Part shown: positions 1 to 64,000 of the stretch, one piece after another | Layout: every line of letters starts with the position of its first letter | How positions within the stretch are numbered: position 1 is the first letter of the stretch | Source: an uncultured Alphaproteobacteria bacterium | GTDB lineage: Bacteria > Pseudomonadota > Alphaproteobacteria > VGEJ01 | DNA: 64,000 bases | NCBI GenBank assembly: GCA_913041535.1 | Contig: CAJWJK010000002.1 | Span: forward strand, 138,793-202,792 | Direction of reading: 5' to 3' | The notes under the pieces: generated by a model | Told to the model about the DNA's origin: nothing | What the model saw: only the letters and a program-made list of their open reading frames with translations | Database searches by the model: none | Made by a program: the position numbers and the translations under genes

Positions 1-1537
1 TGACTAACTGCTCGGTTCGTCGTGCTTCGCCACGTACGCCGAGGTAAATACTGCTCTCAATGCTTAGTCGACCCCCTTTAGCCATAAATATCCACCCGGA
101 TCCGTCGGCCAGACGCAATAATGCTGCACTGCCTTCCTGAATCAAGGAAACATTCGTGCTCGGATGCAAATGAAATCGGACTGCAAAAGGTTTTGAGCGG
201 CCGCCGATCAGTCGATCTTCACCTTCTATCCCAGTGCCGTCTGAGGCAACTGCAATTGTGCGAGTATGACGAATATCAAATGTTTTAAGGTATCCATCAT
301 GGTGAATCTCAAGTGCTAGCCCCTCACCTGAATCGTAACGACGAGCTCTTACTGGGACAGCACGGCGGTGAACCCCACCATCAGGGGTTAACCCAACGGT
401 ATTAGTATCGCTGACAATTAACGCGGAATGAGCCGCTGTGGCACGACATGCAGTCCACCAGTCTTGTTGGTGTTTAGGTGCGGCGCCGCAATTTACCACC
501 AGTCTTTCTTGTCCAACACTGACTTCAAAGCTGGCGGCACCAGCGTGGGCATCTTTATCGAAAGGCCCCGGTGGGGGGGCTCCTGCATCTACACACACTA
601 TAAGGCGCTTAGCCTTTAATTGCTGGTAGCCGGTGCTCGCAGACGGAACTTGCAGTCCTTCATCCGTTTTAGAGCTGCGTAGAAGAGTGGCAATTGTTCC
701 GGATGATTCTTCGCTCGCTCCATTAAAAAGGGCTAGTCGGCCATCGCCATGGCGAAGGTATTGCAACATTGGTGCGATGCGATCGAGGGCGTGTGTGATG
801 AAGGATGGCATTTCTTTCTCGACTGAACGATATGCGGCTTGCAAACGAGCAAGTTCAGTGAAGGTATACAATAGTGCTGATGGGTTGCGAGACACATGCC
901 CGCCGTCGCTTAGAACCTGACGTCTCACTTCAGTCTCTATCAATCGGAGTCCGCGTGCATGTGGCCGTTCAGAGCGAGCGAGTGCCAATCCAGACAGAGC
1001 AAGTCCAGTGCCGGCTGCCAATCTTTCCTCTCCATCAGGTCCTCGGTGTGCCGTTTTTTCGAGACGGCGTATTTGAAGAGCTAGACTGGCGAGATAATTA
1101 CTTCGAAATCGCGAATCGGCGTCGCGCATTATGAAACTAGCGTGTGTGAGCCATGATGAGATTCTTCTACCAAGGACATCAGGTCGCCATGCAATTTCGT
1201 TATGTCGAGAATCAAGCCAAGTCTGGCACAACTCGCGTGCCTTATTGGATGCAGCTATGCCGCCATTGGCACTAAAATCCCTAAGCCACTCAAATGAATG
1301 TACTTCCCGCCACCAGACCGGGGAGGCTTCGTTAACCTTCCAAGGAGGATGGCCACGAAATACTCGCTCCTCTCCCAGAAAGCGGTAATGTCCGTGCAGC
1401 AGTTCATCTGCTCGCCGAGATTCGCCTGGAAAAACATCGTCGATGCTGGCAATAAACTGTGCCGACTTGCCGGCTGTACGAGCGCTATGGGTTCGCCATC
1501 GGTCAAGTATCCGGTCAGGCCAAGTGAGATGAGTCAT
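1..1537 (-). CDS. Heparinase II/III-like family protein. The N-terminus is present and the C-terminus lies beyond the window start.
   Basis: My own translation of the minus strand from the ATG at 1537..1535 gives an uninterrupted reading frame of at least 512 codons to position 1. Its N-terminus (HGHYRFLGE...HPPW...W...FEWLRDF) is typical of the Hepar_II_III family. It is absent from the ORF track because no stop codon falls inside the window. Its ATG overlaps the rpe TGA stop (ATGA). Confidence 0.6.
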   Translation of the reverse strand, partial: MTHLTWPDRILDRWRTHSARTAGKSAQFIASIDDVFPGESRRADELLHGHYRFLGEERVFRGHPPWKVNEASPVWWREVHSFEWLRDFSANGGIAASNKARELCQTWLDSRHNEIAWRPDVLGRRISSWLTHASFIMRDADSRFRSNYLASLALQIRRLEKTAHRGPDGEERLAAGTGLALSGLALARSERPHARGLRLIETEVRRQVLSDGGHVSRNPSALLYTFTELARLQAAYRSVEKEMPSFITHALDRIAPMLQYLRHGDGRLALFNGASEESSGTIATLLRSSKTDEGLQVPSASTGYQQLKAKRLIVCVDAGAPPPGPFDKDAHAGAASFEVSVGQERLVVNCGAAPKHQQDWWTACRATAAHSALIVSDTNTVGLTPDGGVHRRAVPVRARRYDSGEGLALEIHHDGYLKTFDIRHTRTIAVASDGTGIEGEDRLIGGRSKPFAVRFHLHPSTNVSLIQEGSAALLRLADGSGWIFMAKGGRLSIESSIYLGVRGEARRTEQLV

Positions 1538-2202
1538 TCAGCGACTAAGCCACGTAATGCAGCGATGTTAGTAGCATAGCAAGTTGGGCCACCAGAAAAT
1601 GAGGCGGTGCCAGCAACTAAAATGTCAGCGCCTGCTGTCACGGCTTGTTGCGCTGTTTGTATAGTTACGCCACCGTCGACCTCTAACAATACGTTCCGAT
1701 CTCCAGCGTCAATCATTTTGCGCAGCGTTTTCAGTTTCTTAAGTTGGCTTGGCATAAACTCCTGTCCACCAAAACCTGGATTGACAGTCATGACAAGCAC
1801 CAGATCAACATAATCCAAAAGGTGATCTATTGCAGATGATGGGGTGGATGGCTTTATAGCAATCCCCGCTTTGATTCCATGTGATCGAATTAGATCGATG
1901 ATGCGGCGTGGGTGAGGATCAGCTTCGACATGGATGGTGATTATATCCGCACCTGATTCGGCAAAGTCGGAAATAAATTGATGTACGGGCGCAATCATGA
2001 GGTGGACGTCTAAGGGAAGACTTGTGTGTGGTCTTACGGCGTGGACCACGTTAGCTCCCATGGTTAGGTTGGGAACAAAGTGTCCGTCCATAACATCTAT
2101 GTGGATGTAATCTGCTCCCGAAGTGTCCAGTTTACGTATTTCTTCCCCTAGTTTGGCGAAATCAGCTGCCAATATAGAGGGTGCAATCTGAACTCGGCGC
2201 AT
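1534..2202 (-). CDS. rpe: Ribulose-phosphate 3-epimerase
   Basis: 222-aa ORF. SILAADFAKLGEE...HIDVMDGHFVPNLT...MTVNPGFGGQ are hallmark motifs of Rpe. Confidence 0.9.
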   Translation of the reverse strand: MRRVQIAPSILAADFAKLGEEIRKLDTSGADYIHIDVMDGHFVPNLTMGANVVHAVRPHTSLPLDVHLMIAPVHQFISDFAESGADIITIHVEADPHPRRIIDLIRSHGIKAGIAIKPSTPSSAIDHLLDYVDLVLVMTVNPGFGGQEFMPSQLKKLKTLRKMIDAGDRNVLLEVDGGVTIQTAQQAVTAGADILVAGTASFSGGPTCYATNIAALRGLVAE

Positions 2203-2330
2203 AGTGTGAGTTACCAGCTTAGCGGCAATCCCGCAAGCGGTGGAATCAACATCCGTAGATTTTTCTAGCGTATTGGCGCAGGATACTAGGATATTCAGTC
2301 ATCTTCGCCGCAACCGTCAGTCTCGGTCGG

Positions 2331-3692
2331 TTATGGGTTAAGTGATCCATCAAACTTTAGCCTTGCTGCATAAAATCCGTCTAGACCACCAATTTGAGAA
2401 ATATCTGACGGAAGGGTGCGAAGATCCCCCAATTCTGTGATGAGGTTAGAGTCGCCACCTACTTCTTTCGGACTTATTGGTAGCCTCCTTAAACTATCGT
2501 GTGATGATAGAAGGCGTTCCACTCTCGGTTCGCATTCTTGGGGTTGCAAAGAACACACGCTGTAGACAAGTATGCCGCCCGGTGTGAGTGCATTAAGCGC
2601 AGATTCCAGAAGCGTGTCTTGAACATTGCAAAGACGTGTAACATCAGTTTCTCGCTTTAGTCGCTGAATGTCCGGATGTCTTCGGATAGTACCGGTAGCG
2701 CTACATGGTGCATCAAGCAAGACTGCTGGGTACTGAATATCTGGGCGCCACAATGCAGCATCTGCTTGTACAATATCAGCGCTAAGTTGAAGTCGGCTCA
2801 GGTTGCTTTTCAAACGAGCAAGTCGGGATGGTGAGTTGTCCAGCGCAGTAACAGAGGCGCCGCGGCTGGCAAGTTGTGCTGTTTTGCCGCCTGGTGCTGC
2901 ACAGAGATCAAGGATACGTACATTTTGTTGTTCAAGGGCGGATAGAAGCAGGTTAGCTGGCAATGCTGCTGCGGCATCCTGAACCCACCAGGCGCCTTCG
3001 GCATACCCCAGCATTTCATTTATCATTCCTTTTGGTTCATCAAGCCTTATGCTTCCCCATGGAAGCGTGCGTGCGTTGAGTTCTTGGGCCCATTTTTCTG
3101 GATCAAATTTTGTGCTCAGATCTAGCGGTGGCTCCTTGAGGTGTATCTCAGCAATTGAACGGGCTATCTGGCCACCATAGGCAGTGCTCCAGGCATCCCA
3201 CAGCCACGCTGGTGTGTTTAAGCGGGCCGCATCTTGGCAAGACAAAGATCCGCCGCCATTGTTTGATATCTTTCGTAGCAACGCATTTACGAGTCCTTTG
3301 AGTGGTCTAACATTATTGCACTGTTCGACAGCACAGGTTACGACTGCATGTGCCGGAGTGTTGAGAAATAGCAACTGCGCCACTCCAAGCCGCAGCACGT
3401 TTTCAATCCAAATGTTCTTTTTCTGAATTGGTTGGTGCAGGTGGGAGTTGATAATTGCGTCTATTTGTCCAAGCCGTCTGAGAACCGTTGCCACTAGGTA
3501 TCGGACGAAAGACCTGTCACGTTTAGACAAATCTATAGAGCTTGATGCTATTGCGGCTTCGAGAGTGCAATGATCGTGAAGAATATTGTCTAACAATAAT
3601 TTCGCGGCGTTACGAGACGCAAGGCCTTTGGTTATGCAGTCGCTCATAACTGGCCATACCACGTTGAAGTCAATAAGGATAGTTATACCCAA
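2331..3692 (-). CDS. rsmB: 16S rRNA (cytosine967-C5)-methyltransferase of the RsmB/Sun family
   Basis: 453 aa with an N-terminal NusB-like region (RNAAKLLLD). The C-terminal Rossmann fold carries LDLCAAPGGKT and the paired Cys motifs (DAPCS...SVCS). An alternative start is Met16 at 3647. Confidence 0.8.
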   Translation of the reverse strand: MGITILIDFNVVWPVMSDCITKGLASRNAAKLLLDNILHDHCTLEAAIASSSIDLSKRDRSFVRYLVATVLRRLGQIDAIINSHLHQPIQKKNIWIENVLRLGVAQLLFLNTPAHAVVTCAVEQCNNVRPLKGLVNALLRKISNNGGGSLSCQDAARLNTPAWLWDAWSTAYGGQIARSIAEIHLKEPPLDLSTKFDPEKWAQELNARTLPWGSIRLDEPKGMINEMLGYAEGAWWVQDAAAALPANLLLSALEQQNVRILDLCAAPGGKTAQLASRGASVTALDNSPSRLARLKSNLSRLQLSADIVQADAALWRPDIQYPAVLLDAPCSATGTIRRHPDIQRLKRETDVTRLCNVQDTLLESALNALTPGGILVYSVCSLQPQECEPRVERLLSSHDSLRRLPISPKEVGGDSNLITELGDLRTLPSDISQIGGLDGFYAARLKFDGSLNP

Positions 3693-3919
3693 GGAGAGGC
3701 CTAAATTAAGCGGTATAGCTTGCGGTTACATAACCAAATAATTTTAAAGCTAAGATTGTTTGTTGCCAGAATGGTTGTGATATGACTCGCGGCTTCAGTC
3801 GACGCCATAAGCATTAGATTCTATGAGCTAGCACATGTATTGTGGTGTTTAACGAATGCCTTCGTGTTAGCTATAAATTTGTTGTGAAGAACGCTATCGT
3901 TTCAAGGGTTTAGAGAAAA

Positions 3920-4408
3920 ATGACTGAATCAAACCTGCCTGAAAATCGATTTAAGGACTTGCCTCTAGTGAGTGATTCAGGTGGGAAATTTTTGACATCT
4001 CGAACTAAAGCGGGAGCAGGCCCTGTTGTACCACGGCGCGACTTCCATGTGGAAAAAGATGGGGTGAAATACGTCGGCGTGCATCTAATAGTTGATCTAA
4101 TTGGAGCTAGTCGAACCGATGATCACGCGTTGATTGAGATGACATTGCGTCAGTGCTCAATAGCTGCGGGTGCATCTCTTCTTGACCTTCAATTACATCG
4201 ATTTACACCAAATGGCGGTATTTCAGGTGTTGCAATACTGGCTGAATCTCACATCAGTTTCCATAGTTGGCCGGAAGATGGGTACGCTGCAGTAGATATT
4301 TTTATGTGCGGACAAACGCAGCCACACAGGGCCGTTGATGTGCTAAAGCGCGCGTTTCGTCCCGATCGGCTGGAACTGTTTGAACATCGGCGGGGTCGCA
4401 TGGAATGA
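3920..4408 (+). CDS. speD: S-adenosylmethionine decarboxylase proenzyme, class 1b (pyruvoyl-dependent)
   Basis: Core HLIVDL...AESHISFHSWPEDGYAAVDIFMCG matches SpeD/SpeH, including the ES|S self-cleavage site. An N-terminal extension of about 50 aa precedes the usual start, so the true start may be an internal GTG. Confidence 0.75.
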   Translation: MTESNLPENRFKDLPLVSDSGGKFLTSRTKAGAGPVVPRRDFHVEKDGVKYVGVHLIVDLIGASRTDDHALIEMTLRQCSIAAGASLLDLQLHRFTPNGGISGVAILAESHISFHSWPEDGYAAVDIFMCGQTQPHRAVDVLKRAFRPDRLELFEHRRGRME

Positions 4409-5253
4409 GCTCCTGGGTAGAAGAGAAACTTCATCAAGATTTTCGCTCTCGTCTTAAAGCAACAAAGATTCTTCATGATAGCCAAAGCGATTTTCACAGG
4501 ATCACAATTTTTGAAAATTCTATCTTTGGCCGCACACTTGCCCTTGATGAAATTATTCAGACTTCAGAGGTGGATGAGTACACATATCATGAAATGTTGG
4601 TGCATGTACCTGTCTTTGCTCATGGCGCAGTTCATTCGGTGCTGATAGTAGGAGGCGGTGATGGTGGCGCTTTGGAGGAGCTATTCAAACATCGAAATAT
4701 TGAGACGGTAACAATGGTTGAGATTGACGGACAAGTTGTGGAGCTAAGTCAGAAATGGCTTGGTGGTATCTGTGGTCAGGCCTTTTCTGACCCAAGACTG
4801 AAGCTAGTAATCGGTAATGGGGTTGATTTTGTGGCTAAGGACGAGGAGTTCTACGACCTTGTCATAATTGACTCTACAGATCCGATCGGACCTGGAGAGG
4901 CATTATTTAGTTCGAAATTTTACAGGAATTGTCGACGTAGGATGGCACCTGGCGGTGTTCTCGTAGCACAGAGTGGGGTGCCGTTCCTTCAAAGCGATGG
5001 GCTTAGGGAAAGTTATAGTTTTCTTCGCGAAAGCTTTGTGAGTGTCTCTTGCTATATAACCCATGTGCCCACCTACGTTGGTGGATTAATGTGTCTAGTT
5101 TGGGCCAGTGATGATGAGACCCTAACTAACGTCTCTGTTTCTACGCTGTCGGCTCGTTACCGCGCAGCTTCAGTCAACACTCGTCAGTATGGACCAGAAG
5201 TGCATAAAGCTGCATTTGTTTTGCCGCCATATATACAAGAGTTACTGGTCTAG
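4405..5253 (+). CDS. speE: Spermidine synthase (aminopropyltransferase)
   Basis: 282 aa with GGGDGGALEE...VEIDGQVVE...DSTDPIGPG motifs. The start overlaps the speD stop (ATGA), which indicates translational coupling. Confidence 0.85.
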   Translation: MSSWVEEKLHQDFRSRLKATKILHDSQSDFHRITIFENSIFGRTLALDEIIQTSEVDEYTYHEMLVHVPVFAHGAVHSVLIVGGGDGGALEELFKHRNIETVTMVEIDGQVVELSQKWLGGICGQAFSDPRLKLVIGNGVDFVAKDEEFYDLVIIDSTDPIGPGEALFSSKFYRNCRRRMAPGGVLVAQSGVPFLQSDGLRESYSFLRESFVSVSCYITHVPTYVGGLMCLVWASDDETLTNVSVSTLSARYRAASVNTRQYGPEVHKAAFVLPPYIQELLV

Positions 5254-5478
5254 TTAAGGATATGGGTAGGTCGGATTGGTAGTCGTGCTCCTTCGTCACA
5301 GGTGCCGTTTAAAAGATGGGATGGCCCACAGGTATAGCTACCGATATTACAAGATATGAATAGTTTTTCGGGAAGTGAAGACGAATAGGTTGGCAATGGC
5401 ATGTAAGAATTAAATTGATGAAATTTTAATCTCAAATGTAAACAGAAACTGCATGGTTAGGGCTGGAGAGCAACACTT

Positions 5479-5898
5479 ATGACTGAAGATGTGCCGCAGG
5501 GTTACCAAAGTTGGCCTTTTGACCGTGGTTTTGAACCTCTTGTGGGACCTTTATACTTACGTTTAGATGGTTCAAATGCGAAAGTTGCCTTTCGGGTTGC
5601 ATCTCATCATCTTAACATCCGCGGGCATCTTCACGGTGGAATGTTAATGACTTTAATTGACGAGGCAATTGCTATAGCAGCAACCCACTCGTTGGGATCT
5701 GACGCAGCCTTTGCCACGATTAGTCTGAATTGCGATTTTGTTGCACCTGGGGAGAAAGATGATTGGGTTGAGGCTGAGGCTGAATTGGTTCGTCACACAC
5801 GTCGCTTATTGTTCGCGCGTGCTCAGGCGGTTGTTGGGCAGAAACTTCTTGTGACTGCAAGCGGAATAAATAGGGTGTTTCATTCTGCTGGTAGCTAG
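5479..5898 (+). CDS. PaaI/YbgC-type hotdog-fold thioesterase
   Basis: 139 aa. HLHGGMLMTLIDEA is typical of PaaI-family thioesterases. Confidence 0.65.
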   Translation: MTEDVPQGYQSWPFDRGFEPLVGPLYLRLDGSNAKVAFRVASHHLNIRGHLHGGMLMTLIDEAIAIAATHSLGSDAAFATISLNCDFVAPGEKDDWVEAEAELVRHTRRLLFARAQAVVGQKLLVTASGINRVFHSAGS

Positions 5899-5908
5899 GA
5901 CCCGTATA

Positions 5909-7696
5909 TCACTCATGGGATGACGACGGTATTTCATCAGGGCTATCCATAATGCCTAAGTGGAGTTTTCCCTCAATCCGAGGAACGTCTTTTGCATCAG
6001 GCTTAAAGTACAGCGCGCGGCGCCACTGAAATTTGGCTTCCACGTGGCGGCCTACGTGCCAATAGGCGTCGCCTAAATGATCATTAATGACAGGGTCGTT
6101 AGGCACCAACGTTGCAGATCGTTCAAGCCAACTCACCGCTTGGTTGTACCTTCCGAGCCGATAATAAGCCCAACCAAGGCTGTCTGTGATGTAGCCATCA
6201 CGGGGGCGAATGCTTGTTGCTTTTCGCAGCATATTGAGCGCACGTTTGAAGTGTTTACCCTGTTCGACCCATGAGTATCCCAGATAATTTAGGACAAATG
6301 GTTGGTTTGGCTTCAATTTAAGTGCGTGTAAAAAATCAATCTCGGCACGGTTCCAGCGCCCGGATCGTTCCAAAGCAATCCCTCGGGTGTACAATAGTGC
6401 CCAATCTTTCTCTGTGGGGGTGGGTATGCGTGTGAAAGCTCTGTCGTATGCAGATATTGCTTCGTCCCAGGATTCACGAAGTCTCATCATGTCACCGAGT
6501 GCGATCAATGCATCGGTCCGACTAGGTTCATCCCGCGCCATAGCCTCAAGCAAGCGACGGGCGGATTCGGCGCGATTAAGCTGATCTAGGCTATTGGCGA
6601 TGCCAAGTTTAGCGTTCCAACTGTGTACAGAGTCTGTCCCAATGCTACGATATACTCCTAGTGCGGGTTCCCATTTCTGAAGTGATTCAAGTATTGAAGC
6701 GAGCACAAGTTTTGCCATATCAAACTCTGGGCGCAAGTGTGTGGCAATTTGGATAAAAATAATTGCATCTTCGGTTTCACCATTGTGTGCAAATTCGTTG
6801 GCTATATTAAGGCAGGCCTCGGCTAATCCCTGATGTGGAGAATTGATAAACAAGGCTACCAACGAGCCGCGATTAGCGGAGGCCAGCTTTGCTTCTACAA
6901 GTGTATTTTCTGGATCGAGTTTGAGGTAGTCCCTATAGATAGTAATTGCTTCATCAGTTCGGTTGTGCCTCTGTAAAAAATTTGCCCATGATTCAACAAC
7001 TCGTAAAGAAGCGTTCTGCGTCAGCTTCATGGATTGTCTGTAGCCGATGTCTGCAATGTCTACCAGACCAAGATAGTCCGCGATTAGTGCGCCATGAAAA
7101 GCTGCAATTTCGCGGGTTTCAGTAATCTTGCTAAGTGCCTTTAGTAGGTCAGACGCTTTACTGCTATTTCTAAGGCCAGCGTTTGCCCAAGCCTCCATAA
7201 GATTAACAAAATGAGAATTCAGACCCTGGACATCAAGGTTGTACACGAGAGTTAAAGCTCCCTTGTAGTCATTAACAGAGAGTTTTTCGATAGCGAGAAC
7301 GATTCTAGAAAGTGCTACGTGCTCTGCGCTGCTGATCAAGTTTCTTGCAATAGCGGATGCATCATTGAAATGACCAGATGCCAGCTTCATTCGCATGAGG
7401 GATTCAGCTAGGTCCACATTGTCTGGATCAGAACGCAACGCAATAAGATAGTACTTTGCAGCTTGGGAAAATTCACCGTCTGCTCGTGCCTTGGTTGCGG
7501 CGAGAAATGCTCCGGCTCGAAATTGGCTTTGGTAGCTACCTTTGATATTCTTCTTCGGAGAATGATCGATAGCCTGGCCAAACGTAGGAATGTCAGTGTC
7601 TATAGTTATATAGCCAGCCATAAGGCCTAGTATCAGAACTATAACGTGAGTTCGTTGCCAGACGGACATCCAACGGTTTTGCACATGTGCACCCAT
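5909..7696 (-). CDS. TPR-repeat protein with an N-terminal membrane anchor or signal
   Basis: 595 aa. A hydrophobic N-terminus (VIVLILGLMAGYI) is followed by many 34-residue TPR-like repeats (W-LG-Y-A-F-P patterns). Function unknown. Confidence 0.55.
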   Translation of the reverse strand: MGAHVQNRWMSVWQRTHVIVLILGLMAGYITIDTDIPTFGQAIDHSPKKNIKGSYQSQFRAGAFLAATKARADGEFSQAAKYYLIALRSDPDNVDLAESLMRMKLASGHFNDASAIARNLISSAEHVALSRIVLAIEKLSVNDYKGALTLVYNLDVQGLNSHFVNLMEAWANAGLRNSSKASDLLKALSKITETREIAAFHGALIADYLGLVDIADIGYRQSMKLTQNASLRVVESWANFLQRHNRTDEAITIYRDYLKLDPENTLVEAKLASANRGSLVALFINSPHQGLAEACLNIANEFAHNGETEDAIIFIQIATHLRPEFDMAKLVLASILESLQKWEPALGVYRSIGTDSVHSWNAKLGIANSLDQLNRAESARRLLEAMARDEPSRTDALIALGDMMRLRESWDEAISAYDRAFTRIPTPTEKDWALLYTRGIALERSGRWNRAEIDFLHALKLKPNQPFVLNYLGYSWVEQGKHFKRALNMLRKATSIRPRDGYITDSLGWAYYRLGRYNQAVSWLERSATLVPNDPVINDHLGDAYWHVGRHVEAKFQWRRALYFKPDAKDVPRIEGKLHLGIMDSPDEIPSSSHE

Positions 7697-7785
7697 GTCT
7701 TTGTAAATGCTAAGCCCCCAATTCAGTAACCGACTTTTGATAGTGGTGATGAGCTAACCATCGCGAAAATCACTTTCAAGCGAAT

Positions 7786-9441
7786 TCACATATTTGGATA
7801 ATTTGGGCCTCCGCCACCTTCAGGTACGGTCCAATTGATATTTTGGGTAGGGTCCTTAATGTCACAGGTTTTACAGTGGACACAGTTCTGGGCATTGATC
7901 TGCAATCGAGGGTCGCCACCCTCTTCTTGAACAATTTCATAAACCCCTGCCGGGCAATAACGCTGTTCGGGTGCGTCGTAGAGTAAGAGGTTGTGATCAA
8001 TTGCAGTGCTTGGCTGGGCTAGGCGGAGATGAACAGGTTGGTTTTCCTCGTGATTAGTATTAGACAGAAACACCGAAGATAGTCGGTCAAAGCTAACTTC
8101 CCCGTCGGGCTTTGGATATTCGATACTTTTACATCGCGCAGCGGGTTGAAGCGATAAGTGATCTGCGTGTTTGTGGCGGAGTGTCCAAGGAAGCTTTCCT
8201 CCAAAAAGTTTCAGATCTATAGCGCCATAAAGCAAGCCAGCAAGAAGACCATAACGAAACGCTGGACGAAAGTTTCTAACCCGATACAGTTCTTTATGGA
8301 TCCAGGAAGATTTGAGCGTTTGAGGGTAATCAGATAACTCGTCGCCGGAGCGGCCTTCCCGTAATGCTTTGAATGTTGCTTCTGCGGCAAGCATACCGCT
8401 TTTCATAGCTGTATGACTTCCCTTGATCTTTGCGACATTAAGAAAGCCAGCTGAGCATCCAATTAATGCACCGCCAGGAAAGATTAGTTGAGGAATTGAT
8501 TGAAATCCGCCTTCATTTATGGCTCTTGCACCATAAGCAATGCGCTTGCCGCCCATAAACGTTGGTCGGATCGTTGGATGTGCTTTAAATCGTTGGAATT
8601 CATCAAATGGACTTAGGTGTGGGTTTTGGTAATCAAGTCCTACAACGAAACCGACAGCAACAAGGTTGTCATTTAGGTGATACAAGAACGAACCTCCATA
8701 GGTCTGGAGATTCATAGGCCATCCCGCCGTGTGCATGACTAGTCCTGGGCGGTGAACTGAGGGGTCAACCTCCCAAAGTTCTTTCAGACCAATACCGTAT
8801 GTTTGTGGGGACTCATCACTGCGGAGGTTGAAGCGGTCTCCTAGAACTTTACTGAGAGAGCCACGACATCCCTCTGCGAACAAAGTGTACTTAGCACGAA
8901 GCTCAATTCCGCGTTCAAAAGAAGGTTTATTCTGTCCGTCTCGGTCAATGCCCATATCTCCAGTTGCAACACCGATTACAGTGCCATGAGTATCGGTTAA
9001 TATTTCTGCTGCTGCAAAACCGGGGTATATTTCCACCCCAAGTTCCTCAGCTTGAGTGGCAAGCCACCTGCATAAGTTTCCGAGGCTTATAATAAAGTTG
9101 CCATGATTACGAAGTTCTTTGGGCAAGCCAAAGTTAGGGATTTTTATGGAATTAGCGGCGGTAAGAATGTGAAATTCCTCATCTTGGACGGGAGTATTGA
9201 TCGGAGCACCAAGCGTCTTCCAATCAGGAATAAGCTCATCAAGTGCGCGTGTTTCAAGTACTGCGCCTGAAAGAATATGAGCCCCAACCTCAGAACCCTT
9301 TTCTATGATGCAAACGCTCAGATCTTGATCGTTCTCTTTAGCAAGTTGACGTAGCCGAATGGCAGCACCGAGCCCGGCTGGCCCTGCACCCACAATTAGT
9401 ACATCATACTCCATTGATTCACGTTCAGGTTGTTCACTCAT
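7786..9441 (-). CDS. Electron-transfer flavoprotein:ubiquinone oxidoreductase (ETF-QO)
   Basis: 551 aa. The N-terminal FAD fold reads [12 protein letters not shown]. The C-terminal 4Fe-4S region reads C..C..C...[15 protein letters not shown], which is characteristic of ETF-QO. Confidence 0.9.
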
Positions 9442-9486
9442 AATAGTCCCTCCACCATTTCATAGCGCACATGTTAAACTAGCGCG

Positions 9487-10341
9487 ATGACTCGTAAAAA
9501 GAGCTACCCAGAAGAAGCCCTCGCAACCATGCGTTGGTACATTGACGCAGGATGCGATGAGGCTGTGATGGAATGCCCTGTCAACGTATACACTGACGTT
9601 AGAAGGATAGCACCACATTCAGTGCCAGAGCGAGTGCTAGCGGAAACTGACTTTAGACAGAAACCAAAAATATTTCTCCCGTCGCAAACTTTCGAGGGGC
9701 CATCTACGCGACTGAAGGGTACGCCATCTAGCAACGAAAAACTTCTTGCTGCCCAATGTGAAAATCTGTCACAACTCCGAGAGGCGATCAGTAACTTTCA
9801 GGGCTGTGCCCTCAAGGAAACAGCAGTTAATCTAGTGTTTGGAGCTGGGAATCCATCAGCTGATTTAATGTTTGTCGGTGAGGCTCCCGGTGCTGATGAG
9901 GATCGGGAAGGTGAGCCATTTGTCGGTGCGAGTGGCCGTTTGCTTGACCAGATGATTAGTGCCATAGGGCTTCGACGTGGTGAAGTCTATATCACAAATA
10001 TTGTGCCATGGCGTCCGCCTGGGAACCGAAAACCCTCATCTGATGAGTGTTTGGCCTGCTTACCGTTCATACAGCGTCAAATTGCTCTAATTAAACCTAG
10101 GGTTCTAGTATTCTTAGGCGGTACTGCGGCCAATGCGCTAGTGGGTACAAGCCAAGGAATTACCCGCTTGCGGGGGCGATGGTTATTGTACCAAGATTCT
10201 GGAGATACATCGGGCAGCCAAGGAATACCTGCAATGCCGACTTTTCATCCAGCCTATCTTCTTCGGCAGGCCTCACTTAAGCGGGAATCTTGGCACGATT
10301 TTCTGAGTGTACGTGAGCGGCTCCGTGCCGAACAGTTATGA
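9487..10341 (+). CDS. Uracil-DNA glycosylase, family 4, with an N-terminal extension
   Basis: The GEAPGADEDREGEPFVGASGRLLD motif and the HPAYLLR C-terminal motif are typical of family-4 UDG. An N-terminal extension of about 90 aa precedes them. Confidence 0.75.
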   Translation: MTRKKSYPEEALATMRWYIDAGCDEAVMECPVNVYTDVRRIAPHSVPERVLAETDFRQKPKIFLPSQTFEGPSTRLKGTPSSNEKLLAAQCENLSQLREAISNFQGCALKETAVNLVFGAGNPSADLMFVGEAPGADEDREGEPFVGASGRLLDQMISAIGLRRGEVYITNIVPWRPPGNRKPSSDECLACLPFIQRQIALIKPRVLVFLGGTAANALVGTSQGITRLRGRWLLYQDSGDTSGSQGIPAMPTFHPAYLLRQASLKRESWHDFLSVRERLRAEQL

Positions 10342-12080
10342 GTGAGCCTAGTCAGCAGTTTTCCATCGGCTATGAGAGTAGAATTCGAGTCTTTAGAAAA
10401 GGTACACCAATTAGGTCTAGTGGTGGAGGCCTGTTCAATCGACACACTATTTTGATTTTTGTTGGGGCGGTTTTATCGTCATTATTGTTAGAAGACGCGA
10501 ATGCATTCTCACGTGACATGCAAAAACCTTATTGGAAGCCGGTCGTTCATGCGATTCAGGCTGGGCCCATTCCCAGGGATCGTCCTGAAAGTCTTATTCG
10601 GAGCCTACCAAAGTATCATGGTCTCCGCGTCCTATCACCAAAAGATGCCGAGCGTTATAGAAAAATCTTTGATCTTCAGAGTAAGGGTAATTGGGAGTTA
10701 GCAGACCGTGAGATCACATGGCTTGACGATAAAGTGCTTGTGGGGCATCTGCAGTTTCAGCGTTATATGCATCCGCGGAAATATTGGTCCCGTTACGGCG
10801 AACTTCGCGATTGGCTCGAGGATTATGGTGATCATCCTGGTGCAAAGCGCGTGTATCGTCTTGCCATTAAACGCAAACCAAGTGGTGTAAGTCCGCCCGC
10901 CTGGTCTAAGCGATCTACCCGTGTAAAAGGGAATTCCGATATTGGTTGGAGCAAGACTAGAACCAAGCGATCACGAAGGGCTATACGGCAAGCCGCTGTT
11001 GACTGGAATAAAGGCCTTCTTTCATGGAAGGGTGGTGATTACGAACAAGCACTACTGCGATTTTCCGCCGTGGCGCATAACGGCCATGCTAGCGCTTGGA
11101 CGGCCGCTGCAGCGAGCTTCTGGGCTGCACGCGCTGCATTATCGTCTGGCAATCACAAAGAGGTCTTGCCGTATATGGAGCTCGCTTCATCATATCCGTT
11201 AACATTTTATGGCATCATTGCCGCAAGGTTATTGGGTCGGCCTCATGCGACAGGATGGGCGCAGAAGCCAGTGGATTGGGTCGTAGCTGAGCGTCTTAAA
11301 GATATTCCAGCTGTGCGACGTGCGGTGGCATTGACAGAGGCGGGACAGCCAGAAATTGCAGGGCGTGAGTTTCGCACTATTCTGCCAACCGTTGAGTTGG
11401 CTTTGCTTGACGACCTCTTAGCTGCAGCTGTCGAGCTAAAACTTGCACCTACCGCAATTTTTCTTAGTAAACTGGCGCCTTCTCCAACGTCTTCTCGTGC
11501 AAGGCGTGCCGCATTTCCTTTCCCATACTGGGAGCCCGATGGGGGTTTTAAACTTGATCGAGCCCTAATTTATGCGTTCATACGTCAAGAATCGGAATTT
11601 CGTATTCGCGCAAAAAGTCGGGCGGGTGCTCGTGGGTTGATGCAACTTATGCCAAGGACAGCGAGTTATGTTGCACGTGATCGTAGTTTACATGGCTCAA
11701 AACGTTACCGTCTATTCGATCCAGAATACAATATGTCTTTGGGCCAGAAGTACCTTGGGCAGCTTATTAGGGACCCTGACGTGGATGGAGATCTAATGCG
11801 GCTCGCGATAGCGTATAACGGAGGTCCAGGAAATCTTCGGAAGTGGTTGCGCCGACTGGACCATGAGGATGATTCGTTGTTATTTATCGAAACATTGCCT
11901 TCGGAGGAAACTCGAAACTTCGTTGAACGAGTTTTGGCCAACCTTTGGATTTACCGTATGCGTTTGGGTCAGGATATCCCATCTCTTGATAATGTTGCGA
12001 TAGGGGTAAAGCCGCGCTATGTAGCTTTGGACAGAAAAGGCTATAAGTTATTGCCGGCTGAACTAACGAGCGATAAATAG
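10338..12080 (+). CDS. Lytic murein transglycosylase (Slt family) with a secretion signal
   Basis: 580 aa with an N-terminal hydrophobic segment. The C-terminal SLT domain reads ESEFRIRAKSRAGARGLMQLMP...YNGGPG. Its ATG overlaps the UDG stop (ATGA). Confidence 0.75.
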   Translation: MSEPSQQFSIGYESRIRVFRKGTPIRSSGGGLFNRHTILIFVGAVLSSLLLEDANAFSRDMQKPYWKPVVHAIQAGPIPRDRPESLIRSLPKYHGLRVLSPKDAERYRKIFDLQSKGNWELADREITWLDDKVLVGHLQFQRYMHPRKYWSRYGELRDWLEDYGDHPGAKRVYRLAIKRKPSGVSPPAWSKRSTRVKGNSDIGWSKTRTKRSRRAIRQAAVDWNKGLLSWKGGDYEQALLRFSAVAHNGHASAWTAAAASFWAARAALSSGNHKEVLPYMELASSYPLTFYGIIAARLLGRPHATGWAQKPVDWVVAERLKDIPAVRRAVALTEAGQPEIAGREFRTILPTVELALLDDLLAAAVELKLAPTAIFLSKLAPSPTSSRARRAAFPFPYWEPDGGFKLDRALIYAFIRQESEFRIRAKSRAGARGLMQLMPRTASYVARDRSLHGSKRYRLFDPEYNMSLGQKYLGQLIRDPDVDGDLMRLAIAYNGGPGNLRKWLRRLDHEDDSLLFIETLPSEETRNFVERVLANLWIYRMRLGQDIPSLDNVAIGVKPRYVALDRKGYKLLPAELTSDK

Positions 12081-12090
12081 ATATGGAGGT

Positions 12091-12633
12091 GTGATGGCAG
12101 GTATTGATGAGAGTCGATCCTTTATTGGGGTGAATATAGCTATCCTTACTGTCTCCGACACGAGAGTTGAGGATGACGATCGGTCAGGCGCTGTGCTTGT
12201 TGGGCGATTGATCGAAGCTGGGCATACTCTCATGCATCGAGCTATTGTTGCTGATGAGGTTGATCTCATCGTATCTAAGTTGAAAGAATGGATTGGTAAT
12301 CCTGACATAGACGTTGTGATTGCCACAGGGGGCACTGGGCTTACCGGTCGCGACGTAACTCCAGAAGCATTCCATGCAGTATACGAAAAAGAGATTGTGG
12401 GCTTCGGTGAGGTTTTTCGGCATTTAAGCTACAACATTATTGGAACCTCAACGTTGCAGTCACGGGCAACGGCAGGTGTCGCAGGTGGAACATATCTTTT
12501 TGCTCTGCCCGGTTCTCCGGGAGCGTGTAAGGATGCTTGGGATCAAATCTTGAGTTACCAGCTGGATTATAGGTATCGACCATGTAATCTGGTCGAGATA
12601 ATGCCAAGACTAGACGAGCACCGCCGCCGCTGA
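12091..12633 (+). CDS. moaB: Molybdenum cofactor biosynthesis protein B (MoaB/MogA fold)
   Basis: 180 aa with ILTVSDTR...GGTG motifs. Confidence 0.8.
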   Translation: MMAGIDESRSFIGVNIAILTVSDTRVEDDDRSGAVLVGRLIEAGHTLMHRAIVADEVDLIVSKLKEWIGNPDIDVVIATGGTGLTGRDVTPEAFHAVYEKEIVGFGEVFRHLSYNIIGTSTLQSRATAGVAGGTYLFALPGSPGACKDAWDQILSYQLDYRYRPCNLVEIMPRLDEHRRR

Positions 12634-12689
12634 CTCGGCGCTTTGTTGATAAAAAGCCAATCCCAACTAATAGTCTGCAATGTTTCACC

Positions 12690-14144
12690 TTAAGTTACAT
12701 CGTTCTCTGTGCCACCTACCGTGAGTGAATCTACACATATTGTTGGAAGGCCAACTCCGACAGGAACGCCTTGGCCATTCTTTCCGCAAGTTCCTACCCC
12801 AGGATCGAGTTGCATGTCTGTTCCTACGGCGGAGACCTTGGTAAGAACGTCAGGTCCGTTACCGATGAGTGTCGCGCCCTTTACTGGTGGTCCTAATTTT
12901 CCATCACTAATGAGGTAGGCCTCTGTACATGAGAAGACAAATTTCCCACTTGTAATATCCACTTGGCCGCCACCAAAATTTACAGCATAGAGGCCACTGC
13001 TCACGTTCGAGATGATTTCATCTGGCGCTTGATCGCCAGCCAGCATGAAGGTGTTGGTCATCCTTGGCATCGGCGCATGTTGATATGATTGACGTCGGCC
13101 ATTACCAGTCGGGCGCATGCCCATTAACCGTGCGTTTAGTCGGTCCTGTAAATAACCAGTGAGAATACCATTTTCGATTAGAATGGTACGTTCAGTCGGT
13201 GTCCCTTCATCATCGATGCTAATAGAACCGCGCCTCCTCGGAAGCGTGCCGTCATCAACTACGGTCACACCCGGATTGGCAACCTTTTCTCCCAATAATC
13301 CAGAGAATGCAGATGTTTTTTTTCGGTTAAAATCGCCCTCTAATCCATGGCCAATAGCCTCATGTAGAAGTATGCCTGGCCATCCTGGCCCCAGAACGAC
13401 AGTGGTTTCTCCAGCTGGCGCGGGAACTGAGTCCAGATTTATCAATGCCTGACGTAACGCTTCATCAGCTTGGCTTTGCCATGCAGTTGGATTAATGAAT
13501 GGTGCATAGCCTTCGCGACTGCCCACCCCGTGTGAGCCACTTTCTAAGCGCTCTCCATCAGATGCCACTACACTAATATTGAGCCGAACGAGCGGCCGTA
13601 CATCATTAATTTCTACCCCGTCAGTGCGAAAAATTTTAACGACCTGCCACTCTCCAAGTAGAGATACTGAAACCTGGCGTACACGAGAATCCTTTGATCG
13701 CGCATAGGCGTCGATCTCTGCAAGCAATTGAATTTTGGCATCGAACTCTGGTGATTCCAGTGGGTTGGTATCATCATATAGTGCCTGGTTGGTGCGACGG
13801 GGTGCCAGGTCTTTTTTCCCTTTGTGCCCTGCTTTAATTGCTTGTACTGCTGCTGCGGCACGTTGGATCGCGTCCATACTTAACTCTGATGAGTGTGCAT
13901 AGCCGGTAGATTGACCTGTGAGTGCTCGCAAGCCAAAGCCTTGGCATGTGTCATAACTAGCACTCTTTAAGTGTCCATCGTCAAAGTTGATTCCTTCGGA
14001 GAGACGGTATTCCATAAACATTTCACCGTCGTCCAAGCCATGTAACGCCTCATCAATAGTTCTATGCAGCTTAGTTTTGTCGAGCTCGTGATTTTCCAAT
14101 AGCAGCTTGTCGACCATTGCAGAGTTAGGCATGCCAGTCCTCAT
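12690..14144 (-). CDS. tldD: Metalloprotease TldD
   Basis: 484 aa. LHEAIGHGLEGDF is the TldD HExxxH variant. The overall length and the glycine-rich C-terminus also fit. Confidence 0.9.
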   Translation of the reverse strand: MRTGMPNSAMVDKLLLENHELDKTKLHRTIDEALHGLDDGEMFMEYRLSEGINFDDGHLKSASYDTCQGFGLRALTGQSTGYAHSSELSMDAIQRAAAAVQAIKAGHKGKKDLAPRRTNQALYDDTNPLESPEFDAKIQLLAEIDAYARSKDSRVRQVSVSLLGEWQVVKIFRTDGVEINDVRPLVRLNISVVASDGERLESGSHGVGSREGYAPFINPTAWQSQADEALRQALINLDSVPAPAGETTVVLGPGWPGILLHEAIGHGLEGDFNRKKTSAFSGLLGEKVANPGVTVVDDGTLPRRRGSISIDDEGTPTERTILIENGILTGYLQDRLNARLMGMRPTGNGRRQSYQHAPMPRMTNTFMLAGDQAPDEIISNVSSGLYAVNFGGGQVDITSGKFVFSCTEAYLISDGKLGPPVKGATLIGNGPDVLTKVSAVGTDMQLDPGVGTCGKNGQGVPVGVGLPTICVDSLTVGGTENDVT

Positions 14145-14395
14145 GCTTCTTTTTCATCTAGGCAAGAATACGCTGGTCCAAACGGAGCGCAAACAGTTAG
14201 ATTATTAGTGTCCAAGTTATATGATCTACATCGGGAAGCATTTCGATTGGAATTTCAAGGTCTGCTGTTGTAGGTTTCTGCTCAAGTGCAGCATCGGTTA
14301 AATAAGTCGGTCGGCATTGTTCTTTTCGGTTCTTTTGTTTCAGAGGCTGTTTGCTTCTGAAACAAGAGATGAACAAATTAGGAAGGGTGATTAAA

Positions 14396-15241
14396 ATGTG
14401 GCGGTGGCGGATTCTTGGAGTTCTGATGATAAGCCAAGTAATGTCGGGACCTGTTCTTGCGGGACAGCCTACTCCATGGCAAATCGGTTTTCAGGATGCG
14501 GCTTCCCCTGTGATGGAGCGTATTGACAGTTTTCACGATATATTGATGTGGGTGATTACGGTAATCACTCTCTTTGTTCTTGTTCTATTGGCAATTGTGG
14601 TTATTCGTTTCAATTCGCGAGCAAATCCTACGCCCACGCGGACAACTCACAACTCGTTACTAGAAGTTATATGGACCGTGGTTCCTGTAGTCATACTGGT
14701 CTTAATTGCGATTCCATCATTCAAGCTGTTGTACTACATGGATCGAACTGACGAGGCCGAAATGACCCTTAAGGCGATTGGCCATCAGTGGTATTGGAGT
14801 TATGAGTATCCAGATCATGGGGAATTTGCGTTTGATTCTATCATGATTGAGGATGAAGACCTTAAGGAAGGGCAGGTGCGCCTTTTAGAAACTGATACGC
14901 GAGTGGTTTTGCCAGTTGACACTAATATTAGGCTTTTAGTTACAGCTGACGACGTGATTCATGCTTGGGCAATTCCAGCGTTTGGCGTCAAGTTGGATGC
15001 TGTCCCGGGTCGGCTCAATGAGACATGGATGAGGGTTGATAAGGAAGGAACATATTATGGACAATGTTCTGAATTGTGTGGAGTAAACCATGGTTTTATG
15101 CCGATTGCGGTCGAGGTCGTTTCGAAGGAGGCTTTTGCATCATGGATAAGGAAGGCAAAACGTGAATTTTCTGGAACTGGCGAAAGATTGTTACCAGATT
15201 CGCCAACGCAGTTAGTTGCAATGGAGATCAGATCTGAGTAA
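14396..15241 (+). CDS. ctaC: Cytochrome c oxidase subunit II
   Basis: It has the CuA-site motifs (H...C.ELCG..H..M) and IGHQWYWSYEYPD. I chose the ATG at 14396 because it is preceded by GGAAGGG. Alternative starts are TTG at 14351 (ORF track) and ATG at 14369. Confidence 0.88.
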   Translation: MWRWRILGVLMISQVMSGPVLAGQPTPWQIGFQDAASPVMERIDSFHDILMWVITVITLFVLVLLAIVVIRFNSRANPTPTRTTHNSLLEVIWTVVPVVILVLIAIPSFKLLYYMDRTDEAEMTLKAIGHQWYWSYEYPDHGEFAFDSIMIEDEDLKEGQVRLLETDTRVVLPVDTNIRLLVTADDVIHAWAIPAFGVKLDAVPGRLNETWMRVDKEGTYYGQCSELCGVNHGFMPIAVEVVSKEAFASWIRKAKREFSGTGERLLPDSPTQLVAMEIRSE

Positions 15242-16885
<1,644 letters not shown>

Positions 16886-16909
16886 CGGATTGCGGGTGGA
16901 GCGGTACTA

Positions 16910-17833
16910 TTGACTGAAATACTGGCAGGTTTAGACCACGGCCGCGTTGTGCGCCAAGACGTTACAGCAGTGGGCGATTATATCGCGTTGTTAAAACCCA
17001 GGGTAATGTCACTGGTGGTATTCACTGGATTAGTTGGGATGATATTAGCTCCTACTAGCCTGCATCCAGTGATTGGCCTTGCAGCAATACTGTGTATTGC
17101 TATCGGTGCCGGAGCCTCTGGAGCAATCAACATGTGGTTCGACGCTGATATTGACGCAGGTATGGTTCGTACGAAAGAGAGACCTGTACCTGCTGGGCGT
17201 ATTGCGCCGGGAGAGGCGTTGGCATTTGGTGCAACGCTTGCTGTTGGTTCTGTTCTCATGATGGGCCTTTTGGTCAATATAGCGTCGGCTTTTCTTTTAG
17301 CCATTACTATAAGTTTCTATATCTTTGTGTATACCATGTGGCTTAAGCGCAGGACGCCACAGAACATAGTGATTGGTGGTGCTGCTGGCGCTCTTCCTCC
17401 AGTCATCGGTTGGGTTTCAGCGGGAGGAGGGATCGATCTCTTTCCGTTATTACTTTTCGCTATTGTTTTCCTCTGGACCCCAGCACATTTCTGGGCTTTG
17501 GCTTTGTATAGTAGGACGGATTACGAAAGAGTCGGTGTGCCAATGCTCCCGGTGGTAGCAGGAGAAGCTACGACGCGTCGTCAGATAGTTGTTTATTCTG
17601 TGATCTACGCCATTGCTACGATTTTACCGTGGGCACTGGGCATGGCTGGGCCCTTGTATGGTGGAGTTGCACTCGTTCTAGGCTTTGTGTTTGTGATGGG
17701 CGCTATGCTTTTGTGGCTAAGGCCATCAATTCGAACTGCTCGGCATTTGTTTAGCCTTTCAATTGTCAGCTTGTCTCTAATTTTTCTGGCACTGTTAGTC
17801 GATCGATATCTACAGCCTGCCACCATTTTGTAA
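16910..17833 (+). CDS. ctaB: Protoheme IX farnesyltransferase (heme O synthase)
   Basis: 307 aa UbiA-family polytopic protein with YIALLKPRV...[12 protein letters not shown] motifs. Confidence 0.9.
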
Positions 17834-17853
17834 TTGGGTCTTATGAGAAGCAA

Positions 17854-17982
17854 ATGAGCGACCAGAATATAGATGAGAATGCGCGTCGGAGACGCGTTCG
17901 CAACTACGTACTTGCGGGTGTTTTGTGTGCAATTGTTGTACTGTTGTTTATTGTAACGCTAGCAAAGCTTCAGGGACCTTGA
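17854..17982 (+). CDS. Small single-pass membrane protein (43 aa), CoxF-like
   Basis: The ORF is MSDQNIDENARRRRVRNYVLAGVLCAIVVLLFIVTLAKLQGP. It is not in the ORF track because it is under 60 aa. Its TGA overlaps the ctaG ATG (TGATG). Its position between ctaB and ctaG matches the small coxF gene of rhizobial cox clusters. Confidence 0.45.
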   Translation: MSDQNIDENARRRRVRNYVLAGVLCAIVVLLFIVTLAKLQGP

Positions 17983-18578
17983 TGAATAACGGTGCTTCAG
18001 TTAGTCGGCGTAATCAGCTAACAGCTTTGTTGCTGCTATTGGTGGCTTCTAGCATGGTAGGGATGGCATTTGCATCTGTTCCTCTCTATAGACTTTTTTG
18101 TCAGGTCACTGGCTACGGTGGAACAACGCAGATAGCGGATACGGCGCCATCTATGTCTCTTGATCGCGCAATTACGGTGCGCTTTAACGCTGATGTGGGG
18201 AGAGATCTGCCATGGACTTTGCGCCCCGCCCAAGGAGCTCTGGAAGCTCGGGTAGGAGAGGCCATGATAGCGTTCTATCGAGCCACAAATGAGACTAATA
18301 AAACTATAACAGGGCACGCGGTGTTCAATGTTACGCCACTAAAGGCGGGTCGATATTTTAGTAAGATCGATTGTTTTTGCTTTGAGGAGCAAGTCTTGGG
18401 CCCAGGCCAGAGTGTAGATTTGCCGGTAAGCTTTTTTATAGATCCAGAGATTGCTAACGACCCACATTTCCACGATGTTGGCACGATTACGCTATCGTAT
18501 ACTTTTTTTCGTAGCACTGAAGAGGGCTTGACCATTGAGGAAAGCCGCAATTCAGTCGCTCTAGTAGCTGGGAGTTAA
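17982..18578 (+). CDS. ctaG: Cytochrome c oxidase assembly protein CtaG/Cox11 (CuB insertion)
   Basis: An N-terminal transmembrane helix is followed by the Cox11 domain (LYRLFCQVTGYGGT...CFCFEEQ). The start is taken at the ATG at 17982 (MNNGAS...) rather than the upstream TTG of the ORF track. Confidence 0.88.
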   Translation: MNNGASVSRRNQLTALLLLLVASSMVGMAFASVPLYRLFCQVTGYGGTTQIADTAPSMSLDRAITVRFNADVGRDLPWTLRPAQGALEARVGEAMIAFYRATNETNKTITGHAVFNVTPLKAGRYFSKIDCFCFEEQVLGPGQSVDLPVSFFIDPEIANDPHFHDVGTITLSYTFFRSTEEGLTIEESRNSVALVAGS

Positions 18579-18581
18579 GTC

Positions 18582-19394
18582 ATGGCTGAGGCGCATACTA
18601 AAGATCACGAATATCACATGGTAGAGCCAAGCGCTTGGCCAGCTTTAGGCGCTTTATCTGCCGGCGTTACAGCTGTGGGTGCCATCTTGTTTATGCAAGA
18701 TGTGACCGTCTGGGTTATGCTAGTGGGTCTAATATTAGTATTTTACACCATGTTTGTCTGGTGGCGCGATGTGGTGCGTGAAGCTGAGATCAGCGGTGAC
18801 CACACTCCAGTAGTGCAGCTTGGTTTGCGCTATGGAATGGTTCTTTTTATTGCATCGGAGGTGATGTTCTTCGTTGCATGGTTTTGGGCATACTTTAATG
18901 CCAGTCTGTTCCCAACGTTGGAAATGGGAGGTATTTGGCCTCCGGAGGGCATTGTTACCTTTGACGCTTGGGATCTACCTTTTCTGAACACTCTTATTTT
19001 GTTGGCCTCGGGAACAACGGTTACTTGGGCACATCATGCACTACGCGAGGGTAACAGACGTGGTCTCATTCTTGGGCTATGGTTTACTATTATTCTTGGA
19101 GTGTGTTTTACATGTGTACAAGCCTACGAATATGCTCATGCTGTCTTCTCGTTTACGGGTGGTATTTACGGCTCGACTTTCTACATGGCGACTGGATTTC
19201 ACGGATTTCATGTTTTAGTGGGCACCATTTTTCTGATTGTATGCCTGGTAAGAGCTTATGCTGGGCACTTTAAGCCGGATCAGCATTTTGGTTTTGAAGC
19301 AGCTGCCTGGTATTGGCACTTTGTTGATGTCGTGTGGATATTTCTGTTCTGCTCAATCTACTGGTGGGGTTCTGGTGTGCCTATGGCTCACTAG
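18582..19394 (+). CDS. ctaE: Cytochrome c oxidase subunit III
   Basis: 270 aa with seven transmembrane helices and typical COX3 motifs ([12 protein letters not shown].....[16 protein letters not shown]). Confidence 0.95.
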
Positions 19395-19414
19395 AGCAAC
19401 GCATTGAATATTAG

Positions 19415-19777
19415 GAAGGCTCCGGAAAACACACCATTTTTTCTGGTTTAAAGTGTCTCTGTCCACGCTGTGGCAGAGGCGGTCTTTTCGCCAGGTTTCT
19501 AGCGATTGCTCGGCAATATAGTAACTGTAATCCTGGCTTTCGTGATGCCGGGAGTGGCGATGGTCTTACCGTATTTGTAGCTCTTAGTTTAGGAATCATT
19601 ATTGTGGGTAGCGCTTTATTGTTGGAAGTGCACGTTGGGCTCTCTTTGTGGGCGCATTTACTCATGTGGGCTCCGTCGGCACTAGTGGGGGCTTTGCTTC
19701 TATTAAGTCCATGCAATGGACTGCTGATTGCGTTGCAGTACCGTTACCGAGACGGATTGGACAGGGATGTCGATTGA
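19415..19777 (+). CDS. DUF983-family small membrane protein with an unresolved start codon
   Basis: The open frame encodes ...GLKCLCPRCGRGGLFARFL...GDGLTVFVALSLGIIIVG..., the CPRCG zinc-ribbon-like N-terminus plus two transmembrane segments. DUF983 proteins sit between ctaE and surf1 in alphaproteobacteria. No ATG, GTG or TTG lies in this frame upstream of the motif. See the finding on the T6 homopolymer. Confidence 0.5.
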   Translation, partial: EGSGKHTIFSGLKCLCPRCGRGGLFARFLAIARQYSNCNPGFRDAGSGDGLTVFVALSLGIIIVGSALLLEVHVGLSLWAHLLMWAPSALVGALLLLSPCNGLLIALQYRYRDGLDRDVD

Positions 19778-20495
19778 AATATCAAGTGGGCGTAGCCCAT
19801 TTCATACAATTTCTAAAGTTTTAGTGTTTGGTGCTTTTTTAGTGCTCGTTAGCTTAGGCACTTGGCAGTTGCATAGATTATCATGGAAGGAAGACTTGAT
19901 TGATAAGATGGAAAAGAACCTTGAGTTACCATCTGTTCAATTACCGGTCGATTTGAAAACGCTCACTGAATTTGACTTCCGAAATGTTTATGCTCGAGGG
20001 GTCTTTGATCACGAGCAAGAGCTATATCTTGTACCGCGTATGTTGGGGGGGGAGACCGGCGTGCACGTGTTAACACCGTATGCTTTAGATGGCGGTCTGC
20101 ATGTTTTAGTTAATCGAGGGTGGGTTCCTAGTTCTCTGGTGCAGCCGGAAAGTCGCAGCAACGGATTGGTGGGAGGAAGACTCTATCTGGAAGGCATCGT
20201 GAGGATACCTAAACCGGCCACCCGGTTTACTCCGGATAACGAGCCATCGAACAATGCTTGGTATTGGATTGACCTTCCCGAAATGTCCAAGGCAATAAAT
20301 ATCCCTCTTTTACCTATTGTTATTGAAGCAGGGAATCAGCCGAATCCTGGGGGATGGCCTGTTGGCGGGCAGACTCGACTGACCGTACCCAATCATCACT
20401 TCGGTTATGCATTAACTTGGTATGCCCTTGCCTTTGCATTGGTTGTGATTGTTGTGGTGTATCGCTTACGCAGAAACAGGTCTGTTAATGACTAG
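19767..20495 (+). CDS. surf1: SURF1 family cytochrome oxidase assembly protein
   Basis: It has an N-terminal transmembrane helix (VLVFGAFLVLVSLGTWQLHRLSWK), the conserved GxWQxxR motif and a C-terminal transmembrane helix. I chose the ATG at 19767 (MSIEISSG...). The ORF-track start at 19728 would extend the overlap with DUF983. Confidence 0.8.
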   Translation: MSIEISSGRSPFHTISKVLVFGAFLVLVSLGTWQLHRLSWKEDLIDKMEKNLELPSVQLPVDLKTLTEFDFRNVYARGVFDHEQELYLVPRMLGGETGVHVLTPYALDGGLHVLVNRGWVPSSLVQPESRSNGLVGGRLYLEGIVRIPKPATRFTPDNEPSNNAWYWIDLPEMSKAINIPLLPIVIEAGNQPNPGGWPVGGQTRLTVPNHHFGYALTWYALAFALVVIVVVYRLRRNRSVND

Positions 20496-21978
20496 CGATG
20501 CCTACAATGAGTTAGAAAAACACTTTCAGCGCATTGCAAATTTGGAATCTGCAAAGGCAATACTACATTGGGATAGTGCAACCAAGATGCCAGTTGGTGG
20601 AGCCATGGCTAGAATCGAGCAGCTTGCTACGCTCGATGGTGTAATTCACAGTTTGATAACGGATCCAGATATCGGAGAGTTGATTGATAAGGCAAAAGGT
20701 AAAGATATAGATTCATGGAGCACTCGGAATCTTGAATTGATGGAACAACGCTGGCAACGTGCAAGTGCTGTTCCAGCAGGACTTGTTGAGGCATATACAC
20801 GCGCGTGCGTTTCTTGTGAGGCCTGCTGGCGGTATGCGCGTGATCGAAATGATTATTCTGTTTTGGTACCGTTGTTGACTGAGGTGGTTACTCTCACTCG
20901 TGAAAGAGCTTGTGCGCTGTCCGATGCACTTGATCTCATGCCGTATGATGCTCTTCTAGACGAGCATGACCCTGGCTGTCGCGTGAAAGAGTTAGACAAG
21001 CTATTTTCCGAGTTGCAAAATTTTCTGCCATCTCTGACTAACGAGGCGATGTCTAGGCAAGAGAAACAGGAAAAGCCCCGTCATGAGCGCGCTCGCTTTC
21101 CGGTGAAATATCAACAGCGTGTGGCCAAACTCCTGATGTTGCAATTGGGGCTTGAGGATAATCACAGTCGACTTGATGTTAGTCACCATCCTTTCTCCGG
21201 AGGCGTTCCCGATGACGTCCGTATTACGACGCGTTATAACGAAGACAATATGGCACAAGGGTTACTGGGTGTCTTGCATGAAACAGGACATGCTCTCTAC
21301 GAGAGAGGTCTGCCGAAGGATTGGCGTGGGCAGCCTGTCGGCGAGGCTCACGGAATGGCAGTTCACGAAAGTCAGTCGCTCTTGATTGAAATGCAAGTAT
21401 CACGTAGCCAGCCGTTTCTAACCTTTTTGACCACCAAACTTCAAAGTCTTTTTGGCGATGCTGATTTTTTGCAAGGAGTTCAAGATTTATCGTGTCTATG
21501 GACGTGGGTAGAGCCTGGCCTTATTCGTGTTGATGCGGATGAGGTTACATACCCATCGCATATTATTCTGCGATATGAGCTTGAGAGACAACTGATTGAC
21601 GGACATCTTGACCCGATTGACCTTCCTGAGGCTTGGTCAGTGGGTATGGGTAAGTATCTCGGCATAGTGCCTTTAGATGATAGGGATGGATGCATGCAGG
21701 ACATTCACTGGTATACCGGGGAGTTTGGCTATTTTCCATCTTATACAGTTGGTGCCGTAGCCGCGGCTCAATTCTTTGCAGCAGCAACAGGCCAAATGCC
21801 GCAGATGGACGAGAATATTGAATGCGGGGATTTTAGTCTTTTGCTCTCGTGGCTGCGGTGTAACATCCATAGTTGCGGATCGCGATATAGCCGAGATCAG
21901 TTGTTGCGTCGTGCCACGGGCCGGGAGCTGGAGACTTTTGACTTTGAACGACATCTACGAAAGCGATATCTTGATTAG
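20488..21978 (+). CDS. M32 carboxypeptidase (carboxypeptidase Taq family)
   Basis: HETGHALYE (HExxH), HESQS and the DxRxT/IRVxADE motifs match family M32. The ATG at 20488 overlaps the surf1 stop. Confidence 0.85.
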   Translation: MTSDAYNELEKHFQRIANLESAKAILHWDSATKMPVGGAMARIEQLATLDGVIHSLITDPDIGELIDKAKGKDIDSWSTRNLELMEQRWQRASAVPAGLVEAYTRACVSCEACWRYARDRNDYSVLVPLLTEVVTLTRERACALSDALDLMPYDALLDEHDPGCRVKELDKLFSELQNFLPSLTNEAMSRQEKQEKPRHERARFPVKYQQRVAKLLMLQLGLEDNHSRLDVSHHPFSGGVPDDVRITTRYNEDNMAQGLLGVLHETGHALYERGLPKDWRGQPVGEAHGMAVHESQSLLIEMQVSRSQPFLTFLTTKLQSLFGDADFLQGVQDLSCLWTWVEPGLIRVDADEVTYPSHIILRYELERQLIDGHLDPIDLPEAWSVGMGKYLGIVPLDDRDGCMQDIHWYTGEFGYFPSYTVGAVAAAQFFAAATGQMPQMDENIECGDFSLLLSWLRCNIHSCGSRYSRDQLLRRATGRELETFDFERHLRKRYLD

Positions 21979-21999
21979 CGAACTGATTGAAATACATGG

Positions 22000-23271
22000 T
22001 TGGCAATGGCGGTACAGATAGAGAGATTACCGAGCGGGCTTTGCGTTGTGAGCGACAGTATGCCCCATCTAGAAACGGCAAGTATCGGATGTTGGGTTAA
22101 TGCTGGTGCACGTTATGAATCAATACAGGATAATGGTATTTCTCATGTGCTTGAGCATATGGCTTTTAAAGGCACGGAGCTTCGTTCTTCGCGGGCGATA
22201 GCTGAAGAAGTTGAGGCAGTGGGGGGGTATTTAAACGCCTACACTTCAGCTGAACATACTGCATACTTTGCACGCGTTCTACGGAATGATATTTCTTTGG
22301 CGGTTGATCTATTGGCAGATATTCTTCAGTTCTCAACGTTTAACGAAGGAGAGCTTGCTCGTGAACGGCAAGTCATCTTGCAAGAAATTGCACAGACACG
22401 AGACACACCTGACGATATCATATTTGATCATTTTCAGAGCACCGCGTATCCCAACCAAGCTTTGGGAAGGTCAATACTTGGAACCGTAGAGAATGTACAG
22501 GGGTTTTGCTCTGGTCAGTTGAGGAGCTACATGGAGAAATATTATCACGGTGACCGCATGGTCTTGTGTGGCGCTGGGGCCGTCGATCATGATGTTTTCG
22601 TTCGACTTGTAGACGATGCTTTCCACCGAATTCCTGGGTGCGTTGATGAGACGCCAGAACCGGCTCTCTACCATGGTGGTGCCTATCGGGAGCATAGAGA
22701 TCTGGAACAGTTACATTTATTGATTGGCTTTGAAGGTGTTGGGTACCATGATCCAGATTATTACGCAGCTCAGGTTTACTCGACCATTCTTGGCGGAGGA
22801 ATGTCATCACGTCTTTTCCAGGAGGTTCGGGAAAAGCGGGGTCTTGCATATTCAGTTTATACGTTTGGCAACTCATATACCGATAGTGGCGTTTTTGGCA
22901 TATATGCTGCGACCGATCCTAATGAAGTTTCCACATTAGTTCCAGTTGTTTGCGAGGAAATTTGCAAGCTTTCGGATCTAGTGAGAGAAGAAGAAGTATT
23001 GCGAGCTCATAATCAGCTTAAGGCTGGGCTTATGATGTCTTTGGAGAGTTCAATGTCGCGCTGTGAGCAGCTGGGCCGACAGCTGCTAATTTATGGCCGT
23101 GTTCTGGATACCGAAGAGCTTCTGAAAAACATTGATAGTGTTGATTGTACTTCAGTGATTCGGGTCGGAAATAAGATAACATCTGCTTCTCCGGTACTGG
23201 CTGCTTTGGGGCCGATTGAAAAACTTGAGACTTACGATCAAGTTCAGGAAAGATTACCCGTAGAACTATAA
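22000..23271 (+). CDS. M16 family zinc peptidase (insulinase/pitrilysin-like)
   Basis: 423 aa. GISHVLEHMAFKGT is the inverted HxxEH zinc motif. Downstream E...E residues are present. Confidence 0.8.
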   Translation: MAMAVQIERLPSGLCVVSDSMPHLETASIGCWVNAGARYESIQDNGISHVLEHMAFKGTELRSSRAIAEEVEAVGGYLNAYTSAEHTAYFARVLRNDISLAVDLLADILQFSTFNEGELARERQVILQEIAQTRDTPDDIIFDHFQSTAYPNQALGRSILGTVENVQGFCSGQLRSYMEKYYHGDRMVLCGAGAVDHDVFVRLVDDAFHRIPGCVDETPEPALYHGGAYREHRDLEQLHLLIGFEGVGYHDPDYYAAQVYSTILGGGMSSRLFQEVREKRGLAYSVYTFGNSYTDSGVFGIYAATDPNEVSTLVPVVCEEICKLSDLVREEEVLRAHNQLKAGLMMSLESSMSRCEQLGRQLLIYGRVLDTEELLKNIDSVDCTSVIRVGNKITSASPVLAALGPIEKLETYDQVQERLPVEL

Positions 23272-23274
23272 GGC

Positions 23275-23883
23275 ATGATCTCTTTTATTCGTAGTAAGTC
23301 ACCAATGTGGACAAATTATCCCCTTGATGGGGAGACAACATTGGTACGCCCACCGCGAGACGAAGACTGGTCATCGTGGGCTAAGTTGCGAACTGAATCT
23401 CGAGAATTTTTAGTTCCTTGGGAGCCAACTTGGTCACCCGATTCCTTGAGTCGAGCAGCCTTTCGACGACGGATACGTCGATATTGCAACGATGCCCGTG
23501 ATGGTAAAGGCTATGCATTTTTCATTTTCTCAAAAAAAGAAAAATCCATAGTTGGGGGAATTACATTAAGCAATATTCGGGTTGGGGTGGCCCTATCATG
23601 CGCATTAGGGTACTGGATGGGCGAGCCATATGCGCGAAAAGGCTACATGACTGATGCAATCCGTACAATTTTACCATTTGTTTTCGATGATTTAAAACTT
23701 CATAGGATTGAGGCGGCCTGTATACCCAATAATCTTGCTAGCAAACGGTTGCTTCAACGTTGCGGATTCACCGAGGAAGGCCTGGTTCGACAATATTTGC
23801 GCATCAACGGTATTTGGCATGATCACTTGCTATTTTCTCTTCTTGACTCAGATGAGCGGTCGTTCACTACAGCAGCACCTTAA
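23275..23883 (+). CDS. GNAT family N-acetyltransferase (RimJ/RimL-like)
   Basis: 202 aa. GYWMGEPYARKGYMTDAIRTIL is the GNAT motif A (R/Q-x-x-G-x-G/A). Confidence 0.7.
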   Translation: MISFIRSKSPMWTNYPLDGETTLVRPPRDEDWSSWAKLRTESREFLVPWEPTWSPDSLSRAAFRRRIRRYCNDARDGKGYAFFIFSKKEKSIVGGITLSNIRVGVALSCALGYWMGEPYARKGYMTDAIRTILPFVFDDLKLHRIEAACIPNNLASKRLLQRCGFTEEGLVRQYLRINGIWHDHLLFSLLDSDERSFTTAAP

Positions 23884-23922
23884 GGTTCTCTTCCCCTTCT
23901 GAGCTCAATCAAAAACATTAGC

Positions 23923-24492
23923 TCACGCGTTACCAGCTTCGACAGAAAGCATAGACACATCAAACCCAATCTTTGACAGCGCTCGGTCCCATTTTGAATC
24001 AAGGTGATGGTCGAATAGTAGTTGGTCGTCGGCGGGCACGTGAAGCCATCCGTTAGATCTAATCTCTTGTTCCAATTGGCCAGGCCCCCAGCCGGCATAC
24101 CCCAGTGCTAGAAGACCATTTTGAGGGCCGGATCCAGTGGCTAGTTTGCGCAAGATATCTAAAGAGGCAGTCAGAGCAACATTCTCGCTAACCATGATTG
24201 TCGCTTCTTGAGTGTAATCAGCTGAGTGGAGTACCAGTCCACGACTTGTTTCGACTGGACCTCCTACGTGTACCCGAATGGAGGCTCCGTCGTCACTTGT
24301 TTCAATGCCCAACTGATTGAGGAGTTCCACAAAGCTTACATTGTCTGCTAATCGATTGATTACAACGCCCATCGCACCCGATGTGGTATGGACACATATA
24401 TATATAACTGCGCGCTCAAATCGTGGGTCTTTCATAGACGGCATTGCAATTAATAGTTGTCCCTCGAGGCAACTTTCACCATTCATGACCAT
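23923..24492 (-). CDS. YqgE/AlgH family protein (UPF0301)
   Basis: 189 aa. LLIAMPSMKDPRFERAVIYICVHTTSGAMGVVINR is diagnostic of YqgE/AlgH. Confidence 0.8.
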   Translation of the reverse strand: MVMNGESCLEGQLLIAMPSMKDPRFERAVIYICVHTTSGAMGVVINRLADNVSFVELLNQLGIETSDDGASIRVHVGGPVETSRGLVLHSADYTQEATIMVSENVALTASLDILRKLATGSGPQNGLLALGYAGWGPGQLEQEIRSNGWLHVPADDQLLFDHHLDSKWDRALSKIGFDVSMLSVEAGNA

Positions 24493-24655
24493 GCTAATTC
24501 AGACTCCTCTAATCGGGCACATAAGAGTTTACTTGTAGAGTAACACCTCTTCCTAGCAGGTGTTTAGGTCCTATGTTTGAGACATTTCGCATGTTCATGT
24601 TTATATGGCTTTCATGACTCAAAAAATTTTCGTGTCACTAATGGATCTTGCATCC

Positions 24656-25030
24656 CTATTTGCAGCGTAGGTCAAGAGATGCAATTGATCCTCCCGTATC
24701 ATCCATCTCTTGATTCTTCAGAACATACCCCAAAGATGCTTTTAGCCCTGGTTCATCAAATATTTCCAACCAGTCGACACTTGGGCCCGCGCTTATGCTG
24801 TTAATTCGGTCGGTCCAGGATTCGCCACCCACATCTTCAAGATTGTGAAGTTTAGAGAAATCACATATGCGATCATGATCTCCACCGAAGGAGGTTTCGC
24901 TGAAGATATCTATGTAACATCCTTCGCGCTCAGAAACACAAGTGTCCCCAGAATCATGATTGGCCAATGCCAAAGATGCACAGAGGGAAAGAATGAAGGC
25001 GTTGGCCAAAGTTTGCAGGCTATGTTTCAT
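24656..25030 (-). CDS. Secreted beta/gamma-crystallin-like single-domain protein
   Basis: It has a signal peptide (LSLCASLALA). Greek-key signatures are FSETSFGG (Y/F-x4-Y/F-x-G) followed by TDRINSI (the NDxxSS-like Ser motif). Confidence 0.4.
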   Translation of the reverse strand: MKHSLQTLANAFILSLCASLALANHDSGDTCVSEREGCYIDIFSETSFGGDHDRICDFSKLHNLEDVGGESWTDRINSISAGPSVDWLEIFDEPGLKASLGYVLKNQEMDDTGGSIASLDLRCK

Positions 25031-25199
25031 GTTGCTATCACTCCGTTAGTGTTTGGTATGCTTAACCCAACTTTAGCATGCTGTTCGCCAAGTCCAAGGG
25101 CCCTATCAGATTGATTGCCTCATTTTCTTTTAAAAAGCTTATTTGACTTGGCGGGAGTCGTCAGTATGATCCGACCATCGGGCGGCATCGTCTGCTCGA

Positions 25200-25412
25200 C
25201 CATACAGATGAACCTTGTGGAAGAGACTGTGGCGCAGCAGCGGCTACAGCGCCGAAGGAGCAACCGCCTCGGAAACTCTCAGGCTAAAGGACCGCAAGGG
25301 GATGAAACTCTGGAAAGCAGGGGTATCTCGGTACTCCTCACCGACGGGGTAAACCGGGCAAGGCTTGCGTGGCCTTTACGGCGACTCTCTCAGGTTGTTA
25401 GGACAGAGGGGG
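25200..25412 (+). promoter_or_regulatory. Tandem glycine riboswitch (two aptamers) in the gcvTHP leader
   Basis: Aptamer 1 reads GGAAGAG...CGCCGAAGGAGCAA...CTCTCAGGCtAAAGGAC. Aptamer 2 reads CTCTGGAAAG...CACCGACGGGGtAAA...CTCTCTCAGG...AGGACAGAG. Both match the conserved glycine-riboswitch cores ACCGAAGG(A/G)GCAA and CUCUCAGGCAAAAGGACAG. Confidence 0.75.
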
Positions 25413-25447
25413 CGACTGCCTTTTTTTATTGGCAGTTTGTTTGTCCC
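25413..25447 (+). terminator. Expression-platform hairpin with a U-rich tail (likely an intrinsic terminator controlled by the riboswitch)
   Basis: GGCGACTGCC-tttttttatt-GGCAGT is followed by TTGTTTGT, directly 3' of aptamer 2. Confidence 0.4.
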
Positions 25448-25466
25448 TTTGTGCCATGGAGGCAGC

Positions 25467-26582
25467 TTGAGTTTGTCAATAGGCGAAGATAGCAAAAAAA
25501 CCCCTCTATATGATTTGCACGTCGAACTCGGTGCTAAAATGGTGCCATTTGGCGGGTATCATATGCCATTAAACTATCCACTCGGTGTACTTGGGGAACA
25601 TAAGCACACTCGTGTTGAGGCAGGTCTGTTTGATGTTTCGCACATGGGGCAAGTTCGGATATCAGGAGAAGATGCTGATTCAGCACTAGAGATGCTGGTT
25701 CCTGCAGATATTAAAGGACTCCGTCTTAACAATCTTCGTTACACCGTATTTACTAACGTTTCTGGCGGTGTTTTGGATGACTTGATAGTAACTCGGCGGG
25801 AGAAGCATCTAGATTTGGTAGTTAACGCTTCACGGCAGGAAGTGGACCTATGCCATTTAAAGGAACAGTTGAGTCCGTCCTGTACAGTAAAGAGAATGTG
25901 TGACCATGCTCTAATTGCTCTGCAAGGGCCCTCTGCAGCCACGGTTCTAGCTCGTCATATTCCTAAGGTGGAAAAATTACGGTTCATGAGTTCAATCACG
26001 CTAGATAGTGGTGCCATGTCAGGAATTAGTGTCTCAAGGTCAGGATACACGGGAGAGGATGGGTTTGAAATTTCGCTGCCGTCTGTCAACGCCGAGGCGA
26101 TGTGGACGGCTCTCCTCAGTGAGCCAGAGGTTACAGCTGTTGGGTTGGCTGCTCGAGACTCTCTTCGGCTTGAGGCGGGATTGTGTCTCTATGGACATGA
26201 ACTGAACGAGGGCACTACACCCGTTGAGGCAAATCTATCGTGGACTATGGGTAAAAGGAGGCGGATAGAGGGTGGATTTATTGGGGACACCACCATTCTT
26301 GCACAGTTAAAAGAAGGGCCCGGGCGGGTACTAGTCGGAATTCGACCTCTGGACCGTGCTCCGGCACGTGAGGGCGCAGAGATTCATGACGACAACGGAG
26401 ATCCAATAGGGTTGGTGACTAGTGGCGGTTATGGCCCGTCAGTCGGAGGGCCAATCGCTATGGGTTATGTCGAAACAAAAAATAGCGCGGTGCAGACATC
26501 GTTTGCCCTTAAGGTGCGAGAGCGGTGGTTGGCAGCAAAAGTTGTTGAGCTGCCGTTTGTGCCGCATCGATATTGTAAGTGA
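25467..26582 (+). CDS. gcvT: Glycine cleavage system T protein (aminomethyltransferase)
   Basis: Conserved KKTPLYDLH...GGYHMPLNY...FDVSHMGQ motifs. The ORF-track start (TTG at 25365) lies inside the riboswitch aptamer. A TTG at 25467 or 25473, downstream of GGAGG, is more plausible. Confidence 0.88.
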   Translation: MSLSIGEDSKKTPLYDLHVELGAKMVPFGGYHMPLNYPLGVLGEHKHTRVEAGLFDVSHMGQVRISGEDADSALEMLVPADIKGLRLNNLRYTVFTNVSGGVLDDLIVTRREKHLDLVVNASRQEVDLCHLKEQLSPSCTVKRMCDHALIALQGPSAATVLARHIPKVEKLRFMSSITLDSGAMSGISVSRSGYTGEDGFEISLPSVNAEAMWTALLSEPEVTAVGLAARDSLRLEAGLCLYGHELNEGTTPVEANLSWTMGKRRRIEGGFIGDTTILAQLKEGPGRVLVGIRPLDRAPAREGAEIHDDNGDPIGLVTSGGYGPSVGGPIAMGYVETKNSAVQTSFALKVRERWLAAKVVELPFVPHRYCK

Positions 26583-26603
26583 TCCATGTAGCGGGAGTAG
26601 GTT

Positions 26604-26981
26604 ATGAGCCAAATTAAGCATACCAAAGAGCACGAATGGATTGATGTTGATGACGACATCGGTACTGTTGGGATTACTGACTATGCTCAAGAGCAATTAG
26701 GAGACGTGGTCTACGTCGAGTTGCCAGAGGTTGGAGCAATAATCGAACAAGGTGCGGTGGCTGCGGTTGTGGAATCCGTAAAAGCAGCTAGTGAAGTTTA
26801 CGCACCGGTAAGTGGTGAGGTTGTTGAAGTTAATAGTGGGTTAGAAGATAACCCAGCTCTCGTAAATGAAAGTGCAATGAATGATGGGTGGTTCATCAAA
26901 GTCAGGGTTATTGAAGCGACCCAACTTGACGGACTCTTAGACTCAGTTGCGTACCAAAAACTAGTTGATGATGCGGACTGA
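26604..26981 (+). CDS. gcvH: Glycine cleavage system H protein (lipoyl carrier)
   Basis: 125 aa. ESVKAASEVYAPVSGEVVEVN contains the lipoyl-lysine motif. Confidence 0.92.
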   Translation: MSQIKHTKEHEWIDVDDDIGTVGITDYAQEQLGDVVYVELPEVGAIIEQGAVAAVVESVKAASEVYAPVSGEVVEVNSGLEDNPALVNESAMNDGWFIKVRVIEATQLDGLLDSVAYQKLVDDAD

Positions 26982-27010
26982 AGAATCGGGTTTTGTTTAA
27001 CGGTGGATAA

Positions 27011-29914
27011 ATGCATATGAGCACGACTACATCTGATCTTAGTACACTAGACCAGGCTGACGATTTTTCGACTCGCCATATTGGGCCGACAGAAACTGAA
27101 ATTATGGAGATGCTTGAAGTGCTTGGCCTAAGTTCTCTTGATGCGATGGTTGATAGAGCAATCCCGGATTCTATTCGAACGAGAGAGCCGCTTGGATTGG
27201 ACAGTGGCCGCTCAGAATCCGAGGTGCTTGGAGCACTTTCGGAAATTGCATCAGAGAATAAGCTTATGCGATCTTTGATAGGGCTTGGGTACTATGGCTG
27301 TATAACTCCCAGCGTGGTGTTGCGCAACGTCATGGAGAATCCTGGTTGGTATACAGCTTATACCCCATACCAACCTGAAATCTCTCAAGGTCGCCTCGAG
27401 GCGTTGCTAAACTTTCAAACCATGGTTACTGACCTCACAGCTATGGAGATAGCAAATTCCTCTCTGTTGGATGAAGCAACTGCGGCAGCAGAGGCGATGA
27501 GTATGTGTTACCAGGTGAGTCGCAATAAGAGTAAGTCCTTCTTCGTTTCGGAAGATTGTTTTCCACAGACTATTGAGGTTTTAAGGACGAGGGCACGCCC
27601 TCTTGGTATTGATGTTATAGTTGGAAATATCCAAAATGATCTTGGCGCTCAGCCATTATTTGGTGGGCTCCTCCAGTATCCAACGAGAACAGGTGATATT
27701 GGGGCGCCAGCAGTTGACATTGAATTAATTCATGCGAATGGTGGGTTGGCCGTAGTAGCAAGCGACCTTCTAGCTCTTACATTAGTCACGCCCCCTGGAG
27801 AAATTGGTGCTGATGTGGCTGTGGGCTCAACGCAGCGGTTTGGTGTCCCGCTAGGTTTTGGCGGCCCTCATGCTGCTTTCTTTGCTACGTTGGAAAAATT
27901 CAAGAGGACTATGCCAGGTCGTATAGTCGGCCAGTCCATTGACAGGCGCGGCCGCACATCGTGTCGTTTAGCACTTCAGACTCGCGAGCAGCATATACGA
28001 CGCGAAAAGGCTACGAGCAATATTTGCACGGCGCAGGTTTTGCTTGCTGTGATGGCTGGTATGTACGCAGTTTACCATGGCCCTAAGCGTTTAAGTACTA
28101 TTGCACAACGTGTTCACCGCCTTACCTGTATTTTTGCTGAGGGTCTACGTCGCCAGGGGGGGGACGTCATCAATAAGACGTTCTTTGATACAGTGACAGT
28201 TAATGTTCTAGGGAAAGCTGAGATTGTGTGTCAGCGGGCCCGTGAGGCCGGCTTTAACTTGCGCCAAGATGAAGGGGATACGGTTGGGGTGTCTTTTGAT
28301 GAGACTGTGCGCCCAAAGGATCTAGTAAGTCTTTGGAGGGTATTTTCGGAACATTCTGTTGAGCTTCCATCGGTTTCGGAACTGGATACACTAAGGCTGG
28401 ATGGGTTTCCGAAAACAATGCAGAGAAAGACTTCGTTTCTTTCACATCCCATTTTTAACAGCTACCACTCAGAAACGGAGATGATGCGTTACCTGAGGAG
28501 GTTACAAGAGAAAGATATTGCACTTGATAGATCAATGATTCCTCTGGGGTCATGCACGATGAAGCTAAACGCGGCAACTGAGATGATTCCAATTACCTGG
28601 CCACAGTTTTCGTTAGTGCATCCGTTCTCGCCAAGGGATCAGGTTAAAGGGTATCAGAGGTTGGCTGATAGTCTTGAAAATATGCTCAAACGTATTACGG
28701 GGTTTGATGCAGTGAGCTTACAGCCAAACGCTGGCTCTCAGGGAGAGTATGCGGGCTTATTGGCAATAAGGGCTTATCATGAGAGTCGTGGAGAATCCCA
28801 ACGTAGGGTATGTTTAATACCCAGTTCAGCACACGGTACGAATCCCGCAAGTGCTGTGATGGCCGGTTGTACTGTTTCTGTGGTGAAATGTGACGACCAG
28901 GGCAATATTGATGTTGATGATCTTAGGTCACAAGCTGAGAGACACCAAAATGAGCTTGCAGCATTGATGGTGACCTATCCCTCAACTCATGGAGTATTTG
29001 AGGAAACAATAGGTGATGTTTGCAGTATTGTTCACAAGCATGGGGGGCAGGTCTACATGGATGGAGCTAATCTCAATGCGCTCGTGGGAGTATGTTTGCC
29101 TGCGGCTTTTGGCCCTGATGTGATGCATATCAATTTGCATAAGACATTCTGTATACCACATGGAGGTGGGGGGCCAGGAGTAGGACCAATAGGCGTCAAA
29201 GGACACCTAATACCATTCTTGCCAGGCCATCCCCTATGTGACAAGGGTCGCGAAGAAGGTGGTGTGGGGCCGATTGCTGCTGCGCCTTTGGGTAGCGCTG
29301 GGATATTACCAATTTCATGGGCATATATTTCTCTTATGGGCGAAGTAGGTGTGCGCCGAGCAACCGAGGTTGCTATTCTTAGCGCAAACTACATTGCTCA
29401 GCGTCTTTCTGAGCATTATCCCGTGCTATACACAGGGCCAAACGGACTTGTAGCGCACGAATGTATTATTGATGTTCGGCCGTTGCAGGAAGTGGCTGGG
29501 ATAACTGTTGAAGACATTGCTAAGAGACTCATGGATTATGGTTTTCATGCCCCCACTATGTCATGGCCTGTCGCTGGAACTTTGATGATTGAACCGACAG
29601 AAAGTGAATCAAAGAGAGAATTAGATAGATTCTGTGATGCAATGACTTCTATACGTATTGAAGTCGGGAGGATTGAGAAAGGCGAGTGGGATAAAGAGGA
29701 TAATCCACTCAAAAATGCGCCGCATAGCATTGATGATGTTTTAGACAGTGTATGGGCGCATTGTTATACCCGTGAAGATGCGGCATTTCCACTAGATCAC
29801 CTAAGGAAGGAGAAGTATTGGCCACCAGTGAGTCGCATTGACCAGGCCCATGGTGATCGGCACCTTGTCTGTGTATGCCCACCCTTAGATTCGTATCAAG
29901 ACGCAGCTGAATAA
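27011..29914 (+). CDS. gcvP: Glycine dehydrogenase (decarboxylating), single-chain P protein
   Basis: 967 aa covering both alpha and beta halves. The PLP-Lys region reads [22 protein letters not shown]. Confidence 0.95.
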
Positions 29915-30055
29915 ACTCAATCTGTGCGGATAAGCTGAGGAATAGGAAATCCTTTCGGTTTGGCTGGAGCATTGAGACATCACGTACTCTGACTCGACCC
30001 CTTCCGCTGGTTTAGCCTATCATTGCGGACTAATTAATTTTGAGGGAGTCCTGAA

Positions 30056-30397
30056 ATGTCGGGAAACGTTGGCAGTGGAACGAATCCAGTATCTGAGATA
30101 TTTGTAGATGGGGTTGGTGGTATCGTGTTTACGAAAGGCACAGTGCGTTTAGAGCTTGTGTGCGCCTCACCTTTTGATTCTCCAACTCCGGAGAAGGGTG
30201 AGCCACCTATGGTTCCCCGACAGAGACTTGTCTTGCCTTTAGAGGGTTTTCTGCGTTCATTTGGTGTGATGCAAAATCTGGTAAATAAACTTGCGCAAGA
30301 AGGTATTGTTAAGCGAACTGATAGAGGGGCTTCCGAACTGAGCTCCGTGGTAACGCCAACTTCAGCTATACCAGGGGAATCATCAAACGAACAGTAG
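30056..30397 (+). CDS. Hypothetical protein
   Basis: 113-aa ORF immediately upstream of ispE with no recognisable motif. It is called only on ORF length and its compact spacing. Confidence 0.3.
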   Translation: MSGNVGSGTNPVSEIFVDGVGGIVFTKGTVRLELVCASPFDSPTPEKGEPPMVPRQRLVLPLEGFLRSFGVMQNLVNKLAQEGIVKRTDRGASELSSVVTPTSAIPGESSNEQ

Positions 30398-30405
30398 TTA
30401 TGTGA

Positions 30406-31284
30406 ATGCCACGTTTGATGTTGACTTTACATAAATTTGCGGCGGCCAAGCTCAACTTGTACTTGCACGTGGTTGGTCGAAACCACGATGGCTACCATGA
30501 AATTGACAGTTTGGTGGTCTGGCTAGATGTGGGCGATAAACTTACTTTTTCGCTCGCAGATGATCTAAAGCTAGAGGTTAGCGGACCGTTTGCAAACGAA
30601 GTAGGCCCCAAAGAAGATAATCTAGTAGTACAGGCTGCAGAATACCTTCGTAAGTCCTGTTCAATAAGATTAGGAGCAAAGATTCATCTTGATAAGCAAT
30701 TGCCCGTAGGTGCAGGTATGGGTGGGGGCTCTTCCGATGCAGCAGCTGCGCTTCGGGCTCTCATGGAGCTATGGAAATGCGATCCAGGGGAGTTAAACAT
30801 GGATGCTCTTGTACGCTCGCTCGGTGCCGATGTGCCAGCTTGTATGATTGGTGCTCCGGCGCTAGTGAGTGGTGTGGGAGAAAGAGTCGTCCGATTACCA
30901 GAGTTGCCTATAATGCATGTTGTATTAGTTTGGCCAGGTGTCAAACTGGCAACATCGAGGGTGTTTGCTGCGCACCAAGTTAAGGACTCAAATAAACCAC
31001 TACGAATCAGTGACCTAGAGAGACGTGACAATTATCTAAAAGCACTATTGGATCGCAGCAATAATCTGCAAATTACTGCTCAGGGGCTATGTTCCGAAAT
31101 TGGCAAGGCATTGCAACTTCTAGCTTCTACAAAAGGTTGTGTTTTATCACGCATGAGCGGGAGCGGCTCAGCCTGTTTTGGTCTTTTTGAAACCAAGGAA
31201 GAGGCTCAAGGTGCAGCACTTTATATTTTGAAAAAGCGTCCTAGTTGGTGGGTAAGGGCTACACGACTTCGGAGTGAGACTTGA
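30406..31284 (+). CDS. ispE: 4-diphosphocytidyl-2-C-methyl-D-erythritol kinase
   Basis: AKLNLYLHVVGRNHDGYHEI is the N-terminal motif. PVGAGMGGGSSDAAAAL is the GHMP kinase ATP-binding motif. Confidence 0.9.
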   Translation: MPRLMLTLHKFAAAKLNLYLHVVGRNHDGYHEIDSLVVWLDVGDKLTFSLADDLKLEVSGPFANEVGPKEDNLVVQAAEYLRKSCSIRLGAKIHLDKQLPVGAGMGGGSSDAAAALRALMELWKCDPGELNMDALVRSLGADVPACMIGAPALVSGVGERVVRLPELPIMHVVLVWPGVKLATSRVFAAHQVKDSNKPLRISDLERRDNYLKALLDRSNNLQITAQGLCSEIGKALQLLASTKGCVLSRMSGSGSACFGLFETKEEAQGAALYILKKRPSWWVRATRLRSET

Positions 31285-32114
31285 TGGTGATTAAGGCACT
31301 CAGTACCGTACAATCGGTTAAATCGTTGCAAACAGTATCAGTGGTTCTTGGGCTGTTCCTATGTCTCTCTACACTATTGGGCTGTGGGCTGTCTGGAGAA
31401 CGTGGCGCGGATCTTGAACGTACGTTTGACCATGCAGTTATTGCCATACCAGCCACACGTTACACCGGTGTTGTGGTTGGAACTATCAAAGATTTTTCTG
31501 CTCTCAATGCAGAGGCACGTAAGTACCCTATAGTACTCTACATTCACGGTTGTACCGGAATCGGCAACTACACGTTCATTAGGGCCCTTGCTAGGAACGG
31601 ATATGTGGTGATTGCTCCGAATAGCATGGCGCGTCGTTTTCGTCCGTTACAGTGTAATCCTCGGACCAATACTGGTGGCCATAATCTCTTTGTGTATGAC
31701 TTTCGTCGTGCAGAAATCACATATGCTCTACACAGAATGCGTCAGTATGACTGGGTGAATTGGCAGGAATTGTTTTTGGTAGGTACCAGTGAAGGAGGCG
31801 TGGCGGCTGCCTTATATCGTGGAGATGAATTTCGTGCGCGAGTGATTACTCAATGGACGTGTGTCGGAGCTCCTCTCGTGCGGGGTATTGGCGCTCCGCC
31901 GGAGACACCAATGCTTGCAATCGTTCAAGGAGAAGACCCATGGTATGACCCCGCCCGTACTACAGGACAACGAGGGGATTGCGGACTATTTATGGCTGGG
32001 CGTCCGGGGTCAAGGTCGATCATACTAAATGATGGCTCAGGTCATGATGTGTTTAAAAGCCCCGATGTTGTGCAGGAAATTCTGAGGTTTCTAGAGATAA
32101 ATCGGATGGGCTAG
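31281..32114 (+). CDS. Lipoprotein with an alpha/beta-hydrolase (dienelactone hydrolase-like) fold
   Basis: It has a signal peptide with a lipobox (LLGCG). GTSEGG is a nucleophile-elbow GxSxG motif. LYIHGCTG follows an oxyanion-like region. Its ATGA overlaps the ispE stop. Confidence 0.5.
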   Translation: MMVIKALSTVQSVKSLQTVSVVLGLFLCLSTLLGCGLSGERGADLERTFDHAVIAIPATRYTGVVVGTIKDFSALNAEARKYPIVLYIHGCTGIGNYTFIRALARNGYVVIAPNSMARRFRPLQCNPRTNTGGHNLFVYDFRRAEITYALHRMRQYDWVNWQELFLVGTSEGGVAAALYRGDEFRARVITQWTCVGAPLVRGIGAPPETPMLAIVQGEDPWYDPARTTGQRGDCGLFMAGRPGSRSIILNDGSGHDVFKSPDVVQEILRFLEINRMG

Positions 32115-32132
32115 GCTTTGTTCTCTCAAAGG

Positions 32133-32930
32133 TTAGTGTTCATTAACCACTGCACTTTTAAGATCAATCCTGATGGGTGCAATTATTGCAATCGCCTTTA
32201 ATTGGACAGGAATTAGTGGGGAGTTATTGAGGATTGATGCAAACCAAACTGAAACTGTTTCAGGGTCCTCTGTGCGGGGCAGCCAGGGCTTTGATGAAAA
32301 GCCAGCGATCCGCTCCAACGTAATGTCAATTCTTGTCGCGGGACCGTGATAAGCGGGGGTGTTCACATTTTCAATACCAATACTGTTAATCTGCAGATTG
32401 TAACGCCGCCGTCCATCGAACACTTTGAGTTCTCTCTCTAAACCAGCTGGGAGAATTGTGGTGGTAATATCGAGAGCAGCACTAAGGGGATCGATCGTCA
32501 TCCCGACGAGTTTGGGGGGCACTGAATCCCTTCCATCTTTAGCCGCGGTTGGGATTGCTGTGACTAACGGATATTGCCAATCGGAGTAATTTATTCTGAC
32601 TTTTCGGTAGGCCCCCAACCAATAATTATCGGCGCGGTGTTTCAGTGGCCTAAATTCCCTGTTCTCTACAATGCCTTCTGTGACTGCCTTAGAGGTAAAG
32701 CCAATCATGAAATCAAATAGTCCGACAGTTTTAGAATGGCTGGTTAATTTGTACCTGTCGTTAACAATGTCGGCAGTTAGAGCGAACTCATTAGCATGTA
32801 TTCCGCCAAGAAATAGGTGATAGGTCAAAAAGAATTCTTTTGCGGATGACGGTGATACGAACAGGAACAAAAAAAGGACCGTGAGACATTTTCTCGAAAA
32901 CAGACAGAAAAGAGCATTGTGATGAACCAT
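32133..32930 (-). CDS. Exported hypothetical protein
   Basis: A signal-peptide-like N-terminus (MVHHNALFCLFSRKCLTVLFLFLFVSPSSA) begins at the internal Met at 32930. The ORF-track start at 33050 adds 40 aa with no signal character. Confidence 0.4.
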   Translation of the reverse strand: MVHHNALFCLFSRKCLTVLFLFLFVSPSSAKEFFLTYHLFLGGIHANEFALTADIVNDRYKLTSHSKTVGLFDFMIGFTSKAVTEGIVENREFRPLKHRADNYWLGAYRKVRINYSDWQYPLVTAIPTAAKDGRDSVPPKLVGMTIDPLSAALDITTTILPAGLERELKVFDGRRRYNLQINSIGIENVNTPAYHGPATRIDITLERIAGFSSKPWLPRTEDPETVSVWFASILNNSPLIPVQLKAIAIIAPIRIDLKSAVVNEH

Positions 32931-33233
32931 AGCTATGCTTGGTCTATGCTGTGTGAACCCAAAGGTATTGGCGACGTGTCTTAAGAATCTACTGCGTGAT
33001 GACATAAGGCAAGGTGTTGCATAATTAACACAGAAACATTTTCCTGCCAAATATTGGTAGCAAGACGTTGCTAAACTCGACGAACAGGCTTATTAAACTT
33101 GGCAGATGTTTTGGTTTCCATGATATTTTTAGGGTTCTAGGGCATTAAATTTTTGAATTCCTGCCGAACCGCCTTGCGGTTTTTGGCAAAGGTGTTTAAT
33201 GTATCGTTGTGTTTTTGCGGGAGGTGCGCGGAG

Positions 33234-33500
33234 ATGTTGGCGAGAAAACAAATTAAGGCGCTAGCGTTAGGAGCTGCGTTAGTGATAGCACCAGCGGTCG
33301 GTTATGCACAGTCGCAGTCTGAACAGACTGGGCTGGGTAGTGCTGCGGGTCAGGAAGAAGTTGGGTTGCTGGGGGGTCTTTCGTCAGGAACTATAGCTAC
33401 TGCAGCAGTGGCGGCCGCGGTGGCCGTTGCGGTGGCAGCAGCGTTGGCTGATGACTCGGCGACTACGACGGGCGTCACGACTGGACCTCCTACGAACTAA
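33234..33500 (+). CDS. Small secreted Ala/Gly/Thr-rich protein, YjbE/GfcA-like
   Basis: The ATG at 33234 is preceded by GGGAGG. It has a signal peptide (ALALGAALVIAPAVGYA|Q) and then low-complexity A/S/T/G-rich sequence. That resembles the E. coli YjbE and GfcA threonine-rich exoproteins that head yjb and gfc operons. Confidence 0.45.
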   Translation: MLARKQIKALALGAALVIAPAVGYAQSQSEQTGLGSAAGQEEVGLLGGLSSGTIATAAVAAAVAVAVAAALADDSATTTGVTTGPPTN

Positions 33501-33560
33501 TACGGATTGCGGGTAGGGGCTAGCTAGTAGCAGCTCCGCCGTAGTGTTGGTTATGTTGAC

Positions 33561-33590
33561 AAACGGCCCTTTTGGGCCGTTTGTTTATGC
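33561..33590. terminator. Intrinsic-terminator-like GC hairpin between convergent genes
   Basis: AAACGGCCC-tttt-GGGCCGTTT is followed by GTTTAT on the plus strand. It sits between the 33234..33500 gene and the stop of the minus-strand 33585..34322 gene. Confidence 0.5.
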
Positions 33591-34322
33591 GGCAGGCTTT
33601 AACACCTCAATATCAATTGGTGGATATTCTTTGACGATGTGTTGTCGGCTTTTCCAGATAAAGCCATCATATGCATCTGCCCAGTAATAGTTGTCGAAAT
33701 GCCAGCGCATGGTTTGGGCGCTGTTGCGCTCTCGGACTAGTACTGTATCGAATTTGAGTTCGAGGATGGTTATAGTGACTTTTTTTACGGTCTCAAATAC
33801 AGAGGTGATTGGCACCCCGTAACGGTTCTCAGCATCAATATCTATTGTCCGTGTGAATCGTGTGTTAGGAGATAGTTCATGTAGCTGTCCGGAGACTGGG
33901 TCGCGCACATTCATGTAAGTATTTTTGATATTGCGGGGCAATCCAGCTGTTTTGACGAGTCGGCCCTGACGTGTAACAACTGCAACACGGTCCGCTGATA
34001 CGTAATGGAGGTCTTGCCCATCGTACCGGCTGAGGACTAAAAGTGAACGCTCGCCTTTACCAATCTTTGCCAGGACAGTTGCGTATGGTAGCTTTGTTAT
34101 GTCGTCTCGATGTATAGGGATATCGGGTTTGCCAAATACAGCGTACTGCATAGCGTCGGGCAGGTTGGCTAGGACGGGGATTTTGAAAGAGTCTCCGCAT
34201 CCTGCAGCTAGCATACCTACGCCTGACAGTAAGGCCATGCGTCTCGTTAGATTAAAGTGTGAGGGGAGATAATTATGCACCGAAAATCCAAACAATGGTT
34301 GAAAGGCATTGACAAAAGCCAT
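33585..34322 (-). CDS. YjbF/GfcB-family lipoprotein (group-4-capsule-type polysaccharide lipoprotein)
   Basis: The lipobox reads MLAAGC. The conserved core ...LPYATVLAKIGKGERSLLVLSRYDGQDLHYVSADRVAVVTRQGRLVKTAGL... resembles YjbF/GfcB. The start is ambiguous between Met1 at 34322 (an RR n-region, which would overlap the divergent gene) and Met29 at 34238. Confidence 0.55.
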   Translation of the reverse strand: MAFVNAFQPLFGFSVHNYLPSHFNLTRRMALLSGVGMLAAGCGDSFKIPVLANLPDAMQYAVFGKPDIPIHRDDITKLPYATVLAKIGKGERSLLVLSRYDGQDLHYVSADRVAVVTRQGRLVKTAGLPRNIKNTYMNVRDPVSGQLHELSPNTRFTRTIDIDAENRYGVPITSVFETVKKVTITILELKFDTVLVRERNSAQTMRWHFDNYYWADAYDGFIWKSRQHIVKEYPPIDIEVLKPAA

Positions 34323-37163
34323 ATTAGCCGATGTTTGGCCGTTATGGTGATCATAATGACATTTAGTTTGGTTACCAGTTTTGGCCTAGAGGCTCAGGAA
34401 GAGTCGGGCACACTTGAAGAATTTCTAGATAAACTGGAGGATTTGCAGAAAGATAGCATCGGAATGCCTTCACTTGAGGGCGGTTCTCCTTTGGATAAAA
34501 GTAGAGAAAAGTCAATTGATAGGAGTTTGGATCGCAATTCCATTGTAGGACGTCAGCGCAATATTGAGCGAGAACAAACTCTCGGTGGCTTCACAATGCG
34601 TGAGCAGTTTCTCATCCAGAAATTCTGTGATGGCACAATTAAGGATGAAGACGTACAGGTTGTGAGATTCTTTTCGCGCTTTTCACGGCTTGAGCAGGAC
34701 TATTGTCAACGTGTAGATCACTCACTATTCCAGTTTGGCTATAACCTATTTACTCTGGAGACTGACACCTCTGATGTGTTGCAGATCGGCGCGATTGGGG
34801 ATGATTACGTAGTAGGCATTGGTGATGAGTTTATAATAAGTTTTCAAGGTCCGAATTCCCAAACAATTACTAGACGTGTTGATCGTGAAGGTAGGTTGAT
34901 ACTTCAGGACCTTGGCGCAATACCCACCGTCGGGCGAGCTTTTAGCGAAGTCCGTAAGGACATTGAGGACAGGACCGAGAGTGTTCTTCTTGGAACGACC
35001 GTAATGGTATCCATCGGGGCAGTGCGTGAGCTCTCAGTTACTGTTGCAGGGGAAGTTGTAGTGCCAGGTACGTATACGCTTTCGAGCCTGTCAACGATGA
35101 TGGATGCATTAAGCAGTGCTGGAGGAATTCGTAAAACTGGTAGTTTGAGGACAATACAGGTAAAGCGTGGTGATTTAGTATTTTGGGTAGACGTTTATGA
35201 CCTGCACTTCGGCGCCTCAATGTCCAGCGATGTTCCATTGTATGACGGTGATTATATTACTGTACCCTTGATTGGGGCTACTGTTGCTGTTTCAGGTAAT
35301 GTTATGAGACCCGGTATATATGAATTGCCAGAAGGATCCAGCACGCTGCAAATAAAAGATTTATTGGATCTATCTGGCGGTACCTTGAGGCCTCGAGGAT
35401 ACCGACTTTCTCGTATCACCTTCGATGCAATAGGTCGCCAACTGATAGTTGAACAGACCGATGATGGCGCTGATCTAACGGACGGGGATATTTTGGTTGT
35501 TAATAGGCGTGAGGATGTTCAGTTAGGCGCAGTTGAGCTGATTGGGCATGTGAAAGTCCCTGGCTGGCGTGCTCTATCCAGTGCGCAAACCGCACGGGCT
35601 TTGATTCGTGATAATAATAGCCTGGAGGACAATCCTTATTTGTTATTCGCAGTAATTGAGACTTCTGACCCTGTCACTCAGGCAAGACGCATGTTCCCAA
35701 TAAGCCTTCTTTCAATCCTTGCGTCGCGAAGGGATTTTAAATTGAGAGATGGAGATAAACTTATTGTATTGAGCAACGAAGATATTCGCTATTTGTCGTC
35801 TCGAGATGTACAAGGAATCATTAGTGTAACACATACGGGAGAGAGAATTGGTTTAGATGGCTTGGCGAAGAGAACGTCGCCACTAAGCCTAGATCGAAGA
35901 AGGCTAGCGGAGACGTTGGTTGCAAATGCCCAGAAAAAACAGGATGTAAATCGTGAATCTACCTCAGACTCAGATGGTAATAGTGACAAGATAGGCGGTG
36001 ATGAGTGTGAAGGCCGTAAAAGGCTTGCGGCACTGGTTGCCCAATCACGACCCGGGCGCTTTGCAAGTGCGGTTCGTGCGGTGGGTTCTAGTCCTAATCA
36101 AAAAGACTTTGTTGATATGGAATGTCCTGCGATATTTCATAACTACCCCGACCTTCTTCCTCTCGCACTTGAACACGTCGCCTCAGTTAATGGAGAAGTG
36201 CGAATTCCAGGGCCTTATCCGGTACTACCAGAAACATCTCTTTCCCATATTCTGTCCGTAGTTGGTGGTACAACGAGAGCTGCGGATCTGGCAAGAGTAG
36301 AAATTCAACGGGGCTCTGGTTCAGGACGGTCAACAAGAGACGTAATAGATTTAGCTAGAGTTGAAACACGTAATGTCTCTTTGGGGCCTGGCGATTCTAT
36401 TAGATTTAGCCAAGTATTCACCGATCGTGATAATGGTCCAGTAGAAATCACCGGAGAAGTTGCGAAGCCAGGTTTCTACCATATTCGTCGCGGGGAAAGG
36501 CTTTCAGAACTTGTTGCAAGGGCTGGTGGCATGACACCGCAAGCCTACCCCTTAGGGGCTATATTCACCCGCGATCGTGTTCGGCAGGCACAACAAATTG
36601 GCTATGAGAGAGCTGCTCGAGAGCTAAACGCCTCTTTGGCTATAGCGGCGGCTCAAGAGGAGGTGAACCCTGTTGCGCTATCACAGGTCTTTGAAATGTT
36701 GTCTGAGCTAAATACGGTTCAGGCACTTGGTCGGGTGGTAATTGAAGCTGATCCAACTGTTCTCCAAGTAAGACCTGAATTAGATAGTGTTTTAGAGCCC
36801 GGGGATAAACTTTTTGTTCCTAAACGCCCCAGTTCCGTCCTTGTCATTGGTGATGTATTAAGTCCAGGAGCACTCCAGTTTATTTCAGGGACGAAGGTAG
36901 ACCAGTATATTAGACAAGCGGGAGGTTTCCAGAGGTCAGCTGATGAGGATCGGGTTTTTTTAGTTTATCCAAACGGGGAGGCGCAACCGGTTGCAGTTAG
37001 TGTCTGGAACTACACACCAGTTCAGGTTCCGCCTGGCAGCACGATCGTTGTGCCGAAGGATCCGGCTCCACTCAACATATTCCAAATAACTAAGGAATTT
37101 GCGCAAGTTGTAAGTCAGCTAGCCATAACTGCCGCGTCCCTAGCGGTGATTGGTAACAATTAA
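34275..37163 (+). CDS. Giant outer-membrane polysaccharide export (OPX) protein, Wza/GfcE-like, with a Poly_export domain and multiple SLBB domains
   Basis: 962 aa. The start is supported by GAGGGGAG. It has a signal sequence and a Poly_export-like segment (IGDEFIISFQGPNSQTITRRVDREGRLILQDLGAIPTVG). Four or five beta-grasp SLBB-like repeats follow (G-V-PG-Y-L...L..AGG). The C-terminal amphipathic helix LNIFQITKEFAQVVSQLAITAASLAVIG resembles the Wza outer-membrane helix. Confidence 0.7.
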   Translation: MHRKSKQWLKGIDKSHISRCLAVMVIIMTFSLVTSFGLEAQEESGTLEEFLDKLEDLQKDSIGMPSLEGGSPLDKSREKSIDRSLDRNSIVGRQRNIEREQTLGGFTMREQFLIQKFCDGTIKDEDVQVVRFFSRFSRLEQDYCQRVDHSLFQFGYNLFTLETDTSDVLQIGAIGDDYVVGIGDEFIISFQGPNSQTITRRVDREGRLILQDLGAIPTVGRAFSEVRKDIEDRTESVLLGTTVMVSIGAVRELSVTVAGEVVVPGTYTLSSLSTMMDALSSAGGIRKTGSLRTIQVKRGDLVFWVDVYDLHFGASMSSDVPLYDGDYITVPLIGATVAVSGNVMRPGIYELPEGSSTLQIKDLLDLSGGTLRPRGYRLSRITFDAIGRQLIVEQTDDGADLTDGDILVVNRREDVQLGAVELIGHVKVPGWRALSSAQTARALIRDNNSLEDNPYLLFAVIETSDPVTQARRMFPISLLSILASRRDFKLRDGDKLIVLSNEDIRYLSSRDVQGIISVTHTGERIGLDGLAKRTSPLSLDRRRLAETLVANAQKKQDVNRESTSDSDGNSDKIGGDECEGRKRLAALVAQSRPGRFASAVRAVGSSPNQKDFVDMECPAIFHNYPDLLPLALEHVASVNGEVRIPGPYPVLPETSLSHILSVVGGTTRAADLARVEIQRGSGSGRSTRDVIDLARVETRNVSLGPGDSIRFSQVFTDRDNGPVEITGEVAKPGFYHIRRGERLSELVARAGGMTPQAYPLGAIFTRDRVRQAQQIGYERAARELNASLAIAAAQEEVNPVALSQVFEMLSELNTVQALGRVVIEADPTVLQVRPELDSVLEPGDKLFVPKRPSSVLVIGDVLSPGALQFISGTKVDQYIRQAGGFQRSADEDRVFLVYPNGEAQPVAVSVWNYTPVQVPPGSTIVVPKDPAPLNIFQITKEFAQVVSQLAITAASLAVIGNN

Positions 37164-40128
37164 TCCGCATAACGACGGCAAGAGAGCTAGAAGAATGTGC
37201 GTGATTGTAAAACACGCTTTTCAAGTATTCCTGATAGTAGTTCTAGGAATTGGCGTGCTCAGGCTAACTTCTGTGGCGTCAGCGGAAGAGTTCTATATTC
37301 CATCGGTCAACAATTTTGGCGGTGTTGGCCTTATGATGACGAGGACTGCGCGTTTTGGAGCTGATGGAGAATTTGCAATCGGGTTCTCGGAGATAGATCC
37401 GTATCGGCGATATTTTATCACAGTTCAAGCTCTGCCATGGCTTGAGGCCACATTTCGCTACTCTGATCTAACAAAGATCCCCTTGGGAGGAGATACTTTT
37501 AAGGATCGGGGTGCGGACCTCAAATTTAAGTTATTGAACGAACAGAAGTACATACCAGCAGTAGCATTAGGCCTACAGGATGGTATTGGCACGGGCTTGT
37601 TTGATGGAGAATATATTGTCGCAAGTAAGAGGTATATGGATTTAGATTTCTCTCTAGGTATTGGATGGGGCTATCTGGGTACTCGCGGTGATATCAAGAA
37701 CCCATTGAGTCTTGTAACAACTTATTTTGATAACAGAGATGCAAATTCTGGTCGTGGCGGTAAATTTAATCCCGCTAATTACTTCTCTGGCAAGAGAGCG
37801 TCTCTTTTTGGGGGAGTGGAGTATTTCACACCTATTGATGGGTTGACCCTCAAAGTAGAGTACGAAGGCAATGATTATTCTGATGAGCCCCGTACAGAGT
37901 TTGGCAACAAAGTAGCTGTTGCAACATCGCCAATAAACTTTGGCATAAATTATAGACCGTTCTCGTGGCTTGATATCGCTGCTGGCCGTGAGCGGGGTTA
38001 TGAAGGTGTGGTCCGTATGGCTATGAGAGCAAACTTCCACACATCTAAAACACCGAAGTTTGATCTACCTCCCGTGCCTTTAAAATCTCGTATGGCAGTC
38101 AAACAGAAAGCAGCGCATGATTCTCTACCAGCCATCGAGGATGTTACGTCAACGCTGAATGATGACTTTGCGATAATAGGACTTAACGTAGATTCTGTTG
38201 AGTTTACCAATCAGAAGGTATTTGTGCGTGTATCGGATGTTATAGACCGTGTGTCGGATTCGGAATTGATACGGGCAGCGCATAGCGCATCGAACGCTTT
38301 TAGCGATGCCGTATCGTCCGTAACTATAATAGGGTCTGATTCGCTTGATGGTATAGAAACGGTTTCATATACAGCATCGGAGCTAACGCAGTTTCAAATT
38401 GTCGATTACTTATTTGATGATCTGGATAAATATGGAGTAGAGGCAGTTGAGTTATCTCACACTGAAGCACAGGTATATCTTAACTCTAGCCTCTCTCGAG
38501 TAGAACAGGAGAAGGCGGCGCTGGCAGTTGTCACAGTCGCCCCTACGCCCTTAGAAAAGGTCACATTTGTCAATATTTCGGACGATCAGGTGTTTAATCG
38601 TTTAACTATATCACGAAAGGAGATCACCAGATCATCACTTGTGAATCAGATGTTTGATGGACTTGAGGAGATGGGATTCTCTGTTGAGGCCGTAGACGTT
38701 TCAGAGGGCGCGGCTACCGTGACTGTTATGTCTAAAACAAATGTTAGCGCGGAGGTGTATCGTCGCGCAGCATGGATTGTTGCTGATTCGGTTGTCTCTT
38801 CAGTCGAAGAGGTAACACTTGTCGGACTGGAAAATGGCCGTGAGATAGAACGTATAACTGTGTTAGCGAGCAGTGACAGCTATGTTGGAGTTAATTCAGG
38901 TAGTAGCGTCATAGACGTATCTAGCATTGAATCTGCGGATGATATCTTTGACGAACTAGCCCAACAGGGTGCACAGGTTGATGCGTTACACTTTACACCT
39001 ACTCGCGCTACGGTATTTGTCACTCCGACCCGTTTTCGGGAGGCAGCACGAAATATTGGGCGGCCGGCTAGGGTTATAGCAAACAGCGCTCCTGCTACGG
39101 TTGAGCAAATATCAATCGTTACTATGGCCGATGGTATGCCCATTAACCATGTAACATTAATGCGCCGTGATCTTGAACGGGCTGTTTCTCGTGAGGGCAG
39201 TGTTGAAGAGTTATGGAAGCAGGCGGAAATGAATGGTGGAGCTGAAGTTCCACAAACTTCCGTGGTCCCGGCGCAAAGATACCCATCATTTAATTGGAGT
39301 TTAACGCCGAATACTCGACAGTACATACATGATGAGGCTCAATTCCTACTGTATCAGTTATTTGCAAGGCTAAATGGAACTCTTGAATATAGTAGGGGGT
39401 TGAGTTTCGAGGGCACCTTATTTGCTAATCTCTATAATAACTTTGAAAAGGCCAGCACAGATTCAAATAGTCTGTTACCAAGGGTACGTAGTGAAATTGT
39501 TAAGTATCTTCAAGGTACGGATAACAAGATCCTTCGGCTTACTGCAAACTATCGTTTTTCGCCAAAGACTGATGTTTATGCACGTGTCTCAGGTGGCATT
39601 TACGAAGAAATGTTTGGGGGCATTGGCGCGGAGGTGCTTTATAGGCCCTTCGGATCACGTTGGGCTATTGGAGCTGATGTTAACCGAGTAAAACAGCGTG
39701 ATTTCCAAGGGGGGTTTGGGTTCTTCGATTATGAAGTAACGACCGGACATGCAAATATCCACTATCAGTTGCCCGTTTATGACATGTCTGCTGCGGTGTA
39801 TCTTGGCCAGTACTTAGCAGGTGATAGAGGCGCTTCATATTTTGTTTGGCGAAATTTTGAAAATGGTATGTCCGTTGGGGGATGGGTGACGCTAACTAAT
39901 GTTCCAGCGAATGTCTTCGGGGAAGGAAGTTTTGATAAGGGGTTTTTCATTCGGATACCGTTCGACGTATTTCTTATGAAATCAACACGAAAGTCCGGTG
40001 TCTTTTCTTTCCAGCCCTTATCGCGGGACGGGGGTCAAATATTGTTAGGCAGCAAACAGCTCTACGAGCTTACTCGAAGTGGAAGTCTTGGTGAACTTTC
40101 TCGAGATTGGGGCTTGGTATTACACTAG
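37150..40128 (+). CDS. YjbH/GfcD-family outer-membrane protein with an internal insertion of four tandem modules
   Basis: 992 aa. The N-terminus (...FYIPSVNNFGGVGLMMTRTARFGADGEFAIGFSEIDPYRRYFITVQALPWLEATFRYSDL...KDRGADLKFKLL...PAVALGLQDGIGTGLFDGEYIVASKRY...GIGWGYLG) matches the YjbH family. The C-terminus is rich in aromatic and Gly residues, consistent with a beta-barrel. The middle region holds four modules of about 87 aa. Confidence 0.7.
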   Translation: MVTINPHNDGKRARRMCVIVKHAFQVFLIVVLGIGVLRLTSVASAEEFYIPSVNNFGGVGLMMTRTARFGADGEFAIGFSEIDPYRRYFITVQALPWLEATFRYSDLTKIPLGGDTFKDRGADLKFKLLNEQKYIPAVALGLQDGIGTGLFDGEYIVASKRYMDLDFSLGIGWGYLGTRGDIKNPLSLVTTYFDNRDANSGRGGKFNPANYFSGKRASLFGGVEYFTPIDGLTLKVEYEGNDYSDEPRTEFGNKVAVATSPINFGINYRPFSWLDIAAGRERGYEGVVRMAMRANFHTSKTPKFDLPPVPLKSRMAVKQKAAHDSLPAIEDVTSTLNDDFAIIGLNVDSVEFTNQKVFVRVSDVIDRVSDSELIRAAHSASNAFSDAVSSVTIIGSDSLDGIETVSYTASELTQFQIVDYLFDDLDKYGVEAVELSHTEAQVYLNSSLSRVEQEKAALAVVTVAPTPLEKVTFVNISDDQVFNRLTISRKEITRSSLVNQMFDGLEEMGFSVEAVDVSEGAATVTVMSKTNVSAEVYRRAAWIVADSVVSSVEEVTLVGLENGREIERITVLASSDSYVGVNSGSSVIDVSSIESADDIFDELAQQGAQVDALHFTPTRATVFVTPTRFREAARNIGRPARVIANSAPATVEQISIVTMADGMPINHVTLMRRDLERAVSREGSVEELWKQAEMNGGAEVPQTSVVPAQRYPSFNWSLTPNTRQYIHDEAQFLLYQLFARLNGTLEYSRGLSFEGTLFANLYNNFEKASTDSNSLLPRVRSEIVKYLQGTDNKILRLTANYRFSPKTDVYARVSGGIYEEMFGGIGAEVLYRPFGSRWAIGADVNRVKQRDFQGGFGFFDYEVTTGHANIHYQLPVYDMSAAVYLGQYLAGDRGASYFVWRNFENGMSVGGWVTLTNVPANVFGEGSFDKGFFIRIPFDVFLMKSTRKSGVFSFQPLSRDGGQILLGSKQLYELTRSGSLGELSRDWGLVLH

Positions 40129-40130
40129 TT

Positions 40131-41282
40131 TTAAGAAGGACGAGACAAACTCTCGTAGACTTTCTGATACATTTCGACAACGTTATTAATAGAGTAGTGT
40201 TCGGTGGCCCGTTGTCGCGCTAATCTTCCCAGGTGGTTCTGATTTTTGCGGATTTTCTCAAGTAGTTTTAGGCAGGCGTTTGCCATGAGTTTAGGGTCCC
40301 TGGGGGGGACTGAAAACCCAGTTGTATCCACGATTTGTCGAGAATCGCCAACGTCAGTAGTAACGCAAGGTACCCCAGATGCCATTGCTTCAACTAGTAC
40401 ATTTGGAAAGGCCTCTCCGTGCGAGGATGCGACAGCAACGATGTCCAATGCAGACATTATCTTGGGCATATCATTTCGGATGCCAAGTAGGGAGACTCGA
40501 TCTTCAAGGTGGTATTTATATACCCAATCCTTCAGTTGTTGGTTTTTAAAAGAGATGTTTTCCCCACAAAAGAGATAACGCACGCTATCGTGCTGTCGGG
40601 ACATAATTTCTGCTGAGCTAAGAAAACCTTCGTGATCTTTCTGTGAGTGAAAACGCCCAATTAATCCTATCAGTGGCTGTTCAGGCCCTATGCCAAGTTG
40701 AAGGCGCATACGTTCTCTAGAAGCTAGGTCAGGTTTAAACTTCTCTATATCTACACCGTTAGGAATTATTTTAAACTTGTTAGACGGGTAACCAAGTTCT
40801 ACATGAATGTCTCGCGCAGTTTCTGAATTACATATGATCTTTTGTGGTACCCAACGGGATAGTAATGCACAAGTCCGTGCAGTGAGTATGGTGCTGCGCT
40901 TATCAGTCTTGGGGTTTAAATCAGCATGTCGGATATTCCAAACTATATTGTTCTGGCGTGCTAAGCGGCCAGCTATACCCCCAACGAGATCCGCGTGATA
41001 TAGCCATGTTTGTACCACATCGGGTTTTTGTTTTCTGATGTGGTTTACTAGTTTACTTACGCTTAATGCGGCGGCGGGACCGTGGCTCATATTTAAGGCA
41101 TTCACTGACATTCCTAGTTCTTGAAACCTTCTTCCTAATGTATTGAGGTCGTTTAAAGAGGTAACGCTCTGCTGGTATTTGAAAGGATCAAGGCGCTCGA
41201 GAAGATGAGAGAGCATCGTTTGGGCGCCGCCAATTGGGAGGCCGGTAATGACGTGATGAATTTTTTGGGGCCTTAAGCGCAT
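40131..41282 (-). CDS. Glycosyltransferase family 4 (GT-B)
   Basis: 383 aa. The C-terminal EAFPNVLVEAMASGVPCVTTDVG is an E-x7-E-like GT4 motif. Confidence 0.8.
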   Translation of the reverse strand: MRLRPQKIHHVITGLPIGGAQTMLSHLLERLDPFKYQQSVTSLNDLNTLGRRFQELGMSVNALNMSHGPAAALSVSKLVNHIRKQKPDVVQTWLYHADLVGGIAGRLARQNNIVWNIRHADLNPKTDKRSTILTARTCALLSRWVPQKIICNSETARDIHVELGYPSNKFKIIPNGVDIEKFKPDLASRERMRLQLGIGPEQPLIGLIGRFHSQKDHEGFLSSAEIMSRQHDSVRYLFCGENISFKNQQLKDWVYKYHLEDRVSLLGIRNDMPKIMSALDIVAVASSHGEAFPNVLVEAMASGVPCVTTDVGDSRQIVDTTGFSVPPRDPKLMANACLKLLEKIRKNQNHLGRLARQRATEHYSINNVVEMYQKVYESLSRPS

Positions 41283-41384
41283 TGGCGAACCGTTTGTATG
41301 TTTGTCTGGTTGAGTAATTTAACTATATTGGCACTCTGTAGATTGTTTGTTAATGCATACTTTGGAGGTTACTACCGTTATACC

Positions 41385-42347
41385 ATGCAGCGCTCAAATC
41401 CCAACCTAGGAAGTCAGCCGGTTGAACAGGTCGTTCGTGCTGACGATGTAATAGACCTAAGGTACCTGTTCAGAAGCTGGTGGAGGGGAAGCTGGTTTAT
41501 TATTTTAGCTGCGTTGGCAGGCTTGGCGGTCGGTCTATGGGAGATGACGAAATTTCAACCTATGTATACTGCAGTTATGTTGGTATCTCCGGCTGGTGGA
41601 ACTGACGGAGGTGGTCCCGATTTAAGCGGATTAAAAAGTTTTGCGGCGGTTTTTGGAGTTGGCGGTAGCAGCGGGACCGAAGGTGGTACGGGTAGCTCGT
41701 TCGATCGTTTCGAAGTCCTTCTTGGATCTGTAATTTTGGCTGAACGGCTGCAAGAACGGTATGGTTTGCTCCAGACTGTGTACCGAGGTGCGTGGGATCC
41801 TGATGCACAGGACTGGATCCGGCCGTCGGGCACGCGGTTTGAGCGGAATGAGGCGTTGAGAGAATTCTTCAAGCTTCGAACGTGGAAGGCGCCCAGTATC
41901 TCGTCTCTTGCCCGGTTTATAGGATCAACTGTAAGAGTTGTCACACTTCAGGCAAATGGATTCCGTCAAGTCTCTGTTGTGCATGAGGATCCTCAGTTTG
42001 CAGAGTATTTATTGAGAACTGTCTATTATGAAGCAGATGAGCTTTTACGTGAGCTAGACCAAGAGAGTACGAGGACCCAGAAGCAATACCTTGAGAATAA
42101 AATAGCGACTAGCAAGATCGTTGAGATTCGTACCGGCCTAGTAGGCCTACTGATGCAACAAGAGAATAAGGCAATGCTTTTGCAAAGTGATGCGCCATAC
42201 GCCGCATACATCATTCAGCCGATTAGCGTAGGTAACAGGCCAACGGCGCCAAGCCCGCGGATGTATGCAGGAGCAGGTGTTGCGGTCGGGGCATTTATAG
42301 GACTTTTAGTTGTTTCATTCATATCGATGTTTCGTCGCGAGACTTAA
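41385..42347 (+). CDS. Wzz-like polysaccharide co-polymerase / chain-length determinant (PCP without a kinase domain)
   Basis: The N-terminus IDLRYLFRSWWRGSWFIILAALAGLAVGLW is the Wzz motif plus TM1. A coiled periplasmic region follows. The C-terminus is Pro-rich and carries TM2 (PISVGNRPTAPSP...GVAVGAFIGLLVVSFI). An alternative start is the TTG at 41298. Confidence 0.55.
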   Translation: MQRSNPNLGSQPVEQVVRADDVIDLRYLFRSWWRGSWFIILAALAGLAVGLWEMTKFQPMYTAVMLVSPAGGTDGGGPDLSGLKSFAAVFGVGGSSGTEGGTGSSFDRFEVLLGSVILAERLQERYGLLQTVYRGAWDPDAQDWIRPSGTRFERNEALREFFKLRTWKAPSISSLARFIGSTVRVVTLQANGFRQVSVVHEDPQFAEYLLRTVYYEADELLRELDQESTRTQKQYLENKIATSKIVEIRTGLVGLLMQQENKAMLLQSDAPYAAYIIQPISVGNRPTAPSPRMYAGAGVAVGAFIGLLVVSFISMFRRET

Positions 42348-42371
42348 GGTGACGGTCTACTGGTCCACCCC

Positions 42372-43484
42372 ATGACCTTTAGTTGGAGTATCTTCTTTGT
42401 TTTTCTTTTTCTGTATCGCTGCTTTGTATCCATCATTGCACAATCATCAGTGCAAGAGCTCGGTGATGCTAGTCTGTATCAGCGTGGCGGACGAACTGTG
42501 GGATCAGGGTTTTCGGCCTTGCTTTACGAGGGTCAATCCTTCAATGTGTCAGCCTTTCGGCACATAGGAACGCATGTTACTGAATCGATAGGTACTTTAT
42601 TAAGTATAGCCGGTGGTGGTAATGCGTACCTCACCAATTTGGGTTTTCAAACAATAGCGTTTGTGGGCTTGGTTAAACTGTTGATGTCAGTCGAGCCAAG
42701 CATTCGTCGTTGGTTAGCTCTCGTTTTGATTCTGCCGTCATTTAACTTCTGGACATCAATAGCTTCGAAAGAGGCATTGGTGACGCTCTGCATTTGCATG
42801 ATACTCGCGAACTATGTTCGTATGCAAAAACTTCAGAAGGTTAGAATTATTTCATTAGCAATATTCTCTATCCTTCTCGCTCTTTTGAAACCTCACTATT
42901 TTATTGCCGTAGCTTATCTTTTCGGCGCGACAGTCTTAGCACAAAGGTTTCGGCAGCGTGGAGTTGTGGCTTTATCTGCTGCAGTGATGTCTTTAGCCAT
43001 GTTATACCCAATTGCTACGTTTTTAGATAAGCAAGCTCGCGTAATTGCTACCCACTTCAGAGTTAGTGATAATACTCTTACTAGAGAAATCTATTTTGTA
43101 CATGAGCTGGATATCCTTTTTAAGGCGCCATACGGAATGTTTCAAAGTTTCTTTGGTCCAACAGTGTCCGAGGCTGTTTCAGGTACTCTCGCGATGATGT
43201 CTTTCATCGAAAGCTTATTTCTTGTGGGACTTCTGTTGATGATGATATTGCATCGATTTTGGGATATTCGAGCATTTGAAGCAATTATTGGCTCCGTTAC
43301 GTTGTTTTGGATTTTATTTGTCACTTATCCATTTGGGATTATGAATCCTGGTTCAGCGGTGAGGTACCGGTCGGGGTATCTAGTGCTAGTAGTGTTTGTG
43401 GTTATTTTTGTCTTTGTCCGAGGATTCAATGAGCGTGAAAAGACCACGAGGAGTAGCATGAAAACACCTGCTCTTGCTGAGTGA
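42372..43484 (+). CDS. Polytopic membrane protein, candidate polysaccharide polymerase (Wzy/EpsG-like)
   Basis: 370 aa with about 9 or 10 predicted transmembrane segments. It has no nucleotide-binding motif. It lies between the Wzz-like gene and the glycosyltransferases. The assignment is by context only. Confidence 0.35.
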   Translation: MTFSWSIFFVFLFLYRCFVSIIAQSSVQELGDASLYQRGGRTVGSGFSALLYEGQSFNVSAFRHIGTHVTESIGTLLSIAGGGNAYLTNLGFQTIAFVGLVKLLMSVEPSIRRWLALVLILPSFNFWTSIASKEALVTLCICMILANYVRMQKLQKVRIISLAIFSILLALLKPHYFIAVAYLFGATVLAQRFRQRGVVALSAAVMSLAMLYPIATFLDKQARVIATHFRVSDNTLTREIYFVHELDILFKAPYGMFQSFFGPTVSEAVSGTLAMMSFIESLFLVGLLLMMILHRFWDIRAFEAIIGSVTLFWILFVTYPFGIMNPGSAVRYRSGYLVLVVFVVIFVFVRGFNEREKTTRSSMKTPALAE

Positions 43485-43525
43485 TAGATGACGTGTAACT
43501 CCTAGTCTGTGGGCATTGGTGCATT

Positions 43526-44284
43526 GTGTCAGTAGAAAGTATTTTAAAAAACGCTTTTCGTCCTGGTTATTTTCCAGTGTTAACGACGAAGATATGGACG
43601 CGGATTGTAGAGGTTCGTCTGCATCATGACAGAGTTAGGGCGAAGACGTGGTGCCATGAAAATGCAGTGGACGTTACAACATTTACAACCATAAAGGATC
43701 CTAATCTTTGGAAGGAGAGTCTTGAGTATGCATCTGTCCTAGGCAGTGAAGCGGAAATAAAGCTGCGACACCTTGATGTTGAACTTGGCGGTGGGGGGTT
43801 TGTAGAACTTGTATACTTTCTTACGCGTCTTTTGCGTCCAACAATCATAGTTGAGACGGGAGTCGCAGCCGGATTCACTACCCAAGTGATACTCGAGGCT
43901 CTATCCCGTAACGGTAGTGGCTATCTATATAGTAGCGATTTTCCTTATTTTCGACTAAGAGATCCAGAAAAGTATATTGGGGTATTAGTGGATGACTCAT
44001 TAAAGAGTCGATGGGAATTGCTTACAAGGGGAGATAGGGAGAATTTGAAAAATATCACTGAACATATCGATCATATTGATATATTTCACTATGATTCCGA
44101 TAAGTCTTATCGCGGTAGAGCTATTGCCCTTGACATAGTCAAAAACTATCTGAAACCAGGAAGTGTACTAATCATGGATGATATTGATGACAATCTCTAT
44201 TTTCGTGATTTCGTTTACCATCTAAAGTGTAAGTACTACGTTTTTCCATGCAAACAGAAGTACGTAGGACTGGCGTTTATCTAG
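43526..44284 (+). CDS. Class I SAM-dependent O-methyltransferase (TylF/Methyltransf_24-like)
   Basis: IVETGVAAGFTT is motif I. FHYDSDKSYRG...GSVLIMDDI resembles the FIDADHSY...DD pattern of sugar O-methyltransferases. Confidence 0.5.
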   Translation: MSVESILKNAFRPGYFPVLTTKIWTRIVEVRLHHDRVRAKTWCHENAVDVTTFTTIKDPNLWKESLEYASVLGSEAEIKLRHLDVELGGGGFVELVYFLTRLLRPTIIVETGVAAGFTTQVILEALSRNGSGYLYSSDFPYFRLRDPEKYIGVLVDDSLKSRWELLTRGDRENLKNITEHIDHIDIFHYDSDKSYRGRAIALDIVKNYLKPGSVLIMDDIDDNLYFRDFVYHLKCKYYVFPCKQKYVGLAFI

Positions 44285-44317
44285 AATGCGGTGTGAACAT
44301 CCTGCCGTGCATATTAG

Positions 44318-45397
44318 ATGAGGATTCGGGTGGTTTTCATACTTCCGTCGTATGCAGGAGGCGGAGCACAAAGGGTGTTGCTAACGCTTCTATCTGGTCT
44401 AGATAGAGACATATTTGAGCCTGTTCTGATAGTATTAAAAGACGAAGGTCCCTTGGTCGACCTGTGTCCTGCTGAGGTGACTACTGTGGTGATTGGTCGT
44501 CATCGTGCGCGTACGGCCGCGGTTGCACTTCTTGGAGTGCTAAGGCGTTTAAAACCAGCAGTCGTATTTTCAACCTTTAGTCATATAAATGTATTGATTC
44601 TCCTGATGCGACCAGCATTATTTGGATGCCCACGAATTGTTGTTCGAGAGCCTAACACTCCGTCGGAGAGTCTGCCACGTCAGGCTTACGGCAGACTTCT
44701 GAGTCTAGGGTACAGAGTACTCTATCGTCATGCAGATCGCGTAATTTGTCCTTCAGACCGTATCGCTAAAGAGATAGAGGAGGTGTTTAGTGTGCCTAGC
44801 AGGCGGGTTGTTCGACTATGCAATCCTGTCGATATTATTACGGTTCGTAGCCGAATCGCTGGGCCCATCGAAACATCTAATAACGGTTACACCTTTGTTG
44901 GGGCTGGCCAATTAATTCCGCAGAAGGGCTTTGAACGTTTGATATCTCTATTTGCTCAAATGCCGGAGAATACTACGTTGATAATATTGGGTGAGGGGCC
45001 CATGGATAGAGAGTTAAAACGGTTAATTGAAGGTTTACGGTTAAATAGCCGTGTGCAACTACTCGGTTTTCAATCGTGTCCCTGGCCTTTTTATGCCAGA
45101 GCAGACGCATTTCTTTTGCCTTCTCGTTGGGAAGGAATGCCAAATGTGGCATTGGAGGCTCTAGCATGTGGAACACCGGTTATTGCAACCCCCGAATCGG
45201 GCGGAATAGAGGAATTGAAAGATAAAGCTGTTAAAGGTGCAGTCAGTATCGCAAGTTTTGAACAGGATTTTCTTCATGCTATGATTGAATGTACGGCGAG
45301 GCCGCGTATGGCACTTCCACGCCCATCCTTGTTGCCAAATGAATATTGCATGTCACACGTTTTGAATAGGTTTTCCGATATCCTTACGATACCGTAA
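44318..45397 (+). CDS. Glycosyltransferase family 4
   Basis: PSRWEGMPNVALEALACGTPVIAT is the GT4 E-x7-E region. The N-terminus is Gly-rich (GGGAQRV). Confidence 0.8.
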   Translation: MRIRVVFILPSYAGGGAQRVLLTLLSGLDRDIFEPVLIVLKDEGPLVDLCPAEVTTVVIGRHRARTAAVALLGVLRRLKPAVVFSTFSHINVLILLMRPALFGCPRIVVREPNTPSESLPRQAYGRLLSLGYRVLYRHADRVICPSDRIAKEIEEVFSVPSRRVVRLCNPVDIITVRSRIAGPIETSNNGYTFVGAGQLIPQKGFERLISLFAQMPENTTLIILGEGPMDRELKRLIEGLRLNSRVQLLGFQSCPWPFYARADAFLLPSRWEGMPNVALEALACGTPVIATPESGGIEELKDKAVKGAVSIASFEQDFLHAMIECTARPRMALPRPSLLPNEYCMSHVLNRFSDILTIP

Positions 45398-45422
45398 GCG
45401 TGACAGCGAGTTTGGATTCTTT

Positions 45423-46169
45423 ATGATAATTTCTCATAAACATAAGTTCATTTTCATTAAAACCCGAAAGACTGCGGGGACCTCTCTGGAGGTAGCGTTA
45501 TGCAAATATCTTGGTAAGAGTGATATTATTACGCCAATCAGTCCAGAAGATGAAAATACACGTCGTGCCATGGGCTTTATAGCAAGGCAAAACTACAAGA
45601 AATCAATATCAGAGTTCAGAGTAAATGATTTAGTTTATGTGGCGCGTCGTATGCGCAATAGGATGATAGGAAAGCATGGGACATCTTCTGGTGTATGGCC
45701 TTCGCAGTTTTACAATCATATGCCATCGCATCTTGTCCGCGACCAAATAGGCATAGCCATATGGAATCGCTATTACAAATTCTCTATAGAGAGAAACCCT
45801 TGGGATGCAGCAGTATCCCGATACTTTTGGCACTACGGCAATAAGAAGATTTCGCACACAAAGGATAGATTCCGGAATTTCATCCAGAGCGAAATTGGTA
45901 GTCATGTACCAAACTACGATCTTTATAGCATTAATGGAGTGCCAGCGATGGACCTAGTCGTACGGTATGAGGCCCTCTTTTCTGGATTGGAGAAAGTATC
46001 TAGGGTTATTGGATTGTCCGAAAATATTCACGAAGTGATGAAGGAAATAAGGGCAAAAGCACAATTTCGTAGAAACGTTGATTATCGGGAAATGTATGAT
46101 GAGGATAGCAGAATGTTGATTGCCAAACACTTTGCCCGAGAAATATCGTTATTTGGTTATGTATTTTAA
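45423..46169 (+). CDS. Sulfotransferase-family protein (PAPS-dependent, carbohydrate sulfotransferase-like)
   Basis: KFIFIKTRKTAGTSLE is a 5'-PSB-like P-loop. ERNPWDAAVSRYF is a 3'-PB-like R-x-P...S motif. Confidence 0.55.
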   Translation: MIISHKHKFIFIKTRKTAGTSLEVALCKYLGKSDIITPISPEDENTRRAMGFIARQNYKKSISEFRVNDLVYVARRMRNRMIGKHGTSSGVWPSQFYNHMPSHLVRDQIGIAIWNRYYKFSIERNPWDAAVSRYFWHYGNKKISHTKDRFRNFIQSEIGSHVPNYDLYSINGVPAMDLVVRYEALFSGLEKVSRVIGLSENIHEVMKEIRAKAQFRRNVDYREMYDEDSRMLIAKHFAREISLFGYVF

Positions 46170-46174
46170 CGGCC

Positions 46175-47311
46175 TTAACGTTGGATCAGTGTGTCATAGA
46201 TCGCCTCAATACATTTAACGTGATTTTCTGATGAGTGTTGCTGCTCTAGTAGAGCTCGTTCTTCCTCTGGTACACGAGATTCGCGATTAAGAAGAACCTG
46301 AGTTGCGGTAGCAAATGCGTCAGCATCATCGGGGGCGGCAAGATATCCACGATCATTATTAGTGACGATCTCTTGGTGACCACCAGAGTTCGAGGCGACT
46401 ACAGGTGTTCCACATAACAATGCTTCAATTACGGCGCGCCCATAACCCTCCAACACTGCTGGAGCGAGCAAAACATCAAAGGCTGATAGCCAAGGCTCGA
46501 TAGGATATTTATGGCCAATACAAAATACATTTCTTTCGATACGGAGGCGTTTGGCAAGTAATTGAGCATCAGATAGCTTGCCCCCACGATCATCACCGAC
46601 CATAACGAAAATTATCTTGCTTTGATTCTGTGCTAAAAGGTGTGCCGCCTTGACAAACATCAATGGGCGTTTCTGGTGTGTCATGTTGCCTACGAAACCA
46701 ATTACGGATGCAGGGGGGGCAATGCCAAGGTTATGCAGTAGCTGTGCTTTAGCTTCCTCATGGGGTAGGGATTGATACTTTGCAAAAGGATCAGGCACTA
46801 TAGTTGCACGTCCGTGTCCAGAAGCTGGCAGCGTCTCTCTAACTGTATGAGAGATTGACACAATATGGTTGCTCGCAGAACAAAGGATTTTCCATAAAGG
46901 AGAACCAGATACTACAAGGCGTTGGTGCCAGACAAAACGAGCCGTTGCCAAACGCGTCGGGAACGGCCACGTTAAGTTCATCCTAAGGTCGTTGCTGTGG
47001 ACAATATCAATTTTATTGTCCCGCAAAAACCCGTACAAGGTCGGGGTGGTCCGTGCAATTGATGCAGCAATGTCGACTATTTTGGGTGTTGTTCCTGCAA
47101 AGCACGGAATATTCAGAAATCTATGATTTATGGATTCCTTTGTCAAAAAGTGTCGGAGAGGTCCATCTTTGTGAAGGATAACTATCGGTTCAAATCGTTG
47201 GCGGTCAATATTTTGGATGAGTAGAGCAGCGGAGATATGGCTGCCACCCACTGAATCTCCAACAAAGGGAAAACATATTCTGGTTTTAGGTGGATGACGA
47301 TACTGAGTCAC
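46175..47311 (-). CDS. Glycosyltransferase family 4
   Basis: APAVLEGYGRAVIEALLCGTPVVASNSGG is the GT4 motif. Confidence 0.8.
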   Translation of the reverse strand: MTQYRHPPKTRICFPFVGDSVGGSHISAALLIQNIDRQRFEPIVILHKDGPLRHFLTKESINHRFLNIPCFAGTTPKIVDIAASIARTTPTLYGFLRDNKIDIVHSNDLRMNLTWPFPTRLATARFVWHQRLVVSGSPLWKILCSASNHIVSISHTVRETLPASGHGRATIVPDPFAKYQSLPHEEAKAQLLHNLGIAPPASVIGFVGNMTHQKRPLMFVKAAHLLAQNQSKIIFVMVGDDRGGKLSDAQLLAKRLRIERNVFCIGHKYPIEPWLSAFDVLLAPAVLEGYGRAVIEALLCGTPVVASNSGGHQEIVTNNDRGYLAAPDDADAFATATQVLLNRESRVPEEERALLEQQHSSENHVKCIEAIYDTLIQR

Positions 47312-47364
47312 GGTCTTCTAGCTCAAATGTTATTGGCTGTTCGGTTGCTATACGGAACTAGTGC

Positions 47365-48054
47365 TTAGGGATGCCGCCGCCAAGCGGAAACTAGGAAGAG
47401 AGGCAAGCGCCACGGTCCTTGTGTAGCATAAACACAGGCCAAGTGTTTATGTGCCAAGGTGCTGATTCTGTAAATATCCGTCGTATGATAGTCACCATGA
47501 AAGCCCGAAACATAGCGACCAAGCTTATAAAGATGATTTTCGGTGGGACCAGATAAAATAAGTATCCCCCCAGGTTTTAGTGATTGGCATAAGCATTCAA
47601 TAATAGTCTCTGGGTCCTCGTTGTGTTCTAAGCAGTCGAGAGCGAATACGATATCATAGCAGTCCTTTTTGGCACCAATATTCTTGACTAAATTGGCGTC
47701 AGGCACTAACTCGCAAAGAGCTTTTGCTATTTCGTTATCTTCTTCTGCAGCATGGTAATACGAGTTTTCCGGCAACAAATGGCGCAGTTCACCGCAACCA
47801 GCGCCAAAATCAAGTATCTTTACCGGATTACCAAAACGGGTGGCTAGTCTAACTGCTGCAAACAAACGCCACCAAGCAGCATATGCGGCAAGCCAGTTAC
47901 CATGACAGTATGATGGAACGCAAGTTTCTTCGAGAGCAGAAAATTGTACTTTTAGATTGAAGTGACTCTTTAACAGCTTTCGCCTTTGCAGAATGTGATG
48001 AATCTGAGTTGGGGTACTAAACAACTGGTTGTGGGTAGTGTGAGCCTGAGACAT
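47365..48054 (-). CDS. Class I SAM-dependent methyltransferase
   Basis: ILDFGAGCGEL is motif I. A downstream acidic motif II is present (VFALDCLEH). Confidence 0.65.
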   Translation of the reverse strand: MSQAHTTHNQLFSTPTQIHHILQRRKLLKSHFNLKVQFSALEETCVPSYCHGNWLAAYAAWWRLFAAVRLATRFGNPVKILDFGAGCGELRHLLPENSYYHAAEEDNEIAKALCELVPDANLVKNIGAKKDCYDIVFALDCLEHNEDPETIIECLCQSLKPGGILILSGPTENHLYKLGRYVSGFHGDYHTTDIYRISTLAHKHLACVYATQGPWRLPLFLVSAWRRHP

Positions 48055-48096
48055 TATCGTGGAAGGAATATCTGTTTTGGAACGGTTGATTGTGTA

Positions 48097-50013
48097 ATGC
48101 AGAAAATCTTTACGGCTGCAATGGGGCGAACCGGGACCAATAACTTGGCTGTATTATTTAACAAGTTCGGCCAGGGGTGCATAGCAGAACATGAGCCTCC
48201 GGCTCTACTACTCCAACAACTCCAGGAGCAACCGTTCTTTGATCGATATCCAAGTCTTCGTCCTAAGGAGAGATTGGCACAAGTGGGGCGAGATCTGCAA
48301 CGGCGTTACATTGTCACTGACGAGATGCTTGGGCGCGGGCGGGCACTAAACTGGTATGATTCTGGCGACACGGATAAACTGCTTAAATTGGTGAATTGGA
48401 GGCTTCGACGGATCGACCGCTTTTCAAAACGTGGTTACAAACACTACGTTGAGTCGAGTCAGTTCTTTTTGCGTACGTACTGTTATCAAGTGCACAATGT
48501 TATACCTCACGTCGGTGTAATTAAGTTAGTACGGGATCCGCTTGAAACGGCTCGAAGTTCAGCAAATCGTAAGAAAGCCTTGTTTCAGAATAACTTACCG
48601 CCGGATTGTAGAAGTAATCATTTTCGCATCAAAGAATGGCAGGATCTAACGCCATTTCAACATTATGTTCATACATGGATAGAGACTGAGGTACGGTGGG
48701 AGGAATTTGTTAAATCGACAGACCTTAAGAGATTTTTCGTCATTGAAACACGGGATCTTAGCAATAGTGAGCGGATAACCGAAATGTTCAAATTTTTTGG
48801 CATTGAACATAGGCCCGTTAAAGATCTCCGTCCGACTAACACAAATACTGAGATATCTCTTCCGGGCACACAGGTTTCTATACGTGACCATGAGGAATTT
48901 ATGAGAGTGGTGGATAAACTTCCTCAGACACTTCGGGACCGGATACCGCAACTGGAACGTTATGTTTCAGATCGAGACGAATCGGCCAGCAGTTTTTCCT
49001 TGCGTCTTGGAGAGGCCCGCAAGAGTCGGCCGGTAATGGGCTCTCCACAACTCGGGCGTCTTATTGCTGATTTTCCAATGACCGCGGTCGATATTGGAGC
49101 ACGTGGTGGCGTAATTCAGGACCTGCTGCCAATTGCTCAGGTGGTTGATGCAGTGGGGTTCGAGCCGGATGAAGAAGAATGTGTCCGTCTTAGCGCAGCG
49201 GCAGCCCTAAAAGAGGGGCCGTGGCGTAGTGAACAGTATCTTCCTGCGGCGCTTTCTGGCAACAGTGGGCCGCGAACACTGTATCTCACGCGTCATCGTG
49301 GGACATCTTCAATGATGAAGCCTATCCCGGGCTTTGGGGAAAGTTACTCTCGACCTGATTACTATTTTATCGAGGGGAAAGTTGAGGTTGATACAATTAC
49401 GCTTGATCAGGCTGTAATAGAACACGAACTAGGTAAACCGGTATATTTAAAACTCGATATTGAGGGGATGGAAAAAGAGGTTATTGAGGCTGCACCATTG
49501 ACCATGAATCATCTTCTTGCAGTCCGCACAGAGGCTGTATTTCTACAGCCAAGAAAAGGTCAGCCGTCGTTTCACGAACTCGATGGTTGTCTACGGAGCT
49601 TTGGTTTTATTCCGATGGGATTTGAGGAAATACACCATTGGCGGCGGTTAAGTCAGGTTAAACCGCCAGAGACTATTCCTGGTCCGGTACCCTACTCGCG
49701 AGGCCAACTTGCGCACTGCGATATGCTTTATCTTAAGGACTTTCAGTTGATGTCTGAAGAGACAGAGGTGGAAATCACGCGCTTAATTCAAATGGCGTTT
49801 ATTGCGCTTTGTTATGACTATGTGGATCACGCCCTAGCAATCTTCTCACTCCCCGCAGTCGAGTCGCTTTTAGTGGGGACTTATGGTATTGATATTAAAA
49901 GAGAAATTAGTATTGTGTCCCATGAGCTACTTGCACGTCACCGTCGGACAAGGAGGCGCAAGTCATGGCTTGGCTTCAGGGGGACAACATCTCGTAGGTT
50001 GCGTCCAACATAG
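48097..50013 (+). CDS. Bifunctional sulfotransferase-domain / FkbM-family methyltransferase fusion protein
   Basis: The N-terminal half has sulfotransferase motifs (MQKIFTAAMGRTGTNNL 5'-PSB, KLVRDPLETARS 3'-PB). The C-terminal half is an FkbM domain (MTAVDIGARGGV...LKLDIEGMEKEVIEAAP). The ATG at 48097 avoids the overlap with the upstream convergent gene that the ORF-track start (47986) creates. Confidence 0.6.
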   Translation: MQKIFTAAMGRTGTNNLAVLFNKFGQGCIAEHEPPALLLQQLQEQPFFDRYPSLRPKERLAQVGRDLQRRYIVTDEMLGRGRALNWYDSGDTDKLLKLVNWRLRRIDRFSKRGYKHYVESSQFFLRTYCYQVHNVIPHVGVIKLVRDPLETARSSANRKKALFQNNLPPDCRSNHFRIKEWQDLTPFQHYVHTWIETEVRWEEFVKSTDLKRFFVIETRDLSNSERITEMFKFFGIEHRPVKDLRPTNTNTEISLPGTQVSIRDHEEFMRVVDKLPQTLRDRIPQLERYVSDRDESASSFSLRLGEARKSRPVMGSPQLGRLIADFPMTAVDIGARGGVIQDLLPIAQVVDAVGFEPDEEECVRLSAAAALKEGPWRSEQYLPAALSGNSGPRTLYLTRHRGTSSMMKPIPGFGESYSRPDYYFIEGKVEVDTITLDQAVIEHELGKPVYLKLDIEGMEKEVIEAAPLTMNHLLAVRTEAVFLQPRKGQPSFHELDGCLRSFGFIPMGFEEIHHWRRLSQVKPPETIPGPVPYSRGQLAHCDMLYLKDFQLMSEETEVEITRLIQMAFIALCYDYVDHALAIFSLPAVESLLVGTYGIDIKREISIVSHELLARHRRTRRRKSWLGFRGTTSRRLRPT

Positions 50014-50122
50014 CTATAGTAATACCGCGCGTTTCTAATAGGTTGGGCATGGGTGGCGATCTGCACATAGCAATCTATGCTGCTGTTGAGGAAACAGTGA
50101 TTCACCCAAAACGCGTCTCTCT

Positions 50123-51022
50123 CTAAAGACAATACCCGTATTCTTTCAGTGGCAAGCCGGTTTTCTCCACTAGTGTGAGATTGCTTTGGCGGTATCGTTC
50201 GCGCAATAGTTTCTGCCATCGGTGGGGAATTTCCAAACGGTGTTTCTGGCCTCGCTTTAGGGAATCAAGAAAATACCTACGCAACAGATTGGGAACATAC
50301 TTTTTTAAGCTGAGGTTTGGGAGAATTACTCTCCGAAGGTGGTTATAGCGCACCTCGTTCAGTGTTCGAGCCACATTTTCACGATCATTACCAATTAATT
50401 GTATTCCTTCCTCAGGCGGTATGCCGAGAGTACAACAGAGTTTACCAATAAACGTCACCGGATCATCTCTGAGCTGTTCGTATAGAAACACGTGAACGCT
50501 ATCAGCTCCAAAAAGTTGTTGGTAACACGAGACTAACTTATCGTATTCCAGGTGGTGTAGCGTTCCATTAACACGATTGTTCCAAGATGCCTCTATCCAA
50601 TTATCAAATGAGGATGGGGTATAGTGTTTGCCTAGCTGCTGCCTATAAAAAGAAGGTAAATAGTCGAGCTGTTCTCGGATACAGACAATGATTGTTGCTT
50701 CTTTTGAGATTTCCTTAAGCCTATTTGCAATTAATCCACGGTCCGCATGTTGGGGGAGACAGAATAGTTCTACAGATACGACAACAATATCACTTTTATT
50801 GAGGTGCTGACCCACGTGTTCGTCATAACCACGTTGGGCTAGTTTGGAGTCGTATTCAAGGGAGTCGCATCCGTAAATTAGAGTTGCCCATTCCTCTACT
50901 TTTCGGGAGCTCCAGGGTTTTCCCACTAGCCTTATCTGGTGGTGACGCGCAAACAGCAGATTCTGTAACGTGGTGGTAGCAGTTTTTGGGTACCCAATAT
51001 GTAAGATCGGCGTTGATGTCAT
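50123..51022 (-). CDS. Sulfotransferase-family protein
   Basis: ILHIGYPKTATTTLQ (5'-PSB) and IREQLDYLPSFY (3'-PB-like). The start is taken at the internal Met (MTSTPIL) at 51022. The ORF-track start is 51061. Confidence 0.6.
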   Translation of the reverse strand: MTSTPILHIGYPKTATTTLQNLLFARHHQIRLVGKPWSSRKVEEWATLIYGCDSLEYDSKLAQRGYDEHVGQHLNKSDIVVVSVELFCLPQHADRGLIANRLKEISKEATIIVCIREQLDYLPSFYRQQLGKHYTPSSFDNWIEASWNNRVNGTLHHLEYDKLVSCYQQLFGADSVHVFLYEQLRDDPVTFIGKLCCTLGIPPEEGIQLIGNDRENVARTLNEVRYNHLRRVILPNLSLKKYVPNLLRRYFLDSLKRGQKHRLEIPHRWQKLLRERYRQSNLTLVEKTGLPLKEYGYCL

Positions 51023-51182
51023 GCGTCTAAAGAAAAGTTGTGAGTGAATCGTGGCAACCACATTCTGACTGACCAGATATTAAGGGACTAGCCAACGAAA
51101 ACCAATCAGTATGGAGATATTAACTGTGTCTACTATACTAAAACGAAAACTTGATGTGCTCACAAATCTGGATGATCGGTAG

Positions 51183-52973
51183 CTAAGGGAGCTTACCAGC
51201 CATCGCTTTAAATGACTCACTATTGCTGACAAGGTACTCGTAACTACCAGTTGCAACTATGCGACCACCTTCAATGATGTGAATAGCATCACTAAATTGA
51301 ACGGTATGAAGACGGTGTGCGATAGTAACGGTTGTTATTGTACCGGCTAAATCTCTAATAGTTTCAGTGACGATACTTTCAGTCACATTGTCCAGTGAAC
51401 TCGTAGCTTCATCCAGAACTAGAAGCTGCGGTCGGCGGTAGAGTGCACGGGCAATGGCTAGGCGTTGCAATTGTCCGCCACTGAAACGAACACCGCTCTC
51501 ACCGAGTCGTGTGTCATAACCATCTGGTAGGTCCCCAACAATAAAATCATGGATATGCGCTTTCTTTGCTGCTTCAATAACTGAACTGGTATCAATCTCA
51601 TCATAGGAGACAGCAAAAGCAATGTTCTGTGTGATACTATCGTCGAGGTAATGTACGTGCTGGGGCACATAAGCTACTTGTTGCTGCCATGCCCGAAGAT
51701 TTTCGTGTGTGAGAATCACATCATCTATAAGGACCTTTCCATTTGTGGGTACCAATAACCCCATTATGGTTTCGACCAGCGTAGATTTCCCTGCGCCCGT
51801 CGCTCCCACAAAGGCTATGCTGCTGCCTTTTTCGACAACTAAACTAATGTTATCGATAACATCTGTGTCTTCGCTGGGATAGTGGTATGACACTTGGTCA
51901 AGGGTAATCTCTTTAAAGAAAGGCAGGGGTGGAGGAGGTTGCTGATCGGTAGTAACGGGCGCTGTAGCTGCGCTACTAAATTCTTCCACCAAACTTTTTG
52001 CCACGGCATAAGATGTCCGCATTTGACTAATCGATTGGAATAGTTGGGAGAGAAGTGGGATTAGCCTATACCCAGCCATCGCGAATAAGGCAATAATTGC
52101 AATGCTATCTGACGAGCGGCCCTCTGAATCTAAGGTCGATAGCACCACCGCTAGCAGCCCTACAAACACGACTGTTTCGATCAGGTAGCGAGGTAGCTGC
52201 GCAATCAAGACTTTGCCAATTCCGATACGCGACAATCGTTTAGCAGCCATCCAAAAAAGGTTGGAGAAGTAATTTTCCCCGCCTTGAAGTTTAAGTTCCT
52301 TAATACCTCTAAATGCCTCATCTGTAGTCCGAAATGCTTGCTCCGTGGCAATGCGACCCTGATGACCTAACCAGGTTGAACGATAGCGAATCAATAAATA
52401 GATACAGACGTAGATGCTTCCTAAGCTTAGTACTGCAAGTCCTGTTACCATGGGTTCTTGCCATAGGAGAAACGCCAATATTGCAATTACGGTCAAGGCG
52501 TTTGAGAACACCATGATACCAGCAACCAAGTAACCAGATGTGAGCTGGGCTACCTCCACTAGGAGATTCTTGCGAAGTTCCCCTGTGTTGAGGGTAAGAA
52601 ACGCCTCATAACGTTGTTCTAGATAATGGCGCATACGTCGGTACGACAGGCGGTGTATCATCGTCTGTGCAAAATAGGTGCGAAAAAACAATGATGCTGC
52701 ACCTACAATATTTCGGAAAATGATCACAAAAATTAGTCCCAACCCGCTGTATGTTAGAAAATCTGTGTCACTCGAACTCCCCAAAGTTTCGCGGGCCTGC
52801 GATAATATTTGCGAACTACTTATTAGTGATGGATCTGCAACAATGCGGACGTAGGCGACAATTGAGCCGATGCCTGCCACTTCAGCAGCCGATAAGACAA
52901 TTGCCAAAAATAGAACCCATATAGCTAGCCAACGGTCCTGTCTTGATAATATTTTAAGGAGTTTTACTAACAA
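51183..52973 (-). CDS. ABC exporter with a fused permease and ATPase (MsbA/PglK/NdvA-like type I exporter)
   Basis: 596 aa with a six-helix N-terminal transmembrane domain. The nucleotide-binding domain carries Walker A GATGAGKST, signature FSGGQLQR and Walker B LLVLDEATS. Confidence 0.85.
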   Translation of the reverse strand: MLVKLLKILSRQDRWLAIWVLFLAIVLSAAEVAGIGSIVAYVRIVADPSLISSSQILSQARETLGSSSDTDFLTYSGLGLIFVIIFRNIVGAASLFFRTYFAQTMIHRLSYRRMRHYLEQRYEAFLTLNTGELRKNLLVEVAQLTSGYLVAGIMVFSNALTVIAILAFLLWQEPMVTGLAVLSLGSIYVCIYLLIRYRSTWLGHQGRIATEQAFRTTDEAFRGIKELKLQGGENYFSNLFWMAAKRLSRIGIGKVLIAQLPRYLIETVVFVGLLAVVLSTLDSEGRSSDSIAIIALFAMAGYRLIPLLSQLFQSISQMRTSYAVAKSLVEEFSSAATAPVTTDQQPPPPLPFFKEITLDQVSYHYPSEDTDVIDNISLVVEKGSSIAFVGATGAGKSTLVETIMGLLVPTNGKVLIDDVILTHENLRAWQQQVAYVPQHVHYLDDSITQNIAFAVSYDEIDTSSVIEAAKKAHIHDFIVGDLPDGYDTRLGESGVRFSGGQLQRLAIARALYRRPQLLVLDEATSSLDNVTESIVTETIRDLAGTITTVTIAHRLHTVQFSDAIHIIEGGRIVATGSYEYLVSNSESFKAMAGKLP

Positions 52974-52994
52974 AGCCGGGTATTTATTTCATTT

Positions 52995-54098
52995 TCAGTA
53001 AAGTGATTGCCAAGCTTGCGGAGGTGGTTGTTTGGGTGTTATGAGCTCCAGTCCTTCAGTGCACATAAACTTTCCCAGCATCAACATCTTGTTTTGTAGA
53101 CTCGGCAAAGAGAGGATAGCGCTCAACGCCACATGTCGTGACACTGTGCGCAGTTCATAGCCGAATCTCTCTGCCGTATTACCAGAGATTGAGCTAATGA
53201 TTGATAGTTCTCGTTCGTCCAGCTGATCGCTCCAGCGCGTCATGGGAACCTTGCTAATTCCTCCATAGCTCTCGTCTCTGCTATTTGTAGCACCTCCACT
53301 AATGGTTTGAAGTAGCGCTTCCAATTGATCGTTTCTAAGACCATCCCCTACCATGAATGTGTACAGACGATTTAGTTCTGCACAGGGGTCCTGTACAAAG
53401 TCTTCATAACGAACCCAGGTCACAGATCCAGGATTCTGAGATGTGAACCGAAGCATCATAAGTGTTGTAAAGCGCCAATAGAGACTCATTTGTATGATAT
53501 CGGTAAGGGTATTTTCAGTTGTATCGGATCGCTGTTTCCGTCGAGCGTTGCGTCGTGCATTGGACAAGATCACCGATCGGGGGTCGCGAACGACAAATAC
53601 AAAGCGCGCCATGGGCAGAGAACGTCGTATTGTAAGTAAACCACGCCAATTATTGGCCTTATCGATCCAACACTCTAACGAAGGCAACTCTTTATCAAAG
53701 TTGTTACTGAGGGAGTAGAAGAGTGGGTAAAGCTTATACAGTTCAGAAAAGCTTTTTCGCTTTAAGGCTCCTGCATAGCGACGACCAAGAGAGTTTGGTT
53801 CAAATTCATCCTTGCCTCTTATTAGATCCCGTGGGGGAAAGTAACGTGGGGCACACAAAAGGGTTCGCCACGTTCGTTCGTCTACGCGGTTTCTATATTT
53901 CCAGACACGATTTACAAAGTATGTTTCTCCTGGAAGGCTCATAGCCCGAGGATGGAGGCCAAGAGAGCGAAAAATCACAGAAGTTCCGCTACGCGTTGGA
54001 CCCATCAGATATACTAGGCGAGAAAGCATTTCGTCGCTCGGTTCTACGAGCGAGGCTGAATTAGTTTGTATCGTGGTTTGGGTGGTATCTTTAATCAT
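52995..54098 (-). CDS. Sulfotransferase-family protein
   Basis: LMGPTRSGTSVIF (5'-PSB PxxSGTT-like) and FVFVVRDPRSVILS (3'-PB RDP...S). Confidence 0.65.
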   Translation of the reverse strand: MIKDTTQTTIQTNSASLVEPSDEMLSRLVYLMGPTRSGTSVIFRSLGLHPRAMSLPGETYFVNRVWKYRNRVDERTWRTLLCAPRYFPPRDLIRGKDEFEPNSLGRRYAGALKRKSFSELYKLYPLFYSLSNNFDKELPSLECWIDKANNWRGLLTIRRSLPMARFVFVVRDPRSVILSNARRNARRKQRSDTTENTLTDIIQMSLYWRFTTLMMLRFTSQNPGSVTWVRYEDFVQDPCAELNRLYTFMVGDGLRNDQLEALLQTISGGATNSRDESYGGISKVPMTRWSDQLDERELSIISSISGNTAERFGYELRTVSRHVALSAILSLPSLQNKMLMLGKFMCTEGLELITPKQPPPQAWQSLY

Positions 54099-54106
54099 AG
54101 AGAGAC

Positions 54107-54799
54107 CTACGACTCAATCTCCCGAATGACAGAAAAGGCTTCAGCTGCTTCGAGACCAACGCTGGCGCCTCGCAGGTGGGCAAGAGCTGTAACTGCTTGG
54201 ATTGAGCGGGCGTGTGGAAAGGGTGCAATTTCTTCAGCGTAGCAGTTCAAGGCTCTAATTTTCTGGTCGAGTTGTGGTGTGACGTCTACAAATCGGTTGG
54301 GGGAAAAGGGAATGGCAGTTGATGCTGGTCTCCACTCAGTACTCGACAGGGTTTCAAATGCGTATAAACCACGGATTATGCTTTTTGGAATTGGTCGACA
54401 GGCCGTCACTACTGCTTCGTGGGTAATTCTGTGGTCAATGTTTAAATCTCCGCCATGGTGGGTATAGACGCGAGTCGGTTTAAATTTATCGATAATAGGC
54501 TCAATATGTCTGATTATATCGAGAAGGGGTAAAGTATCGAGCTTATTGTCAGGCAGGTGCGCGTGATGTGGGGGCAAATATCCTAATATATTTGCTGCTT
54601 TCTTTGCTGCATCGACGAGTAGTGGCACACTAGATCTGTGAACATTGCCTCCTACACCCGTGTCTCTGGAGGTAGCACCTTCACCAAGTATTATGACGTT
54701 AACGGGAATTTGTGCGCTGGCGTATCGTGCCAGTGTACCTCCAACTCCTAGTACTTCATCGTCAGGATGCGCGACTACGGCCAAGATGCGTTCGGTCAT
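54107..54799 (-). CDS. PIG-L/LmbE-family de-N-acetylase
   Basis: ILAVVAHPDDEVLGVGGT is the signature motif, with a downstream HxxH. The start is taken at Met (MTERIL) at 54799. The ORF-track start at 54862 would overlap the upstream gene. Confidence 0.8.
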   Translation of the reverse strand: MTERILAVVAHPDDEVLGVGGTLARYASAQIPVNVIILGEGATSRDTGVGGNVHRSSVPLLVDAAKKAANILGYLPPHHAHLPDNKLDTLPLLDIIRHIEPIIDKFKPTRVYTHHGGDLNIDHRITHEAVVTACRPIPKSIIRGLYAFETLSSTEWRPASTAIPFSPNRFVDVTPQLDQKIRALNCYAEEIAPFPHARSIQAVTALAHLRGASVGLEAAEAFSVIREIES

Positions 54800-54807
54800 C
54801 GTACAGT

Positions 54808-56103
54808 CTAACTCTTTGGACGCACTTGGAAGACTGGCTGAATGAGTTCTCCACGCATCCAATCAGCTGGGTTACTGGACGAAAGGGCTTTGGAAACACT
54901 GTACATAGCCTGTTTCCATGCTGACTTTGTGTTCGCGAACACCTGATCATCGTCGTGGGCCAGGCATAGGTTGAAGGCACTTCCCATAAATATACCATTT
55001 TCAATTAGTTCTTGACGGAGCAGGCTTGTGGCGAGGATAGGGTTTTTGTCTCTGCTAGTCACAACTGGTCGCCAGTCAGGCCCCCCCACGTTGAATCGTG
55101 TGGTCAGATTTAAACTGTTAAGGACTTCCCTCGCCATTGACTTAAGTCTAGCACCAAGAGTGCTCATCCGTTTAGTGGCATCGGTTGCTTTCAGCTTATC
55201 AATCGTGGCTATAGCGGCCGCTAAAGATAAAGCTTCGCCACCGAAAGTAGTAGAAAAAAATATTTTCTCCAAGTGGGTCATAATCTCCGCTCGGCCTACC
55301 AGTGCAGCAATAGGCATGCCATTAGCCATAGCCTTTCCAAAGCATGCGAGGTCTGGGGTAACGCCGTAAAATTTCTGGGCTCCCCCAAGGTCGATCCGAA
55401 ATCCCGTAATAATTTCATCAAATATCAACACGCTGCCGTAGAAGTTCGCGAGCTCTCTGACTTCCTTAAGGAATCCACTACGAGGATCTTCCATGCCCGC
55501 CGGCTCTAGAATAATTGCAGCGAACCCGTCAGGATCGTTGGAAAGTAAGCTTTCTATCGAATTCACATCGTTATACTTAAATTGAGATGATAAAGACTGT
55601 ACCGCCTCTGGCACGCCTAAATTGCGCGTGGTTGTTCCTATATACCAATCGTGCCAGCCGTGATAGCCGCACACGGCGACACGATCACGTCCTGTATGCG
55701 CGCGGGCCAGTCGGATCGCTGCGGCGGTGACGTCGGAACCGTTCTTTCCGAATCGCACCATATCTGCACACGGAATCAATTCAAGAAGGCGTTCAGCGAG
55801 CTCCAGCTCCAACTCAGTCGCAAGAGAAAAAATTATTCCCTTGTCTAGCTGTGTACGGATCGCCTTATCGACATCAGGGTCCTGATAGCCCAGAACGATA
55901 GGAAGCAACCCGAGCACATAATCTACATAACGGTTATCATCAACATCCCAGACAATTGCTCCCGCGCCGCGATTGAAAAAGTTTGGTGATACCCCTTTTG
56001 GAAAGTTCAGAGCTGACTTTGAATGTGTCTGCGTAGCTAATGGGATCGACTGAAGAGTTTTTCTGTACAGATCATCTGATAATGAGAAGTCTCTATATGC
56101 CAT
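54808..56103 (-). CDS. Class-III PLP-dependent aminotransferase (glutamate-1-semialdehyde aminomutase-like)
   Basis: 431 aa. DEIITGFRIDLGGAQKFYGVTPDLACFGKAMANGMP contains the PLP Lys region. The N-terminus is GSA-AT-like (GAIVWDVDDNRYVDY). Confidence 0.8.
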   Translation of the reverse strand: MAYRDFSLSDDLYRKTLQSIPLATQTHSKSALNFPKGVSPNFFNRGAGAIVWDVDDNRYVDYVLGLLPIVLGYQDPDVDKAIRTQLDKGIIFSLATELELELAERLLELIPCADMVRFGKNGSDVTAAAIRLARAHTGRDRVAVCGYHGWHDWYIGTTTRNLGVPEAVQSLSSQFKYNDVNSIESLLSNDPDGFAAIILEPAGMEDPRSGFLKEVRELANFYGSVLIFDEIITGFRIDLGGAQKFYGVTPDLACFGKAMANGMPIAALVGRAEIMTHLEKIFFSTTFGGEALSLAAAIATIDKLKATDATKRMSTLGARLKSMAREVLNSLNLTTRFNVGGPDWRPVVTSRDKNPILATSLLRQELIENGIFMGSAFNLCLAHDDDQVFANTKSAWKQAMYSVSKALSSSNPADWMRGELIQPVFQVRPKS

Positions 56104-56402
56104 GATTTTTCGGGTGTTTAGGAGAAGGGATATACAGTATACGAGGGAATGGAACTACATCTATTTCCATGCTCCAAAGAAGTCCGTATCCAATACGGCA
56201 TTAGAGATCTCATTGTTTATTAACTTCTGGTTGGAGCAGGACTCATGCTAGCCATTGCGAGGACAAGAGCGAGCCGTGTGGTTGCGGAATGATGTTTCAT
56301 CGATAAGATGTTTATTTAATATAGGCTTGATCGTAAAGTACTGTTTCAATCATACTTTCGCTGTAGGTCTGTTTCATCGATTTAATCTAATATTTCGGTG
56401 CC

Positions 56403-56984
56403 ATGGTGATTCCAATGGATGTTTTGCTCCTTTCGCCGTATCCGGAAACGCTAATACCAATATTGCGCAAGGGTTCAGATGTCCGAGTGACCACAACCGA
56501 TGCGGAGATATCTAGTTGTCCTGATACAGAGTTTATCGTGGTATATGGTTATAAACACATCCTCCGCGACCCTATTCTTAGTAAGTTTTCTGGACGAGTT
56601 ATCAACCTCCATGTTTCTTTGTTGCCGTGGAATCGGGGTTATGATCCAAACTTCTGGTCATGGCTTGAGAATACGCCGAAGGGCATTAGTATTCATCAAG
56701 TTGACTCTGGCATCGACACGGGGCCGATTCTTGTGCAGGAATCCGCTGTTTTGGGCGGAGATGATGAAACGTTAAAGACCTCGTATTGGAAGCTTCGCCG
56801 TCAGATTGAGAGCCTATTTGCTCGCAAATGGCCCTACATCTGTAATGGCGATATTGAGCCACAGGAGCAACAAGGTTTAGGTTCATTCCACTTGGCCAAG
56901 GATCGCTTGCCTTACTTTACAGAAATGCCGTTGGGTTGGGATACTCCCGTAAGAATACTGGAGGAGTGGAGCAGTAAGCGCTAG
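56403..56984 (+). CDS. Formyltransferase-domain protein (N10-formyl-THF-dependent, likely sugar N-formyltransferase)
   Basis: 193 aa. INLHVSLLPWNRG contains the catalytic HxSLLPxxRG, and an SIH..D region follows. The protein is the Formyl_trans_N domain only. Confidence 0.7.
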   Translation: MVIPMDVLLLSPYPETLIPILRKGSDVRVTTTDAEISSCPDTEFIVVYGYKHILRDPILSKFSGRVINLHVSLLPWNRGYDPNFWSWLENTPKGISIHQVDSGIDTGPILVQESAVLGGDDETLKTSYWKLRRQIESLFARKWPYICNGDIEPQEQQGLGSFHLAKDRLPYFTEMPLGWDTPVRILEEWSSKR

Positions 56985-57039
56985 GAGGCTCGAATCATAG
57001 CCTCTAAAGTGATGGGGTGGCGACTATAATGCATCAGGA

Positions 57040-57753
57040 TCATATGGTTCTGTTTTGCGTGCGAACGCAGTTGTTCTCTATTACGTATTGAAGGATATCA
57101 CTCATAGTAAAGTCTGGGTTTTGGGGGTAAAGGGCTCCATAAATGTTACGGATAAATGCCAAATCGTCTGGATAATCCACGGTCCAACGGTGGTGAGACA
57201 GATCTGGGCACCCTGTCAAATGACCAGTATGGAACTCTCCGGATCTCAGGTATGGAGTTACGTGTTCCCGGTCTATATCAGTTTTAGCCTCGCGCCAAGC
57301 TCTTCTCAGTGCGCTAAGCCTACAGATTTCTACGTCGAGTCCGTCTGGAAATGAGCGAGTCTCTATATTCGAGGTATAGTCGAATTCTCCAGAGAAATGT
57401 TGTGATACAGTTGCATCGATAATGGTCGGGTCAATCAATGGGCAATCGGCTGTTAGTCGCACTATATGGTCAGGCTTGTATAGGAGGGCTGCTTGGTAGA
57501 ATCGGTCCAAAACATCATCCAATGAACCTCTAAAGGATTTGGTTGAAGACCGCTCGCAAAGTTCCACTATGACGTCGTCACTCGATTGGTCACTGGTTGC
57601 GACCACTAGTTCGTCAATCTCCTGTGCTCTGCGAATGCGGCGAATCTGATGCAACATCATCGGCTCACCAAGAACTGGTGCCAGGACTTTCCCGGGGCAT
57701 CTGCGAGATGACATGCGAGCTTGCAGTATACAGAGTATCATTATTGCGGCCAT
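57040..57753 (-). CDS. Cytidylyltransferase of the acylneuraminate/SpsF/PseF family (CMP-sugar synthetase)
   Basis: ILQARMSSRRCPGKVL matches the IQARxGSxRLPGK motif of CMP-NeuAc/CMP-Pse/SpsF cytidylyltransferases. Confidence 0.75.
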   Translation of the reverse strand: MAAIMILCILQARMSSRRCPGKVLAPVLGEPMMLHQIRRIRRAQEIDELVVATSDQSSDDVIVELCERSSTKSFRGSLDDVLDRFYQAALLYKPDHIVRLTADCPLIDPTIIDATVSQHFSGEFDYTSNIETRSFPDGLDVEICRLSALRRAWREAKTDIDREHVTPYLRSGEFHTGHLTGCPDLSHHRWTVDYPDDLAFIRNIYGALYPQNPDFTMSDILQYVIENNCVRTQNRTI

Positions 57754-58661
57754 TTGCGCGGATCAATCACACTCAATTTGTGAACGGCAAATGGTTCAAA
57801 CCCCTTAATGTCTGTTTTGGGCAAGCGATAAGCATCTAATATATCTTTCAGCTGTTTTACGGAGCACACACCGACAACTATGGCGTGCACTGAAGGTTGG
57901 CGTTTAATGAAATCAATAGCTGCTTGCATTGGTGTTATTCCAAGGCGAATGAGTGTATTCCTGTAGTTGAGAAGTGTGCCCATGACACATTCAAAATGTG
58001 GCGGGAGTTGATCCGGAGACATTAACAGCGCGCCCTGTAGAAATGCCGATCGAGCGTGCACCTCTATGCTTGAGTCTTTGAGCTGAGAGAGAATGCCTGA
58101 TGAAAAAAACCTCTGATCCAGTACGTTAAGCGGAAGCTGTATTAGATCAATTCTATAACGATCAAGAATTTTTTCTGTCTGTAGGGGTTCATATACTGAC
58201 ACCCCCACCTTAGCTACTTTCCCTAACTCTTTAAGTCGCATGGCTCTTTCTATAAGTCTTTCCCCACCCTCTGTTAGAAGATCATCGCCGCTATGAATCA
58301 AAAGCCCATATAACATCTCGAGCCGCATGTATTTGAGAGATGTATTCAACGAATTTTCGAGTATATTGGCATGGTCGTTGCTGATGTGCTGGCATCCAAA
58401 CGCTGGAGATTTAGTCACAATCTTAAATTTGTGTTCCGGGCGGATGATACCGCCTATGATTCTTTCTGCATCTCCGTATACGGCTGCAGTATCAAGAATG
58501 GTGACCCCTTCTTCGGCCGCATAGTCGAGAATCTCCCGAACTTCGGATATGGCGGGTCGGATTCCTCTATTAGCAATTCCATAGGGTAATCCAAATTGGA
58601 CGGTACCCAGCCCAATTTGCAATCGGTTAGTTAATATAGGTCCGACGGTGCTGGAGATCAT
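57741..58661 (-). CDS. Aldo/keto reductase
   Basis: LGTVQFGLPYGIANRG...ILDTAAVYGDAE is the AKR N-terminus. Its end overlaps the cytidylyltransferase by 13 nt. Confidence 0.8.
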   Translation of the reverse strand: MISSTVGPILTNRLQIGLGTVQFGLPYGIANRGIRPAISEVREILDYAAEEGVTILDTAAVYGDAERIIGGIIRPEHKFKIVTKSPAFGCQHISNDHANILENSLNTSLKYMRLEMLYGLLIHSGDDLLTEGGERLIERAMRLKELGKVAKVGVSVYEPLQTEKILDRYRIDLIQLPLNVLDQRFFSSGILSQLKDSSIEVHARSAFLQGALLMSPDQLPPHFECVMGTLLNYRNTLIRLGITPMQAAIDFIKRQPSVHAIVVGVCSVKQLKDILDAYRLPKTDIKGFEPFAVHKLSVIDPRKWPQ

Positions 58662-59935
58662 ATTTGAAGGTAGCTCATCAGAATGTGAAGTTCTGGGTCA
58701 AATAAGTTTGGCTTGCGAAAAAACGACATGTGCTGTGTTTTTACATTCGAGTAGTTGAAATGTCGGGTGAGCAATCCAACTAAGAGGCTGTATGGAATGC
58801 GAAAGATTTCATAGCGTTCGTCGTCAATATTGTTCTCTTTTACGCGAGTCACTTTGGTATTGGCTAGGCTAAGCCTGTATAGCTCGCTTTCTCCTACGTC
58901 GATGAAATAGGTGGCTTGGGATTTTGTGTCTGTACGATCCTGCCATTTCTTCTGATTCAATCTTGCCGTTGTAAGCATTCTTGTGAGATCAATCCTCTCT
59001 GATGGGGCAATATAGAAATTTCCTCCCTCATCAAATGGGCCAGATATGCGTGATATAGATTCTACATAACCCCTTTCACTACTGAACCCGCGTTCATTAA
59101 ACTCCCCAAACCGTTGGCCCGTATGAAGGTCAAATTGGCATCCCTCAGATAGCAATACAGGAGTAAAATCATAGATAGATTGCGCGTAGTCAATGGCGTC
59201 CTGAGCCTGCCCAGTGCCATAATATGGATAAAGTAACGCCTTGTCTCCGCCGTACAAAGCTTCTGCAGCAAACAGGAACACATACTCTGGTGTTAGAACG
59301 CGTATAAAATTTGCGAGCGTTTCATAGTTCCGTTCCGTTTTTCTCTGAGCCTCTCTGGTTTTTTCTTCCGGAGTCAGGTTTTCATAAAACGCTGGATACG
59401 GGCCTAGATAATTAAATGGAACACAAGCTAGATCAATTGGCCCATAAAGGTTCTTTAAAAGGGTGAGTTGTTCTTCATGAAACGGGTTATCGTTGGCGTT
59501 TAGAATTCGCTTCCCATCAATGCAAAATATTCCTAAGGAGTCTACCTCTGAGTAAACCTCCGAAGGATGCAGCCAACATCGGTCTTGGCCATTAAGCAAT
59601 AGCCCTGTTTTAGGATCAGAGACACGAACATCGGTGAAACCAAGTCGACGGACAGCGCGCTCTGTGAAGTTGTGCTCGTAGTAGGAGACGATCACAGGGG
59701 TGGAGAGATTAAATAATGAAAGTGTGTCTGGGTCAAAGTGGTCGGCATGGGTATGGGTTATGTAGATAAAGTCAGGATTTAATGCAGATACATCATTCCG
59801 AGAAAGTGTCGTTTCGGGAAAATTATACAACCCTGACCGAGAGGTCCGTTCGAAAGTAACCCATGGATCACAGAGAACCCGGGTATTCTCCCCCTCAAGA
59901 AGCATCATAGCGTTTACGAAATAGGTGATCTTCAT
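58658..59935 (-). CDS. MBL-fold metallo-hydrolase domain protein with a C-terminal extension of about 220 aa and unknown function
   Basis: FIYITHTHADHFD is the HxHxDH zinc motif. The C-terminal half has no recognisable motif. A 4-nt overlap links it to the AKR gene. Confidence 0.55.
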   Translation of the reverse strand: MKITYFVNAMMLLEGENTRVLCDPWVTFERTSRSGLYNFPETTLSRNDVSALNPDFIYITHTHADHFDPDTLSLFNLSTPVIVSYYEHNFTERAVRRLGFTDVRVSDPKTGLLLNGQDRCWLHPSEVYSEVDSLGIFCIDGKRILNANDNPFHEEQLTLLKNLYGPIDLACVPFNYLGPYPAFYENLTPEEKTREAQRKTERNYETLANFIRVLTPEYVFLFAAEALYGGDKALLYPYYGTGQAQDAIDYAQSIYDFTPVLLSEGCQFDLHTGQRFGEFNERGFSSERGYVESISRISGPFDEGGNFYIAPSERIDLTRMLTTARLNQKKWQDRTDTKSQATYFIDVGESELYRLSLANTKVTRVKENNIDDERYEIFRIPYSLLVGLLTRHFNYSNVKTQHMSFFRKPNLFDPELHILMSYLQI

Positions 59936-60029
59936 CGGCGATCCTACGCGACCGTTTGGTGGTCTATTAATCTAGAGAGACGCTGGTTTGTGAAGAGATT
60001 GCCATAACAATGGTTAAAAGTAAGTTGCA

Positions 60030-60761
60030 CTAGCCTTCTTTGTCCTTGACGATATATCCGGATGGTTGGCGGGTCCACGAAAATGATTGGATTCTAGCGT
60101 TGGGGAGTGTTTCACGTATTGCAATAGCTTCCCCGGGGGACGTCTCCCAGTTGAATTCGTCCAGAACGAGAATTCCACCCGTGTTAAGGCGTGGCCAAAA
60201 GTGAGTCACAGCCGCCTTTACAACTTCGTATACCCCTGCATCGATGAATACAAGCTTGAAGTGAGCTGAGGGAAAAGTTGTAAAGAATTTATCCAAGTCC
60301 TTTGTAATATCCAATTTATGCAGCCGAGCAATGTGTCCTAGATCTTGAATGTCGATGAGGTTTCGCAGCGTATCGTAGTCTGCGCCGCACTTTCCTGGCT
60401 GAACTGTACCGTCCATCTTGCCGGGGTCCATGCCTTGGAACCAATCCAAACCATGAACTAAGGTGTTACTGTTGGGTTCAAAAATATCGACGAGTTTTGC
60501 CCAATATAAAAATGATGCTCCCTTCCATACGCCGATTTCAGCTACGTGTCCGGCAAGATGAGATGTCATCTTGTATAACTCGTAAAGTGATAATTGCCTG
60601 GCGATATTTGCGGATCCATTGAACGCGCCGTTATGATGGATGTAATCAAGTATCGGATGGTTACATGCTAAAATTCTGTCAACGGATTGGTGATAGCTAG
60701 CGTCATTTTTGAATTTGCTAACTTCAAAGTTCTTAACGTCCAAAATGACATCATCAGTCAT
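60030..60761 (-). CDS. TylF/MycF-like class I SAM-dependent O-methyltransferase
   Basis: GHVAEIGVWKGASFLYW is motif I. FIDAGVYEVVKAAVTHFWPRLNTGGILVLDEF matches the TylF family LDxDxYEST...GG.ixxDDY pattern. Confidence 0.55.
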   Translation of the reverse strand: MTDDVILDVKNFEVSKFKNDASYHQSVDRILACNHPILDYIHHNGAFNGSANIARQLSLYELYKMTSHLAGHVAEIGVWKGASFLYWAKLVDIFEPNSNTLVHGLDWFQGMDPGKMDGTVQPGKCGADYDTLRNLIDIQDLGHIARLHKLDITKDLDKFFTTFPSAHFKLVFIDAGVYEVVKAAVTHFWPRLNTGGILVLDEFNWETSPGEAIAIRETLPNARIQSFSWTRQPSGYIVKDKEG

Positions 60762-60822
60762 CGCAGAATACTCCTACTGTATAAATCTAGAGGCTCAGGA
60801 TAAGCACGTATTTTTAGCGTTG

Positions 60823-62022
60823 TTAGAGCAAATCGTCTTGGTTATCGGGTGGAATTGGCGCCATAGTAAGGAATGGTCGGATAACTACTCCGTCGCGGAT
60901 TTGCAGCGGTTCTGTGGGTAGACCTAATAGAGTGCGCACTAACTGAGCTGGAAAGTTTCCACCAGCCGCAAATGAACCGCCAACTGACCCGCTAAATCTA
61001 GATCCAGCATCAAATAAAAGAGGCTGCTGTCCGTTTGCCAACACGATATCAAAATCACCAGCGCCGTCGACCTGAAAGGCTGAACACAACTTTTTTGCAT
61101 AGTCTAATACAGTGGGATCCATTGTTACCCGATGGCCCGTGCTGGTAGGCCAGAAAGGGTTTCTTAGTTGACGCAGGCGTGCCGCAATGTCGGAGAGTTT
61201 TCCGGCCGTCGCTATGCAATCAACATCAAATACTGGTCCTTCATAATAGGGAACGCAAATCAGCCGTTCGAAAGTCATGTGTTCTTGTTCCATGGCGATG
61301 CAAAGGTCTTCAAAACTACCGGTGCCGCAAAAGCGTTCGGGTAGCAGCGGGTGGAAACTATCTTTCTTTGCATCGGCGATGAGCACCCCTCGAGAACCAC
61401 GACCCTCGCGTGGTTTGATGACAACGCGATGATCAGGATATCCCATGGTGTACACGGCATCTTTTGCCTCATAGAGCGTGTTGACGCCAATGAATGGTCC
61501 GGTATCGATCTCTAGGTCTTTAAGCTTTTGAAGCATCAATAATTTGTCTGTCATAACACGGACTGTATCTATGCTACTAACGGACGGTTTGATGCCTTTA
61601 CTTAATAATACTTCGCGGTGTTTTGCAGCGAGCCGGGACTCTGCTTCGGACAATGGTATATATACATCCAAGCTGATCTGTTGGTGCAGGGAAAGCAAGG
61701 AATCAAGATACCGTTCCTCATCATTCTCTGCCATTGGAAGGACATCAAAACGGTCACATAAAAGGCGTCCAGCTGCGTTCGGGTCAGCATCAATGCCGAC
61801 TATTCGTGCATGAAAATCAGTCGCGGCACGTAATGCTCGAATAAAATCATAGATCAAGCGTCCACCGACGCACGTAACGCACACGGTCACTGTAGGAACG
61901 GACGCGTGAGACCCTTTGATGGCCACTCGACTAGTAATAGGACAAGAGGCTTGACCCTGTCCTATGAAAGGAACCGTCCACAGAAATGTCGAGACGAGCG
62001 TTACTGATCTGGTGGGGGCCAT
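60823..62022 (-). CDS. ATP-grasp domain enzyme
   Basis: VVIKPREGRGSRGVLIAD is the ATP-grasp central-domain motif. The N-terminus VTCVGGRLIYDFIRALR resembles a pre-ATP-grasp Rossmann fold. The ORF-track start overlaps the upstream PhyH gene by 92 nt. GTG at 61890 is an alternative start. Confidence 0.55.
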   Translation of the reverse strand: MAPTRSVTLVSTFLWTVPFIGQGQASCPITSRVAIKGSHASVPTVTVCVTCVGGRLIYDFIRALRAATDFHARIVGIDADPNAAGRLLCDRFDVLPMAENDEERYLDSLLSLHQQISLDVYIPLSEAESRLAAKHREVLLSKGIKPSVSSIDTVRVMTDKLLMLQKLKDLEIDTGPFIGVNTLYEAKDAVYTMGYPDHRVVIKPREGRGSRGVLIADAKKDSFHPLLPERFCGTGSFEDLCIAMEQEHMTFERLICVPYYEGPVFDVDCIATAGKLSDIAARLRQLRNPFWPTSTGHRVTMDPTVLDYAKKLCSAFQVDGAGDFDIVLANGQQPLLFDAGSRFSGSVGGSFAAGGNFPAQLVRTLLGLPTEPLQIRDGVVIRPFLTMAPIPPDNQDDLL

Positions 62023-62884
62023 ATACCTGACGGTTCGCTCTGTCTAAAAGAGAGTCTGTTCCAGAATTAGGTGATTTGCTTAGAAGATATCTCAATGAGA
62101 TACGCGGAGCCGCGCTGTTATTCGGGCCTGTCCCATGCAATGTTAAACAGTGAAAACTAAACACAGTCCCTGGCTGGCCTACTACCGTTTCTTCGGTACA
62201 CGTTTCATGGTTTCCATTGAAGTCTGAATAGTACCATAGACTTGTGTTAAGGTGGGATCGGCGTAGAAGGTGAGGGTAGTGTGTCATTCCAAGTTTATGG
62301 CTGCCAGATAAAATATGTAGCGCTGAGTCGCTTTCGTCAACTTCGTCAAGATAGATATATACCGTAACAAAATTTGAATTGGGACGAGTCTTATCCTGAT
62401 GGAAGTCAGTTGATAGAAAATACTGAATATCCTGAAACTCGTCTTTAATAAATGGATTTAGGTTTGGCCGTCCAACTTCGCTAAGATAGCCAGTCATCCA
62501 GTCTGGAATAACGCTATGTGGCACTGACCGGATTACTGATTTCTTCATAATGGAGTAGTCTTTTCCAACCAATTCTGTTGCAAAACACTTAAACTCATAA
62601 TTATTCTCAATAAATGCTAAGTCGACTTCCGGGCTGATTAAGAGATTGTGATCAGCTCTCCCAGGAGCATAATTACTCCACCGCCCTTTTTCATTGAAGG
62701 CATCTTCGCTGTGATAGAATATGGTGCTATCAATTGGTCTGCGGTCATCGATCCATTGCCGTAACGAGTGGCAAGGTTTTGGATCAAGAATTGTTCCACC
62801 GGTTGCCCACCCCTTCTCGGAGAATTCGGAGATGGTAAAGTGCGTCTTGGAGGTATGGGGTTTCGATAATTTAGGATCTGTCAT
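61931..62884 (-). CDS. PhyH-family Fe(II)/2-oxoglutarate-dependent dioxygenase
   Basis: FHQD is an HxD facial-triad motif. HCLTLHGTGPN...RISLRY supplies the distal His and the Arg for 2OG binding. Confidence 0.7.
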   Translation of the reverse strand: MTDPKLSKPHTSKTHFTISEFSEKGWATGGTILDPKPCHSLRQWIDDRRPIDSTIFYHSEDAFNEKGRWSNYAPGRADHNLLISPEVDLAFIENNYEFKCFATELVGKDYSIMKKSVIRSVPHSVIPDWMTGYLSEVGRPNLNPFIKDEFQDIQYFLSTDFHQDKTRPNSNFVTVYIYLDEVDESDSALHILSGSHKLGMTHYPHLLRRSHLNTSLWYYSDFNGNHETCTEETVVGQPGTVFSFHCLTLHGTGPNNSAAPRISLRYLLSKSPNSGTDSLLDRANRQVYGPHQISNARLDISVDGSFHRTGSSLLSYY

Positions 62885-62944
62885 TTTACTACCGGCAGCA
62901 ACATTGTTCTGTGCGGCGTTGATTCAATATGCTCGATTTGGTTT

Positions 62945-64000
62945 TCATGATGCGGAAGAATCTCGGGAAGATCCACCGTCATTATTGGACGAACTGGTGT
63001 CATCATAGCGCCGTTGATTGAGAGCGTGCACATACGCACGAGCACAGGCCATATTTGGATCGGCGCCCGAACCCTCGCCTATAAGATCTCTTGTACCATT
63101 ACCTAGTTGTACAGTGACCTTAGTTTGTGTGTTGTCATTCATAGAAAGGCCGTTGAGGCGAACAAAAGCCAACTCATCGTCGTGAGGCACCAACTGCTTT
63201 ATTGCGCTTATAATAGCGGAGAATGAACTTTCACCGGTTGCATTTGCAGTCATTGTTTCTGGCCTGCCTCCCACAGAAAGGGTGACATTTGCCTCTGCTG
63301 TTGCGTCGGCCATAGTCGTAATGTTTAGTGACGTCACTCCAATGTGCTCTTTCTTCTTGAAAGTGGCATCTTTAACGGTATCAATTATTTCTTCGGCGAG
63401 CGATCCAATATCTTCATCAGAGATTTCCTTCTTGCTGTCAGCTAGAGCTTTGAAGCGTTCAAATGCTTCAGCTAAGGCATTTTCGCCAAGAGTGTAACCC
63501 AATTCAGATAGCTTAACGCGAAGAGCGTGGCGACCCGAGTGTTTTCCCATAACAAGCTGTGTCCCGCTGGCACCAACAGCTTTTGGGTTGATTATCTCAT
63601 ATGTTCCTCGATGACTAATGACACCATGCTGATGAATTCCCGATTCATGTGCAAATGCATTGCTGCCAACAATGGCCTTATTTGGCGGAACCACGAATCC
63701 TGTTATGTTTGACACGAGTCGTGACGCTTCTGTGAGAAACTCCGTATCTATGCCAGTGTGGTACGGCATCGCGTCATACCGGGTCTTCAGTCCCATGACG
63801 ATCTCTTCGAGAGATGCGTTGCCAGCTCTCTCTCCAAGGCCATTAATCGTACATTCGACCTGAAGAGCACCTGCTTGAACAGCCGACAGAGAGTTTGCTG
63901 TCGCAAGTCCGAGATCATCGTGACAATGTACAGATATTCGCACTTTATCAATTCCAGGAACCCTTCGCAGGAGATCTTTGATGAGCGATGAGAACTCGTG
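62945..64000 (-). CDS. leuA: 2-isopropylmalate synthase-like (LeuA/DRE-TIM family) protein. The C-terminal part is present and the N-terminus lies beyond the window end.
   Basis: HCHDDLGLATANSLSAVQAGALQVECTINGLGERAGNASLEE is the LeuA catalytic TIM-barrel motif. The C-terminal LeuA_dimer regulatory domain is present. The frame remains open to position 64000. Confidence 0.8.
   Translation of the reverse strand, partial: HEFSSLIKDLLRRVPGIDKVRISVHCHDDLGLATANSLSAVQAGALQVECTINGLGERAGNASLEEIVMGLKTRYDAMPYHTGIDTEFLTEASRLVSNITGFVVPPNKAIVGSNAFAHESGIHQHGVISHRGTYEIINPKAVGASGTQLVMGKHSGRHALRVKLSELGYTLGENALAEAFERFKALADSKKEISDEDIGSLAEEIIDTVKDATFKKKEHIGVTSLNITTMADATAEANVTLSVGGRPETMTANATGESSFSAIISAIKQLVPHDDELAFVRLNGLSMNDNTQTKVTVQLGNGTRDLIGEGSGADPNMACARAYVHALNQRRYDDTSSSNNDGGSSRDSSAS

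Follow-up and report, generated by a model that had tools for sequence, protein, structure and literature searches.

The window analysed here, a 64-kb stretch of DNA from an uncultured marine bacterium, carries on its forward strand a single gene in which a divergent domain of sulfotransferase fold (the N-module) is joined through a short linker to an FkbM-family methyltransferase (the C-module). The surrounding locus, which extends from ~33.5 to at least 62 kb of the window, contains GT4 glycosyltransferases, a Wzz-like protein, Wza/GfcC, YjbF/YjbH, several methyltransferases and an ABC exporter, along with three further sulfotransferase-type genes. The exporter is a fused ABC_membrane/ABC_tran protein whose best matches are PglK, MsbA and HepA, all of them below cut-off. 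A PhyH gene is located at 61931-62884. Neither a PAPS-synthesis gene nor an ABC-2 transporter was seen among the scanned ORFs of the window, and no tRNA was found in the 64 kb. The fused gene, its internal features and its nearest neighbors are listed in Table 1.

Table 1 Coordinates of the fused gene, its internal features and its flanking genes within the window.
Feature	Position	Strand	Residues	Remarks
Class-I methyltransferase gene	47365..48054	-		Divergent, 42 bp upstream of the fusion; PF13489 E 7e-10; syntenic in L002, L020, L024
Whole fused gene	48097..50013	+		ATG to TGA; 638 codons plus stop
N-module	48097..48966	+	1-290	Divergent PAPS-sulfotransferase-fold domain; unannotated family of ~290-aa proteins
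GRTGTNNL	48124..48147	+	10-17	Predicted 5'-phosphosulfate-binding loop between strand 1 and helix 1
AEHEPP	48184..48201	+	30-35	Candidate catalytic base region; E31 and E33 invariant in close homologs
RDPLETARS	48532..48558	+	146-154	Predicted 3'-phosphate-binding motif at a strand/helix junction
Inter-domain linker, SDRDESASSFSLRLGEARKSRPV	48967..49035	+	291-313	No counterpart in split relatives
T5 run inside linker	48993..48997	+		Fused/split switch by one-base length change
Latent TAATG	49034..49038	+		-1 frame TAA sharing one base with the ATG of Met314
C-module	49036..50010	+	314-638	Complete FkbM-family SAM methyltransferase plus helical C-terminal extension; PF05050, TIGR01444
VDIGARGG	49087..49110	+	331-338	SAM-binding motif I (DxGAxxG); follows a strand in the model
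LKLDIEGMEKEV	49447..49482	+	451-462	Second conserved FkbM motif (K-x-D-x-E-G-x-E), within the PF05050 match
Basic patch RHRRTRRRKSW	49936..49968	+		Within a 36-residue C-terminal helix (aa 600-635), a long helix in the model; arginine-rich run kept in split and fused homologs
Canonical sulfotransferase gene	50123..51061	-		Separate gene, convergent with the fusion; PF00685 E 1.5e-10
PglK/MsbA-type ABC exporter gene	51183..52973	-		Same neighbor on the L002, L006, P0012 and P0013 contigs

The fused reading frame is real and under selection, being neither a chance frame nor an assembly artefact. An earlier note on this DNA had read one continuous ORF from the ATG at 48097, and a single forward frame does remain open from there to the TGA ending at 50013, encoding 638 residues plus a stop in place of the 639 residues first counted. 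The mechanically called ORF has an alternative start, a TTG at 47986. Because MQ(K/x)IFTA opens the N-termini of all 30 homologs, the ATG is supported as the start. All four sequence strings singled out at that time are present (AAMGRTGTNNL at aa 7-17, KLVRDPLETARS at aa 143-154, VDIGARGGV at aa 331-339 and LKLDIEGMEKEV at aa 451-462), while the module sizes of ~250 and ~300 residues are revised to ~290 for the N-module, 23 for the linker (291-313) and 325 for the C-module (314-638). The frameshift or stop that the note had named as a danger to its reading does not appear: the identical 638-residue protein occurs on at least seven contigs from independent JGI, ENA/TARA, Logan and NCBI assemblies, and a relative from another metagenome (L009), which shares 88% nucleotide and 91% amino acid identity with the window protein, aligns collinearly, free of gaps, and keeps its frame open across the junction. 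Synonymous and non-synonymous differences from L009 number 54:26 in the N-module, 30:22 in the C-module and 2:6 in the linker. A sequencing or assembly artefact masking a frameshift or stop between two genes might be suspected from the split state of the majority of relatives and from the homopolymer run at the junction, where a 1-nt error would shift the frame, but it is effectively refuted, and was rejected, given these multiple assemblies, the in-frame L009 sequence with a T-run of other length (T4) and two 51%-identical proteins that are likewise fused.

The C-module is a member of the FkbM family, as the earlier note had proposed. Matches to both PF05050 (E 7.9e-12, 46.1 bits against a cut-off of 22.7) and TIGR01444 (47.8 bits against 37.7) exceed the curated cut-offs, and the top Foldseek match of the full-length model is the FkbM methyltransferase 2py6 (E 1.3e-4), with pLDDT >90 across the C-module. 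Residues D, G, A, R, G and G of motif I are invariant in A5, as are K, D, E, G, E and E of the second motif. The module thus shares both motifs, the family cut-offs and the top structure with a family that includes the FkbM of FK506 biosynthesis, and it is predicted to transfer methyl groups. More than 659 homologs stand alone as proteins of ~330 aa each. This subfamily differs from other FkbM proteins in a conserved C-terminal helical extension of ~130 residues and an arginine-rich tail, and here also in its covalent attachment to a sulfotransferase-fold domain. The basic patch in this tail may serve in membrane or partner binding.

In 16 of 19 readable loci, the N-module is encoded just upstream of an FkbM gene or is fused to one. 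Twelve distinct loci have the adjacent, separate arrangement, with spacings of -4 to ~+60 nt, four are fusions that fall into two separate clades, and the remaining three have no adjacent FkbM gene. The covalent link had been called unusual from the window sequence, and with fusions in four of 19 loci it is indeed rare; the question of whether orthologs are split or fused is answered by both states. This conserved adjacent pairing strengthens the case for a functional link between the two modules and makes the fusion itself less exceptional. Independent fusions of N-module relatives to another methyltransferase family were found in P0107 and P0153, and the P0019 contig has a Methyltransf_23 gene a short way downstream of the N-module, past an 88-aa ORF. 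The metagenome scan returned 11 loci, the decisive L009 among them. Species-representative genomes yielded two loci only, both in uncultured Alphaproteobacteria MAGs, with a scan pattern that misses the window's own sequence. These homolog-bearing MAGs suggest an alphaproteobacterial origin for the window. A tblastn search of the plasmid collection gave no match, and in the literature we found no description of an FkbM plus sulfotransferase architecture or of a fused sulfotransferase/methyltransferase.

The junction retains features of a two-gene arrangement. The 23-residue linker is predicted to be disordered, with pLDDT <50 at residues 296-307 of the full-length model, and the T-run within it measures five bases in the window and four in L009, both fused, and three in the split L024. 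Simulated deletion of one nucleotide from the T-run of the window produces the same split as in L024, where, at TAATG, the stop of a 304-aa N-module gene actually overlaps the start of a 325-aa FkbM gene. Both Met314 and the latent TAATG are kept in the window and in L009. The two modules are usually encoded by separate, translationally coupled neighbors; in the window lineage the upstream stop would have been lost, turning ~20 codons of former tail or spacer into a flexible linker. Fusion through this linker may fix a 1:1 ratio and co-localize the two activities.

A fusion with no functional consequence is unlikely, although several features of the junction point that way. In such a case, stop loss would have been near-neutral, or a separate FkbM protein would still be made from Met314, and the two enzymes would act independently on different positions or residues. 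The disordered, freely evolving linker is consistent with this, as are retention of Met314 with the latent TAATG, the two-protein form of most relatives and the near-identical L024, in which loss of one T splits the gene and leaves two intact ORFs. The AF2 full-length model likewise shows no confident inter-domain interface (pTM 0.61), but its alignment was unpaired with only three rows spanning both domains, so the model is uninformative on the interface and the missing interface is weak evidence. Against neutrality, FkbM fusions have arisen on at least two occasions, a different methyltransferase family has been fused as well, the fused state has been kept across the 12% nucleotide divergence that separates the window from L009, and the P0002/P0003 clade has no Met at the position equivalent to Met314.

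The N-module has the fold of PAPS-dependent sulfotransferases, among which it is very divergent, as its modelled structure and the conservation of its motifs show. All of the top 36 Foldseek matches are sulfotransferases. The tyrosylprotein sulfotransferases TPST1 and TPST2 rank first in both fold searches, the best structural matches include OLS-ST and CurM-ST, NDST is also among the matches, and sulfotransferases score above kinases by ~5 Z units. The closest solved folds are the tyrosylprotein sulfotransferases, the heparan-sulfate 3-O-sulfotransferases and the CurM/OLS domains, at an identity of only 12-16% and without HMM-level membership. The N-module differs from solved sulfotransferases in a family-specific helical insert of ~80 residues (aa 36-112) and in conserved motifs of its own (AEHEPP, YxESSQFF, WxETELR and NTN).

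Two motifs carry the assignment to PAPS binding, and both had been spotted in the window sequence before any homologs were compared; they prove invariant across the family. In the first, GRTGTNNL, R11 and G13 never vary among 31 close homologs and G10 hardly does, and all three are kept in 29 of 29 distant homologs alignable at the loop. The structure model places this motif in a strand-loop-helix, with GRTGT directly after strand 1. The second comprises R146 and S154, eight residues apart in IKLVRDPLETARS and invariant in three sets of homologs (31/31, 90/90 and 95/95). The best local hhalign match lines these two residues up with RDPSERVLS (HS3ST1) and RDGRASVHS (TPST2) at a non-significant E of ~0.03, a comparison in which only the 3'-phosphate-binding register is informative. 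Four acidic residues (E31, E33, E119 and E196) are also invariant or nearly so, and all 29 aligned distant homologs carry E or D at position 33. E33 is a tentative candidate for the catalytic base, judged by the spacing in 3-OST and TPST: it stands 22 residues after R11, a distance equal to that from Lys to Glu in 3-O-sulfotransferase. We infer that the N-module uses PAPS and is catalytically competent.

Sequence profiles place the N-module in the sulfotransferases only by way of its relatives. No curated sulfotransferase HMM passes its cut-off on the module itself, the best being Sulfotransfer_3 (E 0.0045, 17.7 bits against a cut-off of 27), and the NCBIfam search gave no match. Comparison of the family profile with the two canonical sulfotransferases next door (hhalign) was not significant. 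A PDB sequence search with the protein alone returned no match at E up to 10, and the family profile returned two chance-level matches only, one of which, SgdX2, aligned on both PAPS motifs. Among 95 distant relatives, Sulfotransfer_3 matches occur in 28 and Sulfotransfer_1 matches in 26. One of the methyltransferase-fused relatives, P0107, matches the N-module profile at E 1e-13 and passes both PF00685 (29.2 against 22) and PF13469 (27.8 against 27), so HMM membership is reached transitively only. The sulfotransferase call of the earlier note therefore stands on invariant motifs and on the bridge through distant relatives to Sulfotransfer_1 and Sulfotransfer_3; the direct HMM search it had proposed as a check failed. 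The family comprises 279 clusters at 50% identity of proteins of ~290 aa each, which in their sources are labelled 'hypothetical' or are hidden inside 'FkbM family methyltransferase'.

The N-module might keep the sulfotransferase fold without decorating the final product, either as a non-catalytic recognition or scaffold partner of FkbM or by adding sulfate as a transient leaving group, as in the CurM/OLS domains. The rank of OLS-ST and CurM-ST among the structural matches is compatible with this, and tight pairing with one methyltransferase subfamily could mean an obligate complex. However, no thioesterase or eliminating partner is conserved alongside the N-module, and N-modules exist without an adjacent FkbM gene. 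The strict retention of the PAPS motifs and several acidic residues across a very divergent family further argues against a dead domain, and we regard a non-decorating role as distinctly unlikely. It is a little more doubtful still that the N-module is a P-loop kinase or other nucleotide-dependent transferase, which would pair phosphate with methyl as in the kinase-methyltransferase WbdD. The GRTGTNNL loop has no Walker-A lysine (GK[ST]), R-x7-S, a motif specific to sulfotransferases, is kept without exception across the homologs, and the structural scores separate the module from kinases; moreover, relatives score above the Pfam thresholds for sulfotransferases, and kinase families do not recur.

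All readable loci are glycan-assembly clusters, with GT4s, a flippase or ABC exporter, sugar aminotransferases, NeuB and cytidylyltransferases. A sugar is therefore the probable acceptor, and action of the two modules on the same or neighboring positions is plausible. Bacterial neighborhoods that bring together sulfotransferases, PAPS synthetases and PhyH dioxygenases fused to methyltransferases are proposed to act on proteins or peptides (PMC2938197). By analogy with them, and given the PhyH gene in the window and the leading rank of TPST1 and TPST2, the acceptor here could be imagined as a protein, peptide, lipid or small molecule, but the TPST match is one of fold at only 12-14% identity and all readable loci are devoted to glycans, making such an acceptor very improbable.

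On balance, we hypothesize that the gene encodes a two-headed tailoring enzyme that sulfates (with PAPS) and O-methylates (with SAM) the glycan of the surrounding polysaccharide locus, a reading that we hold with somewhat better than even confidence. The N-module would bind PAPS via the GRTGT loop and the R146/S154 motif and pass sulfate to a glycan hydroxyl, and the C-module would add an O-methyl group to the same residue or one close by. The two reactions would take place in the cytoplasm on a lipid-linked intermediate, before the glycan leaves through the PglK/MsbA-type ABC exporter next door and, at the outer membrane, the Wza/GfcC-YjbH machinery. Coordinated dual decoration, as the earlier note suggested for one sugar position or neighboring positions, would fit this scheme.

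The nearest characterized analogue of the proposed chemistry is the pair NoeE and NoeI, the latter listed in the FkbM family. In Rhizobium sp. NGR234, the PAPS sulfotransferase NoeE and the SAM 2-O-methyltransferase NoeI both decorate the reducing-end fucose of the Nod factor, and S. fredii HH103 has noeI in a nodABCIJnolO'noeI operon and no noeE (PMC4881576). NoeE and NoeI differ from the protein described here in being separate and in acting on a lipo-chitooligosaccharide signal, whereas the predicted substrate here is a surface polysaccharide. Heparan sulfate N-deacetylase/N-sulfotransferase (NDST) offers a precedent for a sulfotransferase fused to a second tailoring domain that acts on the same residue, although this is a Golgi enzyme of eukaryotes that carries its sulfotransferase at the C-terminal end and has a deacetylase as the partner domain. 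The uncharacterized metagenomic proteins P0107 and P0153 share the order of sulfotransferase then methyltransferase, but their methyltransferases are of the Methyltransf_23/11/25 type and their sulfotransferase parts resemble the canonical Pfam families more closely.

WbdD of E. coli O9a is a bifunctional kinase-methyltransferase with a helical C-terminal region that caps O-antigen chains. It resembles the protein described here as a two-domain tailoring enzyme that combines an anionic group with methylation in a polysaccharide pathway, yet it has a kinase instead of a sulfotransferase, a methyltransferase of another class and the reverse domain order. By extension, the module pair or fusion could be a WbdD-like terminator that places a sulfate-plus-methyl cap at the non-reducing end, sets chain length and licenses export through the PglK/MsbA-type exporter that is its recurrent neighbor, with the conserved helical, arginine-rich C-terminus as a membrane or partner anchor. 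We consider such capping a long shot. WbdD is partnered by an ABC-2 transporter, Wzm/Wzt, whereas the conserved neighboring exporter in our case resembles PglK/MsbA and the scanned ORFs include no ABC-2 transporter. In place of a kinase plus class-I methyltransferase with a coiled-coil ruler, the protein has a sulfotransferase-like N-module and an FkbM-type methyltransferase with a 36-residue C-terminal helix, and we found no sign of capping. If true, capping would represent a new chemistry and a new class of terminator for ABC-exporter-dependent sulfated polysaccharides.

These results overturn no concept, as multi-domain glycan-tailoring enzymes are well known, and so are clusters rich in sulfotransferases and methyltransferases. 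As one polypeptide, the fused protein lends itself to assays of both activities, and it may become a chemo-enzymatic tool for making sulfated, methylated glycans. The N-module family is missed by Pfam and NCBIfam and thus represents an unannotated sulfotransferase family, which implies that the sulfation capacity of marine and freshwater metagenomes has been under-counted. This family is tied to a specific FkbM subfamily as a translationally coupled pair that has repeatedly been fused, a Rosetta-stone-type link that predicts a conserved sulfotransferase-methyltransferase module in bacterial surface glycans.

The fused gene is read directly from the window as one uninterrupted plus-strand frame running from the ATG at 48097 to a stop codon that ends at 50013. 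This agrees with the continuous ORF described in an earlier note made from the sequence, and all four peptide strings quoted there are found in the translation; the length, however, is 638 residues plus the stop codon rather than 639 aa. A mechanical ORF call would also allow a TTG start at 47986, and the ATG, separated by 42 bp from a methyltransferase gene that is transcribed divergently, is the likely start because the equivalent of its MQKIFTA begins 30 homologs. The identical protein occurs on at least seven contigs from independent JGI, ENA/TARA, Logan, and NCBI assemblies. A fused relative from a separate metagenome, L009, shares 88% DNA identity with the window gene and is gap-free and in frame through the junction. 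Synonymous to non-synonymous changes between the two genes number 54:26 in the N-terminal module (N-module) and 30:22 in the C-terminal module (C-module), with no synonymous excess in the 23-residue linker (2:6). An artefactual ORF is rejected by the independent contigs, the in-frame junction of L009, and this substitution pattern.

By its profile matches and motifs, the C-module (residues 314–638) is a complete FkbM-family methyltransferase, exceeding the cut-offs of both PF05050 (46.1 bits vs 22.7) and TIGR01444 (47.8 bits vs 37.7). The SAM motif VDIGARGG and a second motif, KLDIEGMEKE, are invariant in close homologs, and the top Foldseek match of the full-length model is 2py6, a structure annotated as FkbM. 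Its FkbM subfamily yields more than 659 matches at E ≤ 1e-10, nearly all of them stand-alone proteins of ~330 aa. These share a conserved C-terminal extension (~130 residues) that includes HHWRR and PYSRGQ motifs as well as an arginine-rich tail. Within the window protein, a single predicted 36-residue helix bears the conserved arginine run RRTRRRK, common to fused and stand-alone FkbM partners; this helix may serve to anchor the protein to a membrane or a partner. The sole other long matches to the full-length query, P0004 and P0005 (~780 aa), lack the N-module and represent a different multi-domain FkbM architecture, with apparently two tandem FkbM-like SAM motifs (VDIGAMALE and LDIGANYG) and a long C-terminal region.

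Assignment of the N-module is less direct. The earlier note had called it sulfotransferase-like from its motifs, and profile searches uphold the FkbM half of that reading, but the sulfotransferase match falls below cut-off. Pfam and NCBIfam models return no sulfotransferase match to the whole 638-aa protein, and the isolated N-half matches Sulfotransfer_3 alone, at E 0.0045 and 17.7 bits vs a cut-off of 27. PDB sequence searches gave nothing significant, nor did comparison of the N-module family profile with the two neighboring canonical sulfotransferases. GRTGT is located in the strand-1/helix-1 loop, where the Walker-A lysine is absent, and RDPLETARS occupies a strand/helix junction, its arginine and serine set at the canonical R-x7-S spacing. 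Neither R146 nor S154 varies in 31 close homologs or in distant sets of 90 and 95, and G10, R11, and G13 are kept in all homologs whose N-terminus aligns. Sulfotransferases are the only families to recur among the weak Pfam matches of close family members. Among the 95 distant relatives from an exhaustive profile search, 28 match Sulfotransfer_3 and 26 match Sulfotransfer_1; one protein, P0107, combines an E 1e-13 match to the N-module profile with scores above both Pfam gathering cut-offs. The N-module is thus placed in the sulfotransferase superfamily, as a very divergent member, by fold, motif conservation, and transitive homology rather than by a passing HMM. Its predicted PAPS site is probably working, and the invariant E33 and E119 are candidates for the catalytic base, E33 by a spacing argument that compares it with the arrangement in 3-OST and TPST.

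The N-module falls in a family of stand-alone proteins that has gone unannotated. A word-indexed search recovered 33 proteins of ~290–305 aa, labelled 'hypothetical protein' or nameless at source and without a Pfam domain in any case (0/33), and the exhaustive search recovered 279 clusters (50% identity) at E ≤ 1e-3, nearly all of 260–305 aa. Of 185,579 species-representative genomes, just two, both uncultured Alphaproteobacteria MAGs, were recovered with the N-module, and a plasmid collection gave zero matching records.

An AF2 model of the full-length protein, built from a block alignment of 3 fused proteins, 29 N-modules, and 51 FkbMs, has a mean pLDDT of 93.2, a pTM of just 0.61, and pLDDT <50 at residues 296–307. 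The protein is accordingly modelled as two rigid domains with a flexible tether between them. The missing predicted interface is weak evidence because only three alignment rows span both domains. A PDB structural search with this model found no entry aligning over both.

Location of the fused gene, its neighbors, and features of related loci (window coordinates unless a locus is named)
Feature	Location	Strand	Observation
Housekeeping genes	1–32 kb		COX1, glycine-cleavage T and P proteins, ETF-QO, TldD
277-aa ORF	31281–32114	+	Unmatched in Pfam (E up to 0.001)
Surface-polysaccharide locus	~33.5 kb to at least 62 kb		
Group-4-capsule-like export genes	33585–40128		YjbF/GfcB, 962-aa Wza/GfcC-like protein (Poly_export, multiple SLBB domains, C-terminal GfcC domain), 992-aa YjbH
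Wzz-like protein	41298–42347		
370-aa ORF	42372–43484	+	Between Wzz-like and Methyltransf_24 genes; no Pfam (E up to 0.001) or NCBIfam (E up to 1e-5) match
248-aa sulfotransferase-type ORF	45423–46166	+	Sulfotransfer_2, 21.0 vs 22 bits, just under cut-off, full-length match; syntenic in L002
Linker T-run	48993–48997		T5
Arginine-run helix (aa 600–635)	49897–50010		
Sulfotransferase-type gene	50123–51061		
PglK/MsbA-type ABC exporter	51183–52973		
Sulfotransferase-type gene	52995–54098		
Genes near window end	60823–63943	-	PylC-like ATP-grasp enzyme, PhyH-family dioxygenase, HMGL-like/LeuA-dimer protein
N-module gene directly upstream of FkbM gene	L002/L003/L010, L024, P0012 contig, P0013 contig, L004, L005, L006, L008, L012, L015, L016, L025	same	Spacing -4 to ~+60 nt
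N-module fused to FkbM	Window, L009, P0002, P0003/L001		
FkbM not adjacent to N-module	P0019 contig, L013, L017		
Split pair	L024:3087–4978		Both ORFs intact; set against window 48993–49038 and L009
DUF7033 gene	L001:11938–13305, L015:5848–7242, P0012 and P0013 contigs		Order N-module, FkbM, DUF7033
AsnB-like amidotransferase	L001:8338–9951, L004:383–2230, L017:2202–3995, P0012 contig		Immediately upstream of N-module
AsnB-like amidotransferase	L006:1659–3464		Nearby, not immediate neighbor

Besides export genes, the polysaccharide locus contains several GT4 glycosyltransferases, two Methyltransf_24 genes and one Methyltransf_23 gene, a PIG-L deacetylase, a class-III aminotransferase, a formyltransferase, and a CMP-sugar-type cytidylyltransferase. 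Related loci have the exporter in common with the window, along with PIG-L, the aminotransferase, and additional sulfotransferases. This genomic context makes a lipid-linked glycan the most likely acceptor, which would be modified in the cytoplasm ahead of its export. A protein or peptide acceptor is a minor alternative, for which bacterial neighborhoods combining sulfotransferases with methyltransferase-fused PhyH and proposed to act on protein or peptide substrates (Iyer et al., PMC2938197) offer a parallel, given the PhyH gene in the window. Several neighbors merit separate mention. The 248-aa ORF is, from its profile match, probably a fourth sulfotransferase-type gene of the locus, and the 370-aa product may be a membrane protein of polymerase or ligase type. 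The PglK/MsbA-type exporter and Wzz-like protein form an unusual export mix with the capsule-type genes, and the genes near the window end suggest that the glycan bears an unusual side chain, either acyl or amino-acid-derived.

Among characterized systems, the closest chemistry is that of the NGR234 Nod factor, in which the same fucose is methylated by NoeI and sulfated by NoeE, separate enzymes (PMC4881576). Fusion of a sulfotransferase with a second tailoring domain has a precedent in NDST, and the pairing of anionic-group transfer with methylation has one in WbdD; the window exporter is not of the Wzm/Wzt type. Literature searches turned up no published account of a sulfotransferase–FkbM fusion.

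Orthologs were compared as split or fused, a check proposed in the earlier note, at 19 distinct loci with readable context: 12 are split-adjacent, 4 fused, and 3 without an adjacent FkbM gene. On one of these three, the P0019 contig, a Methyltransf_23 gene lies close downstream of the N-module gene with an 88-aa ORF between. Two further neighbors recur. A DUF7033 protein (~430–460 aa) is encoded directly 3' of the FkbM gene in four divergent loci; none was found among the scanned window ORFs. An AsnB-like amidotransferase (GATase_7 and Asn_synthase, ~540–615 aa) precedes the N-module elsewhere, though not adjacently in the window or L002, and hints that the same glycans contain amidated uronic acids.

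The junction itself shows how close the two arrangements are. The upstream gene of the split locus L002 ends ...GCG CGA TGA, and its FkbM gene begins at the ATG embedded there, so that the two overlap by 4 nt. The window N-module instead runs beyond ...LERYV through 23 residues (SDRDESASSFSLRLGEARKSRPV) to Met314, which aligns with the start region of stand-alone FkbMs. The linker T-run is T4 in L009 and T3 in L024, a split near-relative nearly identical to L009 minus one T. The shifted frame of L024 stops at a TAA sharing a base with the Met314 ATG (TAATG), giving a 304-aa gene and a 325-aa gene. Either a natural polymorphism between fused and split forms or a sequencing error in the homopolymer could account for this split. 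Removing one T from the window in silico gave the identical outcome; a single-nucleotide change therefore separates the fused gene from a classical translationally coupled pair.

In a neighbor-joining tree the window protein and L009 cluster with split P0008 and P0009, and the fused P0002 and P0003 with split P0006 and P0007, so fusion or fission occurred at least twice. Two distant N-module relatives, P0107 (434 aa) and P0153 (473 aa), are also sulfotransferase-then-methyltransferase fusions, with a class-I partner (Methyltransf_23/11/25), not FkbM. The earlier reading of a sulfotransferase-like domain fused to an FkbM methyltransferase is supported, with two corrections: the sulfotransferase call has the basis given above in place of a passing HMM, and the covalent link, described there as unusual and indeed rare, is the less common version of a conserved gene pair and does not stand alone as a curiosity. 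Gene pairing and repeated fusions together indicate that the link between the sulfotransferase fold and methyltransferases is old and recurrent, with covalent fusion its rare state.

Follow-up and report, generated by a model that had tools for sequence, protein, structure and literature searches.

A LeuA-like accessory set beside a pseudaminic acid-type cassette in a probable nonulosonic acid gene cluster

We analysed a 64-kb stretch of DNA from an uncultured marine alphaproteobacterium (hereafter the window) and find it likely that a region within it is the distal part of a cluster for a CMP-activated, heavily decorated 5,7-diamino-3,5,7,9-tetradeoxy-nonulosonic acid of the pseudaminic/legionaminic type. 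The sugar probably receives an unusual acyl group through a recurrent add-on consisting of a LeuA-like enzyme, a hydroxylase and an ATP-grasp ligase. The cassette core is of an already known type; what is new here is that the LeuA-like gene belongs to the module.

Gene order and surroundings

Nine open reading frames of this region had been described in a first-pass annotation as a nucleotide-sugar biosynthesis and tailoring module. All nine were recovered at the same coordinates, every domain call was reproduced with Pfam and NCBIfam, and this overall reading was supported. The minus-strand genes had also been described as tightly packed, with overlaps of 4-13 nt, and as one operon. Overlaps were indeed seen between the aldo-keto reductase (AKR) and MBL-fold genes (4 nt) and between the cytidylyltransferase (CTase) and AKR genes (13 nt, or 1 nt if an alternative start is used), but other junctions are gapped, by 4 nt between the PhyH and ATP-grasp genes (with the likely ATP-grasp start), 61 nt between the ATP-grasp and methyltransferase genes and 94 nt between the methyltransferase and MBL-fold genes. 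The 60-nt spacing between the LeuA-like and PhyH genes was as claimed, with the LeuA stop codon ending at 62945. A formyltransferase gene on the opposite strand breaks up the region, which comprises at least three transcription units. Scans for promoters and terminators found no excess of sites over shuffled sequence. The arrangement is not due to chance, because the relative L090, with a CTase that is ~70% identical, retains the order LeuA, PhyH, ATP-grasp, methyltransferase, MBL, AKR, CTase, formyltransferase (-), class-III aminotransferase (AT3), LmbE, sulfotransferase and ABC exporter.

On the same strand as the LmbE gene, the window continues with a sulfotransferase (52995-54098), a fused ABC exporter (51183-52973) and a second sulfotransferase (50123-51061); a sulfotransferase and then an ABC exporter after LmbE is an order common to the window and L090. 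Upstream there are capsule-type export genes, glycosyltransferases, sulfotransferases and methyltransferases, and on one flank genes for capsule export are accompanied by three GT4 glycosyltransferases and a Wzz-like protein. We conclude that the surroundings are a capsule/exopolysaccharide locus rich in sulfotransferases and methyltransferases. It could be argued that the genes yield a diffusible secondary metabolite and no surface glycan, given that PhyH, ATP-grasp, MBL, TylF-like methyltransferase and LeuA-like enzymes are frequent in natural-product clusters and that the fused ABC exporter adjoins. However, the region has the capsule export, GT4 and Wzz-like genes on one side and genes for a NeuB-family synthase, a PseG-like protein and the CTase on the other, nothing like an NRPS or PKS gene was seen, and we regard this explanation as extremely improbable.

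The cytidylyltransferase cassette and the sequence beyond the window

The SpsF-type CTase (57040-57753, minus strand; PF02348 CTP_transf_3) matched PDB 6oew with an E value of 4e-32. Directly next to it is the gene for the AKR (57741-58661, minus strand; PF00248 Aldo_ket_red), in which the D-Y-K-H tetrad is visible, and AT3 is encoded at 54808-56103 on the minus strand (Aminotran_3). The best family for AT3 is PRK06209, a GSA-aminomutase-like family of PLP enzymes, at 396 bits, which is under the cut-off of 486. Most of 80 genomes have this trio in cassettes of the form PseB-PseC-AKR-CTase-AT3-PseG-PseI (PseB in 63, PseC in 65, AKR in 62, AT3 in 62, PseG in 54 and NeuB/PseI in 64), with AKR immediately upstream and AT3 immediately downstream of the CTase in 62/80 loci each. 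In about 60 Pse cassettes the pseF slot is taken by a member of the SpsF-type family; in Aeromonas caviae CECT 838 the neighbours include PseI (500 bits, cut-off 340), PseG (323 bits, cut-off 153) and a Maf gene. The AKR-pseF-AT3 layout has been published as group I of the Aeromonas flagellin glycosylation islands (FGI; PMC7874193). The earlier statement that the gene set does not match a pseudaminic one is thus wrong for the core, these three genes being a standard cassette insert in about 60 of the 80 genomes, and the GSA-like aminotransferase, which had been called unusual, is ordinary in this context. By contrast, the assignment of the CTase to the CMP-ulosonic-acid type gains support from its family occupying the PseF slot, and we presume from sequence that it is a CMP-nonulosonate synthetase in the PseF position; SpsF of Bacillus subtilis is a putative CMP-legionaminic acid synthetase (PMC7439481). 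Since fusions to the CTase exist, namely AT3-CTase as one 684-aa protein in L096 and a reported AKR-CTase fusion in Vibrio B9-25K2 (PMC7371886), the AKR and the class-III PLP enzyme would work at or beside the activation step.

The Aeromonas polar-flagellin group I islands (Forn-Cuni et al. 2021, PMC7874193) show the same trio order, with CTases 50-52% and AT3 proteins 49-51% identical to those of the window, and their deacetylase and methyltransferase genes are optional. They differ in having canonical PseB/PseC/PseG/PseI and a Maf flagellin transferase, whereas the window locus has a divergent NeuB and a search of the window found no Maf gene. LeuA-like, PhyH, MBL and ATP-grasp genes, all four present here, are lacking from the Aeromonas islands, which serve flagellin glycosylation and not a capsule/EPS locus.

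The first-pass annotation also held that there was no NeuB-like synthase and proposed a new CMP-linked amino-sugar pathway, independent of nonulosonates and with neither NeuB nor DegT, in which an ordinary amino sugar is de-N-acetylated and then N-formylated. It is true that NeuB, PseB, PseC and PseH homologues were not found within the 64-kb window, that the lack of a DegT/PseC gene was confirmed for this stretch and that an LmbE protein and a formyltransferase are both encoded. However, the synthase seems missing only because the window ends where it does. A Tara Oceans contig with 100% identity over 16,961 nt runs on past base 64000. There the same gene string continues with the remainder of LeuA, a NeuB-family synthase (two genes past base 64000), a 629-aa protein and a PseG-like hydrolase of which the C-terminal half is present. 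If this contig is from the same genome, the proposed pathway is refuted; in addition, Pse cassettes have this CTase family in the PseF slot and the formyltransferase is PseJ-like, and we consider such a pathway very unlikely.

The NeuB homologue scored under both cut-offs (NeuB 261 against 400, PseI 240 against 340) and was equidistant from SpsE, PseI and NmNeuB in a comparison with PDB entries, the best match being B. subtilis SpsE. The locus shares with the canonical PseB-C-H-G-I-F pathway of Campylobacter and Helicobacter the logic of a UDP-sugar hydrolase, a PEP-condensing synthase and CMP activation. It differs in that the CTase does not reach TIGR03584 PseF (25 bits against a cut-off of 206), the synthase falls under the PseI cut-off, and a PseJ homologue is present while a PseH homologue was not found. 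All contigs stop inside the PseG-like gene, and neither PseB nor PseC is visible in the sequence covered. As every contig stops just upstream of the PseG-like gene, the absence of DegT/PseC applies to the window and not to the whole locus; for the same reason, and with PseB/PseC not visible, the stereochemical class of the sugar is not fixed.

N-formylation and the accessory set

PseJ-type enzymes transfer the formyl group directly onto a 4-amino sugar. The window formyltransferase (56403-56984, plus strand; Formyl_trans_N as sole domain) has 193 aa against 192 aa for PseJ, carries an HxSLLPxxRG motif and matched the 'formyltransferase PseJ' entries PDB 6ci2/6ci4 with an E value of 6e-43 and 45% identity over 154 columns. 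PseJ is the N-formyltransferase of the Pse5Ac7Fo pathway (PMC11040635). The window enzyme shares with this route to 7-N-formyl-pseudaminic acid (PDB 6ci2; PMC11040635) the stand-alone size and formyl-THF motif; its own substrate is predicted, and the PseB/PseC partners are not visible at the locus. As the formyltransferase is by sequence a PseJ homologue, N-formylation, as proposed earlier, is very likely. The suggested preceding de-N-acetylation is not required, given direct formylation by such enzymes, and LmbE instead correlates with the ATP-grasp ligase (16/21 loci against 14/78; odds ratio 14.6, p = 1e-6). The LmbE/PIG-L family de-N-acetylase (ORF 54107-54862, minus strand; PF02585, E 2e-22) likely starts at the ATG at 54799, giving a 230-aa product from 54107-54799.

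The LeuA-like protein, a putative 2-alkylmalate synthase, has 533 aa at full length (L001:3196-4797), and the window copy runs off the edge, leaving the C-terminal ~350 codons at 62945-64000 on the minus strand (HMGL-like, HCS_D2 and LeuA_dimer domains). Next to it on the same strand are the PhyH-family Fe(II)/2-oxoglutarate dioxygenase (61931-62884; PF05721, E 1e-11), with a visible HxD...H motif (FHQD, LHGT), and the ATP-grasp carboxylate-amine ligase (ORF 60823-62022; PylC-like_N/ATPgrasp_Ter), whose likely start at 61926 gives a gene of 60823-61926 and 367 aa. We found about 130 homologues of this ligase, nearly all environmental. Among 55 ATP-grasp loci, PhyH genes co-occurred in 28 (48-64% identical and adjoining LeuA-like and ATP-grasp genes), MBL in 23, LmbE in 23 and a protein like that of 629 aa in 24; the counted loci are phylogenetically non-independent, with independent architectures in L095, L096 and one Methylococcales contig. 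We conclude that the LeuA-like, PhyH, 425-aa MBL, ATP-grasp and LmbE proteins are a recurrent accessory set. The class I SAM methyltransferase (60030-60761, minus strand; Methyltransf_24, weak TylF match) is restricted to the closest relatives (5/55 loci); as had been suggested, it, the ligase and the PhyH protein resemble tailoring enzymes.

A potential explanation that leaves the nonulosonate cluster in place is that a leucine gene lies there by chance and that the ligase adds an ordinary amino acid such as Ala or Glu. PylC-type ligases use amino acids as substrates, the ligase has a PylC-like N-terminal domain, and N-alanyl and N-glutamyl derivatives of legionaminic and pseudaminic acid are known. 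Moreover, the full-length LeuA protein scored above two equivalog cut-offs (NF002086, 679 against 532; TIGR00973, 641 against 599) and keeps the leucine-feedback regulatory domain, so that sequence models do not separate it from a housekeeping 2-isopropylmalate synthase. However, LeuA-like genes of long and short forms accompany the ATP-grasp family in 23 of the 25 well-flanked metagenome loci (3.5 kb or more of sequence upstream), across at least three gene orders and usually together with PhyH, the 425-aa MBL protein and LmbE. In many loci the LeuA-like protein has 383-405 aa and lacks the regulatory domain (for example L052), unlike a normal leuA. The LeuA-like gene, earlier noted as a mere neighbour, is on these counts an integral member of the module, and a chance leucine gene seems fairly unlikely.

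The 425-aa MBL-fold metalloenzyme (58658-59935, minus strand; weak Lactamase_B_3 match) has the motif THTHADH, in which HxHxDH is invariant, and its closest relatives are stand-alone proteins of ~425 aa. Its profile matches FrsH, a non-haem di-iron monooxygenase (E 2e-11), and its AF2 model (pLDDT 95) was equally close in Foldseek to MBL hydrolases and to CmlA/FrsH. It may be either a hydrolase or a di-iron oxygenase.

Related systems and a proposed route

SpsG of B. subtilis is presumably also PseG-like. The spsC-G/spsM legionaminic pathway of this organism (PMC7439481) has an SpsF-type cytidylyltransferase in common with the window, but lacks the AKR, AT3, LmbE, PseJ and ATP-grasp set, and it yields plain Leg5Ac7Ac, found on spores. 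The sfmABCDE flagellin modification operon of Shewanella oneidensis has genes for a NeuB-like protein, a methyltransferase, an ATP-grasp protein and an IlvB-like enzyme (PMC3765264). Like the window locus, it combines a NeuB-family protein with a C-C-bond-forming enzyme taken from branched-chain amino-acid synthesis, a SAM methyltransferase and an ATP-grasp ligase. The product is a 274-Da nonulosonic acid with a nitrogen-free, methylated moiety of 236-264 Da (PMC3765264); the sugar has a free or basic nitrogen, and the substituent is large and oxygen-rich. The Shewanella C-C-bond enzyme is IlvB-like (TPP-dependent) whereas that of the window is LeuA-like, its ligase is an ATP-grasp_4 of a different Pfam type, PhyH, MBL and LmbE are lacking, and the target is flagellin.

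Being a 2-keto-3-deoxy acid and hence an alpha-keto acid, the NeuB product could itself accept acetyl-CoA at C2. The LeuA-like enzyme would then make a branched polyhydroxy di-acid, which the ATP-grasp ligase would join to a second, CMP-activated nonulosonic acid, comparable to the two-part 274 + 264 Da glycan of Shewanella, whose sfm operon has a C-C-bond-forming enzyme and an ATP-grasp alongside a NeuB-like protein. The NeuB and LeuA-like genes are adjacent (~50 nt) in every locus of the window-type architecture, and the window's NeuB clade diverges from both PseI and NeuB. However, the complete-looking loci L133 and L138 have one NeuB homologue, which is therefore required as the nonulosonate synthase, and in a second architecture the LeuA-like gene is 10 kb from NeuB. 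We know of no LeuA-family enzyme that accepts sugar keto-acids, and we judge this use of the NeuB product unlikely.

Returning to the favoured reading, an acylated nonulosonic acid, the PseJ homologue would N-formylate a UDP-4-amino-6-deoxy-hexosamine at the amine that becomes N7 of the nonulosonic acid, the PseG-like enzyme would take off UDP, and NeuB would then condense the hexose with PEP. LmbE would strip the remaining N-acetyl group (N5), and the ATP-grasp ligase would re-acylate the freed amine with a hydroxy-dicarboxylic acid of the 2-alkylmalate type, made by the LeuA-like synthase and oxidised by PhyH and possibly also by the MBL enzyme. The TylF-like enzyme may perform O-methylation, and the SpsF-type enzyme would form the CMP-sugar that goes into a capsule-like polymer bearing sulfate and methyl groups. 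Both the order of the steps and the stage of acylation (UDP-hexose, free acid or CMP-sugar) are purely inferred. To our knowledge, no glycan with a 2-alkylmalate-type acyl group has been described. In L093 a phosphosulfolactate synthase stands in LeuA's place beside a related ATP-grasp gene, which fits a pattern of an acid-making enzyme plus a ligase.

The core biosynthetic cassette

All nine open reading frames that the first-pass annotation had placed at 54107-62884 are there, and each of its domain calls was reproduced with Pfam and NCBIfam. The products are a PIG-L/LmbE protein (LmbE), a class-III aminotransferase (AT3), a 193-aa formyltransferase, an SpsF-like CTP_transf_3 cytidylyltransferase (CTase), an aldo-keto reductase (AKR) with an intact D-Y-K-H tetrad, a metallo-beta-lactamase-fold protein (MBL; a weak match to Lactamase_B_3), a Methyltransf_24/TylF methyltransferase, an ATP-grasp protein with PylC-like_N and ATPgrasp_Ter domains, and a PhyH dioxygenase. 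The best family for the aminotransferase is the GSA-aminomutase-like PRK06209, at 396 bits and under the cut-off of 486; for the CTase, the 233-aa gene call has an exact database match whereas the longest-ORF start does not. The genes are tightly packed and 60 nt separate the end of the LeuA-like gene from PhyH, both as claimed, but the overlaps are not uniform: they amount to 4 nt for MBL/AKR and 13 nt for AKR/CTase, a likely start leaves a 4-nt gap between PhyH and ATP-grasp, and gaps of 61 and 94 nt also exist. The formyltransferase gene is on the opposite strand, and there must therefore be at least three transcription units. Scans for promoter and terminator consensus sequences returned sites no more numerous than in shuffled sequence.

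To place the CTase, an alignment of its homologues was scanned over one genome per GTDB species. This gave 80 loci that are taxonomically very diverse, including Aeromonas, Janthinobacterium, Leptospira, Nostoc, Paenibacillus, Legionella and Zixibacteria, and tblastn revealed a strikingly constant gene order, PseB-PseC-AKR-CTase-AT3-PseG-(PseH/formyltransferase/LmbE)-PseI (PseB in 63 loci, PseC in 65, AKR in 62, AT3 in 62, PseG in 54 and NeuB/PseI in 64). In Aeromonas caviae CECT 838 the flanking genes encode a bona fide PseI (500 bits, cut-off 340), PseG (323, cut-off 153) and a Maf transferase. The AKR-CTase-AT3 trio as such was present in 62 of the 80 genome loci, and the AKR/class-III PLP pair linked to the CTase is common to Aeromonas, Janthinobacterium, Leptospira and Nostoc. 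In the window the trio is contiguous in the same order on the minus strand, from 58661 to 54808, with the formyltransferase (pseJ-like) gene sitting between CTase and AT3 on the opposite strand. Against the PseF model TIGR03584 the CTase scores 25 bits and does not reach the cut-off of 205.7; it is an SpsF-type CTP_transf_3 protein, and this type takes the pseF position in around 60 cassettes. The Bacillus subtilis SpsF after which the family is named is a putative CMP-legionaminic acid synthetase (PMC7439481).

It had been argued that this is not a Pse-like set and that a GSA-like aminotransferase is unusual for a sugar pathway. Neither view survives the survey, where CTase, AKR and AT3 are normal members of Pse cassettes and AT3 accompanies the CTase in 62 of the 80 loci; because the cassette order is constant across loci, a GSA-like aminotransferase is normal in this context. 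Two fusions strengthen the link of AT3 and AKR to the activation enzyme: the related locus L096 encodes a CTase::AT3 protein of 684 aa, and an AKR::CTase protein has been reported from a Vibrio (PMC7371886). We conclude from homology and gene order that the core of the cluster is an already known, predicted nonulosonic acid cassette type. A study of the Aeromonas flagellin glycosylation islands, whose group I has this type of cassette, gave the extra genes no function (PMC7874193), and the pairing of AKR and AT3 with SpsF-type CMP-synthetases, found in very many genomes that include culturable Aeromonas, is uncharacterised.

The first-pass annotation had also noted that there was no NeuB-like synthase. 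Several contigs of marine metagenomes from Tara Oceans and JGI carry the CTase gene, and Tara Oceans sequence that extends beyond the window (L001/L086) is 100% identical to positions 47040-64000 over 16,961 nt. Past position 64000 it carries the remainder of the LeuA-like gene (whose complete product has 533 aa), a gene for a synthase of the NeuB family (PF03102), a gene for a 629-aa protein (L001 205-2094, approximately window-equivalent 65648-67537) and, on the far side of the latter from NeuB, a partial gene for the last 213 residues of a PseG-like protein (L086:1-642). Since the identical contig continues with a NeuB-family gene, its apparent absence was an artefact of the window edge. 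The partial PseG-like ORF covers positions 145-278 of the 280 in TIGR03590 and scores 78.7 bits with only the C-terminal half present, against a cut-off of 153.6 that refers to full length. The NeuB homologue reaches neither the PseI equivalog cut-off (TIGR03586, 240 bits against 340) nor that for NeuB (261 bits against 400), and is 32% identical to A. caviae PseI; comparison with PDB sequences placed it equidistant from SpsE, PseI and NmNeuB and assigned it to none of the Pse, Leg or Neu classes. With A. caviae queries, tblastn found no match for PseB or PseC in the window or L001, the contigs ending inside the PseG-like gene, and no PseH homologue was found in either. Four independent assemblies (L086 1-700 and the ends of L087-L089) all break inside the PseG-like gene, within some 0.2-0.7 kb on the upstream side of the gene for the 629-aa protein, which hints at strain-level variability or a repeat there.

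The closest solved structure to the formyltransferase is annotated 'formyltransferase PseJ' (PDB 6ci2/6ci4, E 6e-43), with 45% identity over 154 aligned columns and equal length; the next-best matches are to the formylation domain of linear gramicidin synthetase. The protein is predicted to be a stand-alone formyltransferase of approximately 190 aa, with the N-10-formyl-THF motif INLHVSLLPWNRG and an aligned Asp, close to A. kamchatkensis PseJ. According to a published account, PseJ completes the map of the Pse5Ac7Fo pathway (PMC11040635). N-formylation, as a putative activity, is thus well supported by the homology to PseJ, and by the same homology it is this enzyme that would fill the role of N-acyl transfer to the 4-amino group, without PseH. 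The further suggestion that de-N-acetylation feeds N-formylation is unnecessary, since the 4-amino sugar is itself the direct substrate of enzymes of the PseJ type.

A LeuA-like gene and its accessory partners

The nearest relative, L090, whose CTase is approximately 70% identical, has the same string of genes from LeuA to the ABC exporter. Loci with remoter ATP-grasp homologues (46-54% identity) have other gene orders with the same partners. It can be seen that L095 encodes NeuB-LeuA (515 aa)-ATP-grasp along with AKR, CTase, a PhyH::Rieske fusion, AT3, a 679-aa formyltransferase fusion and PIG-L, and that L096 reads LeuA-like (387 aa)-PhyH-acyltransferase-MBL (426 aa)-614 aa-ATP-grasp-PseB-x-PseC-GNAT-NeuB-CTase::AT3; the same partners recur on a Methylococcales contig.

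Scanning an alignment of the ATP-grasp protein over metagenomes gave 51 loci, and with four others the set came to 55. A LeuA-like gene was present in 23 of the 25 loci in which 3.5 kb or more of sequence precedes the ATP-grasp gene on its upstream side, and the remaining two end before its expected position. It comes in a long form of 514-534 aa and a short form of 383-405 aa that lacks the regulatory domain. Across all 55 loci we counted NeuB in 32, LeuA in 32, PhyH in 28, CTase in 27, AT3 in 25, a protein like that of 629 aa in 24, MBL in 23, LmbE in 23, PseB in 18, PseC in 17 and PseG in 18. LmbE was found in 16 of the 21 ATP-grasp loci of at least 12 kb, compared with 14 of 78 CTase-anchored loci without ATP-grasp (odds ratio 14.6, p = 1e-6, the loci not being independent).

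The window LeuA passes NF002086 (679 against 532) and TIGR00973 (641 against 599), misses NF002087 (711 against 729) and has a LeuA_dimer domain, so that by sequence models alone it would be taken for a housekeeping enzyme. We conclude from its recurrent neighbourhood that this predicted LeuA look-alike is an obligate partner of the ATP-grasp ligase in a conserved, uncharacterised tailoring set, and the lesson for annotation is that a gene above LeuA equivalog thresholds can belong to a glycan pathway. Past the LeuA_dimer domain, the C-terminus of the LeuA-like protein (window 62945-63000) has a Ser/Asn/Gly-rich tail, …DDTSSSNNDGGSSRDSSAS.

In L093, a related ATP-grasp gene (25% identity) lies beside genes for a phosphosulfolactate synthase and a phosphatase, not LeuA, with MBL, CTase, NeuB and PIG-L also there. 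This exchange of LeuA for phosphosulfolactate synthase suggests a general scheme of an acid-making enzyme plus a ligase. The L093 cluster itself (7423-20726), which is without PseB and PseC, encodes MBL, CTase, GNAT, NeuB, a His_Phos_1 phosphatase, a ComA phosphosulfolactate synthase, ATP-grasp, a glyoxalase and PIG-L; it adjoins an ABC exporter and a KpsS-like Capsule_synth gene, with TrwC relaxase and NikA-like genes close by, and may specify a sulfolactyl-modified ulosonic acid on a mobile element.

Homologues are labelled Pelagibacterales, Rickettsiales TMED251, Methylococcales and Methyloceanibacter. The accessory system is spread through marine and freshwater bacterioplankton, and the set of LeuA-like, PhyH, ATP-grasp, MBL and LmbE genes is common in ocean metagenomes. 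Locus L039, from Aliiglaciecola sp. CAU 1673, has weak homologues (26-33% identity) of the methyltransferase and MBL genes; among culturable bacteria, a carrier of the complete set was not found. We found nothing in the literature on LeuA together with ATP-grasp in nonulosonic acid clusters, and no mention of the accessory genes in a 2026 survey of Clostridium Pse.

The 629-aa protein gave no match in Pfam or NCBIfam. Its full-length relatives in 24 of the 55 ATP-grasp loci are 25-39% identical (for example L096 7274-9118, E 1e-60), and it is a candidate for a nonulosonate transferase or for another tailoring enzyme. In three loci a protein of approximately 600 aa from the new Pfam family LIC12162 (PF27859) is encoded directly after the LeuA-like and ATP-grasp genes (L052 17327-19162, L095 11247-12998 and L144 at around 11100), and the three are 48-49% identical to each other. 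At L095 914-2158 a fusion protein of 414 aa joins a PhyH dioxygenase to a Rieske [2Fe-2S] domain, and the 679-aa protein at L095 3506-5545 joins a formyltransferase domain to a region related to a 376-aa L093 protein. At L096 15036-20202 the 684-aa CTase::AT3 fusion is followed by APS kinase, ATP sulfurylase and pyruvate kinase, which could provide a local supply of PAPS and PEP in the sugar cluster.

The 425-aa MBL protein has an invariant HxHxDH motif and an AF2 model with a pLDDT of 95. It may be a hydrolase or an MBL-fold di-iron oxygenase of the CmlA/FrsH or CMAH/NamH-like kind. Its profile matches FrsH, a di-iron monooxygenase, at E 2e-11 and has a weak match to CmlA, and one homologue is labelled 'UDP-MurNAc hydroxylase' by JGI. 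Foldseek against the PDB ranked hydrolases and CmlA/FrsH alike, and in an exhaustive profile search the best 150 relatives were stand-alone proteins of approximately 425 aa with no Rieske fusion; neither search separated hydrolase from oxygenase.

Proposed acyl tailoring and destination of the sugar

Overall, the earlier interpretation in terms of sugar tailoring, CMP activation and N-formylation stands, whereas its view of a set that lacks NeuB and is unlike Pse cassettes does not. Homology and synteny show that the cluster encodes a synthase of the NeuB type, a hydrolase resembling PseG, an SpsF-type CMP-synthetase and a formyltransferase of the PseJ type, and that the accessory set recurs. 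We propose, tentatively and with some doubt, that the LeuA-like/PhyH/ATP-grasp/MBL/LmbE set might furnish a nonulosonic acid with an acyl group that is derived from a 2-alkylmalate, hydroxylated and in some cases methylated, the AKR and class-III PLP pair providing a second modification step. LmbE would strip the N-acetyl group inherited from UDP-GlcNAc, and the ATP-grasp ligase would re-acylate the freed amine with a 2-alkylmalate-type acid derived from LeuA; this acid might be oxidised by PhyH, perhaps also by the MBL enzyme, and methylated by the TylF-like enzyme. We know of no bacterial glycan with a 2-alkylmalate-derived acyl substituent. Nonulosonic acids occupy the outermost position of bacterial surface glycans, and the N-acyl groups that they carry affect recognition by phages, grazers and immune systems. 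For most known N-acyl variants the responsible enzymes are still unknown (PMC11040635).

A functional precedent for the proposed acyl tailoring is the sfmABCDE operon of Shewanella oneidensis, whose genes specify a protein resembling NeuB, a TPP enzyme of the IlvB kind, a reductase, a methyltransferase and an ATP-grasp protein (PMC3765264). Its product is a 274-Da nonulosonic acid with a nitrogen-free, variably methylated moiety of 236-264 Da (PMC3765264). That the NeuB homologue next to the window is a second synthase like SfmA was also considered and is not our main reading; complete-looking loci carry one NeuB only.

Genes upstream in the window resemble those of group-4 capsule export. They encode a YjbF/GfcB lipoprotein (33585-34322, minus strand), a Wza-like Poly_export/SLBB protein of 962 aa with a fused GfcC C-terminal domain (34275-37163) and a YjbH/GfcD protein of 992 aa (37150-40128), and with them begins a locus for surface polysaccharide that extends over at least 34 kb. 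Three glycosyltransferases of family GT4 and a Wzz-like protein are also encoded upstream. Tailoring enzymes are unusually dense at 43526-54098. Four ORFs there are sulfotransferase-like (45423-46169, 50123-51061, 52995-54098 and, as a possible fourth, the N-terminal part of 47986-50013); they are accompanied by methyltransferases from families 24, 23 and 21 (the last an FkbM protein of 675 aa) and by an exporter in which ABC_membrane and ABC_tran are fused (51183-52973), and the combination suggests a polymer or glycolipid that is both sulfated and methylated. The window and L001 gave no hit to Maf and no flagellin gene, the neighbours being capsule export and glycosyltransferase genes. Given this context of export, glycosyltransferase, sulfotransferase and methyltransferase genes without Maf or flagellin, the most likely destination of the sugar is a capsule or exopolysaccharide that is sulfated and methylated.

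Positions 1-33000 carry the housekeeping genes rsmB, ETF-ubiquinone oxidoreductase, SLT transglycosylase, TldD, coxB-coxA-ctaB, M32 and M16 peptidases, gcvT, gcvP and a GHMP kinase, a set in keeping with DNA of chromosomal and probably alphaproteobacterial origin. GC content varies little, between 0.44 and 0.51, and the glycan locus is thus not compositionally foreign.
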